Shown piece after piece: positions 1 to 64,000 of a stretch of 64,000 bases of DNA (positions are counted from its first letter, which is position 1; each line of letters opens with the position of its first letter). The DNA comes from Basidiobolus meristosporus CBS 931.73 (Eukaryota > Fungi > Basidiobolomycota), in NCBI GenBank assembly GCA_002104905.1, contig MCFE01000043.1, forward strand, positions 137,236 to 201,235. Direction: 5' to 3'. The notes beneath the pieces were generated by a model, which saw only the letters and a program-made list of their open reading frames with translations, was not told the DNA's origin and made no database searches. Both the position numbers and the translations under genes were made by a program.

Positions 1-387
1 GGCTCATTTCTTGGCTGTGACAATGAGCTACTTGAGTTCCTTCTTTGCAGCAAAGATACTGCTTTGTCTACCTGGGATATTGATTGCTCTACCCATATTA
101 TCTGCTCATCCTGTTTCTGGACTATTTCCTGATTTTTCTGGGCCATTGCGCCTATCCTATCAGCCACTGCACCTAATTACTTCATTAATGCTTTGGTATA
201 AGCTGACAATAAACTTGCTAATATGGGTGGTGGTGATGTTATGATGGCCACTTGCTGGTCTTTAACTGAGGGTACTGCATTTGCTACATTCTCTTCTGCC
301 TGAGCATTACGCCCAGCTTGTGGCTTTGCGGAGGTTCTCAATAGCATACTTGACTGAGAGTCTGAGGAGTCTACATTATTACTTTCA

Positions 388-2920
388 GTGGGCACACTCT
401 CAACATGGCCTTTTTTGTATGTAGCCCTGCTTGTTGCACATATTGCCAAGGATACTTTATGGAGCCAAGTGAGTCCAGTAATTCATCTTCTGGTTAATGA
501 TGTAATGTTGTGGCTAGAGAAGTGGTACATTTCCACTAATATCAGTAATGGGGGCTTTGAGGATTTATTACTACTTCCTGCCAAAATCATTCCAGGATGC
601 AACTTACCATGTACATGGTACAAGTGTACAATTGTCATGCGGCTGGCAACATATGACCCGGAGACTGTACTGACTCCAGCATGTCTTAACAGTTGTATGG
701 CACTCACATCCAAAATGCTACCATTGCAACATGTCCAAGTAGTCAGGAATCCACCACCATTGGGGGAAAAAGTTGTTCACACTCTGGATATATTCCAGTC
801 ATACTGCATCCAAAGAAGCTCATGCAGTCTGAAAAATATTGAAAAGCTATAAAGTACCACACTCAATATCAATCAAGCACTGTAGTGGGGTCACAATGAC
901 ACTCACTGACAGATGTGCTCATTCCCATATTTTCTACTTCCCTATTTCTCTGCTATATATATTTTAGTTTTATCCCATTTGTCTTACTTGGTCAGTGCTA
1001 TCCCATTAGCCAGCTGACTATCACACTTGCTTACTTTATTATATAAGCTATCCCTCACTTTATGTAAGATTACTAGCTGTAAGTGCTTCTATATTGGGCA
1101 AGTACCCATGCCAGTACCTGTGACACATGGTCAACCTGTGTCAACATACCAACCATTTCTATACCGTATATGGTATCCCTATGCTACAAAGGTCTCAGAG
1201 TACTGATTCCTGTTTGGTTGGATGTGCTGTGCCCCTTAGAACCTTCCAGCACCTACTTAGAATACTCTTAGCTCATTCTGGATGTCATTAAGGTTTCTAT
1301 TGATCTCTGGAACCTTCTGGAACACCATGATTGGTAATCACTAAGCCAGTGAGAAAAGTACATAAGGGAGGCAATCCCTTGACAATAAATCATCATCCTT
1401 TCTATCTATATTCCAATTTATTGATTAGTGTGATCACTGCTACCTGCTGCTACCTGAACTTCCAATCCCAGACCACAGGACACTCCCATGAAACCATGCT
1501 GAAAGCCAACTGACCTTAGAGGCACTACTTGTGAGGGATACTCAGAGTAGTTGTTTTTTTTGTTTTTGCTTCTTTCCCAAGTTTTTTCTTGTAGAGGCAA
1601 AGATACTTTTCTGTCTTTGTAACTATTGACCACAGCTGCATTCTTATCAAGTCCCTGCTGGTGGAGTTTACAGCTGTTCTGACTTTGGAAGCTTTAGTAC
1701 ATTGTCATCTCAAAGGATGCTGAACCCAGCACATACTTTTGTTAAGATGCCAACTAAGCTAGGGATTGTAGCTCAATAGTTTTCCCTTGACAAGCTTTTG
1801 GCTCTAGTCCCCATCACATTAGATTAGAGATAGAACCTAAGTATTCCTAGCAAGCTTTTGCCAGAGGTTATTGCACCCGGTGAACACCTCACCCACAAAA
1901 TACTTGAGAAGTGTTGGATGTATCTCTGCCTTGGACCTACACACCACCACAGAGCAAACATATCCAATATATTTGATGGCAAACATTTCAAACATCTAGG
2001 ATGCAAGGGCTATTTTGAAGGCATGTATGACCATGCCTTTGCCTTAGCACTTGATGGATTCTCATTAAATAAGTACTCTACCAGCAAATCCTGCTGGCTG
2101 CTGATTCTCATCAATCTAAATCTGCTGCCCATCTGACAATATCTGAGCAAAGATCTGATAGTAGTATCAACTGGTATCTGGGCCTAAATCACTGTCCAAT
2201 CAGGATAGCTACTGTATGCTTTCCAGCAGGATAACAGTAAATGGCTGTCATGCAAAAGCACATATTATTATCTGCATTGGAGATACCCCAGCCATCAGCA
2301 AGATTGCAGGTTCTTCTGGGCACAATGAATGGTATAGCTGTCAAATGTGTGAGATTCAGGGGATTTACTCCATAGTTCACACACATTATTAATACCCAAC
2401 TACCAACACTAAGAACATCATCTTCCCACAGAGAGAATTTACAGAAGTCAGCATGTCATTGCAGCAAAGTTGGCAAGCATTAACCCATCAGCTGGAATAT
2501 GGAATCAATTAGAAACCAGAGATACTTAAGATAGAGGGTATCTGTTGGAGCAAAAGCTTTCCACTGGGAGCAGTGCATTTGCTTATCAACAATATTCCTA
2601 TACTGATGACAAAGTTGCACATGGGGCATTTCAAGCTAAATGAGCCCTTCAAAATACCAGGGAAATTTGAAAAAATTAGAAAAGTATTATAGAGTATCCA
2701 CTACCCTAAGCACTTTTCACAGGCTACAATTGGTATTCATACACATATGCAACAATATAAAGGTAAAGACTGGATTAACTAGATATGTATTTATTCAAGT
2801 GGTGTTCTGAAGCCATTACTACCAAGTGTACATTGAAACTATTGGGAGTCATATGTACACATTAAAAGAATATTAAATCCAGAAGCAGATCACAAATGCA
2901 ACTTGATGCATCTGTTGTGC
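388..2920 (+). mobile_element. Degenerate CACTA/EnSpm-like (Tnp2/Transposase_21) transposase relic
   Basis: ORF 1858-2136 has NIFDGKHF...HAFALALDGFSLNKYSTSKSCWLLILINLNLLP, the DG/LxLDGF/SCWPxILxNxNLPP pattern of Tnp2. The upstream ORF 388-852 has a Cys-rich PACLNSCMA motif. Many stops and frameshifts. A homologous copy lies at about 52.9-54.1 kb. Confidence 0.6.
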
Positions 2921-2945
2921 AACAACATTTAAAACTTAGCCTATT

Positions 2946-4055
2946 TTACTCCTTTAGAAAATACACTTGTTCTGTTGAATAGCACCACATTGAGCCAAGG
3001 CTGTCAAATAGTGCCATTGCATGCCAGAAAGGTATAGCAGATCTAAACCTGGCCACAGAGTGTGAAACATGACTCTTCATCTTCATGCAAAGCAGCCCCT
3101 GTGTTTCACCCATTGTACTGGAGAAAATCCACTTTTTGACCTTTTTTGGATCAACATTGTTCAGGATGTGTGAGAGCACAGCAGGACTGAAGACATGCAT
3201 CTGATACTCAATACTCATGGAACTCTGAATCTAGCTCCTGTGGCTTGTATCATGACACAAAAATGCATGGCACCATCTTGGTTCACTGGTACTATCTATT
3301 GTAAAAATTTGTATTTCCACCTAAATATTCACCTAACATAGTCACTTACATCATTACCTTCATATCCTAGAAAATACTGATCAAGTTCCTTGTTGGGATT
3401 TACTTAGAATATTTTCACCAAAATACCAGGTACCCAGAACATCAAAATCCTCAAAGTTGTCCAAACAGCCCCAAACTTTGCACACATGTTCTTGGGACCT
3501 TCCTTAACCTATTCTACATGTTTGTAATGCCAAGACCAGGTAAAAGTATAAATATTACTTCTACATTGAATTAATCATTAAGTGAAAATCATATAATCTA
3601 CTTGTTCTCCCAATCACTTCTAATATCTCCAAGACTCTACAACACTATCTGGCACTATAAGTGCTTTATATGGGTTTTACTGTAAGGCTAATATTTAAAT
3701 ATTGGGCCTGATAGTACCAGTGGACCAAGATAGTGCCATGCATTTTTGTGGCATGATACAAGCTACAGGAGCTAGATTTGGAGCGCCATGAGTACTGAGT
3801 ATAAGATGCATGTCTTCAATCTTTTTGTGCTCTTACACATCCTGCGCAACATTGATCCAAAATTAAAGGTCAAAAAATGGGTTTTCTGCAGCTCAATGGG
3901 TGAAACACAGGGGCTGCTTTGCATGAAGTTGCAGAGCTATATTTCACACTTTGTAGCTAAGTGTAGGCTCACTTGCCCTCCTTGGCACACTATGGCATCA
4001 TTTGGCACTCATGGCTCAATGTGGCACTATCCAACAGAACAAGTCTAATCTAGTA
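2946..4055. repeat. Foldback (long inverted repeat) element, arms about 350 bp, interrupted by a solo LTR
   Basis: 2946-3296 is the reverse complement of about 3700-4050. The arms give mirror ORFs (2946-3218 minus MSIEYQMHVF...MGETQGLLCMK; 3788-4048 plus MSTEYKMHVF...MGETQGLLCMK). Same family as 48669-49185. Confidence 0.8.
3297..3644 (+). mobile_element. Solo LTR, Copia family 1, 5-bp TSD CTATC
   Basis: Matches LTRs 12275-12623 and 19112-19460. Termini tattgtaa...ctacaaca. CTATC at 3292-3296 and 3645-3649. Confidence 0.9.
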
Positions 4056-4659
4056 CCCTAACTGGTTTTCCCTATTCTAAATATAATAATTCCAGTTATT
4101 GTCTATTTTATCACTTCTCAGAATGTATTTTTGGCAGTCACACCTGATCAATTTTCATGTGGTCATTACATCCTCAACTAATCTACTAAGGTTTCCCAGT
4201 GATTGGTCATCTGAGATCTATCCAACCACTTAGCATTTGCCAAGGCATCAGCTGATTGATGATTCAATTTCTCATTTATCTTGTGCACTTATAAACACGC
4301 CAACAGATTTCAATTAGTCCAGTCTCTTGGCACTCACTAATTCAACTTGATCAGAAAAATATAAATAAAGCTTACTGAGCCTTTTGGTTTTGTGTGTGTC
4401 TCAACAAAAATCAGATTGTGCCTTGGCAAAATTAAAAATTCAACAATTCTGCTCTAGTTTCTACCCATGCCTAGCATATCTAGCACTCCCAAGAACATCA
4501 AGCATAGCTTGCATAGCTTGCATAGCAAACCAACTCTGTTGCCTTTATAGCCAAACTCAGCTATATACAAGACCAATATTTGACCAGAACTTCTCTGCTA
4601 ATATAACTGTCACTCTTAACAATTCTAAGATTCTGCACTTAGCTGTCACTTAGGTTCAG

Positions 4660-5420
4660 TTAACTCATTCAAGAGTTTATTGCTCTTTTCTCTTAGACAA
4701 AACAGCATCCGCAGCTATTGTGCAAGGAGTTTCTAACAGGATTTGAGTGGCTATACTTCCAACATAAGCTGAACATGCAGATCTCTGCTGCTACTGTGTC
4801 TATTTTTGACTCCATCTTGCTTAATGTGTGGAGAGCATTAGGCCTTGCTTCACCTTTTGGGAGTTTCCTATGGAGCAGATGTGTGGAGAGATAGGAAAAC
4901 AAGTTAAGTTGCAGGCACTATCATATCCCAATCTCATCAATAATATTACCTTCAAGTCTGTCATGCATGTGATGAGTTGGCACATGGAGGACAGCCAGGA
5001 AGAGTTGCAAAATACTGAGAACAGATGTGCACATAGAGACACTTATGCCTCTGGTATTAAGAAGCTAAGCAGCCCCAATGCATTGGTAATCAGTCAAGTA
5101 TTGTAAAGTTGGGTTGGGTGCAACAAGCAACTAATTTTTATTAACAAAACTCTACCAAGGTATGCTGGATTTCTCATGGTCACAAGCCAACTTCTACAAC
5201 ATTTAATACAGAATTCACACAAACAAGAGCCAGAGTGCACCTATAAGAGGGACTAGAATCCAGCAGGGAGAAGAGATATATTGGCTAAATACCACAAAGT
5301 TCTTTGTGGATATTCTGGAGGTATTCATGGCAGAAGTGGCTACAACCAAGCATATGTTTGCAATATGTAAATGTTACTTGAAGTACCAGGTATATGGTAA
5401 GTTTGCAAGTATCAAACTAA
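4660..5420 (+). mobile_element. CACTA transposase C-terminal (DUF4218-like) relic
   Basis: ORF 4828-5106 has FWEFPMEQMCGEIG...YPNL, the WxFPMERxCG motif. Homologous to about 49190-50600. Confidence 0.65.
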
Positions 5421-5949
5421 AAAGCTGTAATGCTAAGATGATAGACATATGTTAATTGTGGCAGGTGTGCATGTTTGTGGAGGTTATTAAACAGGAGGCC
5501 ACAGTTTCTTTTGACTTGAACTATATGTGGAATAACCAAGGTAGTAGTGGGTAAGCAAATAAAGAGGGGTGATTCTACAATGGAATATTTAAAATCCACC
5601 AGGGGAGGTAGAAATAGGAAATACCATTTGGTAATTTGGTACAGTAGCATTATACAGAACTAGCAATAGGCCACCATACTGCTGTTATAATGCCATTAGA
5701 GACTTGCTGTGAGGCCATCAAAATACCTCAAGTTCCTTGCCATATAAGACAATTGGATGTCCTGGCCAGTTAGATCCATTTAAAATAGTTGTAGAGCACA
5801 TCAAGACCACAACAATGCCATGCAATTATTGTCACAGCACCAATCAAACTGTCTCAAGTTTTATAACTTTATTTGGCAGAAAATTTTGCAAAATGCTGTT
5901 GTGATCCTGTCATAAGATTGTCAAGGGGGTCACTAATACCAAGCTGCTG

Positions 5950-6670
5950 CTATTATGATGGTCTCCAAATGGGATCCTGATGGCTGATCCAGATTGGATT
6001 CAACTGCAGAACCAAATTTTTCTTCATAGGGTATCCTGTTGCTTCCTATAAGCTGTAATACATCCTGTTCTCTGACCATCCTGTTGTATATAAGCTAAGT
6101 CTGCCATATATTTCTCCACTCTACTGAACTTTGGATGATTCTTTACCCAGTGTACTTTGTCATGCCTACTCACTGCAAATGGCACACTGAACCAGGTGAT
6201 GCAACCCTCCATGTCAGACAGTCCTTGATACTTTATGCAGCATGCCTTGAATTTGGCTTAATAGCAGTGTCTCTGCCCTCTAGAAGGTCTATTAAGCCTG
6301 ACTAGAAAGGTACCCTAAATACTCCTGACATGGAACCTCTGGCTGACCACTGTGAGATATGGAAGTCTATTGGAGCATTTGAACCTAGTATTCTAAGCTT
6401 AGGCCATTCATACCCTCTGCCAGGCTGTTCTCCACTACTGTCAGCTTGGAATGAAAGCTTCTAGGGCATTTGTTTCCATTGATAGTGGGATGAAATATTG
6501 TGGGGCAATAGTTCTTGTAATAGCAGAGAAGCTTAACAAGGGTTATTCCTGAATAGATTGGGGTTGAAAGTCTACAGTTCTTGATAAAGATCTCCTCTAG
6601 TATGTTAAAAGGAAATCCAATGGTAGTGATGGAATTGATGAGAAAAAACCCTTTAGGAGAGTAAGTCAAT
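5950..6670 (-). mobile_element. PIF/Harbinger (DDE_Tnp_4) transposase relic
   Basis: ORF 6024-6212 has GCITWFSVPFAVSRHD...MADLAY...ITAYRK. ORF 6385-6669 is the N-terminal part. Homologous to 8880-9600 and 61750-62560. Confidence 0.65.
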
Positions 6671-7199
6671 CTAAGATTGGTAGATGAATATATATATGTG
6701 ATATGAATTGATTTGACACAATGAGCTTGATTTACCTGATTTTCCTTGCATTATGATTAAGTCTCCATCAATTGTCATTTATCCCATCATTAATTTGCAA
6801 AGATGCTCTGCAAACAATGAATAGGTGCTTTTACTGATGAATTACTCACATGTCTATATTCAAACAGGCAATCTGCAACTGATGTGCTCTGATCCGTGTC
6901 AATGCAATCCAAGATGCATTGTGCATAATATATGGAAAATTTAACAATTACCTTAGTTTTCATACATATCTCATATAAGACCAGCTTGATGCCAATATAC
7001 TCCAGTATTAGTATCCAAATCTGTCACTATGGTCCCTATACCAGGTCACAACTTATCTTTAGTACAACCCAGACAATACCCATCCCCCAGCTCACTATTG
7101 TGGTGTGGACTAAAAAAGACAATGTTGGATCTGTTCAAGTGCTTGCTAAATGATTTAGTATAGCCCAAGTGTCTATGATGATCCTTCATACAGATATTT

Positions 7200-8200
7200 G
7201 GTCACTACTCATGAATCTATCAGAACTGCATATCTCTGAGAGTCACAGAGATGGAAGAATTCAAATAGAAAGATGTGGTATGAGTTGTACATCAAAATGC
7301 CAGCAAATAAATGTCAGAAGATATTGGCAAGACAAGTATTGAAATCAAGAATGCACTGAGAGTAAAGGGACTTGGTGATAAAGCTGCATGCAAACATTCT
7401 TGCGCACAATCTGCAAAATATGGACTGGATACATCTGTTTGGCCTCAGCTTTGGGAATCAACAAGATGCTGAATGCATTTATGCCTCAAATAACTAATGT
7501 ACTGCATTATATATTAGTGGAGCTAAGTGGCTTCCAAGTGCAATAACCATTGGATTCATCAAGGCAACAGTTCCAAAGTATCAGAGAGAGGATAAGTGAA
7601 TGCCTTGAGCAATAAGAAGGTGAGCTTCAAGAGAAAGAATGCAAACCAGAGGAAACTTCTCCACATTGCAACAGCATGCCTTGCTGGATTCCTTAGCATC
7701 CCTTGCAATGCCAGCATACCAGCCTGTGTCAGTCCAATCTATGCCAACATGCTTTACAAGAGCACCATTTACTGTGTTAATGTGCATGATTTAGAGCAAA
7801 ACTACCATAACTTGCCATACTGCCCAATTAGACACAAGTTCATTGGAGTGGGCCAGTCATGTCAACATATTGCATCACATGAAACTCAGCCAAGGGCCAT
7901 GCCAGCTCATCAAGCTGCGCCTGCATGTGCTGATACACCTGACAATCAGCAAGTTACTTCTGGTGAACTGACTGACAATGACCCACTGGAAGTGCCATCA
8001 CCACTGGAGCCTCTAATAAGTAAAAGAACATGTCAGCCCATGGCACTTTAGGCCAGTTCTGTAACATCATCTGGAGCAATTCTGCACAGCTAAGTCCTAG
8101 CACTAGACTCATCAACCAGGAGGCAAAATGCTGACTACAAGTACACAAGTAGCCAATGATGATAGTTAACAAGAAAGTAGTTTAGGTGTGCAAAGAGATT
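7200..8200 (+). pseudogene. Degenerate unknown repeat-associated ORF, divergent from the Harbinger relic
   Basis: Nucleotide similarity to about 63080-63900, where the same divergent arrangement with a Harbinger transposase recurs. No recognisable domain. Confidence 0.4.
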
Positions 8201-8879
8201 CACTACCAAATGCTTTGATTGTAATCTCTGTGAGAGAAAAACCTAGCAAAGATGATGCAATTGCATTGAATTGCTATCATTTGTCATGATGCAAACAACG
8301 CATTTGTTTGCATTTCAAATTGAGACATTGCATGCCAGTGATCACTAAATCTTGATATGAATAATGTTAAGGTGGTCTCACCTCTGAGACTGAACCCTTA
8401 TAAACAAATGCCCAGCAAATGTATACACTGTCTGTGACACTAGTGCAGCTATATGATGCATTTTGCATTTGCTCAATTAATTGTGTACTAGCTGTGACAC
8501 CTTGTCCAATCACCAAAGTCAGGGATCTACTTGCTCAGTGGGCAAAATGGGATATTTGATGGCATATCAGGTAGCTTGTTTATTGGTCAATGAACCAGTT
8601 GGGGGCTCACTGCTTCAGGAAACTCTTAAACCAATCAATCACTGATACTCCCCTCAATTGGGGCATGGTAACCAAGATGGTAAGTACCAGTGTAGTTTAC
8701 ATTGGAATATGCATATGTTTCATAAGGTTCCCACAGTTGAGGGACAAGCAGAGACATCTGTTCTGTATTGCACACATTCAATCATAATGCATAGACAATC
8801 AGATAGGTTAAGCTGAATGCACCAATTTGACTCAACCCATTCTCACTCAATCACTTGCCAATCTTAATATGACTGGAAC

Positions 8880-9600
8880 ATCTGAATAGTCTTTTCTCAC
8901 TAATCTTATTACTACCACTGGAACTCCTTGTGACACATCTGAGGAGAACTATACCAAGTACTGTGGACCATCCACTACAATCTAGTGAAGGAGAACCTTC
9001 TTAAGCTTCACTGCTATTACAATAGCTGTTGGACTTCAAGGTTTCATTCATGGCTACAAAAGTCTTACAAGCTTTTATTCCCAGCTTACACAATGGAGAA
9101 CCACCTTGAAGAGGGTATTAATGACTTAGAGTAAGCTTGGAATACTAGGCTCAGAAGCTCCAATAGACTTCCATATCCCAGGATGTTCAGTAGCAGGTTC
9201 CATATCCAGAATGTTTTGGATACCTTCCTGGGAGGGCTAAGAGACCTTCTAGAGGGCAGTGGTGCTTGTGTTCTGGCAAATACAAGGCACTATGCTTGTG
9301 GTTTCAAGCACTGTCCAACAGTAAGTGTAAATCATCTGGTGTAGTGGGCCATTTGCTGGAAGTAGGCATGACAATGTACTTGGGGTTGAAAATCATCCAG
9401 AGTTCAGTACAGGGGAAAAATGTATTGCAGACTTAGCTTATATAGGAGAAGATTGTCAGAGATCAGGATGTATTGAAGTTTATAGGGAGCCAAGGAATAG
9501 TGTGCCTAGCAGGAAGCAGAAGCACTACAATGAGATGTATAATCATTGCAGAGTGAGGGTAGGCCATACATTTGTATATCTGAAGAGATTCAGCATAAGT
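8880..9600 (+). mobile_element. PIF/Harbinger transposase relic (inverted copy)
   Basis: ORF 9502-9702 has KQKHYNEMYNHCRVRVGHTFVYLKRFS, the RxxVEHxFGxLKxRF motif. Reverse-complement similarity to 5950-6670. Confidence 0.65.
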
Positions 9601-10914
9601 TATATAATTAAATCACCATCAGTTGCCATGTATCCCATCATTATATTGCAAAATCATTCCTTAAGCAATGATTTATTGATCTTGCTGACAAATCACTTTT
9701 AAGTCTTTAGTTAAATCAGAAATATGCAACTGATGTGATCTGATCTGTGTCAATGCAAGCCAAGATGCATCATGCATAATATTTCAACAATTCAAAAATC
9801 ATATTAGCTCTCAAATGTATATTTCATGTAGGTCCAGGCTGATGCCAATATAATACTGTATAGATATTCAAATCCATCACTAGAGTCACTATATCAAGTC
9901 TCAACTCATCTTTAGTACAACCCAGACCAGCAGGAACTTGATGTGAATGCAGCTGTGGGCAAGGGTTACAAAGACAGAAAAGTATCTTTGCTTGTTCAAG
10001 AACAAGCTTGGGAAATAATTGTATATAATAAAAGATACATACTCTGTGTATTCCTCACAAGTAGCACCTCCAAGATCAGTTGCCTGTCAGTGTGGCCTCC
10101 TGTAAGTGGCATCTGGTATGGGATTGGAAGTTCAGGTGGCAGCAGGTAGCCATGATCACACTAATCAACAAGTTAGTATATTGATAAAATGGATGATGAT
10201 TTATTGTTGAAGGACTGCAACAAGTTGGAATATTGATTTAAAGGGCCAATCATTAATTGGTGAGGGAGTGTCTCCTTTATATACTTTTCTCACTGAGTTG
10301 ATGATTACTAAAAGTGAGGAATAAATTATGCATTAAAATAAGCAGTGGTGATAGTCAGCTAGCTTATAGGATAGCACTGATCTAATAAGATATTTGGGAT
10401 AAAACTAAATTATTGGTAGTAGAAAATATGGGAATGAGCACATATGCCAGTGGGTATCACTACAACCCCACCACAGTGTGCTGTTACATCTGACCATCAG
10501 CAAGTTAATTCTAGTGAATTTACTGATGAAGACCCACTAGAAATACCTAAACTACAGGAGCATTTAGCAAGTAAATAAATATCTCAGCTCACAGCACTCC
10601 AAGATGGTTCTGTAACCCCAACTGGTGCAACTCAGGGTGGCCAGCTACAGTACTGCACTCATCAACCTGTACTCAAAACACTGACTACAAGTACGCTGGT
10701 AGTCAAGATGATGGTATACAAGGAAATTGTCTAGGTGTTCAAAGTAGATCACTACCAAATGCTTCAGTAGTAGTCCCTGTGAAAAAAATCCAGGAGAGGA
10801 TGATGCCATTGAGTTGAATTGTTATGATTTGTTGCAATCCAAACAATTCAAGTTTTTTCTTAGCAGCCCAAATCAAACTGATGCAAACCAGTGATTACAG
10901 GATTTTTAATATAA

Positions 10915-11080
10915 GTAACAATTTTGAGTACTTTGGTGCTCTGGGTACTGGGTATTTTGGTAAAAACATGCCAAGTAAATCCCAACAAGGAATATGGTCA
11001 GTATTCTCTAGGACTTGTAGGTGATGTTCTAAGCAACCAGTTGGGTAGATATTCAGGTGGAATTACAAATCTTTACAACA
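10915..11080 (-). mobile_element. Partial degenerate Copia family-1 LTR
   Basis: Reverse complement of the LTR 5' half, ending ...ggaattacaaatctttacaaca. Confidence 0.7.
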
Positions 11081-11199
11081 AAGCTTATCTCACACTTGAG
11101 TCTGAACCCCTATAAATAAACACCCTGCATATATATGCATCATCTGTAACATCAGTCAGCTATAAGTATCAGTATATTTTGTAGTGTGATACACTTTTA

Positions 11200-12142
11200 T
11201 AACCATTGACATCAATGATGTCTAATCAAATACCAAATTGTACCTACCATAATAGTGGCATCCAATTGTGCCTGCAATACAAACATTACAAGTTGGTCCA
11301 ATTATCTCTGCCAACCTCATTGTGTCAAAATGTGCTATAGTGTTCAAGATTGTCCCACATAATGCCATATTGCCCAAGAGTGATCCTGCCTGCTGGTAGT
11401 TATATTATTGCACCCAATCATCCATAGAGCTCATGGATTGCGCTGTACACCCTGGCACAGTAGAATGGAACAAGTTCAATACGTGGATGATCTTATTAGA
11501 AGCTACTAATAGCTCAAAAAAGCCCCAAAGTGACTAAATTCAGCCCATATGTGGAGTTCAATATGTCCAATCTGGGTGAGCCCTTTCACTGCTTGTGGAT
11601 CAGGCTCTTCATAGGCAGATGTACTCCAATTGCTACCTTTACTCTGTCAAGGAATATTCAAGACATACTGGCAAGTAGCAAATGGAAGACAGATAAACCA
11701 GCTGCCACCTCAATGAAGACACACCAAGATATGGTCAAACATCAGCCAAATCCATTGTCAGACTTTTGGAGATATAGTGATGAGGAGAGCATGTGGAATA
11801 CATGGTTTTCACTTATTGATGTATTGGATGCAACATTAGAGTTTGTACTTTTAGATGGTCTTGGCAAATTAAACATATGGAATATGCTAGGAAGCTCCTA
11901 ACAATGTGTGTGCACAATTTGGCGTTGTTTGGACAACTTTAGGAAATTTCATTTTCTTGATACCTGATATCTTGGTGAATATATTTTAGGTAAATCCTGG
12001 CAGGGTATTAGGTAAAGCTATCTATGATTTGTATGCTATGACATTGGTGACCAAGTTAGGTCAGTATTCAGGTGTAATTATGAGATTTGCAAAAAAATCA
12101 AGAGTTGCTTGGTATCATTTGGATGCCCAGACCTCCCTTGTC
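11200..12142. repeat. Old Copia relic block (decayed RT fragment plus inverted decayed LTR), duplicated at about 19600-20535
   Basis: ORF 11530-11901 EFNMSNLGE...TLSRNIQDIL aligns with Copia RT EFKMSDLGE...LSQSKYIQDIL. The block recurs in direct orientation about 8.4 kb downstream. Confidence 0.7.
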
Positions 12143-12274
12143 AGTCTATGGTTGGCTGTTTGATGGGTATCATGCCAGAATTATGACCATATGCTCCATA
12201 TTCAATGGAATACCCTAAGAGAAAAAAATCCAGAAAAGGCCAGTACAATACCGTCACATTACCAGCTGAATTCC

Positions 12275-12623
12275 TGTTGTAAAGATTTGTAATTCCACCT
12301 AAATATTCACCTAACTTAGTAACTTTAATTATTACCTTCAAATCCTAGAGAATACTGACCAAATTCCTTGTTGGGATTTACTTAAAATATTTTCACCAAA
12401 ATACCAGATACCCTGAACATGAAAATTCTCTAAGTTGCCCAAACAGCCCCAAGCTTTCCATACATGTTCTTGGGACCTTCCTTAGCCTATTCTATGTGCT
12501 AGCTATGCCAAGATCATGTAAAAGTATAAATAGTACTTTTACATTCAATAAATCATTAGGTGAGAACCGCATAATCTACTTGTTGTCCCAATTGTTTCAA
12601 ATATCTCCAAGACTCTTACAACA
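12275..12623 (+). repeat. 5' LTR (349 bp), Copia family 1
   Basis: TG...CA ends with 8-bp inverted termini, immediately followed by the PBS. Confidence 0.92.
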
Positions 12624-15600
12624 GGTTATAAGCCCTGAGCTGTCACTCTCTGCAATGTTTACTACTGCTATTACTAGAATTTTTCCCTCTGCTGAAAAGT
12701 TGGATGGATCCAACTACCAATTGTGGAAGGTGAAGATGAAGATGCTGCTACAAGAAAGAGGCATTTGGCATATTGTCATGGGAGAAGAATGCTCCCCTAA
12801 AAATGTGGGAGAGGAAGCCATGAAGTACCAGAAGAAAGAGCCAAGTGCCTTTAACTGCATTTGCCTAAATGCTAAAGACAAATTGCTCATGAGTAAAAAC
12901 AGCAAAGAATGCCTGGAAGGCATTAGAAGACACCTACCAGTTGTGTTCAGCTGCTAAGAAAATGTATCTTAGACAAAAATTCTTTACTATAAAGATGTAG
13001 CCAGGAGAAGAAATGAAAAATCTAATCAACAGAATTACCCTGCTGGTAGATGAAATGGAATCTGTAGGAGTACCAACTACTGCTGAGGGTGTGATAGTTA
13101 CCATCTTGAATAGCCTGACAGACAGGTTTCAGGGCCTTGTATCAGCCCTAGAGTCCAGAACTGAAGATTTCACCTTAAATTGCATATATGGACAGCTCCA
13201 GGATGAAGAATTAAGAAAATCAAATGCCAATAAGAAGGAAGAAGAAAATGCCTTAATAAGCAAGGATAACCAGCAAAGGAAGCACTCAAGACCCTACAAA
13301 GGCAATAGCAACCTGTTTTGCAACTACTGCAAAAGGAAAGGATACACATCTGACTGGTGTCTCAAAAAGAGAGATAATCAGCAAAAGCAGCATGAATATG
13401 GAAATGCTGCAACAACTGAAGATAGACTATTCATATCTGCACTAAATATGACCCCAAACAAGGATTCTCAGATGTGGTACATTGACTCTGGAGCATCTCA
13501 ACGCTTTGCACACCAAAAAGAATGATTTACTCAATATCCAGAAATTCCAATCAAGAAGGTTTCTATAGGTGACAATAGAACACTTGATGCAGTGGGAGAA
13601 GGAACTATCCAAGTAAGCCTTAAAAGCAGTGAAGAATGCCATATACTGACTTTTAAAGAAGTACTCTATGTACCAGAAATGGCCAAGAACCTACTATCTG
13701 TAAGCAAGGCCACAGCAGAAGGACTCAGTTTCAGCTTTAACATTTCTGGTAGCAGGAACACTGATCAAAATGGTGCTTATATTGCTTTGGGTATCAGAGA
13801 TCAGAATCTGTATCAGTTGACTTCTATTCCATCATATCTGGAAGCTAATATAAGTAACTTAAATGAAGAAGCACCAATGCTTTGGCACAGAAGATTTGGA
13901 CACACCAATTTTGATTCTTTGCACAAAATGATCAAAGATCTGCTAATTTCTGGAGTAAAAATTGATCCCCTGGCTAATTTGGAGCACTGTGAAGCCTGCA
14001 TATACAGGAAACAAGCCAAACAACTGTTCAAGAGCTCTGGTTTAATCAAAACTAAGGAAAAATTGGATTTAATTCATTCAGATCTGTATGAACCTATGCA
14101 AAATTCAACCTTAGTCATGATGAAGTATTTATTCACTATTATTGACTATTATATAAGATGCACATGGGTCTACTTCATGGAGAGAAAGGAAGAAGCTCTG
14201 TCTAAGCTCAGGGAGTTTAAAGCCATGGTGGAGAGAGAAACTGATGAAAAAATCAAGAAAATATGCTCTGACAATGGTGGAGAATATACCTCAAAACTCT
14301 TCATCCACTTCTGCAAAATTCATGCAATAAAGCAAGAGACTACTGTACCATACTCCACACAGCAAAATGGAGTAGCAGAACAAGCTAACAGATCAATAAT
14401 TGATATGGCAAGATCTATGATCCATGATCAAAAATTATCCTATGATTTTTGGGTGGAATCAGTTGCTACTGCTGTATACCTTAAAATAGGAGTTATAACA
14501 GAGTACTCTGTGATTCTACTCCATTTGGAGCATGGTATGGATACAGATCAAGTGCAGAACATCTAAGAATATTTGGGTGTACAGCATATGCCAAAAAACT
14601 GGCGGAAATCAGTCAAAATTTGAGCCAAAAAGTGTAAAATGCATATTTTTGGGCTACTGCAATGAGAATAAGGCATACAGACTCTACAATACCAAAGCAA
14701 AGAAGCTGATCAAGTCCAGGGATGTGTTGTTTGATGAAAATTCAAAATTTTCACAAAAAATGACATTGGATGATGACAAAAATTTGATCTCAAGTCCAAC
14801 AATTGTCAGGATTGAAGCAGAGCAAAACAATGAAAGTTTTTTTACTCCAGAGGACTCTACAACTGTGGTTCATCTAGAATCAGTGCCCAGCAATATCCCA
14901 GAAGTGATCATTCCAGTATCAAATGCCCGGAGATCCAATTGGTCAAGAAATAGCCCAAATTACTATATAAATGAGGGTACAAACTTAGCCTATGCCTATT
15001 CAGTCCATATTGATGAATCCCAGACTGTAAAAGAGGCCCTAAATAGCCCTCAGACAAAGTTTTGGAGATCTGAAATGACTGAGGAATATCAGGCCCTGAT
15101 GGAAAATCAAACTTGGGACTTGGCCAAATTACCAATCAACCAAAAATCAATTGGATGCAGATGGGTCTTCAAGACAAAATACAAGGCTGATGGTACAATT
15201 GAAAGATACAAAGCAAGACTTGTAGCCAAAGGATACTCTCAAATAAAAGGACTTGACTATACTGAGACCTTTGCACCAGTAGCCAAGTTTAATTCCATCA
15301 GATTAATATTGGCTATTGCAGCCAAATATAAGTTTTTTATTCATCAAATGGATGTAAAAACTGCATTTTTGAATGGAGAACTTGATGAGGACGTGTATAT
15401 GGACCAGCCTGATGGGCATGTTGACCAAGATAACCCCCATTTGGTCTGCAAGCTTAAGAAGTCACTATATGGTCTCAAACAATCACCAAGAGCCTGGAAT
15501 TGCAAGATAGATTCTTATTTGGAATCTTTGAGTTTCGTAAGGAGTAATGCTGACTATAGTATATACTATAAGCCAGATAGAGCAAATCCAGTTCTATTAG

Positions 15601-16648
15601 CTCTATATGTGGATGATCTTATTATATCCGCCAATAACCTAGAAACATTGGAAGAGACTAAATCCAGCCTATCTAAGGAGTTCAAGATGTCCGATCTAGG
15701 AGAACTTAGTTACTACTTAGGGATTAAGCTCTCCATAGACAGAAGTACCCAGACTATTACCCTAAGCCAATCCAAGTATATTCAAGATATACTAAAGAAG
15801 TACAAAATGGAAGACTGTAAACTGGCAGCTACCCCAATGAAGACAAACCTTAACTTGGTCAAAACTCAACCAAATCAAGAGAGCTTGGTGCCATCTGAAA
15901 GTCCTGACTTTCCTTATCAATCTATGGTTGGCAGTCTGATGTATATCATGCTTGGAACATGTCCAGATATCTCATATTCAGTGGGAGTTGTCAGCCAACA
16001 TAATCAGAATTATGGATCTGATCATATTGCAGCAGTTAAGCGGATTTTTAGATACCTAAAAGGAACTGCTGATATCAGCTTAAGATACACTTATAAGGAC
16101 TCAGAACAGGATCTTGTGGGATACTCTGATGCTGATTTGGGACAAAATTTGGAAGACAGAAGATTCACCACAGGATACACCTTTCTTTACTGTAAAGGAG
16201 CAATTTCATGGAATTCAAGAAAGCAACCAACCATAGCACTTTCTACTACAGAGGCAGAGTATATGGCAGCCTGTGAAGCTACAAAAGAAGCAATGTGGCT
16301 AAGAAAGCTCTTTACAGATTTAGGCCTATGTCAAAAAACGCCTATTACTTTATTTCAAGATAATCAAGGATGTATACAATTAGGTAGAAATCCAACTTTT
16401 CATGCTGAACCAAGCACATAGATATTAGACATCATTTCATACGTGAAGCTATAGAGAATAACCTAGTTTACTTTCCTACAGATGAAATGATTGCTGACAT
16501 ATTTACCAAACCATTAGCTAGAGACAAGTTTGAATATCTTAGGTCAAAATTAGGACTAGTCAGTATGAACATTTAGCTGAGTGGGAGTGTTATAAAAATT
16601 CGTATTTCCACCTAAATATTCACCTAACTTAGTCACTTAGATCACTTT
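12275..16648 (+). mobile_element. Ty1/Copia LTR retrotransposon, copy A (gag-pro-int-RT-RNaseH, frameshifted, 3' LTR truncated)
   Basis: 5' LTR 12275-12623 (TGTTGTAA...TTACAACA). PBS ggttataagccc at 12624-12635. Gag KLDGSNYQLWKVKM, zinc knuckle CNYCKRKGYTSDWC, protease WYIDSGAS. Integrase LWHRRFGH...SDNGGEY...NGVAE. RT QMDVKTAFLNG...LYVDDL. RNaseH ALSTTEAEY. PPT tgagtgggag, then the LTR start at 16588. Confidence 0.95.
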
Positions 16649-19460
16649 TATTGATGATTATACAAGATACACATGGGTCTACTTCATGGAGAGAAAGGAA
16701 GAAGCTCTGTCTAAGTTCAGGGAGTTTAAAGCCATGGTGGAGAGAGAAACTGGTGAAAAAATCAAGAAAATACGCTCTGACAATGGTGGAGAATATACCT
16801 CAAAACTCTTCATCCACTTCTGCAAAGCTCATGGGATAAAGCAAGAGACTACTGTACCATGCTCCCCACAGCAAAATGGAGTAGCAGAATGTGCAAACAA
16901 ATCAATAATTGATATGGCAAGATCTATGATCCATGATCAAAAATTATCCTATGAAATTTGGGCAGAATCAGTTGCCACTGCTGTATACCTTAAAAATATC
17001 AGTTATAACAGAACGCTTTGTGATTCTACTCCAATTGAAGCATGAGATAGGTACAGACCAAGTGCAGAACATCCAAGAATATTTGGGTGTTCAGCATATA
17101 CCAAGAAACCAACTGGAAATCAGTGAAATTTTGAGCCAAAAAGTGTAAGATGCATACATTCTGGGCTACTGCAATGAGAGGAAAGCATACAGACTCTACA
17201 ATACCAAAGCAAAGAAGCTAATCAAGTCCAGAGATATGTTGTTTGATGAAAATTCAAATTTTCACAAAAAATGACATCAGATGATGACAAAAATCTGATC
17301 TTGAGTCCACCAATTGTCCGGATTGAATCAGAGCAAAACAATGAAAATTTCTTCACTACAGCAGACTCTACAACCATGGTTTCAGCCTGAAGCAGTGCCC
17401 AGGAATATCCCAGAAGTGATCATTCCAGTATCAAATGCCCGGAGATCCAATTGGACAAGAAATAGCCCAAATTACTATATCAATGAGGGTACAAATATAG
17501 CCTATGCCTATTCAGTCCATATTGATGAGACCCAGACTGTAAAAGAGGCCCTAAATAGGCCTCAGACAAAGTTTTGGAGATATGCATTGACTGAGGAATA
17601 TCAGGCTCTATTGGAAAATCAAACTTGGGACTTGGTCAAATTACCAATCAACCAAGAATTGACTGGATGCAGATGGATCTTTAAGACAAAATACAAGGCT
17701 GATGGCACAATTGGAAAATATAAGCAAGACTTGTGGCCAAAGGATACTCCTAAACAAAAGGACTTGACTACAATGAGACCTTTGCACAGGTAGCCAAGTC
17801 TAATTCCATCAGATTAATATTGGCAATTGCGGCCAAATATAGGTTTTTTATCCATCAAATGGATATGAAAACTGCATTTTTGAATGCAGAGCTGGATGAT
17901 AATGTGTATATGAACCAGCCTGATGGGTTTGCTGGCCAAGATAATCCTCATTGGGTCTGCAAGCCTAAAGGGTTTCTATCAGTGCTTAAGCATTTAGCAA
18001 GTGACTGGAATTGCAAAACAGATTCTTATTTGAAATGCTTGAGTTGCCAAAGGAGTAATGCTGACTATAGTATATACTATAAGCCAGATAGAGCAAATCC
18101 AGCTCTATTAGCTCTATATGTGGATGATCTTATTATAGCTGCCAATAACTTAGAAACATTGGAAGATACTAAATCCAGCCTACTTAAGGAGTTCAAGATG
18201 TCTGATCTAGGGAACTCAGTTACTACTTAGGGATTAAGTTCTCCATAGACAGATGTATCCAGACTATTACCCTAAGCCAATCCAAGTATATTCAAGATAT
18301 ACTAAAGAAGTACAAAATGAAAGACTGTAAACCAGCAGCCTACCCCAACAGAGAACAAACCTTAACTTGATCAAAACTCAACCAAATCAAGAGAGCTTCA
18401 GTGCCATCTGAAAGCCATGACTTTCCTTATCAATCTATGAGTTGGCAGTCTGATGTATATCATGCTTGGAACATGTTCAGATATCTCATATTCAGTGGGA
18501 GCTGTCAGCCAGCATAATCAGAACTATGGATCTGATCATATTGCAGCAGTTCAAGTGGATTTCAGATAACCTAAAAGGAACTGCTGATATCTGCTTAAGA
18601 TATGCTTATAAGAATTCAGAACAGGAACTTGTGGGTTACTTTGATGCTGATTGGGGACAAAATTTGGAAGACAGGAGATCCACTACAGGATACACCTTTC
18701 TTCACCGTAAAGGAGCAATATCATGGATACTCAAAAAAGCAACCAAATGTAGCACATTCTACCACAGAGGCAGAGTATATGGCAGCCTGTGAGGCAACAA
18801 AAGAAGCAATGTGGCTAAGGAGGCTTTTTAAAGATTTATGCTTGTGTCAAAAACACCTATTACTTTATTTCAAGATAATCAGGGATGTATACAATTAGGT
18901 AGAAATCCAGCTTTTCATGCTAGAACTAAGCACACAGATATTAGACATCATTTCATAGGTGAAGCTATAAAGAGTAGCTTAGTTAACTTGGCTTATTGTC
19001 CTACAGATGAAATTACTGCAGACATGTTTACTGAACCCTTGGCTAGAGATAGTTTGAATATCTTAGGTCAAAATTAGGACAAATAAGTATAAACATTTAC
19101 TTGAGTGGGAGTGTTGTAAAAACTTGTAACTCCACCTAAATGCTCTCCTAACTTAGTTGCTTAGATCATTACCTCCAAATCCCAGAGAATACTGACTAAA
19201 ATCCTTTTTGGGATTTACTTGGAATATTTTCACTAAAAAATCAGGTACCCAGAATATGATAATTGTCACAGTTGTCCAACCAGCCTCAACCTTTGCACAT
19301 ATGCTCTTGGGACCTTCCTAAACCTATTCAGCGTGTTTATTATGCCAAGATCATGTAAAAGTATAAATACTACTTTTACATTCAATATATCATTAAGTGA
19401 GATCCACACAATCTACTTGTTCTCCCAGTCACTTCCAATATCTCCAAGACTCTTACAACA
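16649..19460 (+). mobile_element. Ty1/Copia copy B (5'-truncated, from integrase to 3' LTR)
   Basis: Diverged, frameshifted duplicate of the int-RT-RNaseH of copy A (ORFs 16686-17045, 17820-18230, 18602-19077). PPT ttgagtgggag at 19101-19111. Complete LTR 19112-19460. Confidence 0.9.
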
Positions 19461-19599
19461 GCTTATTGGCCACTGAGTCAATTGGCAGCTCACAGCTTCA
19501 CAATGCTTTTGGACTAATCAACCACTGTTATATCACTTAATCAGAATGATGGTAACCGAAATGATAAATATCAGTATAATGTGTAGTGTGATAAGCTTT

Positions 19600-20535
19600 C
19601 ACAACCATTAACATTAAAGACAAATGTCCAAATACCTGATTGTACCTACCATCATAGTGGTATCCAATTGTGCCTGCAATACAAACTTTACAAGTTGGTC
19701 CAATCATCTGTGCCAACCTCATTGTATCAGAATGTGCTATAGTGTGCAAGATTGTCCCACATAGTGCCATATTGCCCAAAAGCAATCCTGCCTGCTGGTA
19801 GCTATATTATTGCACCCAATCATCCATAGAGTTCATGGATTGTGCTGTACACCCTGGCACAGTAGAATGGAACAAGTTCAATACATGGATGATCTTATAA
19901 GAAGCAACTAATAGCCCAAAAAAGCCCCAAAGTGACTAAATTCAGCCCATATGTGGAGTTCAATATGTCCAATATGGGTGAGCTCTTTCACTGCTTGAGG
20001 ATAAGGCTCTTCATAGACAGAGGTACTCAGATTGTTACCTTTACTCTGTCCAGGAAAACTCAAGGCATACTGGAAGGTAGCAAATGGAAGACTGTACACC
20101 AGCTGCCACCTCAGTGAAGACACACCAAGATGTGGTCAAACATCAGCCAAATCCATTGTCAGACTTTTGGAGATATCCAAAGTGATTGGAACATATGGTT
20201 TTCACTTACCAATATATTGAATGCAACAGTAGTATTTATACTTTTAGATGGTCTTGGCAAGATAAACACATGCTATATGCTAGGAAGCTCCCAAGAATGT
20301 GTGCGCACAACTTGGGGTTGTTTGCACAACTTTAGGAAATTTCATGTTCTTGATACCTGATGTCTTGGTGAAAATATTTCAAGTAAATCATAGCAGGGTA
20401 TTAGGTAGAATTCTCTATGATTTGTAAGCTATGACCTTGGTGACCAAGTTAGGTCAGTGTTCAGGTGTAATTATGAAATTTACAACAAAATCAAGAGTTG
20501 CTTTGTATCATTTGAATGCCCAGACCTCCCTTGTC
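19600..20535. repeat. Second copy of the old Copia relic block
   Basis: Direct repeat of 11200-12142, including ORF 19932-20117 MTKFSPYVEFNMSN. Confidence 0.7.
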
Positions 20536-21592
20536 CTATCATATGACCATCAAAGGAGCATCTGGCCGGAGTTCACTGCTGTGGCTCACTTGGCCAATCC
20601 ATACCTACCAGTAAGCGGGGGGAGGGGGGGTTCCACCTAGATCCAAGTGTTGGGGAAGACCAGATCACTGTGGTACCCCCTTCCAGTTGGGTTTGGACAG
20701 GGAACACGTACCACTAGTCACCATATAGCAGCTTCATGGCAATTGGTGCGTGCTGTGTATTGATGAGCGAGTGACCAACATGAAAATCTACCATAGGGAG
20801 GGAGGAGGGCGACCGGACAAAGCACTGATCGCTCTCATGGGATGGTGTGAGCATCGCCACGGCATGGGTACATCCATGTAGATCCAACATTGCCAGCCTC
20901 CCCCTAAAACCCGGTGGCTTGGCTCCATGGTAAGATTCAAGTCTCATCAACCATCTTCACGGCCAGTGGTGGGCCAGGTAGTTTGGATACGGAAGCGGTC
21001 ATGGCATCTTGGGTCATCCAGGTGAGGGTACACACCGCAAGTACCAAGCTGTGACCACATTCGGTGGACTCGGTTGGGCGTCAACACAATTGAGGCGACG
21101 TGCAGCGTTCCAAACCCAATTTGGATCCCCACCCAACCAGGTAGGAACTTGTCTGGGGGGGTAGATTGTAGCCCAGGGGGGGGGAATGATTGGCTGAAGG
21201 GGAAAATTCACGAGCCACCAAACCCATCCCGGACAGAGCGGGTAGCGTGCAGTGGTGGCGAACATGGGTGAAGGATGAGATGATCCGGTGACGCGATGAT
21301 GGTGGCATCCTAGAGTAACCACCACGGTGATGGCGAGATTGACCGGGCAAGTGGGGTGATTGGTCCACCAGCTTCACACTCACCGCACGTTATTTTTACC
21401 ATCTGTCGGATGGGAGCGACCATCCACTGGCCAGGTTTGACCCTTGGTATGCATACGTAACAATGGCGAGGGGGAGAGAATGCAGTGGATGGTGGGCCAG
21501 AGTATAAAATCCCTCCCGACATTCCCGACATGGGACTTCGTATCCAATCCTCGATCCTCGACCCACTTCCCTCAATCCCACTTCCCTTCACC

Positions 21593-22204
21593 ATGGTCAA
21601 GATCTACATCATCATCCACACCGTTTACCACCACATCTACCAACTCGCCCTTGCCATCAAGGAAGGCGTCGAGAAGGTTCCCGGCGTGGAGGTCTCCCTC
21701 TTCCAGGTCCCCGAAACCCTATCGGAGGAGGTGTTGGCCAAGATGCACGCCCCACCCAAGCCGGACATTCCGGTGATCACCCCGGCGCAGTTGGAGGAAG
21801 CGGACGGCTTCATCTTCGGCATCCCCACCAGATACGGCACCCAGCCAGGTCAGTGGAGAGCATTCTGGGACGCGACCGGCTCCCTGTGGGCCCGTGGCGC
21901 TTTGGCCAAGAAGTTCGCCACCACCTTCTTCTCCACCGCGTCCCAACACGGCGGACAGGAGACCACCGCATTGACCTCGCTGACCACCTTGGCCCATCAC
22001 GGAATCATCTACGTTCCCCTTGGCTACACCTCGCCCCATCTCACTGACAACAGCGAGGTGCTCGGGGGCAGCGCGTACGGCGCGGGCACCATCGCCGGTG
22101 GAGACGGCTCTCGCAAACCATCCGCCAAGGAGTTGGAGGTGGCCAACCACCAAGGGGAGTACTTTGCCAAGATTGTCCAGCAGTATGTCCGCGGTGCCCA
22201 GTAA
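21593..22204 (+). CDS. NAD(P)H:quinone oxidoreductase, WrbA/flavodoxin-like (Pst2/Ycp4 family), 203 aa, intronless
   Basis: MVKIYIIIHTVYHH, ADGFIFGIPTRYG, FWDATGSLW, FFSTASQHGGQETT, GGSAYGAGT. Start placed at ATG 21593 (ccATGg) rather than the ORF-finder start 21485. TATA-like TATAAAA at about 21503. Confidence 0.95.
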   Translation: MVKIYIIIHTVYHHIYQLALAIKEGVEKVPGVEVSLFQVPETLSEEVLAKMHAPPKPDIPVITPAQLEEADGFIFGIPTRYGTQPGQWRAFWDATGSLWARGALAKKFATTFFSTASQHGGQETTALTSLTTLAHHGIIYVPLGYTSPHLTDNSEVLGGSAYGAGTIAGGDGSRKPSAKELEVANHQGEYFAKIVQQYVRGAQ

Positions 22205-22605
22205 TTGCCCCTGGAGCGCGCTATCTGCAACCTTTCCCCCTTCCCGCGGCCCCTCCCCTCCACTCCAACATCCACACCACCCCTATGTCGCCACCCCCCC
22301 CTGGTGCTCACATTCTCCATAATAAACCAACTCAAACCAACAAACCCTGACATCAGTGTTACATAAGTTGTGTCAGCATGAGACGGACGGGACCTGATGT
22401 CGTCATTCGGCTGACGTCACCCAACCATCCCTTCCTACGCGTCCCAGCGGACCAGTGTTTGAGGAATATATATTGTGGCCTGGCCATGGGCAGAGCAGAA
22501 AACTCCAGTAAACCAACGAAAGCCACGTTGGCTATATACACCCAAACACACCCAACCCACAGCCATACCACAGCACCACATCACGTTACATCCCCCCCAC
22601 CAACC

Positions 22606-23159
22606 ATGACATCCACTAACAAGGTAGGTTCATCGAGCTGCGACGAGAGAGAGGAGAGACTGACCCCTGGACAGGAAGGACCCTCAGGAAACACGCTCGC
22701 CGGTCTGAGAGACACGGTGTCCGGCAAGGCGAAGGTAAGGGTTGGGATTACGGGTGAACGGAAGCGATGGTAAGGGAACTAACCAAACCTTGGTTGCTTT
22801 CCGGTGTTTACCACGACCAGGAAGAGATCGGGGAGCTGACGGGGAACCCGGAGATGGGCGGGGTGGGGAGCTACGAGAAGCAGCTTGGTCAACAGGAGCT
22901 CGCCGCCCCGGACGGCCCGCGACTGAGAAAGGGTCTGGGAACGGGCGGCCCGAACGAATCCGCGGACCAGACGAAACGAACGGTCGAGGATGATCAGGAG
23001 ATCGATGTGGCCAGGGCCTCGGAGTACGCGGAAGGAGCGGGCACGAAGGTGGCGGGAATCATCGAGTCGGTGGTTGGAAGTATCATCGGGGACGAGTCGC
23101 TCAAGGACCAAGGGGAAAGTAAGAAGATCGAAGGGGAACTTCAGATGCGCAACGCCTGA
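22606..23159 (+). CDS. CsbD-like (UPF0337-type) general stress protein with two CsbD-like repeats; predicted exons 22606-22623, 22675-22734, 22821-23159 (138 aa)
   Basis: GT-AG introns 22624-22674 and 22735-22820 with CTGAC/CTAAC branch sites join in frame. GLRDTVSGKAKEEIGELTGN and GTKVAGIIESVVGSIIGDESLKDQGESKKIEGE resemble CsbD repeats. Confidence 0.7.
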
Positions 23160-23408
23160 CCCCAACCCTAACCCAATCTGACCTGATCATCCACCTATCC
23201 ACTGACCGTTTGTCGCGTACACCCACTCGGGAAGGGAACCTCCGCCAATCATGGCACTTACGAAGGATCCAGACAACAAACCACCCACCTAATAAACACC
23301 CATTCCCAGACCGCAATCTTGATTGGTCCCTCGATCGGTAGTTGTAAATAAACCGTGGATCGAGCATTTATTTGCCCATCACATATCGATATCGCCACTT
23401 ACCGAGTC

Positions 23409-24443
23409 ATGACTCTACATCCACCCATCCCTCCCCCGAAGCCCATTTTCAGGGATTCGTCCGAGGGGCAGCCCGTCCCTCCGCCCAGACCGACGGCTCC
23501 CCCCGCTCCCTTTGACAGGGAAGACACGAACTTACACGAATGCGACCAAGAGGGCGTCGAGGGTAGTCAAGCCCGCACCTCACTCATCAGCGCGAAACAA
23601 GGTTGCCTACCCGTGGTGCCTCTGGAAGGGGGGAGGCGGCCCAACGAGAAGCCCGGATCCAGAAGAAAGGAGCTGCCCTCCCTGCCTGTGCACGAGAAAC
23701 ACGTCTACCGGGAGTTGGTGAGAGAGGGGCCAGAGAACGGGGCTGGACTGTTGTTGGAGGAAGAGGGAAGCGGGAGCGGGAACATGGCGAAGGTGGATCA
23801 TATGAGCTTCGTCCGTGTCCAAACCGCGTCATCCCATCCAAATTCCCATGATACCAGGTCGGATACCCATCCCGATACCGAATCCCCTCCTTACGTCAAT
23901 CCAGCCGTACCCGTCAACTCTAAACCCCACAAATATGGTCAGTTGGTGGGACAAACCAGATCCACCAAACCATTGCCGAAGCCTCGTACCACCTCGGGGG
24001 CATTGGAGCTGGCCCAAAGCGAGCTCAAGCTAGCCTACTTCCAGGTGAACTCTCTACAGCAGCGGGTGTCGAGCCAGCAGGAAGAACTGGACCGGCAGCG
24101 GGCACGGGAGGAGCAGCACGCGAGGGAGCGCTCCGAGCTGGTCCTGCGCAACCTGGAGATGTCGGAAACGGAGGCCCGCCTCAGGGCAGAGATATCGGGG
24201 ATGCGGGAGGCGATGTCTCGGTTGGAAACGGAGAACGCCCGCCTGACCAGGGAGATGGAGAAGCTCACGGTGGAGAATGAGCGCCGATTGCTGGCGGTCG
24301 AGCGACAATCTGCCTACCTCAAGGCGGAGCTGATCAAAAGCGCCACGTTCGCCGACTCGGCGGTTCAGCAGATCCTGATGGGGGCCACGAACGTGGGCCA
24401 GGTGGCTGCCTGCTTGGGCAGCCTAGGTAAGATCGACCCGTAG
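23409..24443 (+). CDS. Hypothetical protein, Pro-rich disordered N-terminus and C-terminal coiled coil (about 344 aa)
   Basis: Long open ORF in the gene island. E/R/Q/L-rich heptads from ALELAQSELK to AYLKAEL. No recognised domain. Start uncertain. Confidence 0.65.
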   Translation: MTLHPPIPPPKPIFRDSSEGQPVPPPRPTAPPAPFDREDTNLHECDQEGVEGSQARTSLISAKQGCLPVVPLEGGRRPNEKPGSRRKELPSLPVHEKHVYRELVREGPENGAGLLLEEEGSGSGNMAKVDHMSFVRVQTASSHPNSHDTRSDTHPDTESPPYVNPAVPVNSKPHKYGQLVGQTRSTKPLPKPRTTSGALELAQSELKLAYFQVNSLQQRVSSQQEELDRQRAREEQHARERSELVLRNLEMSETEARLRAEISGMREAMSRLETENARLTREMEKLTVENERRLLAVERQSAYLKAELIKSATFADSAVQQILMGATNVGQVAACLGSLGKIDP

Positions 24444-25644
24444 GCCGGGGTCGGGAGTGTACAGTTGAAGGAAGAATACGTCGGGGATGGGATGCACGTA
24501 TTATTGTGAATAAACAAGTCGGGTTTTATTGATGAATCTCGTTATGTCCATTGATCGGGTTGGTCCTGCTTAATGATGGACCACAGAAACATCCCGTTGT
24601 ACCCCAACACCAAGGAGGCAACGCAGCCGAGAGTGATCAGCGGGCTTACGCTGGGCTTCCCCTGGCCTTGCTCTAGAAATGGAGGTTAGTCCTGGCTCGA
24701 ACGACATCCCCCGAGAATTCCTTACCAAAACTGCTCTCCAAGCCTAGCGAGCAGCCCACGAGCGCCAGGACGAAGAGAAGCGCGGGTGTTGGGTGGTTCA
24801 TGATGGCACGGAAGAGAGCGCGTGTCGGTGCGGCTATATATGGCACCGTCGGATGCAGGAGCGTTTCGAGGACCACTTGGAACCGCAATCCATGGTAACT
24901 TGGAGCGTTGAAACGCAGATGAGACGTACATGTCGCAAGCGGGCCTCACATCATTTCCAATTAGGAGCCAATCGATATCTGGGATCCATTTGATGGCCAT
25001 TTGATGGCCATTTGAGGGATTAATTGAGCCAAAAGCTGGTCGAGCTATCTTTCCATAAATGGGCCACCAGTTAGACTACATCAACATGGAATAGGAAGGC
25101 AGGAAAGGTGGACAGACTCTAGATGCGATCAGTGAATGCGTCATCAATAGGCATCCTCCTCAGCACCCGCACCCGCGGTTGAATCTTGAACACCGCCACA
25201 TTCCGGAATCAACGGCCAGGATCAGAAGCCACCAGGCTACACAGGTATCTGGCTCGTATCGTGTCGAGGATCAATAAGGATTGATTGAATGGAAATTCGA
25301 CACCGCTTCTCGCCACGATGGCCATAAACAGCATTCTCGGATACGACCTGATCTACGTATTTTGGGAATGAGGTTGGGATCATGAACAAGCACTCAGATC
25401 TACGCATTTGGGAATGCAGTTGTGATCATGGATGAGCACTTCATTCGCTCACCGGTGATTCAGATTCAATTTCAATACCAGGGACTTCGTAATGGGTGAC
25501 ATCAGGCGGTTCTGGCCAATCAGGGCCGCGATCCCGATAGCCACCTTATGGGGAGTCGCTGGTGTCGATAAAGCATGGCCGAGGAGTATAAATGGGCCGC
25601 ACCCGCTGAATCATCCCCTCGTAATTCCCATTCGATCCATTGAA

Positions 25645-27324
25645 ATGCCTGGATTCACAGTCAACACTGTCCCCACCACTCCATACGAAGGCCAGAAGCC
25701 GGGCACCTCCGGCTTGCGTAAGCGAGTCAAAGTGTTCCAACAAAAGAATTACACCGAGAACTTCATCCAGGCCACCTTGGCCGCCATGCCCGCGCCCGGG
25801 GCCAAGGGAAGCACCTTGGTGGTAGGTGGTGATGGCAGATACTACTCCAAGGACGCCATCCAGATCATCATCCGCCTTGCCGCCGGCAACGGCGTCACCA
25901 AGCTCATCATCGGCAGAAACGGCATCCTCTCCACCCCCGCCGCCTCCAACCTCATCCGCAAGCGCAAGGTCTCCGGAGGCATCCTCCTCACCGCCTCTCA
26001 CAACCCCGGAGGCCCCGAGAACGACTTCGGCATCAAGTACAACATCAGCAACGGCGGGCCTGCCCCCGAGGCCGTCACCGACGCCATCTACGAGAAGACC
26101 ACCCAGATCAAGGAGTACTACGAGAGCAACATCCCCGAGGTTGATCTCAACCAGATCGGGGAGCAGAGCTTCGACGGATTCTCGGTCGAGATCGTCGACT
26201 CGGTCGCCGATTACGTCGAGATGTCCAAGGAGATCTTCGACTTCCCCAAGATCAAGGAGTTCTTCCAGAAGCGCCCCGAGTTCAAGGTTCTCTTCGACGG
26301 CATGCACGGAGTGACCGGCCCCTACGGACAACGGATCTTTGTCGAGGAGCTCGGCCTCCCCGCCACCTCGGTCATGAACTGCGTGCCCAAGGAAGACTTC
26401 GGCGGTGGCCATCCCGACCCCAACCTCACCTACGCTCACGAGCTCGTCGAGAGAGTCGAGAAGGAGAACATCCACTTCGGAGCCGCCTCCGACGGTGACG
26501 GTGATCGTAACATGATCATCGGCAAGGGATGCTTTGTCACCCCCTCGGACTCTGTGGCCGTCATCGCCGCCCACGCCGAATCCATCCCCTACTTCAGAAA
26601 GAACGGTGTCAAGGGACTTGCCAGAAGCATGCCCACCAGCACCGCACTCGACCGCGTCGCCCAGAAGAAGGGCTTGGAGTACTTCGAGGTCCCCACCGGA
26701 TGGAAGTTCTTCGGCAACCTCATGGATGCCGATCGTCTCTCCATCTGCGGTGAGGAATCGTTCGGAACCGGATCGAACCACATCCGCGAGAAGGACGGCA
26801 TCTGGGCCATCCTCGCCTGGTTGAACATCTTGGCTGCCGAGAACGACAAGAACGCCCAGGTCGGGATCAAGGACATCTTGGCCGAGCACTACCACACCTA
26901 CGGCCGCAACTTCTTCACTCGCTACGACTACGAGGAGGTGGACTCCGCCGCTGCCGGCAAGATGGTCGACCACTTGAACGAGTATCTCACCACCAAGAAG
27001 GATGAGTTCATCGGCACCAGCTTTGGTGAGTTCAAGGTCGCCGACGCCGACAACTTCTCATACACCGACCCCATCGACAACAGCGTTTCCAAGAACCAGG
27101 GCATCCGTATCATCTTCAGCGACAGCTCTCGCATCATCTTCCGTCTCAGCGGCACCGGCTCCCAAGGGGCCACCATCCGCTTGTACATCGAGAAGTACGA
27201 GTCCGATCCATCCAAGTACGACTTGGACGCCCAGGTCGCCTTGAAGCCATTGGTTGAACAGGCCCTCACTCTCTCGCAGCTGACCAAGTTCACTGGCCGT
27301 GAAAGACCCACCGTCATCACATAA
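25645..27324 (+). CDS. PGM: Phosphoglucomutase (559 aa, intronless)
   Basis: [11 protein letters not shown], catalytic TASHNP, metal-binding DGDGDR, sugar-binding GEESFG, C-terminal ...PTVIT. Strong C-ending codon bias. Start at ATG 25645 (MPGFTV). Confidence 0.98.
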
Positions 27325-27667
27325 GCGAACTCGTCCACCGACCATCACCTATGTACATACATATTCCCTTAATTCACCTCTTCCAATATCGTGAATAATA
27401 AATCCAATCCATTTTTCCATTCATTGTTGATTCCCCATGCCTCCGTAGTCGATTTGTTTTTCACCTGTCGACCGGCATCTTGATTGCCAAAAATATTGAT
27501 GAAAAAATATCCCAGTCCGGAAGCCAATGATCGTTCTGTCGAGACTTCCAACGACAAAAAAATCCCAATTCCTGATGTGCGAGCGTTCGGCAACGAAGAG
27601 GGGGGGGGGGGGATCGCTATATCTGGATTGATCCAGGTTCGTTCTTGGAAGTGTCAGTATTTTCGAC

Positions 27668-30600
27668 ATGGACTACGCAAACGTGCTGAAGGAACTGGAG
27701 GAAGCCTGTGCCGACTTTCATGTGAGTTGACCTGTGAGTGTGCGGTCTTCGCTTTCGTTGGTTAATGGACTTTGCTTGTTCAGGTGCCCGCCACCAGAGT
27801 GGCTGCGGAGCAGACGTTGCTAGCCTTCCAAAAGACCCCCAATGTTCTACCCGTTTGCCAATACATTCTCGGTAAGTCCTCCCTTCCCCCTTCCCCCGTC
27901 CCCTCGGCCTCCGCCTCCCCCTTCAAGCCGAGCAAACCCCCTATCCCACCCTTCGTCGCGCCTTTGCTCACAGGTTTCTTCATTCCACTCCACCAAGAAC
28001 ACGCCACCAACTCCATGTTGCTCTTCCACGCGGTCACCGCGATGAAGGAGTGCTTCGCTCGGGAATACGCCGACCTGGACAAACCGAAGGTCACCGAGTT
28101 GAAGAATTATCTTCTCAACTACGTTTTCCAGAAACCAACGTGAGTCACCCTCCCCCTCCTCATTGCATCTGCTCTCCGTACCCTCGACGGAGCCTACCAC
28201 CCCGACCCTACCAACCTCGCTGACCCGCTTCAACCACCAATCTAGCCTGGAAAGATATGTTTGTGAGCAGGTTCTTCAGGTGATATCTCTTTCCAAGCCT
28301 TAGCCACCCCGTTACCTCGACTCAACACCCTTTCTCAGGTAGTTGCGGTTATCATGAAGAGAAGCTGGCAGGATCTCTCGGACGAAGAGAAGGAGTCGGC
28401 CTTCCAAGGGATCCTTGGGCTTATCCAAGCCAATGCTCACGGGGTAACTGCAACCATGCTCTTGACTCCGCAAAACCAGCCATTCACCCAATCCACCTTC
28501 CACAGCAAACCCTCGGGATCCGATTGTTCAGTGCGCTGACCGACGAGTTCTCCAGCACGAAGGCCAGCAGCATCGGACTATCCTGGGATTTCCATTTTGC
28601 CTGCAAACAATCCTTCGAGGTAGGCCATCATTCCCTTCCCCTTCCCCTTCCCCTTCCTCCGCAACCATTAACTGACCAACTCACTTCCCTCGATCTAGCG
28701 CGTTTATCTTCGAAAAATCCTGGAGCAGGACTTGAAGATCCTGCACGAGCAGCTCAGCCGTGGAGACGCTCTTCACGGGGCCAAATGCTCCGAGGGGCTG
28801 AAGGCAACGGTCTCGCTGGCGGAGCGGATCCTGACTTGGGAGTTTAGTGAGCAATGTCGGTTCAGCGACCGCCACGCCGTTCATCTAGTTCGACCTTACT
28901 AACCCATCTGAACTCTACAGGCGGTCAGCTCATGGTCGGCTCCTTCGGGGACGCCAGCGACGAGTTGGTGAAGAAGTTGGTCCTTCCGGAAGATTGGACC
29001 GAGATCCTGTTGAACCACGATGTGCTGAACCTCTTTTTCCAGGTAGGTCGCTTTCCATCTCTCGTGACTCACGGTCCGCGGACTGACCTCGGACGTGGCG
29101 TAGCTTTATACAGTGGTCCAGAGGGACGAGGGGGCCGCCAATCACTCTAGACAATGCCTGGTTCAGCTGTCCGGGCTTCGGGGGCCCATGTTCGCGAATG
29201 AGGAGGTTCTTTGCTCGTACGCTTCGTGCATGCTGAGAGGGCAGCTGCAGTTGATCACCAGGTAAGCATGTGTGGCTTATTTCGCCAGCCCACCCTCCGC
29301 TTACACCCATTCCCTCAGCCTTTCGGGCATGATCCACCAAGAGAACTTCGAGTTCGGGCCAGCAGTGTTGGGCGTGTGCGAGATGATCAATCGCTTGGTC
29401 GATACCGTCAAGCTGGCCGTGCTCTGTCAGATGTCGGAGTTCTTCCAGTACATGACGGAGATCGGCAAGCTCACCTCCACCTGCCTCCAGCACGCGGCAA
29501 CCGAGGTTGATGATACCTGGAATATGGAGGCGTTCGATCAGCTGCTCGAGATGTGGGTCACTCTAGGTAAGTGCCTAAACCGTATGCGTGCCGCTGCTCG
29601 GGCTAATCCCGGCTAGTTTCCAAGGCCACCGACCCTTACCAGTCGGACGCCGAGCCTCTGAAGTCGTCCGGATTCATCCCATTCCTCACCAACGCCAGCT
29701 CCCACGTGGTTGAAGCCTACGTCCAGGTGCGTCTAGAAATAGCCAAGCAGTTCATCGAGGACTTCGACGAGGACGACGGGAATTTCAAAGACCAGGTAGG
29801 CCGCTTCTCCTCCCGTCTGCTCGTTGCGCCATACGCTGACCCATTCTTCCAGGACATGTACGCCGACCAGCTGATCGGCGTTGCCACGCTGGCTCGCATG
29901 AATCCCAAGCAGTCGATCGAGGCGCTCGACGGCCTGCTGAGACAGAAGTTCGATCTACTTCGCAGCCATTACCAGTCCAGCCACGCCCAGTTCGGCGACC
30001 AGCATTCGGTGCTGTTTCACGAGCAGATCCACTGGCTCTTGCTGATCGCGGGTCATGTGCTGTGCGATGGCGGGCAAGGCGAGAAGCCACTCGTCCCTGA
30101 CTCCCTCATGCGGCTTTCCGTAGCGCAGGACAATTCCGAAAACAACGCGATCGTCTCTCTTTCCTCCGCAGTGTTCTCGATGCTCGAGTTCCTGTCTCTG
30201 GACCCACATGAGCCAATGGTAAGCCGTCCTCAATCCACTTTCCATCGCTGCTCCTGACCGGCCCCTCCAGGCCACCTTCTGCAGCCCTCTAGTCGCCGAA
30301 ACCCTCTTCTGGTTCATCGAGCGGTGGTCGCGCACCTATCTTCTCATCGAGCCGCAAGAATACAGCCATATCAGGTAGCGCAGCGTGCAGACCCTTGATC
30401 CCTGCAACCTACTCATTCTCCTCCTCCACCACCCCAGCGCCAGTCTAGCACAGGCGTTCGGAAACGGCGTCGGCGGCCAGGCTATTCTGGTCGCGCTCGT
30501 TGACAAGCTGCAGAGCAACTTCTACCAATGGAACGCCGAGGAAGAGGTGTTGATCCAGGTAGATTGGCCATTCAGAACCTCCTCATACACAGCAACTAAC

Positions 30601-32488
30601 CATGACAACCCAGCTGATCAAAATCATCAACACGTTCGCCAAGACCGCCAACATCAGAAACGCCCTCCTTGCGTGTGGTAAGTTCTTTGCCCGGGCCTCT
30701 CCAGCAGTTCGATCGCTCACTCGACGTAGAAAAATTCCCGGTTCTTATCCAGTTCTTCACTCAACACCTCGGAAACTTCCCGGAGATCGTTCACAGGTAG
30801 CTGGTCGGACAACGGCTCGATTCCACCGCAACTCCTAACCCATCCCAAGTGCTTTGATTCAAGCCATCACTCTAGTCATCTCGGGTGCTTCGTCGGAGGT
30901 GCAACGCCAGCAATACTTTGGCCTTGTGACTGGCGCCGTGGAGGTAAGTCCCGCCATCCTGCCCATGGATTGTTCAGCCCCATTCACCTCGGCCGAGTAG
31001 AAGCAATTCGTCGCCGTGCTCCAGCGCCCTGATTTCAATCAAGTCTACCAGAACTCCGATGTCATTTCCCAAGTGCTGAACTCGCTTGATGTACGTATTC
31101 TTGTTCCCTGCCGCCCGGCCGTTGCTAACACCCCTGCCCCAGATGCTCGATGGACTGGCCTTGGCTGCCGACCCCTTCAACACCAAGTATATCCACGCGT
31201 TTGCTTCCCGATTCTTCGAAAGCCTTGCCCAGCTTCTCAATATTTATCAACGCCACCCTGAAGTGGAGATCCAGATCATCCAGCTGCTTTCGTCCTTGTG
31301 CAAATATCTGGTGAGTGCCGCGGAGTCTGTATCGTTCTGCTGCGTCTAACCCCCCTCGGAACTCAGGACTTTAGTGAGCTCGAGGCGCACCAGGTCAGAG
31401 ACTTCTATCTGGTCATCGGAAACGCCATCAAGGTCTATTCTACCCAGAGCCTTAGTAAGCGTCTATTCAACCTCAACCTCAGCCTCAACCCTCACCACGC
31501 ATCTGCCCTAACCCCTCCCAAGACAAGGCCAGGGATCGCAATTACGACAAGCAGCAGGAGAACCCTTACCAAGACATCGTTGCCTTCACCAAGCTGTTGT
31601 TGGCTCTGATCGTCTCTGAGCCCTCGGCCGCCGACGTCGCCGAAATCCTCTTCTTCGGAACAAACCAACTGATTCCCCTGATGACCTTGGAGATGCTCGA
31701 GGTTGGTGCCTCGATGTAATGTGGGTGGGTCCCCGTCGCGCTAACCTCGTCTTTGCTTAGATCCCCAAGATCTGCGGCGATTATGTGGAGCTTATTGCCC
31801 AGTTGATTGACCGTTACCACGACAGACTGGTCAACCTTCCATCCGACCTATTCGTAAGCCTGATGCAGTCCCTGGAGTACGCGCTCAGACAATATCCTTT
31901 CTATGCCAGACACCACTGCTAGCTTCGTGGCCCCTAGGCTCCTTGACTCGTGTCCCCACCCCTATCTATGACATCTCTAGGTTAGCCTTCCAGTCCATAG
32001 CCTCCCTGGCCCTATTCTTCGCCAACAACCCCTCTGCCAAAGGTACGCCCACTGTCCAGCTTCCCATTCGTCGCTCTGACTAACTTCCCTGCAGAGTTCC
32101 TCCTTCCGACCATGCGGAAGTTCCTGGACCAGATCATGAACATGCTGCTGTACGAGGAATTCGACATGGACTTGCTCGAACCGGCTAGCGAAGCCTTGTA
32201 CTTGCTAATCGCTTCCCAACAGGTAGCCACCCCTTCACATGACCTGCCCTCGCACCCCGTATTGAACTCCCTTCCACTTAGGAGCAATTGAGCGTCATCG
32301 CCCACACCGTCATTCAGCAACAAGTCAACCCGCAAGTCCAGGTGAGATTGTCCGGCTACTTCACCCACCTCCAGCAATCCATACCCGCGGTGCAAACGTA
32401 TCCGCTGATGGCGAATTGCTCCGCCGGCTTCCGAGACACCCTCACGAAATTCTTGATGGACATTCGAGGTGTCTTGCGAGTCAAATAA
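27668..32488 (+). CDS. XPO4: Exportin-4 (importin-beta family), multi-exon, roughly two dozen short introns
   Basis: Exon peptides MDYANVLKELEEACADFH / VPATRVAAEQTLLAFQK / DEFSSTKASSIGLSWDFHFACKQSFE / HEQIHWLLLIAGHVLCD, and the C-terminus FLMDIRGVLRVK*, resemble metazoan XPO4 (...GGLLCVK). Repeated GT(A/G)AG...CTAAC/CTGAC...YAG introns. Exon boundaries not fully resolved. Confidence 0.85.
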
Positions 32489-34299
32489 TTCCAATCCTCT
32501 ATAATAAACCTTTTGTTTTCTTCCCATGGATGTATCTGCCGGTACTCTCGCAGCTGTCCTGTGCTTAGGGGTCTGCTAACCTGTGAATTCATTTAGATAC
32601 ATTGGCTTTTTAGCATAGGGTGGTTGGTTCATACTCTTTCTTGAATTCCTTGAAATTCCCAATCATGCCAGTTTTCCATAATACTACAGTTCAAACAAGA
32701 AGGATATCATTGTCTTGTATATATATATCATCAAAGTTGGTGAGTTCCACTCCTGATTCACTCCCCAGTTGTGAAGTTCCATCTGGTAAACCACTGTATT
32801 ATAGTTATATAAAGGTAACCCAAATGCCTACATGCTCTATAGACATTTAGTAAACCAGCAGATTTGTATCATCGCACTTGTTTTCCAGGCCACTGCTAAT
32901 ACTCCTAATATCCTGCAATCAAGGCATCATGTACACTCTCTGGGATGTGTCTTATGATCCATCAGGATACATGACCTGAACTTCTTTACAGAAAGATCAA
33001 ATACAACACAATTCCTGGAAACACACATCTCCAGAATCATTTTAAAATTTGATACTTTGATGTTGTTAGTACTTACAAAACATAGTCACATAATGGTTTG
33101 GCAAAGAAACCTTATAGAATGAGTCAAAGAAGGTCTCTTAAGTGTAGATGTAGAATTCAGAGTCACAAGCAGATCTTTAAGAAATATTTCAAACAGGATA
33201 CATGACATTTTGGCAGTAAAGGTTTCAAGTCTTTGCTTATTGTTGAATCTAGCAATAGCACCACTCCTCAGCATGGATCAAAGTTGCCAAATAGATGTCC
33301 AAACTCAAATATAAAATTACAATAATAAGATAAACTCAGTAAGCCTTACAATGACTGCAAAGAGTTAGCATGAAAACTGAGGCATACATACTAATCTCAG
33401 TTTTCTGGCAATTTCATGCTAATTACAACCTTGATTAGCCTCTATCAAATTATGTTACAGATCAGCACTAACCAATATATTAGGATCAGGAGAAAGTAAG
33501 GGAAGTGGACTGAATATTTTGTCTGGTGCAAGCTTCAGCCTAAGTAACTTATCAGCACAATCAATATAGCTTGTTTTTGGAGCTAGCCTAAGTTGCTGCC
33601 TTGAAAGTAAAGCTATGTGTCAGTTCAGGTCAATACTCTTGGTGTGTTCTTTTCTATGGGATGTACTTGCATAAAGAAGGTTCCTGAATATCCACTGCTT
33701 TCTCATGTATGTCTATATTCACTCTATGCACAATGTGCTGAGGGATCTCAGTATACATTATGCTCTAACTATATCATATTACTAAACTGGCTTATTCAGC
33801 TGGGTATACTCTGTCTTAGCTTTCTATATGCTCTAATACATCTCAATCTTGCACAAACCATTATGTATAGACCCAGTTGTCCATCTATTTCTTCCTCTGC
33901 AAAGCTCCAAATTACTTACTAACCAAAATTTTTGCCATATATGCTTCTAGCAATTAGCTCACTAGACCATAGAACAATACCCTCTATGTCTGACAGTGCC
34001 TAAACCTTACTGCTTGATAGTAGTTAATACAGTAACAGATCCAAAGAAAAAGAAGTTGACTACAGACCAGGTAGATACCAGCTTAGTATCCAATGAATAT
34101 CAATTTGGTCCTGCTGGTGGATTCAATCCAGTTCAACAATCAGGATTCTGCAATAAGGCCATGACAGTGCCAGCAGTTTGGAATTCTTGACCCTCTTAAC
34201 AGTATTATGGTGAGTTTGTCACAATGTTTTGCTCTCTTTATTACCAAATAAACTTATAATATTTAGACAACCTTAAAACAGGGTATTAATGGCATTAGG

Positions 34300-34763
34300 T
34301 GCTGCAAAAGTCATGGAGGAATTGGAAGTAACTGGGGGAACAAGTGAATAATGTTGCCTTCACTTAATGATCCAAGGAATGTAAAAGTGGTATTTATACT
34401 TTAAATGCTCTTGGCAACTCAAGCACATAAATATGCTCAGGGAGGTCCCAAGAACCTATGTGCAAGGTTTTGGGCTGTTTAGACAAGTTTGAGAAATTTC
34501 ATGTTTTGGATAACTGATGATTTTGTGAGAATATTCAGAGTAAATACCAACAATGAGTTTGGTGAGGATTCTCTGGGATTTGCAGGTGACAATCTAAGTG
34601 ACTAAGCTAAGTGAGTATTAGGTGCAATTACACATTTTTACAACACTCCCACTCATCTAAACACTCATATTAACTAGTTCTTATTGCAATCAAAGATATT
34701 CAAGTTTGTCACTAGCAACAGTGTGGTAAATATCTCTGCAATCATTTCATCCTTAGGACCATA
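34300..34763 (-). mobile_element. 3' end of an older Copia family-1 element (RNaseH end, PPT, 3' LTR 34300-34645)
   Basis: Reverse complement of 16480-16640-like sequence. PPT ctcccactca at 34646-34655 adjoins the LTR. Confidence 0.8.
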
Positions 34764-35083
34764 TGTTGTGGGAAAACAAGTAGATTATGTGATTTTCACT
34801 TAATGATTTATTGTATGTAAAAGTAGTATTTATACTTTTACATGATCTTGGCATAAAAACATGCAGAATAGGTTTAGGAAGGTCTCAAGAGCATGTGTGC
34901 AAGATTTGGGGCAGTTTGGATAACTTTGAGAACTTTCATGTTCTGGGTACCTGATATCTTGGTGAAAATATTCCAAGTAGTCCCAACATGGAATTTGGTC
35001 AGTTATTTTCTAAGATTTGTAGGTAATGATCCAAGTGACTAAGTCAGGTGATTATTCAGGTGGAATTACAAATTTGTACAGCA
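34764..35083 (-). mobile_element. Solo LTR, Copia family 1, TSD CCATA
   Basis: CCATA at 34759-34763 and 35084-35088. Reverse complement of the family-1 LTR. Confidence 0.85.
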
Positions 35084-35800
35084 CCATAAGCAATGATAAC
35101 TAAGTTAGTATAATGGTATATGGCTGAATGGATTAGGATTCTTACAATTCAAGGAGCTTGTTTCTGAGATCTTTTTTCCATTAGCAGGTGGTCCAAAATG
35201 GTGGTTAACAGCTCCAATATTTGCATTCTTAGCCTCATTTTGAGCAGCAGCAGATTTGGTAAAATCTTCCTCTAGCAATCATTCAATAATGATCTATTTT
35301 TTTGCAATTCAAGATAATATTCTATCCAAAAGCTTGTCTAACAGTCAGCTGAGGTCATATGAGTACATATAACAATATATTTCATTGTAGATCTGGACCC
35401 TCAATTGCTGGAATTACACAATTTTCTTCAGTAGTGGTAGAGCACCAACACATTATATTTCTTGACATATTTACATGTCAGCTTGATAGACTCTCCTTCA
35501 TAACTAGCTTGAGTAGTTACTGAATGAGTCTATTGAAGGCAAGGCATTCTTCTCCACAGCAATATCCCCATTAACATAGTCCTTTGAACAGTGGTAGTTG
35601 TCTTTAACTTTGGCAGAGCAATAGTGTGGAGGTCTTTCTCCAGACTAGCAGAAAAGGATCCAAGGCAAAGTAGACACCAAGAGAACAGCAAGCTTGGGGC
35701 TCATAACCTGTTGCAATATTCTGAGGAGTATTGGAAGTGATGTGGAGAACTAGAGGATTTACATGTTATTCACTTGTAGATTTATTGATCAAGATAAATT

Positions 35801-36079
35801 TATAGTCTACCAGCTGGCAAGTATATGCTATAAGGGCATATGGCCAAATGGATAAGGTGCCTGACTATGGATCAGGAGATTCCAGGTTCAATCCCTGGTA
35901 TGCTTGTTATTTTGCAACCAAGATTTTGTAGTCTACAACTATGAGAAAATGTTACATGCAATGAATCAATGAAATACCATTGAAGGAGAGGTCAATTCAT
36001 CAAGTGTGCCAAGTTCTTAGTCACAAAAGCATAACGTTGGTGAATAAAATATTGGCTTATCTAGCCAAACATAGAGTGA
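35801..36079. repeat. Fragment of a preceding tRNA-array unit (copy 0)
   Basis: Matches about 43107-43387 of the intact unit. Ends at the Gypsy LTR. Confidence 0.9.
35834..35906 (+). pseudogene. tRNA-Arg(ACG)-derived pseudogene, anticodon mutated to ATG
   Basis: Same body as 43140-43212 with all 5 CpGs converted. Confidence 0.85.
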
Positions 36080-39000
36080 TGTTATGTCCTAAAAACGCAG
36101 ATTGGAGTGATGAACTACTGATTGGTTGATTTGACCAATTTCAGACTGTGAAAATGAACTGTCTTTATTTAAGGTGAGTGTCACTTTTGATAGTTATTAG
36201 CTTGAAGCACTATGTTGCAGTTTGCACAGGATTGTAGCATGATTTCCAATTGCTTGTATCTTGGTCACTAGTTGAGCTCTGTCTTTGAAACTATATAGCA
36301 TTAAGGCTTAGTCACTGGGCTATATATAGTGCAAATTTCATGTTACAGGTCTTAGTAATTTTAGAGTAAATAAAATATTTATCAATAGTTTGATTGTGTC
36401 ACAAGTAATGACGGTGTGCTTCTGAAACTTGGTACATGTCTTTGGAATTGGTGATGATGCATTGCTGCCAAGTTTCAGAATTGTACATTCATGGGTTCCT
36501 CTTTGCATGGGCTGTTTCTATGGTAGTATATTTTTATTTTGTAACATACTTTTCCACCATAATTGGTTTCTTCTCCTGAAGTAACTTGTTGGCCTTCCTT
36601 ATTCCACCAGAATTGCTTGTTGCTTTGTTCTTCTGGTGTCATTCTTGCCCTAGTGAGGTAGTTTCTGTGTACCAAGGTTAGTCTGACTTTGCCTTCCCTA
36701 TCACACAGCTTAGTATGTGTTAAATGGGCATTTTTGGAGAACTTTGTATGTTCCTTTCCAGTTAGACTCAAAATTTTGCTTTGTTTTGTTTTTAATGAGC
36801 ACATATTCTCCTTCCTAGTAGTTCAGAGTGTTTGCATCTCTTGTCATAGCAGATTTTCAATCTTTCTGAGGCTCCTTTTGCTCTGGATATGGCTGCTGCT
36901 CTATTTTGGCCCAGTTCTTCTTGTTCTCTTGTCTTGTATTCTGCTAGGTCCTCAGGATCCTTATATATCCCATAGATCCGGTTTCTGGGTGTCTCCTGGT
37001 ATGACTGGGTGTCTTCCATACATCATGTAGAATGGGAAGTACCCAGTTGTGGCATGAACTCATATTCTGCAAGCAAAAAGTGCCTGATTAATGAACTGGT
37101 CACATTTGTGTGTTGCTCCCTTGCAGTATTTGGTTAGCATTCTTCCAAAGAGTTCATTGAATCTTTCTATGGCTCCATTAGTTCTTGGACAGTAGGCCAA
37201 AGTCTAGGAGGTGGTTAATGTTCAGTAACTCCTGGTAGTGTTCCAGGGATTTTGCCATGAAGTTGGCACCTCTGTCTGTTAGAATTTCAGCTGGGCAACC
37301 ATAGTTCATTTCTATTTCTTCATATATGAACAAGGCTACTTCTTTGTGGCTTGCTTCTCTGAATGCTCTTGCTACTGGCCACTTAGTGCAATGGTCTATT
37401 CCCACCAGGATCCATTGTTTTACAGAATTTGTTTTAGGTAAAACTCCAATAAAGTCAAGTGCCCAATTTGTGGAATGGTTCAACTAGCAGTAGTGGATAC
37501 ATTTGCAAGTTGTTCTGGTGAGCATTTTGGGTGAGTTGGCACTCTGGGCAGGTGCAGACTAGGTGCTTAATGTTGTAAAATTTGTATTTCCGCCTAAATA
37601 TTCACCTAACTTGGTCACTTAGATCATCACCTTCAAATCCTAGAGAATACTGACCAAATTCCTTGTTGGATTTACTTAGAATATTTTCACCAAAATACCA
37701 GGTACCCAGAACATGAAAATTCTCAAAGTTGTCCAAACAGCCCCAAACTTTGCACACATGTTCTTGGGACCTTCCTTAACCTATACTACGTGTTTGTAAT
37801 GCCAAGACCAGGTAAAAGTATATACTACATCATAATCATAAGTGAAACACATAATCTACTTGTTCTCCAATCACTTCCAATATCTCCAAGACTCTTACAC
37901 ACTTAATGTCCTTTGACATTCTTGGCCACCAAGCTTTTCTAGACACTGTTTCTGTGGTCCATTTGACTCCCAAGTGTCAAAATCCTTGGTGGTACTTGGC
38001 TATTAAGTCTGTTCTCATGGCAAATGGTATACATGGCACATTTCCTGCACTGGTTTTCTTGTAGATTACTTCTTGGTGTTGAGTGGAAGTGTCTACTGTT
38101 TTCTGTCCACTTTTCTTTGGATTTCTGGTGTGGTCTGAGTTGGAAAAGTTCCTGACTCCCAATGCACTAGTAGTAGTTCTGGCCAGTCCTTTTCTTCTTG
38201 TAGCATAAGTGTTTTCAATGTGGGGTTTCTGGAGAGGGCATCAGCAACATTGATTCTTCTTGCCATTGAGGTAAACAATGTCAAAGTCAAATGTCTGTAG
38301 GTATTCTACCCATCTTGCTACTTGTCTGGAGAGCTGTTTCTGTGTCCACAAATGTCTCAGGGAGGCATGGTCAGTTCTAACAGTTACTTTGGTTCCTTCT
38401 AGGTAACATCTCCATGTCTTGAAGCATTTCACAGTGGCAGAGAGTTCCTTTTCAGGTACTGGGTAGTTCAGTTCTGCTGCTTGTAGTTTCTTTGACTCAT
38501 AGGCAATGGGGTGTTCTCTATTGATGTCATAGGATAGTACCTCTCCAATTGCAAAATCCAAGGCATCTGTTGTAACTGGGAATGGTTGCTCAAAGTCAGG
38601 GAAGGCTAGCACTGGGGTGTTGCTCAAGCAGTCCTTTAACTGCTGTCAGGCTGTTTCTTGCCTCTTGGTCCATAGGTACGGTTCTTTGTTTTGCAGGAGT
38701 TGTGTCAGTGGAGCTGCTATTCTTGAGAAGTCTTTGATGAACCTTCTATAGTAACTTGTTAGTCCCAGGAATGATCTTAGTTCCTTTACTGTTTTAGGGC
38801 TGGGCCATGTCTTGATAACTTCTATTTTCTTTGGGTCTGTTCTGAGCCCTTTTGCAGAGAGTATGTGTCCCAAATATTCCACTTCTTGGATGAAAAATTC
38901 ATATTTCTTTGGGTTTGCTACAAGCTTGTGTTCTTCTAGGATCCTTAGTACCTGTTTCAAGTCCTTTGTATGTTGTTCCTCATTCTTACTGTATATCAGG

Positions 39001-40955
39001 ATGTCATCCAGGAAGATGATTACAGATTTGTCCAGGAGATCCTTGAGTATGTTGTTCATAATTGTCATGAATGTGGCTGGGGCATCAGTGAGACCAAAGC
39101 TGAGTACTGTGAACTCATAATGTCCATATCTTGTTCTAAAGGTGGATTTTGAGATGTCTTCTGGCTTAATTCTGACTTGATAATACCCTGAAGTTAAGTT
39201 AATTTTGCTGAATATCTTAGCTCCTTGTAATCTCTCTATTAGCTCTTGCACTTTTGACAGTGCATATCTATTCTTGACTGTTACTGAGTTGAGAGCTTGG
39301 TAGTCTACACACATTCTGAGTGAGCCATCTTTCTTTGGTACAAAGAGGATAAGAGATCCCCAAGGGGAATTGCTTGGCCTAATGAATGCCTGTTGCAGTA
39401 GCTTGGTTATTTGATTCTTCAGAGTATCCAGCTCCTTGGGACTTAGGCTGTAAATGGGTCTTACTACAGGCTTGGCTGTACTAGTGTTGATTTCATGATC
39501 CACTTCTCTAGCTGGAGGAAATTTGGTTAATTTTCCTGGAAGACCCTGGGGAACTTGCTGGCTAGATCTTGTAAGATCTTAGGGAAGTTTCTTGGGGTGA
39601 TTTCCTCACAGCATATGGGATGATGGTCAATGTCTAGCCGGGCTGCCTGGGTCATTTGGGTGGTGGTCATCAAAAATTTCCAAGTGCTTTTTTTTTTTCA
39701 CAAGGGCTGTGTATAACCTTCCTTTTATCCTTACTGGTAGATATACTAGCAGAGTGGATTGGCTTTGTGTTTGTGCTGTCATTGACTTGGCCAAATATAA
39801 TGTTTCCTTAGCTTGGAAGTGGTCATGGTCATAGCTTCCTAGTGCACCTGGCTGATCCATTAGATTTGCTTGGGAGTGCTCTGGTGAGTTCTTACAGGCG
39901 GTTCCTGCATGTTTTTCTTTCTGATCACTTTGTCTTTTTCTACAATCTTTGATGAAGTAACCAGATTTTCTACAGTAGTAACACCTGTACCATGTTTTTG
40001 AGTTACTAGGGTTGTCTGTCTGCTGTATGTGATCTAATTCCATGGGAGTGGGGCCTTTGGGGGTGTTCTGCAAATGATCTGGCCAGTTGTGCTGATTCTT
40101 CTAGGAGGATGTATGGTAGAAGTGTGGTTTGGTTGCCCATATGGAGTCATAGGTGATGGCATAGTGTATTGCTGCTTCTGTGGTTGTGGGGAACTTGTAG
40201 CTTACTTCTGCTTTTGTTCTTCCCTTGAGACCTTTTAAGAAGTAATGTATCCTATCTCCTTCTGCCATTTCAAAGACTTGTGCAAAGATGTTCTTGAAGT
40301 TTTGTACGTACTCCAATACACTATTTTTCTGTATGAGATTTTCTAGCTCAATTCTTAGTGTTCCTTGAAAGTTTGGGGAAGGAAGAAGCTTATGATTTTG
40401 GTATTAAAGGAGTCCCAACTGGGGAAAGCACAAGTGTTGCTTGCATTTGCTTGTAGTAACTTCCCTTGGTACCATGATTGAGCTGTGCCTTGTAAGTAAC
40501 TTCCTATGATGGCTATTTTCTTGTTGCCATCCATGACATTCTTTGCTTGGAACACCTGTTCCACTTGCACAATCCAGGCAGTTATATTCCCTCCAGTTTT
40601 ATCACTATAACTATTTAGGTGTATAGGGATTCTGGTATCTTGCCTGTTCATTTCGTTCTTCATTTTAGTACACAGTGTTAGCTGTGCCCAAAGGATACCT
40701 TCCAAGGTGTGTTGCCAAGTAGTAGATTCATCTGTGGGCATGTTTTCTTAATGGCTTCTACCAGTGATAATGTATAGCTGCTACCAAATGTTATGTCCTA
40801 AAAACGCAGATCGGAGTGATGAACTCTGGTTGTTTAATTCGACCAATTTCGGACTGTGAAAATCGACTGTCTTTATTTAAGGTGAATGTTCACTTTTTAT
40901 AGTTATTAGTTTGAAACACTTTCTTGCGGTTTGCGCGGGATTGTTGCATGATTCC
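36080..40955 (-). mobile_element. Ty3/Gypsy LTR retrotransposon, degenerate; right (5') LTR truncated
   Basis: LTR-like repeats start at 36080 and 40789 (tgttatgtcctaaaaacgcaga). PBS tggtagcagc (plus 40777-40786). Gag ORFs 40355-40741 and 40101-40316. Zinc knuckle CYYCRKSGYFIKDC and PTPMELD. RT 38646-39503 (LRMCVDYQALN, FLDDILIYS). RNaseH 38241-38627. Integrase 37178-37483 (WALDFIG, LTDRGANF). Confidence 0.93.
37571..37901 (+). mobile_element. Solo LTR, Copia family 1, nested in the Gypsy integrase, TSD CTTAA
   Basis: CTTAA at 37566-37570 and 37902-37906. tgttgtaaaa...cttacaca. Confidence 0.9.
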
Positions 40956-41017
40956 GACTCAAACCCACAATCCTCAGATTAGAAGTCTGATGCCTTATCC
41001 AATTAGGCCACGGGGGC
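40956..41017 (-). pseudogene. tRNA-Arg(TCT), 3'-truncated at the Gypsy LTR junction
   Basis: Matches 46181-46242 except TTCGA->TTTGA. The 3' end is replaced by LTR sequence. Confidence 0.85.
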
Positions 41018-41176
41018 ATTTCGTTCTTGTTCCCTTTGTTTTGCGTATAGATGTAAACTAAATGAAGTACTATCCGGTGATTCCCTTGTGACTCTAGTGA
41101 CTGTATTCTTATGACCGTCCAAATTTCTGCCAAACCTTAGCCAATTTTAAGTAACATTGGCTAAAAAAATAAAAAT

Positions 41177-41249
41177 TGCCGTCTCTGCGGATCGAACGCA
41201 GGACCTTCAGAACTTCAGTCTGACGCTCTCCCAACTGAGCTAAGACGGC
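41177..41249 (-). tRNA. trnF-GAA: tRNA-Phe(GAA)
   Basis: GCCGTCT..TCAGA CTGAAGT TCTGA..TTCGATC..AGACGGC A. Full cloverleaf, oligo-T terminator. Confidence 0.93.
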
Positions 41250-41487
41250 TATACATTTGCTTGAATATTGAGTATGAATTAGTTGGCTAATAGTGTAAGA
41301 TAGTGTCATCACTACCTTGGGCAAGCCCTGTTTGCCTTAGTATCTGCAATACATCCCGTAGTCATGGCATACTCTGGATAATAGTTATTTTAATGAATCG
41401 CAGTAACCCGTATGGATTTTGTACTACTTAGCCCCTTTGTAACTACTAAGGAGATATATCTGATCAAGATTTGGTTGCAAGCGTATT

Positions 41488-41561
41488 GCTCTTGTGGCGC
41501 AATTGGCTAGCGCGTCTGACTGTTAATCAGGAGGTTGGTGGTTCAAGCCCACCCAGGAGCG
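41488..41561 (+). tRNA. trnN-GTT: tRNA-Asn(GTT)
   Basis: GCTCTTG..CTGTTAA..GGTTCAAGCCC..CAGGAGC G. Confidence 0.95.
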
Positions 41562-41782
41562 ATTACCTTTTGCTTGAAGCTTTAGCACTCCCTTTTTTGC
41601 CATTCGGCTGGAAACGGGTTAGGAGTCTGGGGTATATTTGTATGTGCCACACACATGTTACTGTCAACTATCTATTTTAATGAATGTACTTGAATACTGA
41701 AGCGAAGAGCTGCACCGCCATTATCCAAGGAGTAAAACTCAAAACTTCTCAGCCAACTAATGTAGCTGGGACAAAACAAGAC

Positions 41783-41868
41783 TCCGAACACCCGGATTTG
41801 AACCAGGGACCTAAAGATTGCTATGGTAACACTACAGTCTTCCGCTCTACCAACTGAGCTATGTTCGG
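41783..41868 (-). tRNA. trnY-GTA: tRNA-Tyr(GTA) with a 13-nt intron after position 37
   Basis: CCGAACA..GAAGA CTGTAG[tgttaccatagca]A TCTTT..TTCAAAT..TGTTCGG A. Confidence 0.92.
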
Positions 41869-41968
41869 GAGTTCACGGGAGTGGGAACCAATATCAATGA
41901 TAGACTAGATGTTTCAAATAATTGCAGCATTCCCATACATTCCTTTATAACATCTGGAACGTGAAAAT

Positions 41969-42051
41969 GGAGAGATGGCCGAGTTGGTCTAAGGCGTCAC
42001 GTTAAGGCCGTGATCTCTTCGGAGGCGTGGGTTCGAATCCCACTCTCTTCA
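41969..42051 (+). tRNA. trnL-AAG: tRNA-Leu(AAG)
   Basis: TCACG TTAAGGC CGTGA, long variable arm, GGTTCGAATCC. Confidence 0.95.
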
Positions 42052-42302
42052 TTAGTTTTTGCGCTCTTCTTTTTCCCGGTATTTCTCTTGACCTTTGGGA
42101 TGTACACCACCGGTGATCAGGTAGAGCAACAATTTTATGACATGGCCACTTCACTATATGGATAGCCACTATGATTATGCTCAGTTTAGGCATTGATATG
42201 ATTGATTTGCCCGCACAGCATTGATGGATATCTTGGCAAATCCCCACGCATACAAAAAAAACCAGCAGCAGCACCTACATTCAAGTAGAGCCGTTGGCAA
42301 AA

Positions 42303-42375
42303 TGCCTTCTGCCGGAATTGAACCAGCGACCTTCTGCTTACTAGGCAGACGCTCTGCCAACTGAGCCAAGAAGGC
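42303..42375 (-). tRNA. trnT-AGT: tRNA-Thr(AGT)
   Basis: GCCTTCT..TCTGC CTAGTAA GCAGA..AGAAGGC A. Confidence 0.95.
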
Positions 42376-42942
42376 AATATGTCTGAGCGCACTAGATGGG
42401 CTCTATGAGGAAAATACCTAAGCAAGAGTCTTATTCTATAAAGCTATTTGGGGTGATAAACTGATGTAGCACCAGAGCCATGATGTCAGAAGGTAGGGCG
42501 GCATGATTGTGCGCAACAACGATAGGTTCGAATTGCAGTTGGACATACCCTACGGAGTGGCTAACCAGATGATAAACCGTAAGGCGGTTATGCCAAAAGT
42601 TTTGGCAGCCAGCAGTGTTGTTTTGAGGGGCAGTTTAGCCTTGATATTTTGCATTGATTAACTAACCCTAATCAAAGGAGGAAACATGCACATTCCTGGA
42701 GCTTCGGGTATATGACTCGGCCATCCAAGTCCTTTTTCTGTTTTGTCAGCTTTATGGTGAGTAAGGTAAGAAGCAACACCTGCGTCCAAGCAGGCACATA
42801 ACTCCTACTCTTGCCATTCCCAGCAAAACAGCAACGATACAGTAAGCCAGATGCAGCTAGCCAACAAAAGAATGAAACGTATTATCTCATACGTCAAAGT
42901 ATTGCTCAAAGAAAGGAAATCGCAAAGACACCTACAGCAAAA

Positions 42943-43013
42943 TGCATACTCGGGGAATCGAACCCCGGTCTACCGCGTGGCAGGCGGTAATTATACCACT
43001 AAACCAAGTATGC
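42943..43013 (-). tRNA. trnG-GCC: tRNA-Gly(GCC)
   Basis: GCATACT..ACCGC CTGCCAC GCGGT..CGGGG TTCGATT CCCCG AGTATGC A. Confidence 0.95.
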
Positions 43014-43139
43014 AATTACAATAGGGGGGCGGAAAGGTAGTTCATGATAACATTCAGGGGAAGCAGTGCGCAACTTTGGATGTCACCACCAAAGGCTAAA
43101 GAGATTCATAGTCTACCAGCTGGCAAGTATATGCTATAA

Positions 43140-43212
43140 GGGCGTATGGCCAAATGGATAAGGCGCCTGACTACGGATCAGGAGATTCCAGGTTCGATCC
43201 CTGGTATGCTCG
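43140..43212 (+). tRNA. trnR-ACG: tRNA-Arg(ACG)
   Basis: GGGCGTA..CCTGA CTACGGA TCAGG..CCAGG TTCGATC CCTGG TATGCTC G. Confidence 0.95.
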
Positions 43213-43420
43213 TTATTTTGCAACCAACATTTTGTAGTCTACAACTATGAGAAAATGTTACATGCAATGAATCAATGAAATACCATTGAAGGAGAGGTCA
43301 ATTCATCAAGTGTGCCGAGTTCTTAGTCACAAAAGCATAACGTTGGTGAATAAAATATTGGCTTATCTAGCCAAACATAGAGTGTACTTAGTCAAGAACG
43401 TATTTAAATTCAAAAAGGTT

Positions 43421-43492
43421 TTCCCCATCGGGGAATCGAACCCCGGCCGTCTCGGTGAGAGCGAGAAATCCTAACCACTGGACCAATGAGGA
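43421..43492 (-). tRNA. trnE-CTC: tRNA-Glu(CTC)
   Basis: TCCTCAT..TCTCG CTCTCAC CGAGA..ATGGGGA A. Confidence 0.95.
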
Positions 43493-43786
43493 CTTGTTGA
43501 TGATACTACTATATGTTTATCTCTTAGTGAACTCGCCATAGTAATAGCACTTACCTAGGCTTAGTGCAAACCGATTGCTACATTGTGAATCTGGGCGTGT
43601 GCCTCCCAGTTGGAATCTTGCATTTTAGACCATCAATTCTATATCAAAACAGTAAGATACTCCGGAAGCAACGCAACTTAAGAGTGTATGTATTCGCATA
43701 CCTCGCATACCAAGGGTTAAGAAGTGTGTAAAGTAGATGCCCTTTGCACATTACTAAATAAGCAAATATTTGTATGTTATCGAACA

Positions 43787-43860
43787 GCTCGCATAGCTCA
43801 GTTGGTTAGAGCGTGGTGCTAATAACGCCAAGGTCGCAGGTTCGACCCCTGCTGTGAGCA
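43787..43860 (+). tRNA. trnI-AAT: tRNA-Ile(AAT)
   Basis: GCTCGCA..TGGTG CTAATAA CGCCA..TGTGAGC A. Confidence 0.95.
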
Positions 43861-44033
43861 AATTTCCTTTTTCGTTTTTTCCTTGCTAACTCATTTCCCT
43901 CAAGTTATCGTCGAAATAGATACATACACAAGTGTACTTTCACAAAGTTGTTGTTTAGTGGCTTTGTTATATTGTATGCTGATAAACACTTGGTAGAAAT
44001 ATACAGTTTATTCTTTATTTTATCGTAACTAAT

Positions 44034-44105
44034 TCTCAGATAGTATAGTGGTAAGTATCCCCGCCTGTCACGCGGGAGACCCGGGTTCAATTCCCGGTCT
44101 GAGAG
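44034..44105 (+). tRNA. trnD-GTC: tRNA-Asp(GTC)
   Basis: TCTCAGA..CCCGC CTGTCAC GCGGG..TCTGAGA G, then TTTTT. Confidence 0.95.
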
Positions 44106-44464
44106 CTTTTTACATGCCACTCTAAGTATAGTAGTATAGGCAGTAGCAATATTTTATTACTCGATAACCCGTTTATTTGAAAATACATAGATAATGTTTT
44201 TACAACAGTATTTCTGCCTCATATATATATATATACATGTATGTGCCTCCGTTTGCATCTTGGACCATAGTTATAGGATATGGATCTTTACTGGGAATCG
44301 TACCAAAGATTTCACCCACACAAAGAGCGAGTATACCGCCAAATCCTCAAGGCAATACCACCCTAACAAGATGCACAATACACTATCGGTCATTTTACAA
44401 AAGTCCTCAAGAATACACCAGTACCTAGCAATATCACCACTACTCCAGAAAGCCTAATATAAAT

Positions 44465-44537
44465 GGGGGTCTAGCTCAGATGGTAGAGCGCTCGCTTAGC
44501 ATGCGAGAGGCACTGGGATCGATACCCAGGTCCTCCA
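44465..44537 (+). tRNA. trnA-AGC: tRNA-Ala(AGC)
   Basis: G3:U70 identity pair, CTCGC TTAGCAT GCGAG, eukaryotic ATCGA T-loop. Confidence 0.95.
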
Positions 44538-44654
44538 TTTTTGCCATGTTGCAGTAAAGAATTTTAATATTTGCAGCAATGCTATTTTCCATTCGCTCAA
44601 AGCCATTCATTTATATTTATCTCGGGCATAAAAAAACTGTTAAAGTGTGTAAAA

Positions 44655-44726
44655 AGGACGCAGGCGGATTTGAACCACCGACCTATTGATCTGCAGTCAA
44701 TTGCTCTACCACTGAGCTATACGTCC
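44655..44726 (-). tRNA. trnC-GCA: tRNA-Cys(GCA)
   Basis: GGACGTA..ATTGA CTGCAGA TCAAT..TGCGTCC T. Confidence 0.95.
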
Positions 44727-44850
44727 GTTACTTGGAGGGCTAATATTATACAGATTCACATATCCGTGAATGCAACAATGATCTGTCAATCTCATCAATT
44801 GCCGTTTGAAAAGTAAATCGATCAAAAGCGGATCAAGGCAAAAGTATAAG

Positions 44851-44923
44851 CACCCAACGTGGGGGTCGAACCCACAACCTTGAGATTAAGAGTCTCACGC
44901 TCTACCGATTGAGCTAGCCGGGC
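44851..44923 (-). tRNA. trnK-CTT: tRNA-Lys(CTT)
   Basis: GCCCGGC..TGAGA CTCTTAA TCTCA..GTTGGGT G. Confidence 0.95.
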
Positions 44924-45200
44924 CACGTGGCTGTATGTGTAAAAGCTTAGTTATATTCCTTTTGTTTGCTTGAAAAGACCTGCGACCATTAATGCATAGC
45001 ATAAAATCATACCACCTATATAGACATATATACTTCATCCCAAGGGATTTTCGAATATCTACGATATTTCACTGTGTGAAACAGACACCCAGAGCATGGT
45101 ACTGCATATATTAGGAGAACCTGAGGTATAGAATCACCGCACAATTGTTGTTTTGTAATGCATAGTAACAACACAGAGTAAAAAAAATATCAAAAGAAAC

Positions 45201-45273
45201 TGCTCCCTGCCAGGATCGAACTGGCGACCTTCAGATTATGAGACTAACGCGCTGCCAACTGCGCTAAGGAAGC
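45201..45273 (-). tRNA. trnM-CAT: tRNA-Met(CAT), elongator
   Basis: GCTTCCT..TTAGT CTCATAA TCTGA (U31:U39), TTCGA T-loop. Confidence 0.93.
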
Positions 45274-45442
45274 ATGTATACCGGGGATATCTTATATCAA
45301 TATATTACAAGCTCCAGACTATTTTGCGTGATTTAATACCCCACGGTAGGGTAGCAATAATCATTCAGGAGGTACAACATTGTGCCAGCAAAATTCAAAC
45401 AACATTAAAAATGAGCCTTTACAACGTAGTTGAATGCAAAAG

Positions 45443-45514
45443 TTCCCCATCGGGGAATCGAACCCCGGCCGTCTCGGTGAAAGCGAGAAATCCTAACCAC
45501 TGGACCAATGAGGA
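45443..45514 (-). tRNA. trnE-TTC: tRNA-Glu(TTC)
   Basis: Identical to 43421-43492 except at anticodon position 34. Confidence 0.95.
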
Positions 45515-45857
45515 ATACATGAAAACATTCTAACTACAATGCTGTGTTAATGTGTAAGTGTAATGTTGCACAGCAGTTCGATCGTTAATACATCCCTTTG
45601 CTAGGTCTATTTCGCATGATGAAAATTGCACCCTTGGCAGTACAATAAGTTATTGTGTGTGAGTGCTTAGAAGCCTCTGGTCAAGGTAAAGGCTTCTAGC
45701 ATATACGGCAAGTTCTTGGGCAAGATTTGATTGCAGATTCTGTAAAGAGAAGCAATAAGTATACATATTCTTCAACTCCTATTTAGCATTCACACATTTT
45801 CATGGTATAAATGTAATAGCGACACTCATACATTTGAGGAGTCAGCAAAAGATTAGA

Positions 45858-45929
45858 TAGCAGCGAGAGGTTTCGATCCTCCGACCTCGGGGTTATGAGC
45901 CCCGCGCGCTTCCTCTGCGCTACGCTGCT
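45858..45929 (-). tRNA. trnMi-CAT: Initiator tRNA-Met(CAT)
   Basis: A1:U72, G-run anticodon stem CGGGG/CCCCG, ATCGAAA T-loop (A54, A60). Confidence 0.95.
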
Positions 45930-46169
45930 TTGTTGAATATCTAAGACAAAGACGCCCTTTGACCCTTTGGTAGGACTGTATTACAATCTGATATTTTGAC
46001 TGTGCCCATGCACGCATACCTCCAGTTTAAATAGTATACAAACTGTAACCATTCAAAAGGGTATGATTCACACCTCTGAAATGGCTCTTCCTACCCAATC
46101 CTATAAAACACATGTCAAGCAACAAAAGACTCTTGATGCCGACCAGTAATCAGTACAAAAAGAGAAAGC

Positions 46170-46242
46170 CACCCCGGTGGGACTCGAACCCACAATCCTC
46201 AGATTAGAAGTCTGATGCCTTATCCAATTAGGCCACGGGGGC
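46170..46242 (-). tRNA. trnR-TCT: tRNA-Arg(TCT)
   Basis: GCCCCCG..TCAGA CTTCTAA TCTGA..GTGGG TTCGAGT CCCAC. The top two acceptor pairs mismatch, which would be explained by one missing G in a homopolymer. Confidence 0.8.
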
Positions 46243-46401
46243 ATTTCGTTCTTGTTCCCTTTGTTTTGCGTATAGATGTAAACTAAATGAAGTACTATCC
46301 GGTGATTCCCTTGTGACTCTAGTGACTGTATTCTTATGACCGTCCAAATTTCTGCCAAACCTTAGCCAATTTTGAGTAACATTGGCTAAAAAAATAAAAA
46401 T

Positions 46402-46474
46402 TGCCATCTCTGCAGATCAAACGCAGGACCTTTGGAACTTCAGTCTAATGCTCTTCCAACTGAGCTAAGGCGGC
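46402..46474 (-). pseudogene. tRNA-Phe pseudogene (copy 2)
   Basis: Several CpG transitions plus anticodon-stem changes relative to 41177-41249. Confidence 0.85.
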
Positions 46475-46712
46475 TATACATTTGCTTGAATATTGAGTAT
46501 GAATTAGTTGGCTAATAGTGTAAGATAGTGTCATCACTACCTTGGGCAAGCCCTGTTTGCCTTAGTATCTGCAATACATCCCGTAGTCATGGCATACTCT
46601 GGATAATAGTTATTTTAATGAATTGCAGTAACCTGTATGGATTTTGTACTACTTAGCCCCTTTGTAACTACTAAGGAGATATATCTGATCAAGATTTGGT
46701 TGCAAGCGTTTT

Positions 46713-46786
46713 GCTCTTGTGGCGCAATTGGCTAGCGCATTTGACTGTTAATCAGGAGGTTGGTGGCTCAAGCCCACCCAGGAGTG
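46713..46786 (+). pseudogene. tRNA-Asn probable pseudogene (copy 2)
   Basis: B-box GGTTC->GGCTC plus stem substitutions. Confidence 0.75.
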
Positions 46787-47007
46787 ATTACCTTTTGCTT
46801 GAAGCTTTAGCACTCCCTTTTTTGCTATTCAGCTGGAAACGGGTTAGGAGTCTGGGGTATATTTGCATGTGCCACACACATGTTACTGTCAACTATCTAT
46901 TTTAATGAATGCACTTGAATACTGAAGCAAAGAGCTGCACCGCCATTATCCAAGGAGTAAAACTTAAAACTTCTCAGCCAACTAATGTAGCTGGGACAGA
47001 ACAAGAC

Positions 47008-47093
47008 TCCAAACACCTGGATTTGGACCAGGGACCTAAAGATTGCTATGGTAACACTACAGTCTTCTGCTTTACCAACTGAGCTATGTTTGG
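47008..47093 (-). pseudogene. tRNA-Tyr pseudogene (copy 2)
   Basis: CpG transitions in both acceptor strands and in the T and D arms; T-loop altered. Confidence 0.85.
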
Positions 47094-47193
47094 GAGTTCA
47101 CGGGAGTGAGAACCAATATCAATGATAAGCTAAATTTTTCAACTAATTGCAGCATTCCCATAGATTCCTTTATAACATCCGGAACATGAAAAT

Positions 47194-47276
47194 GAGGAGA
47201 TGGACAAGTTGGTCTAAGGTGTCACATTAAGGCCGTGATCTCTTTGGAGGCGTGGGTTTGAATCCCACTCTTTTCA
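47194..47276 (+). pseudogene. tRNA-Leu pseudogene (copy 2)
   Basis: GGTTCGA->GGTTTGA plus several stem changes. Confidence 0.85.
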
Positions 47277-47523
47277 TTAGTTTTTGCTCTCTTCTTTTTC
47301 CTGGTATTTCTCATGACCTTTGGGATGTACACCACCGGTGATTGGGTAGAGCAACAATTTTATGACATGGCCACTTCACTATATGGATAGCCACTATGAT
47401 TATGCTCAGTTTAGGCATTGATATGATTGATTTGCCTGCACAGCATTGATGGATATCTTGGCAAATCCCCATGCATACAAAAAAACCAGCAGCACCTACA
47501 TTCAAGTAGAGCCCTTGGCAAAA

Positions 47524-47596
47524 TGCCTTCTGCCGGAATTCTACCAGCAACCTTCTGCTTACTAGGCATATGCTCTGCCAACTGAGCCAAGAAGGC
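47524..47596 (-). pseudogene. tRNA-Thr pseudogene (copy 2)
   Basis: T-loop changed (gaattgaacc->gaattctacc) plus CpG transitions. Confidence 0.85.
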
Positions 47597-48117
47597 AATA
47601 TGTCTGAGCATACTAGATGGGCTCTATGAGGAAAATACCTAAGCAAGAGTCTTATTCTATAAAGCTATTTGGGGTGATAAACTGATGTAACACCAGAGCC
47701 ATGATGTCAGAAGGTAGGGCGGCATGATTGTGCGCAACAATGATAGGTTTGAATTGCAGTTGGACATACCCTACAGAGTGGCTAACCAGATGATAAACTG
47801 TAAGGCAGTTTAGCCTTGATATTTTGCATTGATTAACTAACCCTAATCAAAGGAGGAAACATGCACATTCCTGGAGCTTTGGGTATATGACTTGGCCATC
47901 TAAGTCCTTTTTCTGTTTTGTCAGCTTTATGGTGAGTAAGGTAAGAAGCAACACCTGTGTCCAAGCAGGCACATAACTCCTACTCTTGCCATTCCCAGCA
48001 AAACAGCAACAATACAGTAAGCCAGATGCAGCTAGCCAACAAAATAATGAAACATATTATCTCATGCGTCAAAGTATTGCTCAAAGAAAGGAAATTGCAA
48101 AGACACTTACAGCAAAA

Positions 48118-48188
48118 TGCATACTTGGGGAATTGAACCCTGGTCTACCGTGTGGCTGGTGGTAATTATACCACTAAACCAAGTATGC
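48118..48188 (-). pseudogene. tRNA-Gly pseudogene (copy 2)
   Basis: 5 of 6 CpGs converted plus one other change. Confidence 0.85.
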
Positions 48189-48314
48189 AATTACAATAGG
48201 GGGGCGGAAAGGTAGTTCATGATAATATTCAGGGGAAGCAGTGCACAACTTTGGATGTCACCACCAAAGGCTAAAGAGATTCATAGTCTACCAGCTGGCA
48301 AGTATATGCTATAA

Positions 48315-48387
48315 GGGTGTATGGGCAAATGGATAAGGTGCCTGATTACAGATCAGGAGATTCCAGGTTCAATCCCTGGTATGCTTG
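48315..48387 (+). pseudogene. tRNA-Arg(ACG)-derived pseudogene, anticodon ACA (copy 2)
   Basis: All 5 CpGs converted; D-stem and C32 changes. Confidence 0.85.
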
Positions 48388-48595
48388 CTATTATGCAACC
48401 AACATTTTGTAGTCTACAACTATGAGAAAATGTTACATGCAATGAATCAATGAAATACCATTGAAGGAGAGGTCAATTCATCAAGTGTGCCAAGTTCTTA
48501 GTCACAAAAGCATAACGTTGGTGAATAAAATATTGGCTTATCTAGCCAAACATACAGTGTACTTAGTCAAGAACGTATTTAAATTCAAAAAGGTT

Positions 48596-48667
48596 TTCCC
48601 CATCAGGGAATCAAACCCCGGCCGTCTCAGTGAGAGCAAGAAATCCTAACCACTGGACCAATGAGGA
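48596..48667 (-). pseudogene. tRNA-Glu(CTC) pseudogene (copy 2); the array ends here
   Basis: CpG transitions. The upstream flank is replaced by foldback sequence from 48669. Confidence 0.85.
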
Positions 48668-48668
48668 C

Positions 48669-49185
48669 AAACACAGAAGAGCTGAGGACATACATCAGGT
48701 ACTCAATACCCAGGGCACTCTGAATCTAGCTCCTGTGGCTTGTAACATGTCACAAAAATGCATGGCACTATCTTGGTCCACTGGTATTATCTGGCACTAT
48801 ATGTGCTTTGTATAGATCTTACTTTAGGGCTAAGAATTATATATAGTGCCAGATAATACCAGTGGACCAAGATAGTGCCATGCATTTTTGTGACATGTTA
48901 CAAGCCACAGGAGCTAGATTCAGAGTGCCATGGGTATTGATCACCTGACACATGTCTTCAGTTCTTCTATGCTCTTACACATCCTGCACTACATTGACCA
49001 AAAAAAAAGGTCAGAAAATTGATTTTCTCCAACACAATGGGTGAAACACAGGGGTGGCTTTGCATAAAGATGCAGAGCTATGTTTCACACTCTGTGGCCA
49101 AGTATAGGTTCACCTATCCTCCCTGGCACACTATGGCATCATTTGGCACTCATGGCTCAATGTGGTACTATCCAACAGAACAAAT
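48669..49185. repeat. Foldback element with an 88-bp perfect inverted repeat (48715-48802 / 48841-48928, 38-bp spacer)
   Basis: Arms checked by eye as exact reverse complements, extending outward with mismatches. Same family as 2946-4055. Confidence 0.9.
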
Positions 49186-49189
49186 CAAT

Positions 49190-50600
49190 TTACTCAAGTG
49201 GCCTTTTGAAGCCATTTCTACTAAAAGTACATTGGAAGCATTGGGAGCCATATGTGGACACTGTACAAATACTTATCCAGAAGCAGATCCACAATGCCAA
49301 CTTGATGCATCTAGAGCCTTTGTGCAAAGAGTTTATGATGGGATTTGAGCAGCTATACTACAAGCATAAAGCTGAATGTGTAGATATCTATTACTACTAG
49401 TTCCATTTCCTACTTCATCTTGCTTGGTGTGTTGAAAATAATAACCTTGCTTCACCTTTTGAGAGTTTCCAATCAAGCAGATGTGTAGTGACATGGGAAG
49501 ACAAGTCAAGTTGCAGGCACTACCCTATCCCAATTTTGTAAAAGAATGTTACCTTCAAGCCCATCATGGATGTGATGAGTTGGCAAATGGAGGACAGCCA
49601 CAAAGAGTTGGAAAATACTGAGGACAGATGTACACATGGAGACACCTATGCCTATGGCTTTAAGAAGCTAAGTGGCACCTATGCATGGGTACTCAGTTAA
49701 TAATCAAAATTGGGTTGGGTGCAACAAGCAACTAGTTTTCATTTGGAAACTCTACTAAGGTGTGTCTGATTTCTCTTGGTCACAAGCCAACTTCTACACC
49801 ATTGAATACCATAGCCACACAAGCAAGAGCCTGAATGTACCTATAAGGGGGACTAGAATCCAGCTGGGAGAAGGAATCTATTGGTCAAGTACCAAGAAGT
49901 TCCTTGCAGATATTAAGGAGGTATTCATAGCAGAAGTGGCTTCAACTAAAAATATGATTGAAAGATGTTTATATTGTTGCAAGTCTTGGTATAAGAGTTG
50001 TAGAGGAATAGGGAGTTTAGCTAGTATTGTATTCACTAAAACTTGAACTGATTTTTATTGAGGTTCCAGCAGCTTCTTATTTACATTTTGCCAGATCATT
50101 TGCTGACTAATTGTATTTCCTAATGTAGGCTGTGGCTGATGACTCATTTGATTGCATCATCATCACCCAATTAGATCCTACTTAATATAACTATATCTGT
50201 CTGATAAGGATCTGCTAGTTCATCTGCTGACCAATACTACTGATTTGATTGATAACACTGATGTACTGATAGGCTAAGCATAAAACTAATTGATTTGACT
50301 AAAAACTGATCTAACTTAAACATTCAAGTAGTAGATCATAACAATATTACCCGCAACACAAGGTATATGGCAATTTTGCACACATCACACCACAAAGTTG
50401 CAGAGTTGAGGTGATAGAAGTATGTCAGTTGTAGTAGGTATGTGTGTTTGTAGAGGTTAGAAAGCAGGAGGCCATAGTATTGTTTGATTTAATCTAAATG
50501 TGAAATACCCAAGGTAGTAGTGGGTAAGCAAATAAACAGGGGCAACTCTAAAGTGGAATATGGAGTGAGCAAGGGTAGGTAGAAAAAGGAAATACAATTT
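49190..50600 (+). mobile_element. CACTA transposase C-terminal relic
   Basis: LKPFLLKVHWKHWE and GFEQLYYKH. Colinear with 2780-2920 and 4700-5650. Confidence 0.6.
49975..50343 (-). mobile_element. Solo LTR, family 2 (Gypsy-associated), 4-bp TSD ATAT
   Basis: Reverse complement of 55265-55630 and 60367-60734. ATAT on both sides. Removing it restores colinearity with about 5340-5420. Confidence 0.75.
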
Positions 50601-51259
50601 TGATAATTGATATGGTGGCATTATGTATGACTAGGTGTAGGCCACCATACTGCTGTGATAACGCCATCAGAGGTTGCAAAGAGGCTGTCAAAGCACTATT
50701 AAGTTTTGCGTCTTGTAAAGAACTACATTTTCTCCTTGATAAATTCTGCTTTGACGCATCTGTTTTGGCCTGGTTGTCCCTTGCCGGCACTTTTCTGCAA
50801 CCTGATGTTTCTTTCTTGCTTGTTTTGAGCTCTGAACCATAGTTGTGACAGACTCCTGTAAAAGCTGCTGATTTTTATCACTGCCAGCTCCTTCACTGCT
50901 ACTTTGACTAAGTACTTCTAGAGTGGTACTATGCTTTTTCCTCAATAAATGTTATGCTGATGGATCTATGTCTGCCTGCTTGTCCCTAATTGGCATTCTT
51001 CCAGCTACCTGATGTTAACACTTTTCTGGAGCTTCCAGCCCTGCTTGTGATGGGCTCTTGAGAAAGCCATTGGTTTTTAACCATGGCACTCTTATTCTTC
51101 TGCCTTTGATGGTTTCTGCCATTCTTAAGATACTGTCTTGGCATACCAATGCTGGCACAAACTCCATTTGCCTATTTGGATCCAGGATAATGCTCAGGGA
51201 ACAAGTCAAGTGCAGTCTGCTTGGCCTCAAGCTCCTGATGGTCCTATGGTATAGTGGCC

Positions 51260-54110
51260 TGTTAGTGATGGTAAAACACCACATTGTCTCCCTCACACAT
51301 TGTGATAAATATTTCAGTGGGCTTTATCTTAGGACACTGTTGTTGTGCTTCAAAGACTGTACAGTGTTCCTCCGCTGTTAGATTGGGAAATAGCTCAATT
51401 CTTGGCTGTGACATTGAGCTACTTGAGTTCCTTCCTTGCAGCAAAAATGCTGCTTTCTCTACCTGTGATATTGATTGCTCTACATGTATTTTCTACTCAT
51501 TCTGTTTCTGCACTATTTCTGGATATTTCTGGTCCATTGCATCTATCCTATCAGCCACTGCCCCTAATTGCTTCATTAATGCTTTGGTATGAGCTGACAA
51601 CACACTTGCCAATATGGATGGTGGCAATGTTATAACAGCTACTTGCTGGTCTTCAGGTGAGGGTACTGCATTTGCTACATTCTCATCTTCCTGAGCATAT
51701 TGGTTGGCATGTGGCTCTGCAGAGGTTCCGTTGCAATTTAAGAAGTGATCTAGATATAAGGAACTTATCAAGACATAGTGATCATAGTTGAATTGTTGTT
51801 TATTCATAAAGAGGAAAAATACTTACACCTTTGTGGAAGTGACACAGTTGTAACACTAGGTAAGTAGGGTTTCTCAACATTCAGGAGCATTCTGTAACAG
51901 TGTCAGGGTTAGTACATACTGTTAGGTAAAAAGTGTTAATTTGATCTTTGCTATAGCAAAATAGTCATAGGATCATAGATGTGAAGAAACCAGCAAAGTT
52001 AGGGCTGCAAATTAGTTCTACAGTGACCAAGACTAGTCTAGTATTGTTAAGTAAATTTTTAGCTGCTGAATGATAACTAATAGTCCAATATCTCAACTGG
52101 TTCTCAATTGCTTACTTGACTGAGAGCTTGAGGAGTATGCATTATTACCTTCAGTGGACACACTTTTAACATTGTCTTTTTTGAATGTAGCCCTGCTTGT
52201 TGCACTGATTGTCAAAGCACGCTGTTTTCCAAGCATTTTTCTGTGGCTGTCAGCGGTGGAGTTTGGTTGGGAGCCAGACAACTTTGCTTAATTTGTTGGT
52301 GGCATACATATTGAAGTGAGTCAAACCAAAGGGGGAATAGTGTTACATATGCATATGTATGTGGTGCCACAATTTAATTTATAATGCTTAATATGGTAAG
52401 TCATCATATAAATGTACAATAATATAGGTGTAATGTCTCAAATGCAAGACTGTCTTAAATTTGCGTGGGTATTAACAAAAAAGGGATATAATAGCATTAC
52501 TTTGCTTAGGGTCAAACAGCTTGCTCCTGGGACAAGAGTACTTGAATCAATGTTATAAGAGAAGAGAAAAAAGACCATGTGGCTATTGTAGCAGGCCTCT
52601 CAGACACAAAGTACTCAGATAGCATAAGAAGTACTACAAGGATCATGGCCAGTGCTTTGCCACACAAGTCATATTTAATCATTCATTAGTCATGGCTGTA
52701 CTAACATTATATTGTAAGCCAGTTGATACTTCTATATCAGCACCTGGCCATCTTTGTCACCTTATGCAAACTGAGTCAGGTGAGTTCGTGACACCTTTAG
52801 GCTCACCTCTGACTTCTGAATATGGCACACAGAGTGATAGCTCCAACAAAGAAGGTTTCACAGATGGATTATGAGCCTATCTCCCCTGACAACAATACCA
52901 CACATGAGCCTGGTCAAGTCCCAATATGCAATGAGACAACACCTGTTGAAACAAATGCCAAGAATACTTTATGGAGCCAAGTGAGCCCAGTAATGCATCT
53001 ACTTGTGAATGATGTAATGTTGTGGCTAGAGAGGTGGTGCATTTTCATCAATATTAGTAATGGGGGCTTTGAGCATTTATTACTACTTTTTGCCAAAATC
53101 ATTTTGGGGTGCAACTTACCATGTACATAGTACAAGTGGACAACCATCATGCTGCTGGTACCATATGACCCAGAGACTGTTCTGATTTGAGCATATGTTA
53201 AAAGTTGCATGGCGTTCACATCCAAATATGCTACCATTGGAGTGTGTCCAAATTGTCAGGAGTCCATCAATATTGAGGGAAAACATTGCTCACACTCCGT
53301 TGTATTCCAATAATACCCCATCTCCAGAAGCTAATGTAGTCCAACAAATATTGTGAAACTACAAAGTACTGCACTCAGCATTAATCAGGCACACACAGAT
53401 TGGATATACTTGATGCCAGACATTACAAACAGCTAGGAAGCAAGGGCTACTTTGAAGATATATATGACCATGCCTTTGCCTTAGTGCCTGATGGAGCCTC
53501 ATTAAGCAAGTAATCTGTTAGCAAATTCTGCTGGCCACAGATTCCAATCAACCTGAATCTGCCACCCATCTTACAGTATCAGAGCAAGAATCTGATGGTA
53601 GTCTCACTGGACCTGGGCCTAAATCACCATCCAACCTGGATAGCTACATGTACCCATTGCTGGAAGAGTGTTTCATGCATTTAGTACAATAACATTAAAT
53701 GGCACTTGTGTAAAAGTTCATATTATTATCTGCATTGGGGATACCCCATCCATCAGCAAGATAGCAGGTTTTCTGGGCACAATGAACAGTATTGCTGTCA
53801 AATGTGTGAGATCCAGGGGATTTACTCCATAACTCACACAAATTATTATTACCCATACACCAGCTCTAAGAGCATTATCTTCCCACAGAGAATGTACAGA
53901 AGTCAGCGTGCAATTGCAGCAAAGTAAGCAAGCTATGGGCCATTGGCCAGAATATGTAATCAAATGCAAACCAGAGATACTCAAGATTGAGGGTATGTGT
54001 TGGAGCAAAAGCTTTCAACTGTGGGCAATGCATTTGCTGTTCAATAATATCCCTATACTTATGACCAAGTTATACATGGGACATTTCAAGTTAAATGAGC
54101 CCTTCAAGTT
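51260..54110. mobile_element. CACTA-family relic homologous to window positions 1-2650
   Basis: ORF 51345-51635 matches ORF 11-244, ORF 52822-53130 matches ORF 388-852, and 53400-54110 matches about 1960-2650. Confidence 0.65.
51729..52098 (-). mobile_element. Solo LTR, family 3, TSD GGTTC
   Basis: Reverse complement of 56859-57217. GGTTC at 51724-51728 and 52099-52103. Termini slightly decayed. Confidence 0.75.
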
Positions 54111-54719
54111 GTTATGATCTGCCACATGAATGTTTAAGTTAGGTCAGTTTTTAGTCAAATCAATTAGTATATGTTTAGGTTATCAGTATAACAGTATTAT
54201 CTATGAAATCAGTAGCATTAGTCAGCAAACAAATCAGCAGATCTTTATCAAACAGAAATAGATATATTAAGTAGGATCTTATTGGGTGATGATGATGCAA
54301 TCAAATGAGTCATCAGCCACAACCTTCATTAAGAAATACAATTAGTCAGCAATTGATCTGGCAAAATGTATATAGCATTTTGGATAGTATTGATCATGTG
54401 AGACAAAAATATGGGTAGTAGACAACAAAGAAGGAACTCAAATAACTCAATGCCACAGCCATTTATTTAGCCATTTCTCAATGTGATGGCAGATGAACAC
54501 TGCACAGTCTTTGAAGCAAAATAACAATGACCAAAGATAAAGCAGTTGAAATATTGGGCTACTTGGTATCAATTGGCAGCTAAAAGTTTACTTAGCAATT
54601 CTGAACCAGTCTTGGTTCTTGCAGAACTAACTTACAGCCCCAATCTTGCCACTTTCTTCAGATCCATGATTTTATGATTATTCACCTACTTTCATCAGTA
54701 TTAAGCTAGCTTTATTTAA

Positions 54720-55221
54720 AAAGACAGTCCTCAACACAAGAAAGAAGCAAGAGGATGACATGCTACAACTCATTACCAGAATGGAGAAGCATACAGAAGA
54801 ACTTAACAATAATAATGCTAGCCTAGATGATGAAGAAAAGAAACTCTGCCTGCTTTGCAGCTTACCTGGCAAATATGAGCCACTCATACTTTGTTTTGAA
54901 ATCAAAGAAGACAATATGGCCCTAGACTATGTCAAAGGAAGGCTCCTCCAGGAAGAAATCACATATAATAATCCAGCAGAGAGAATTGAAGATACTGCTT
55001 TATTCAGCTCAGAAAGGCACAGAAAAAAGAAGGGAAAGCAGCAAAACCAAACTAAATCCGGTAGCTGCAACCACTGTAGGAGGCCAGAACACTGGACAAG
55101 AAAATGCAAGCAACTACAAGAAGACAAAAAACTGAAACAAGAGCAGACAAGCTATATAACTACAGATGAACAGTTATTTGTAACGGATATATATGGGTGT
55201 ACTTCCTCAAACAAAGGATAG
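54720..55221 (+). mobile_element. Copia gag relic
   Basis: LLCSLPGKYEPLI...LDYVKGRLLQEE and the zinc knuckle CNHCRRPEHWTRKC. Confidence 0.7.
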
Positions 55222-55264
55222 AGCTTTAGAGGTATCTTAGCTCATCAAGAACGTGGCAGAAAAC

Positions 55265-58200
55265 GTTTATGATCTACTGCTTGAATGTAAAGTTATATTA
55301 GTTTCTAGTCAATCAATTAGTTTAATATTAATCCTATCAGTAAATCAGTGCTATCTATCAAATCAGTAGTATTAGTCAGCAGATCAATCAGCAGATCCTT
55401 ATCAGACAGAAATAGATATTTTAAGTAAGATGCAATTGGGTGATGATGATGCAATCAAATGATTCATGAGTAACAATCTTCATTTGGAAATACAATTAGT
55501 TAGCAACTGATCTGGCAAAAAGAAAATTTGGAGCTGCTGAAACCTCAAGAAAAAGGAGTTTAAGCTTTGGTTAATACAATACTAGCTGTACTCCCCATTC
55601 CTCTACAACTCCTATATCAAGACTTGTAATGCTGGTATCAGCAAAAACCAGAAACATTCCCCTGAAGATAGAAGTAGCCACCCTCAAGATGTCCAAAAAT
55701 CAAGAATGGAAGAATGCTATGCAAAATCCTAGCCCAACAGCAACATTTATTCCAGATCCTTAGCCAGCAGCAACAAGTAATGACTACTATGGGCCTGGGC
55801 CAGCACTACCCTGGCAACTAGACAGAAATGAGTGATTCAAGACTACATCAATGATTACCAAGGTCCACTTGGAAAAATTGAATGAATGGACTCCCTGGGT
55901 CAGGTTGAATACTTTATTGATGCGTTGACAGAAATAACATCTCAGGAAGTGAATTTTCAAAGACATCAGACTAGTGAAGAAGCCAATGAAAAAAGAAAGG
56001 ACTTTGCTTTAGTTGCCACCAGCAGTGATGTACTGCAATGTACTGCCCTCATAGAAGAAATAGATATGAGTCAACAATAACCTTCAACAATATTGAAGCC
56101 CTCAAGCAAAGTAGCCTGGAAGGAGAACTCAAGAACAATCAGAACTCACCTTTGACATAACAGAAGAATACCCATCCATATGACCTCAAGCTTAGAAAAG
56201 CTATTTTACTTGAATAGAGTAATCAATGGAGTACCTGCCAAGAGCATGATTAACTCAGGAGCACTGCATGATTGTATACCAGAGCAATTTGCCTTGAAAG
56301 CTGCAATTAACTTGGGACCCACCAAAACAACTTCAGTCTCAACAGCTGATGGCAACTCTCACATAATTGACCATATTACTTGGCCAGCAAGAACAATGGT
56401 TAATAACTATGAAGAAGATCTAAAGGCTATAATATTTGTGAACTCCAAGTTTGACTTTGTACTTTGAAAACCTGGCTATTTTGTTGTAAACCATTGGTCA
56501 ACTGGAGAACCAATCCTACTAAGACCCAGAAGAACAACAAGACCTATCAGCTATTACCTGCTAGTCTGGACTTCAACTTGATCAATTCCAGTGTGTGTGA
56601 AACGAGTGACATATAGATCAGTTATTGGATCAAGGATATATCAGACTAAATGAGTCACCTTCCAGGGACCAGTACTCTTTGCATAAAAGCAGGATGGGGC
56701 ATTCAGGATATGCATTGACTACAGAGCCCTCAACTCAGTTGCTGTGAAGAATAAGTACACCATACCTCTGATAAATGGGCTTTTGGACCAACTTAATGGA
56801 GCCGCTATATTGAGCAAGATTGACCTCATTGCAGGATTCAACCAGATTGGGGAAAAACTGTTGAATATTGAACTATTTGGTATCATTCAGCAGCTAAAAA
56901 TTTACTTAACAATTCTAGACTAGTCTTAGTCACTGTAGGACTCATTTACTGCCTTAACTTTGCCACTTTCTCCAGATATATGATCTTATGATTATTCCCC
57001 TATAGTCAGGATCAAATTAGCACTATTACCATACTAACCCTGAAACTGTTACAGAATTCTCCTGAATATTGAGAAACCCTCCCTACTTAGTGTTACAGTT
57101 GTATTACTTCTACAAAGGTATAAATACTGAGCTTCTTTATGAATAAGCAATAGTTCAACTATTATCACTATTTCTTGATAAGTTCCTTATATCCAAATCA
57201 CTTCTTAAATTGCAACAAAAACCAGATGGCATCCTTAGGATGGCATTCAGGACCAGATATAGACATGACAAATATTTAGTCATGAGTTTTGGCCTTACCA
57301 ATGCCCCTGCAACATTCATGACCTTAGTGCAAACAGTCTTCCTGGAGTACTAGACAAGTTAGTGGTAATACACCTAGATAACATATTGATATACAGCAAG
57401 ACAGAAGAGGAGAACTTTGTGCATATTGAAAAGGTCTTGAAAAATCTCAGAGAGAACAAGCTATATGGCAAGCTAGCAAAGCGTGCATTCTTCAAGGAGA
57501 ATTTTGAAAACCTAGGTCACATAGGGACTAGTACAGGAGTGACTTTAGACCCAAAGAAGGTGAAAGTCATCAAGAACATGAAGCAGCCTCATACCATATC
57601 AGAACTTGGATCATTCCATGGAATATTTTCTTATTATTGGAGATTTGTCAAGTTCTTTGCAGGTAGTGCAGAACCTTTAACTTATTCTCCAGAGAGACAA
57701 CACCTTGAAGTAGGACATAGCCTCTGAGACTGCCTTTCCGATCTCCAGAATGAACTTGCCAAGCTGCCAAACTTACGAATCTCAGACTTTGAAAAAGAGC
57801 TTACTCTGTGCACAGATGCTTCACACTATGCAGTTTGTGGAGTATTGAGCCAAGAACAAGAGGAAATGGACCACCAAGTTGCATTTGAGTTCAGGAAATT
57901 GAACTCAGCAGAACAAGACTACATAGTGCATGAGAAGGAGATGCTTAACATAAAATCCTGCTTGAATACCTGGAGATGGAAAATGCTAACTAAGTATGGA
58001 AATGGAGCTGTCAGTAGATGGGATGAGTACATAGACCAAGCACTTTCTGCATGCAGATTTGGAGTACACAACACCACTCAACAATTCCCATTTTACTTAG
58101 TGTATACATGTGAGCCAAGGATTCCAGGGGATCACACACATTGAAAGCTTACAGTCACCTCAGAAGTTGAAATCAGTTAGCATGGAGCAAAGACATCAGC

Positions 58201-58500
58201 AGGCACAGACCAAAGTTTCTCAGAGCTCAGAAAAGATGAAGCACAGATTTGATAAGATTATATCACCAGAAGTATTAACAGTGTGGAACTATGTGTTGCT
58301 GAGAAATAACACTTGGAAGAGGTTTGAGCCAAAATGAACAGGACCTTTCAGGCTCATCAGAGAATGCACATTTGCAACTTACCAATGGGTGGACAAACAA
58401 GGGAATGTCTGGAAAATTTAGTTCATACCGGCAGACTCAAGCTTGCATGACTTGCAGACAATACAGAATAAGCAAATCATGCAATAGTGGAGATGGGATG
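55265..58500 (+). mobile_element. Degenerate Gypsy element (family-2 5' LTR, pro, RT, RNaseH, int fragments)
   Basis: LTR about 55265-55630 followed by tggtatcagc. Protease-like INGVPAKSMINSGA. RT SKIDL...[10 protein letters not shown]...HLDNILIYSK. RNaseH VAFEFRKLNSAEQDYIVHEKE. Confidence 0.75.
56859..57217 (+). mobile_element. Solo LTR, family 3, nested in the Gypsy RT, TSD AAAAC
   Basis: tgttgaat...ttgcaaca. AAAAC at 56854-56858 and 57218-57222. Confidence 0.85.
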
Positions 58501-58509
58501 ATAACCTCT

Positions 58510-59770
58510 ATGTACTAGCCTTGAAACTATTACAGAATGCTCCTGAGTGTTGAGAAGCTCTCCTAACTTCCTGTTACAGCTCTGCTACTTCTGCAAAGGT
58601 ATGAATCCTGAGCTTCCTTACAAATAAAAAACAGCTCAACAACTATCCCTATTACCCAATAAGTTTCTTAAATCCAAAACACTCCTTAATTGCAACAGTT
58701 AATGAGCATTAGTTGCCTTACACTATTCTAAGAATGACATGTACTAGCAAGCAGAATAATACAAACATCTTCCCTGTAATGGAGCAGCTCAATGGAAAGA
58801 ACTACAGACTTTGAATAGTCAAGAAGCAAATCCGTATTGAAGAAAGAAAGCTGTGGAGTATAGAAACAGAAAAAGAAGTTGAGCCTAAAGGAACAGCAGA
58901 AGAAGTGGAGAAGTTTCAAGAGGGGGAGAGAAAAGCCTTTGATGCCATATGCATCAATGTGCAAGATTCCTTCCATGGACAAACTCATGCTTCAAATACT
59001 GCCCAAGCACCATGGGAATCCTTGGAGAAGATCTTAAGAGCAAAGTCAGTATCAAACATGCTTCATTAAAAACAAAAAGTTCTACAACATGGGGAAGAAG
59101 GCAGGTGCTGTCATACAATAACACATTACCAGAGTGAAGATGCTTGTAGAAGAACTTTTCAGTATTGATGCTGGTGTAGAAGATTAAGAAAAGTTTCTCT
59201 GTGTGCTTTGCTGCTTACCACACAAGTATGGGCAACTCCTGTTGTGTTTTGAAAGCAGTGAAGACAATCTGACTCTAGACTATATCAAAGGAAAACTAAA
59301 GAAGACCTGGTTGCTGCAGCTACTGGAAGCAGCTAGGACACTAGGCAAGAGAATGCAAGAAGAAACAAGCAGGCAAAAAGCAGAACCAGAGCAGGAAACC
59401 ATATAACTACCAATGAACAGTTATTTGTAACTGTACAACAGAGTGCAAGTTACCAAAGTAATGAGTGGCATGGACTCAGGGGTATTGCAAAATATTTGCG
59501 GTATAAAGGACTTGCAGATGTCTTCACATCCATATACTGAAGCGGCTGTTGGTGTAGTAGGTCAATTTTTGTAAAATTATGGATCAGATCAAGTTTCAGC
59601 AGTTAAGTGCATTTTGGGATATCTACCAGGTACCAAAAATGTGGTAATGAACTACTCTGGAGCAGCTTATAGGCAAAATTCTGTTAGTTAAAGTGATTCA
59701 GATTGGGGCAGGGATCTGATTGACAGACACTCTACCACTAGGTATGTATTTCTTTATGCTGGTGCACCTA
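58510..59770 (+). mobile_element. Internally deleted Copia relic with a family-3 LTR 3' part
   Basis: LTR end ...attgcaaca at about 58698, followed by PBS-like gttaatgagc. Gag relic MEQLNGKNYRL. RT/RNaseH-end relic at about 59580-59770. Confidence 0.6.
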
Positions 59771-60366
59771 TCAGACTAGTATTAGGCCACAGAGTGTGAA
59801 ACATTGCTTTGCATTTTCATGCATAGCAACTTGGTGTTTTTCCCTCAGTGCTAGAGAAAGTCCAATTGCTGATCTGTTTTAGTGATTAAAGTTAAATATG
59901 ACGTGTAAAAGTGCATAAGGGCTGGCGTCATAAGTTTAGTGTTCAGTTCCTGCTGCACTCTGAACCAAGCTGCATAGGTCTGTAACTTGATCTCAAAAAA
60001 TGGTCAAAAATTGGACTTTCTCCAGCTCAATGGATGAGACACCAGGGCTTCTAGGCATGAAGATGTAAGAATATGTGTACCCTCTGTGGCCAAGTATAGG
60101 TCTGCAATGTTTCTGTGGCACACTGTGGCATTATTTAGCATTCATGACTCAATTTGGCAATGTGACTTTACCTAACAGAACCAGTTCAACTTTCCAAAAC
60201 CAAATGGTCTATGTACTCATACCATGTACTCAAAGTTCCATTTGCATACCTCACCAGAGATTTCCAAATTCTCTATTCAACCACTCATTGACTTCATTAG
60301 TCCTAAGGCAATACGCCAAAGTTGTCAAATGTTTGGTTTACTGCACTACCAGTCAAGATATTGGTG

Positions 60367-61750
60367 TGTTATGATCTACCTCATGAATATTTAAGTCAGA
60401 TCAGTTTCCAGTCAAATCAATCATTTTTATGATGAGCATATCTGTATATCACTGTTATCTATCAAATCAGCAGTATTAGTCAGCACAAAAATCAGCAGAT
60501 CCTTATCAGACAAAAATAAATATACTTAGCAGGCTCCAATTGGGTGATGATAATGCAATCATATGAGTCATCAGCCACAACTTACATCAGGAGATACAGT
60601 AAGTCAGCAAATAATCTGCCTAAATATATGAAAGGAGCTGCTGAAACTTCAATAAAAAGGAGTTCAGGTTTTGGCAAATACAAGACTAGCTCAACTCCCT
60701 ATTCCTCAACAATTCTTATATCAAGACATGTAAAATTGGTGGCAGTAACAACCAGAAACCTCCCTGCTGCAGAAAGAAGAAGTCTCCTTCACAATGTCAC
60801 AAAATCATGAATGAAAAATGCTATATGGGAAATCCTGGCCCAACGGCAACAGTTACTCCACATTCTCAGCCAGTGGCACTAAGAATTGACTACCATGGCC
60901 TAGAACCAGCAAAGCCCTGTAAAGAGTATCCTTAGTGTGAAGGTCAACTGGTACCATGGTAGAATCAATGAATACCTGGGAAATTGGCTATTTCAGATGG
61001 AATTGCCCCAGAGAGCAGGTTTCACTATGTAGTCTCTGACCTGCAGATGCAGCTTTACAGTTGTGTCACAACAAGATAAGGTCAGCCTCTATCATGGGAT
61101 GCTCTGCTATCTCTACCTTTGATAGGTTTGTGTTGGAGATTCAAATTGCCTCTGAACCTCCCCACCCATAGACATCACTAAGAAGGAAGCTGAAGACACT
61201 CAGACACAGAGGAATGGTTCAAGAATACATCTCTGATTAGAGATGTGTAGTGGGATAGATTGAAACAATGAACCATCTGAATCAAGCTAAAAATTTTGCT
61301 CATGGGTTGAAGGAAAGAACTTGCAAGGAAGTGAATTATTGAAGACCTCAGACAATTGAAGAAGTCATCAAGATTGCTATTGATTATGACTCAGCTATGT
61401 TGGAGTTGGGAAGCCCACAATGACTAATCAGTGGGGCTATAGTTACTATGAAAGATGGCAATCAGAAGCAGTACCAATGGAAATAGATGCTATGCAGAAG
61501 AATCACACCCCAGAAGAATGCAAGAAGAAAGGACTGTGCTTTAATTACCTCCAGCAAGGACATATTGCAAAACACTGCCATCAGAGAAGAAATGGACACC
61601 AGTCAACAAGAACCTTCAATCACATCAAAGCCCTTGAGCATAGTAACATGGAAGATGAGCTTGAACAAGACTCAGATTTTACTTTCAATATGATTGAAGA
61701 ATACCTGTCCCAAATGACCTGAAACTCAGGGAAGCTATTATATTTGAATG
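60367..61750 (+). mobile_element. 5' part of a Gypsy element (family-2 LTR plus gag relic)
   Basis: LTR 60367-60734, PBS-like tggtggcag, VPMEIDAM...CFNYLQQGHIAKHC. Confidence 0.7.
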
Positions 61751-62560
61751 GGGCAATCAACAGAGCACCTGCTATTCTGCTGTTTTCTCCTATATATGAA
61801 TTTGCTCTGTATTTACCTGTCAATATGCTGAATCTCTTCAGATATCCAAATGTATGCTCTACCCTCACTCTGAAATGATTAAATATCTCCTTGTAGAGCT
61901 TCTGTTTCCTGCTAGGCACACCACTACTTGGCTTCCTATAAGCTGTAATATATCCTAATCTCTGGCAATCCTCTCCTATATAAGCTAATCTGCCATACAT
62001 TTCTCCCCTTTACTGAATTATGGATGATTCTCTACCCACAGCGCTTTGTCATGCCTACTTCCAGCAAATGGCCCACTAAACCTGATGATTTTACCCTTAA
62101 TGTCAGACAGTCCTTGAAACTTCACTCAGTGTGCCTTGTACTTGCCAGAATAAAAGTGCCTCTGCCCTCTAGAAGGTCTGTTAATCCTCACTGGGAAGGT
62201 ATCCAAAATACTCCTGATATGGAACCTGTTGCTGAACACTCTGGGATATGGAAGTCTATTGGAGCTTCTGAACCCAGTATTCCAAGCTTGCTCTAAGTCA
62301 TTCATACCCTCTGCATGGTGGTTCTCCATTGCTGTCAGCTGGGAATGAAAGCTTCTAGGACTTTTGTTGGCATGGATGGTATGATGAAACCTTGTGCGGC
62401 AATAGTTCTTGTAATAGCAGAGAAGCTTAACAAGGCATCTCCTTGAGTAGATTTGGGTAGATGGACCACAGTACTTAGTATAGATCTCCTCCAGTGTGTC
62501 AAAAGGAAATCCAGTGGTAGTGATGGGATTGATGAGAGAAGATCATTTGGATGAGTAAGT
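61750..62560 (-). mobile_element. PIF/Harbinger (DDE_Tnp_4) transposase relic, best-preserved copy
   Basis: FYSGKYKAH and LAYIGE...ITAYRKP...KQKLYKEIFNHFRVRVEHTFGYLKRFSILTGKYR. Confidence 0.75.
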
Positions 62561-63079
62561 CATATTAAAATTGGTAGAGGATTGGGCAGAGGTGATTTGA
62601 CTTATATTGGCATAATCAGTTTATTTATTTGATTTTCCATGCATCATGATTAAATCTCCATCAATTGCCATGTATCCCATCATTTTGTTGCCAAAATCAT
62701 CTTCAAACAATGACTGGGTATTTTTGTTGATGTTTTACTCACAAATCTATAATCAAATAGGAAATCTGCAATTGATGTGATCTTATCCATGTCAATGCAA
62801 TCCAAGATGGATCATGCATAATATTTGGAAAATTCAACAATCACATTAGTTTTCATATATATTTCATATAAGACCAGGTTGATGCCAATAAACGGCTGTA
62901 TCAGTATCCAAATCCATCACATATGGTCCCTATACCAAGTATCAACTCTTCTTTTGTTCAACCAAGGGAAAACCCATCCCCCAGCTCCCAAGCATGGTCC
63001 AGACCAGAAAAGGCAAAGTTGAATCTGCTTAAGTTCTTGCCAAACAATTTCAGTATGGCCTAAGTGTCTATGATGAGCC

Positions 63080-63900
63080 TTCATACAGATATTTGGGCAC
63101 TACTCATTAATCTAGCAGAACCAGATACCTTGGAGAGTTGACAGAGATGGAAGAACCTGAGTAGAAAGCTGTTGCATGAGTTGTACATCAAGATGCCAGC
63201 AGATGTATGTAAGAAGAAATATAACATGACAAGTATTGAAATCAAGAATGAGCTGAGGGTGAGGAGATTTGATGAGGAAGCTGCATGGGAACAATTTTGC
63301 GCACAATTTGCCCTATACAGGCCAGATATGTCCGTTTGTGCCTTGACTTTGGGAACCAAAGAGATTTTGAATGAGTATTTGCCTCAAATGACTAATGTAT
63401 TACATGATTTATTAGTAGAGCTAAGTGGCTTCCAGGTGCAATATACACAGGACTCATCCAGGCAACAATTCCAAAGTATTAGATAGAGGGTAAGTGAATA
63501 CCTTGAGGAATCAGAAGGTGAGCTTCAAGAGGAAGAATACAGACCACAAGCAACATTGTCTAGATTGCACCAGCATGCCTTGCTGAATTCCTTACCATCC
63601 CTGACAACATCAGCACGCTGGTGCATGTCAGTCCAAACTATGCCAACTCACTCCACAAGAGCACCCCACATTGATTCAACACATATTGGGTCAATGCACA
63701 TGCTTCCAAGCAAGACCACCCGAACCTATCAAACTGCTCAAAAAGACACAAGTCCATTGGAGCAGGCCAAGTTGCATCAACAAGCGGCATCACATCAAAC
63801 TCAGCCAAGGGCCATGCCAGTGCATCAAGTTGCGTCTGTGCATGCCATTACACCTGACCATCAGCAAGTTTTTTCTAGTGAACTGACTGATTATCCTGCA
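63080..63900 (+). pseudogene. Unknown ORF relic divergent from the Harbinger transposase
   Basis: ORFs 63172-63486 and 63556-63909. Homologous to 7200-8200. Confidence 0.4.
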
Positions 63901-64000
63901 CAACATTGATCCAAAAAAAAAGGTCAAAAATGTATTTTCTCCAACACAATGGGTGAAACACAGGGGCTGCTTTGCATGAAGATGCAGAGCTATGTTTCAC

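Follow-up and report, generated by a model that had tools for sequence, protein, structure and literature searches.

A 17-gene tRNA cassette repeated in tandem in Basidiobolus, with one intact complement between decayed copies and transposons

Tandem cassettes carrying tRNA genes of several isotypes were long regarded as an oddity of Entamoeba and have lately been resolved in one fission yeast, so that their occurrence in Basidiobolus (Zoopagomycota) would mean a repeated origin among fungi. The locus considered here, from Basidiobolus meristosporus CBS 931.73, lies in a window of 64 kb (the whole stretch of DNA analysed, in which all positions are given) and raises the question of whether its tRNA genes form an ordinary cluster with a local duplication or belong to a larger head-to-tail array, and of why a single complement has stayed intact.

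Regarding gene content, 17 different tRNA genes were found in 5,225 bp, each of them by both ARAGORN and Rfam:

41177-46243, mixed strands: intact complement of 17 tRNA genes
41177-41249, minus: Phe-GAA
41487-41562, plus: Asn-GTT
41783-41868, minus: Tyr-GTA, with intron
41968-42052, plus: Leu-AAG
42302-42376, minus: Thr-AGT
42942-43014, minus: Gly-GCC
43140-43212, plus: Arg-ACG
43421-43492, minus: Glu-CTC
43787-43860, plus: Ile-AAT
44034-44106, plus: Asp-GTC
44465-44536, plus: Ala-AGC
44655-44726, minus: Cys-GCA
44850-44923, minus: Lys-CTT
45200-45274, minus: elongator Met
45442-45514, minus: Glu-TTC
45858-45929, minus: initiator Met, also by initiator hallmarks
46168-46243, minus: Arg-TCT, intact copy

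The genes and anticodons listed in the preliminary description were all recovered, together with its strand split (six plus, 11 minus), the Tyr intron, a spacing put at about 100-570 bp (measured intergenic gaps, 99-565 bp) and an oligo-T terminator for each gene, at least four T being present within about 10 nt downstream of 17 genes out of 17, with the positions for Thr and Gly counted from the Rfam gene ends. The initiator Met call also held, A1:U72, A54 and A60 being present at 45858-45929. Rfam tRNA scores range from 53 to 72 bits across the 17 intact genes, and the set, with one gene each, covers 14 amino acids by their major isoacceptors and includes the initiator. The anticodons fit the dominant codons of the neighbouring gene, PGM, which is located 14 kb from the cluster. 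No 5S gene was found by Rfam in the 5,225-bp unit, TRF gave nothing other than trivial two-copy repeats between the genes, none of eight spurious ORFs inside the unit was present in the protein collection by exact-sequence look-up, and an exact-match metagenome scan with one spacer 30-mer returned no matches.

Beyond the genes themselves, the whole block is repeated, as shown by the following features:

40956-46180, unstranded: full 5,225-bp repeat unit, unit 1 (self-BLAST, repeat spacing)
46181-48668, unstranded: partial second unit of 2.49 kb, copy 2 (self-BLAST against 40956-43493)
35798-36078, plus: upstream remnant of 281 bp matching 43104-43384 (repeat search, self-BLAST)

Several tRNA genes per unit and a head-to-tail repeat with its spacers are features of a multi-isotype tandem array; 1.48 units plus the 281-bp remnant are assembled at the locus. 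Copy 2 directly follows unit 1 in head-to-tail arrangement, spacers included (40956-43493 vs. 46181-48668), and is 94.0% identical to it over 2,538 BLAST columns with 103 substitutions, that is about 94% when two deletions are counted and 96% over aligned bases. The start-to-start spacing is 5225, then 5221 and then 5175, because of 4-bp and 46-bp deletions in copy 2, so that the exact 5,225-bp period initially reported has to be amended. The remnant of a third copy, noticed beforehand at 35.8 kb, was found again; it lies upstream of the full unit, collinear and in the same orientation, and is 97% identical to 43104-43384. Permissive Rfam scans of both flanks revealed no further eroded tRNA remnants. 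The cassette was duplicated as a whole block, spacers included, and exactly one complement at the locus is intact. As tandem repeats can be mishandled by long-read assemblers, copy 2 could be conceived as a spurious duplication, an explanation that is scarcely credible considering that its 103 substitutions, one-sided towards CpG-to-TpG/CpA, and its two deletions do not form a sequencing-error pattern, and that it ends in a different transposon.

The array is bounded by mobile elements, the features of which are as follows:

36079-40953, minus: decayed Ty3/Gypsy LTR retrotransposon between remnant and full unit (Pfam domains, LTR pair)
36079-36244 and 40788-40953, minus: LTRs of the Gypsy element, 166 bp (self-BLAST, 88% identical)
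39503-38646, minus: RVT_1 (Pfam)
38627-38241, minus: RT_RNaseH (Pfam)
37483-37178, minus: rve (Pfam)
40954-41018, minus: Arg-TCT cut at its 3' end by the LTR, last 11-13 nt gone (partial Rfam match, alignment to 46168-46243)
48669-49198, unstranded: inverted-repeat (foldback-like) transposon fragment (self-BLAST, hairpin)

With reverse transcriptase, RNase H and integrase in that order and direct LTRs at its ends, the left element is of Ty3/Gypsy type. The breakpoint in Arg-TCT is at 40954-40956 and the cut gene scores 30.3 bits in Rfam vs. 57.7 for the intact one at 46168-46243. Alignment of the flanks, which differ, gave no target-site duplication at 36079-40953; this absence is compatible with the loss of about 2.8 kb from the upstream unit through deletion or recombination and, together with the differences between the LTRs, means that the two LTRs may derive from different elements. 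On the right, the array stops at the foldback-like fragment, the junction lying 1 bp upstream of where the decayed Glu-CTC gene has its 5' end; the fragment matches 2952-4047 and the window end in both orientations (self-BLAST), and its palindromic hairpin (48748-48895) scores equally on both strands. Transposons thus truncate units on either side of the intact complement.

Embedded in transposons as it is, and with a fragment 7 kb from the main copy, the cassette could be viewed as carried by a mobile element, with a separate insertion accounting for the piece at 35.8 kb, in line with the earlier proposal of travel between TE-rich regions. This is very improbable, since the fragment is collinear and in the same orientation with exactly one Gypsy element in between, the 5.2-kb unit has no bounding terminal repeats, target-site duplications or transposase, and no other unit fragments were found in the 64-kb window. 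An earlier array unit cut by the Gypsy element and the 2.8-kb deletion suffices, with no need for the cassette to have transposed, and the idea of travel is not supported.

The three copies differ sharply in their state of decay. Between unit 1 and copy 2, 52 of 82 CpGs are gone from copy 2 by C-to-T vs. two from unit 1; in the spacers, 16 CpGs are kept in both copies and 21 more are missing from copy 2 only. Substitutions in copy 2 amount to 7.5% per site in genes vs. 2.9% in spacers. No mutations are present in its first 200 bp or so, where most of the intact Arg-TCT lies together with its upstream flank. Eight genes are decayed there (Phe, Asn, Tyr, Leu, Thr, Gly, Arg-ACG and Glu-CTC), the Rfam scores falling from 56-69 to 36-56 bits for the duplicated genes. 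CpG decay damaged the B-box promoter element in every duplicated gene, all eight carrying at least one B-box substitution, with the caveat that at 8.5% gene divergence such an outcome has a chance of about 1.5%. The Arg-ACG anticodon has become ACA in copy 2 and ATG in the remnant, where the decayed gene is located as follows:

35834-35906, plus: decayed Arg-ACG gene in the remnant, anticodon ATG (alignment to unit 1)

Six of the eight differences between the remnant and unit 1 are CpG to TpG/CpA; two of these changes strike the opposite strand from those in copy 2, and the two copies therefore decayed independently. In the segment shared by all three, unit 1 has the same state as another copy at 15 variable sites out of 15. 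C-to-T change has thus removed most CpGs from each flanking unit independently, as in the surrounding transposons. Copying and decay as a block, as put forward in the preliminary description, is in keeping with head-to-tail copies that include the spacers and with decay of the outer ones. Repeat-induced point mutation of the Neurospora type, in which both copies are mutated and mainly at CpA, was rejected as the cause, the loss here being one-sided (52 vs. 2) and at CpG; the transposons themselves are depleted in CpG (observed/expected 0.05) without depletion in CpA (1.35-1.42).

The preserved CpGs delimit a region broader than the genes:

40790-46400, unstranded: CpG-preserved island of 5.6 kb, intact complement and adjoining LTR (CpG observed/expected, 250-bp bins)

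The overall CpG observed/expected ratio is 0.87 in genes, 0.72 in the unit, 0.27 in copy 2 and 0.05-0.07 in transposons. In 250-bp bins it is 0.4-1.0 within the island and 0-0.13 in the transposon bins to the left, while to the right it is 0.17-0.55 in copy 2 and about 0 in the transposon. At 40.8 kb the footprint shifts over about 150 bp, and at 46.4 kb over about 150-400 bp. On the left, the limit of the island falls at the inner edge of an LTR. The LTR adjoining the tRNA unit retains eight CpGs and the distal one a single CpG, a disparity that does not stem from array homogenisation because the LTR is outside the unit. The position of the left limit could instead mean that the adjoining LTR is younger, the pair also differing at 10 of 163 non-CpG sites. 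Pol III read-through from the cut Arg-TCT was considered as a protection for the LTR and set aside, the B box of that gene carrying C56T.

Regarding copy number, four runs of the same sample (X1-X4, perhaps a single data set deposited repeatedly) contain 0.87-0.88 of the 31-mers of the unit, in contigs totalling about 1 Mb per run; for the single-copy genes at 21-31 kb, X21 and X22 alone are listed (106-114 Mb), and not X1-X4. For this genome, sequenced with PacBio, such a contrast hints indirectly at the presence of many near-identical copies of the intact unit. The earlier suggestion of more copies than assembled receives indirect support from these small runs, rich in words of the unit and not listed for the single-copy genes; the 1.48 units and remnant that were assembled speak against it.

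The limited assembled total is also what would be expected from an ordinary single-copy tRNA cluster having undergone one local partial tandem duplication and an older one, without any amplification, and with the intact copy kept by purifying selection only; one intact complement is likewise expected if one set suffices. We consider this explanation rather unlikely. Selection on tRNA function leaves unexplained why the spacers of unit 1, and likewise the adjoining LTR, have retained CpGs, and tiny runs with 88% of the words of the unit that are not listed for single-copy genes do not fit it either.

It is likely, instead, that the locus belongs to a head-to-tail array of 5.2-kb Pol III cassettes, of which it shows either the eroded edge or a collapsed version. 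Such an array would grow by unequal recombination; active genes bound by Pol III/TFIIIC would stay free of cytosine methylation and would extend this protection to a few hundred surrounding bp, abutting LTR included, while silenced units at the edge would acquire methylation as the neighbouring transposons do and be eroded via deamination of 5-methylcytosine. The intact unit probably stands for many near-identical copies, collapsed here by the assembler or residing on other contigs, in which case rDNA-like cassettes would contribute to the tRNA supply of Basidiobolus, as they do in S. japonicus. In its fullest form, which we put forward tentatively and as somewhat less probable than its contrary, the proposal is that the intact unit represents an extensive array, homogenised and numbering tens to hundreds of copies; that much of the tRNA supply of Basidiobolus, an early-diverging fungus whose genome is rich in transposons and would be CpG-methylated, would come from a few rDNA-like cassettes having arisen independently of those of S. 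japonicus and Entamoeba; and that units bound by Pol III would be methylation-free islands, whereas at edges losing Pol III the heterochromatin of the transposons would take over and deamination would destroy the units. If true, this would constitute a natural record of tRNA genes resisting, and later succumbing to, cytosine methylation. The added value of the locus resides in three cassette copies and two LTRs of the same family placed in different chromatin neighbourhoods and bearing sharply unlike mutational footprints, which provides a testable case, in a fungus, for active tRNA genes protecting themselves and a few hundred bp from cytosine methylation.

Compared with known systems, the closest likeness is with S. 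japonicus, where 5.6-6.4-kb units of 18 tRNA and three 5S genes are present in 34-46 copies (T2T assembly EI 1.0, bioRxiv 10.1101/2023.09.04.556195), besides a 575-kb array of 15-tRNA units (bioRxiv 10.1101/2023.09.04.556195). Both cases are fungal, with head-to-tail units of 5-6 kb and many different tRNA genes (9+9 or 15 per unit in S. japonicus), and the S. japonicus arrays likewise lie in gene-poor DNA rich in LTR retrotransposons and are prone to assembly collapse; the occurrence of such cassettes in Basidiobolus would also mean that they are probably under-reported in short-read or collapsed assemblies. The initial opposition between dispersed tRNA genes in fungi and "Entamoeba-like" arrays is accordingly outdated. 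The Basidiobolus unit differs by its lack of 5S genes, by the extent assembled (just 1.5 units vs. multi-copy arrays) and by a CpG-decay gradient that is not described for S. japonicus. Gene order and content are unrelated (F-N-Y-L-T-G-R-E-I-D-A-C-K-M-E-iM-R vs. Y-L-E-F-R-K-G-I-Q / E-L-N-M-T-D-S-V-A), and the phyla are distinct, Zoopagomycota for Basidiobolus and Ascomycota for S. japonicus, hence an independent origin. With Entamoeba, the locus shares several isotypes per tandem unit, spacers included (PMC2652664); there, units comprise 1-5 genes and arrays more than 10% of the genome, with complex short tandem repeats between genes in E. histolytica and E. dispar (PMC2652664), whereas the Basidiobolus unit holds 17 genes without notable short tandem repeats (TRF).

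Besides, intact tRNA gene clusters occur where heterochromatin borders on other chromatin, and are thought to block spreading there; similarly, CpG decay changes sharply at the intact Basidiobolus cluster, as judged from the mutational footprint, whereas ChIP was the basis in the other case. The silencing mark in Basidiobolus would be cytosine methylation, which fission yeasts are not known to have. In Xenopus laevis, a 3.18-kb tDNA repeat with eight tRNA genes is reiterated about a hundred-fold (literature around 1980); it is also multi-isotype, head-to-tail and on both strands, and differs in being from an animal and in having fewer genes per unit. The tandem Ser/Tyr (SYY) tDNA cluster of Arabidopsis is heterochromatic with transcriptionally silenced copies (PMC12308677), which parallels the silenced, decaying copies proposed in Basidiobolus; it differs in that it is from a plant, has only two isotypes and is reversibly silenced, its copies not being known to undergo mutational decay of the kind observed here. 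The Basidiobolus cassette is a new example of a known organisation, probably caught at a decaying array edge, rather than a new kind.

The 17 tRNA genes of the preliminary description, with the anticodons and strands listed there, were found by ARAGORN and Rfam within the intact complement at 41177-46243, with gene-to-gene gaps of 99-565 bp and each with, as had been claimed, its own terminator, namely a run of at least four T within ~10 nt downstream. The Tyr gene carries a 13-nt intron, and the Met gene at 45858-45929 is the initiator by the eukaryotic hallmarks A1:U72, A54 and A60. Regarding codon usage, the 17 anticodons fit the dominant codons (CGC/CGT, AGA, CTC, ACC, GCC, GGC, ATC, AAG, GAG and others) of a protein-coding gene:

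25492-27324, phosphoglucomutase gene, 610-codon ORF, neighbour of the tRNA cassette, product 100% identical to its Basidiobolus meristosporus CBS 931.73 counterpart

The cassette thus supplies one gene each for the major isoacceptors of 14 amino acids and for the initiator, and it lacks Ser, Pro, Val, Gln, His and Trp. Besides, inspection of 41177-46243 revealed A/T-rich TATA-like motifs 15-35 nt upstream of many intact genes (e.g. Arg-ACG, Cys, Ala and the Met elongator), reminiscent of the TATA element that Pol III genes of fission yeast and plants require upstream.

While the head-to-tail tandem repeat is real, its period is not the exact 5,225 bp first reported, the spacing shrinking from 5225 bp to 5221 and then 5175 bp because the partial second unit (copy 2, 46181-48668, with eight decayed tRNA genes) carries two deletions of 4 and 46 bp. 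Identity between 40956-43493 and 46181-48668 is 94.0%, with 103 substitutions. The remnant of a third copy announced near 35.8 kb was recovered as well, 35798-36078 matching 43104-43384 of the full repeat unit (unit 1, 40956-46180) at 97%. The assembled extent is limited to 1.48 units and this 281-bp remnant, and permissive Rfam scans detected no further tRNA relics in either flank of the array. As read from its sequence, the locus represents an array of three units, eroded at both sides by transposons:

Between the remnant and unit 1, minus strand, decayed Ty3/Gypsy element with domains in the order RT, RNase H, integrase
36079-36244 and 40788-40953, 166-bp LTRs of the Gypsy element
48672-49198, foldback-like inverted-repeat element, separated by 1-4 bp from the decayed Glu-CTC gene (5' end)

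At the left edge, the right LTR removes the last 11-13 nt of an Arg-TCT gene. Since no target-site duplication is common to the two flanks of the Gypsy element and the upstream unit has lost ~2.8 kb there, the simplest history is one or several insertions followed by deletion, possibly via recombination between two elements. At the right edge, the unit homology reaches 1 bp past the 5' end of the Glu-CTC gene in copy 2, on its upstream side, and stops there.

The foldback-like element has relatives at 2952-4047, 59785-60159 and 63893-64000, and its hairpin at 48748-48895 matches miRNA-precursor models with equal scores on either strand. Nested in the middle of the relative at 2952-4047 is a repeat of ~350 bp that probably represents a solo LTR. 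At least eight copies, 72-89% identical, are present in the window, and one of them is nested within the Gypsy element adjoining the tRNA array:

3299-3644, 11755-12080, 12275-12623, 19112-19460, 20156-20487, 34300-34645, 34769-35084 and 37571-37903, copies of the ~350-bp repeat

Besides, a Ty1/Copia element with gag, integrase and RVT_2 reverse transcriptase, including a 629-codon open frame, contains a 2.5-kb direct tandem duplication (14133-16644 and 16642-19168, 89% identity).

The gene island at 21-32 kb has 55-58% GC against 36-42% for the DNA on either side, which consists of the decayed remnants of Ty1/Copia, Ty3/Gypsy and DDE transposons, many of them diverged repeats. The landscape is sharply bimodal (38% vs. 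58% GC), with borders at ~20.5 kb and ~32.5 kb and transposon compartments at 1-20000 and 33000-64000. CpG observed/expected reaches 0.87 in the gene island vs. 0.05-0.07 in the transposon DNA, where TpG and CpA are in excess (1.26-1.43), a dinucleotide pattern that reads as the mark of prolonged deamination at methylated CpG. Neurospora-type RIP depletes CpA and is ruled out as the cause, CpA being in excess here.

In copy 2, 52 of the 82 CpGs of unit 1's duplicated part have become TpG or CpA, and only two changes run in the opposite direction, that is with unit 1 altered and copy 2 kept; outside CpG, the two copies diverge by about 2%. Substitutions are 2.6-fold denser in genes than in spacers (7.5% vs. 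2.9%) because the genes are CpG-rich. Where three copies can be compared, the state of unit 1 matches another copy at 15/15 variable sites, and two CpGs are mutated on opposite strands in the remnant and copy 2, which therefore decayed independently. Each copy-2 gene bears 4-9 substitutions, with at least one B box change in all eight (C56T in Phe, Leu and Glu, G57A in Gly and Arg, T-to-C in Asn and Tyr, and a double transversion in Thr), and Rfam scores are 6-30 bits lower. The Arg-ACG anticodon has changed in both decayed copies, to ACA (copy 2) and ATG (remnant), so the ARAGORN calls "Cys-ACA" and "His-ATG" are rejected as real isotypes and correspond to mutated Arg genes. No mutation is seen in the first ~200 bp of copy 2, where most of the one intact Arg-TCT gene lies together with its upstream flank; the surviving gene set, 41177-46243, is therefore exactly one of each.

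The most informative feature of the locus is this sharp, one-sided CpG-decay footprint surrounding one intact tRNA complement. Binned at 250 bp, CpG observed/expected lies between 0.4 and 1.0 over ~40790-46400 vs. 0-0.13 in the left Gypsy element, 0.17-0.55 in copy 2 and ~0 in the right transposon. The LTR abutting unit 1, inside this island, retains 8 CpGs against 1 in its partner 4.7 kb away, and all of the differences at CpG sites (8/8) are losses in the distant LTR. Because the abutting LTR is no part of the unit, its kept CpGs cannot be explained by homogenisation of the array, by assembly collapse or by selection for tRNA function. The abutting LTR could, if derived from a second element, simply be younger, and the 10 of 163 non-CpG sites that differ within the pair fit an origin from two elements. 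The most economical reading is regional protection from methylation, in which active Pol III genes nearby would shield the region; heterochromatin boundaries formed by tRNA gene clusters are documented at fission-yeast centromeres.

[quoted passage not shown] Four runs of the same sample, with only ~1 Mb of Logan contigs each, contain a fraction of 0.87-0.88 of the 31-mers sampled from the unit. The single-copy genes at 21-31 kb, among the runs listed from that sample (their number staying below the per-study maximum), are held by only two runs of 106-114 Mb, the four small runs being absent. This hints that the intact unit and its spacers may exist in many near-identical copies, collapsed here or on other contigs. 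Runs X5-X7, filed under the source strain's species name, share only 2% of the gene-island 31-mers (21000-30999), from which strains under this species name appear deeply divergent; their sharing of the tRNA unit, 12-13%, corresponds roughly to the tRNA genes themselves.

On the whole, the preliminary observation was partly borne out and its interpretation partly supported, while the view of multi-isotype arrays as an Entamoeba speciality is outdated, since the telomere-to-telomere assembly of Schizosaccharomyces japonicus, with 3,885 tRNA genes in total, contains three tRNA array types (bioRxiv 10.1101/2023.09.04.556195). Two of these comprise a 5.6-kb unit repeated 34 times and a 6.4-kb unit repeated 46 times, each with 9 tRNAs, three 5S and 9 tRNAs, and the third spans 575 kb and repeats a unit of 15 tRNAs; these arrays lie in LTR-rich, gene-poor DNA and are partly collapsed despite long reads (10.1101/2023.09.04.556195). 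The gene order of the Basidiobolus cassette is unrelated to those of S. japonicus and the phyla differ, so its origin is independent. Entamoeba array units have at most five genes and, in E. histolytica and E. dispar, complex short tandem repeats (PMC2652664), which are absent from the Basidiobolus unit. Full-text searches found no paper on tRNA arrays in Basidiobolus, other Zoopagomycota or Mucoromycota. This kind of tRNA organisation is thus already known, and what is new is the Basidiobolus example, caught at the decaying edge of an array.
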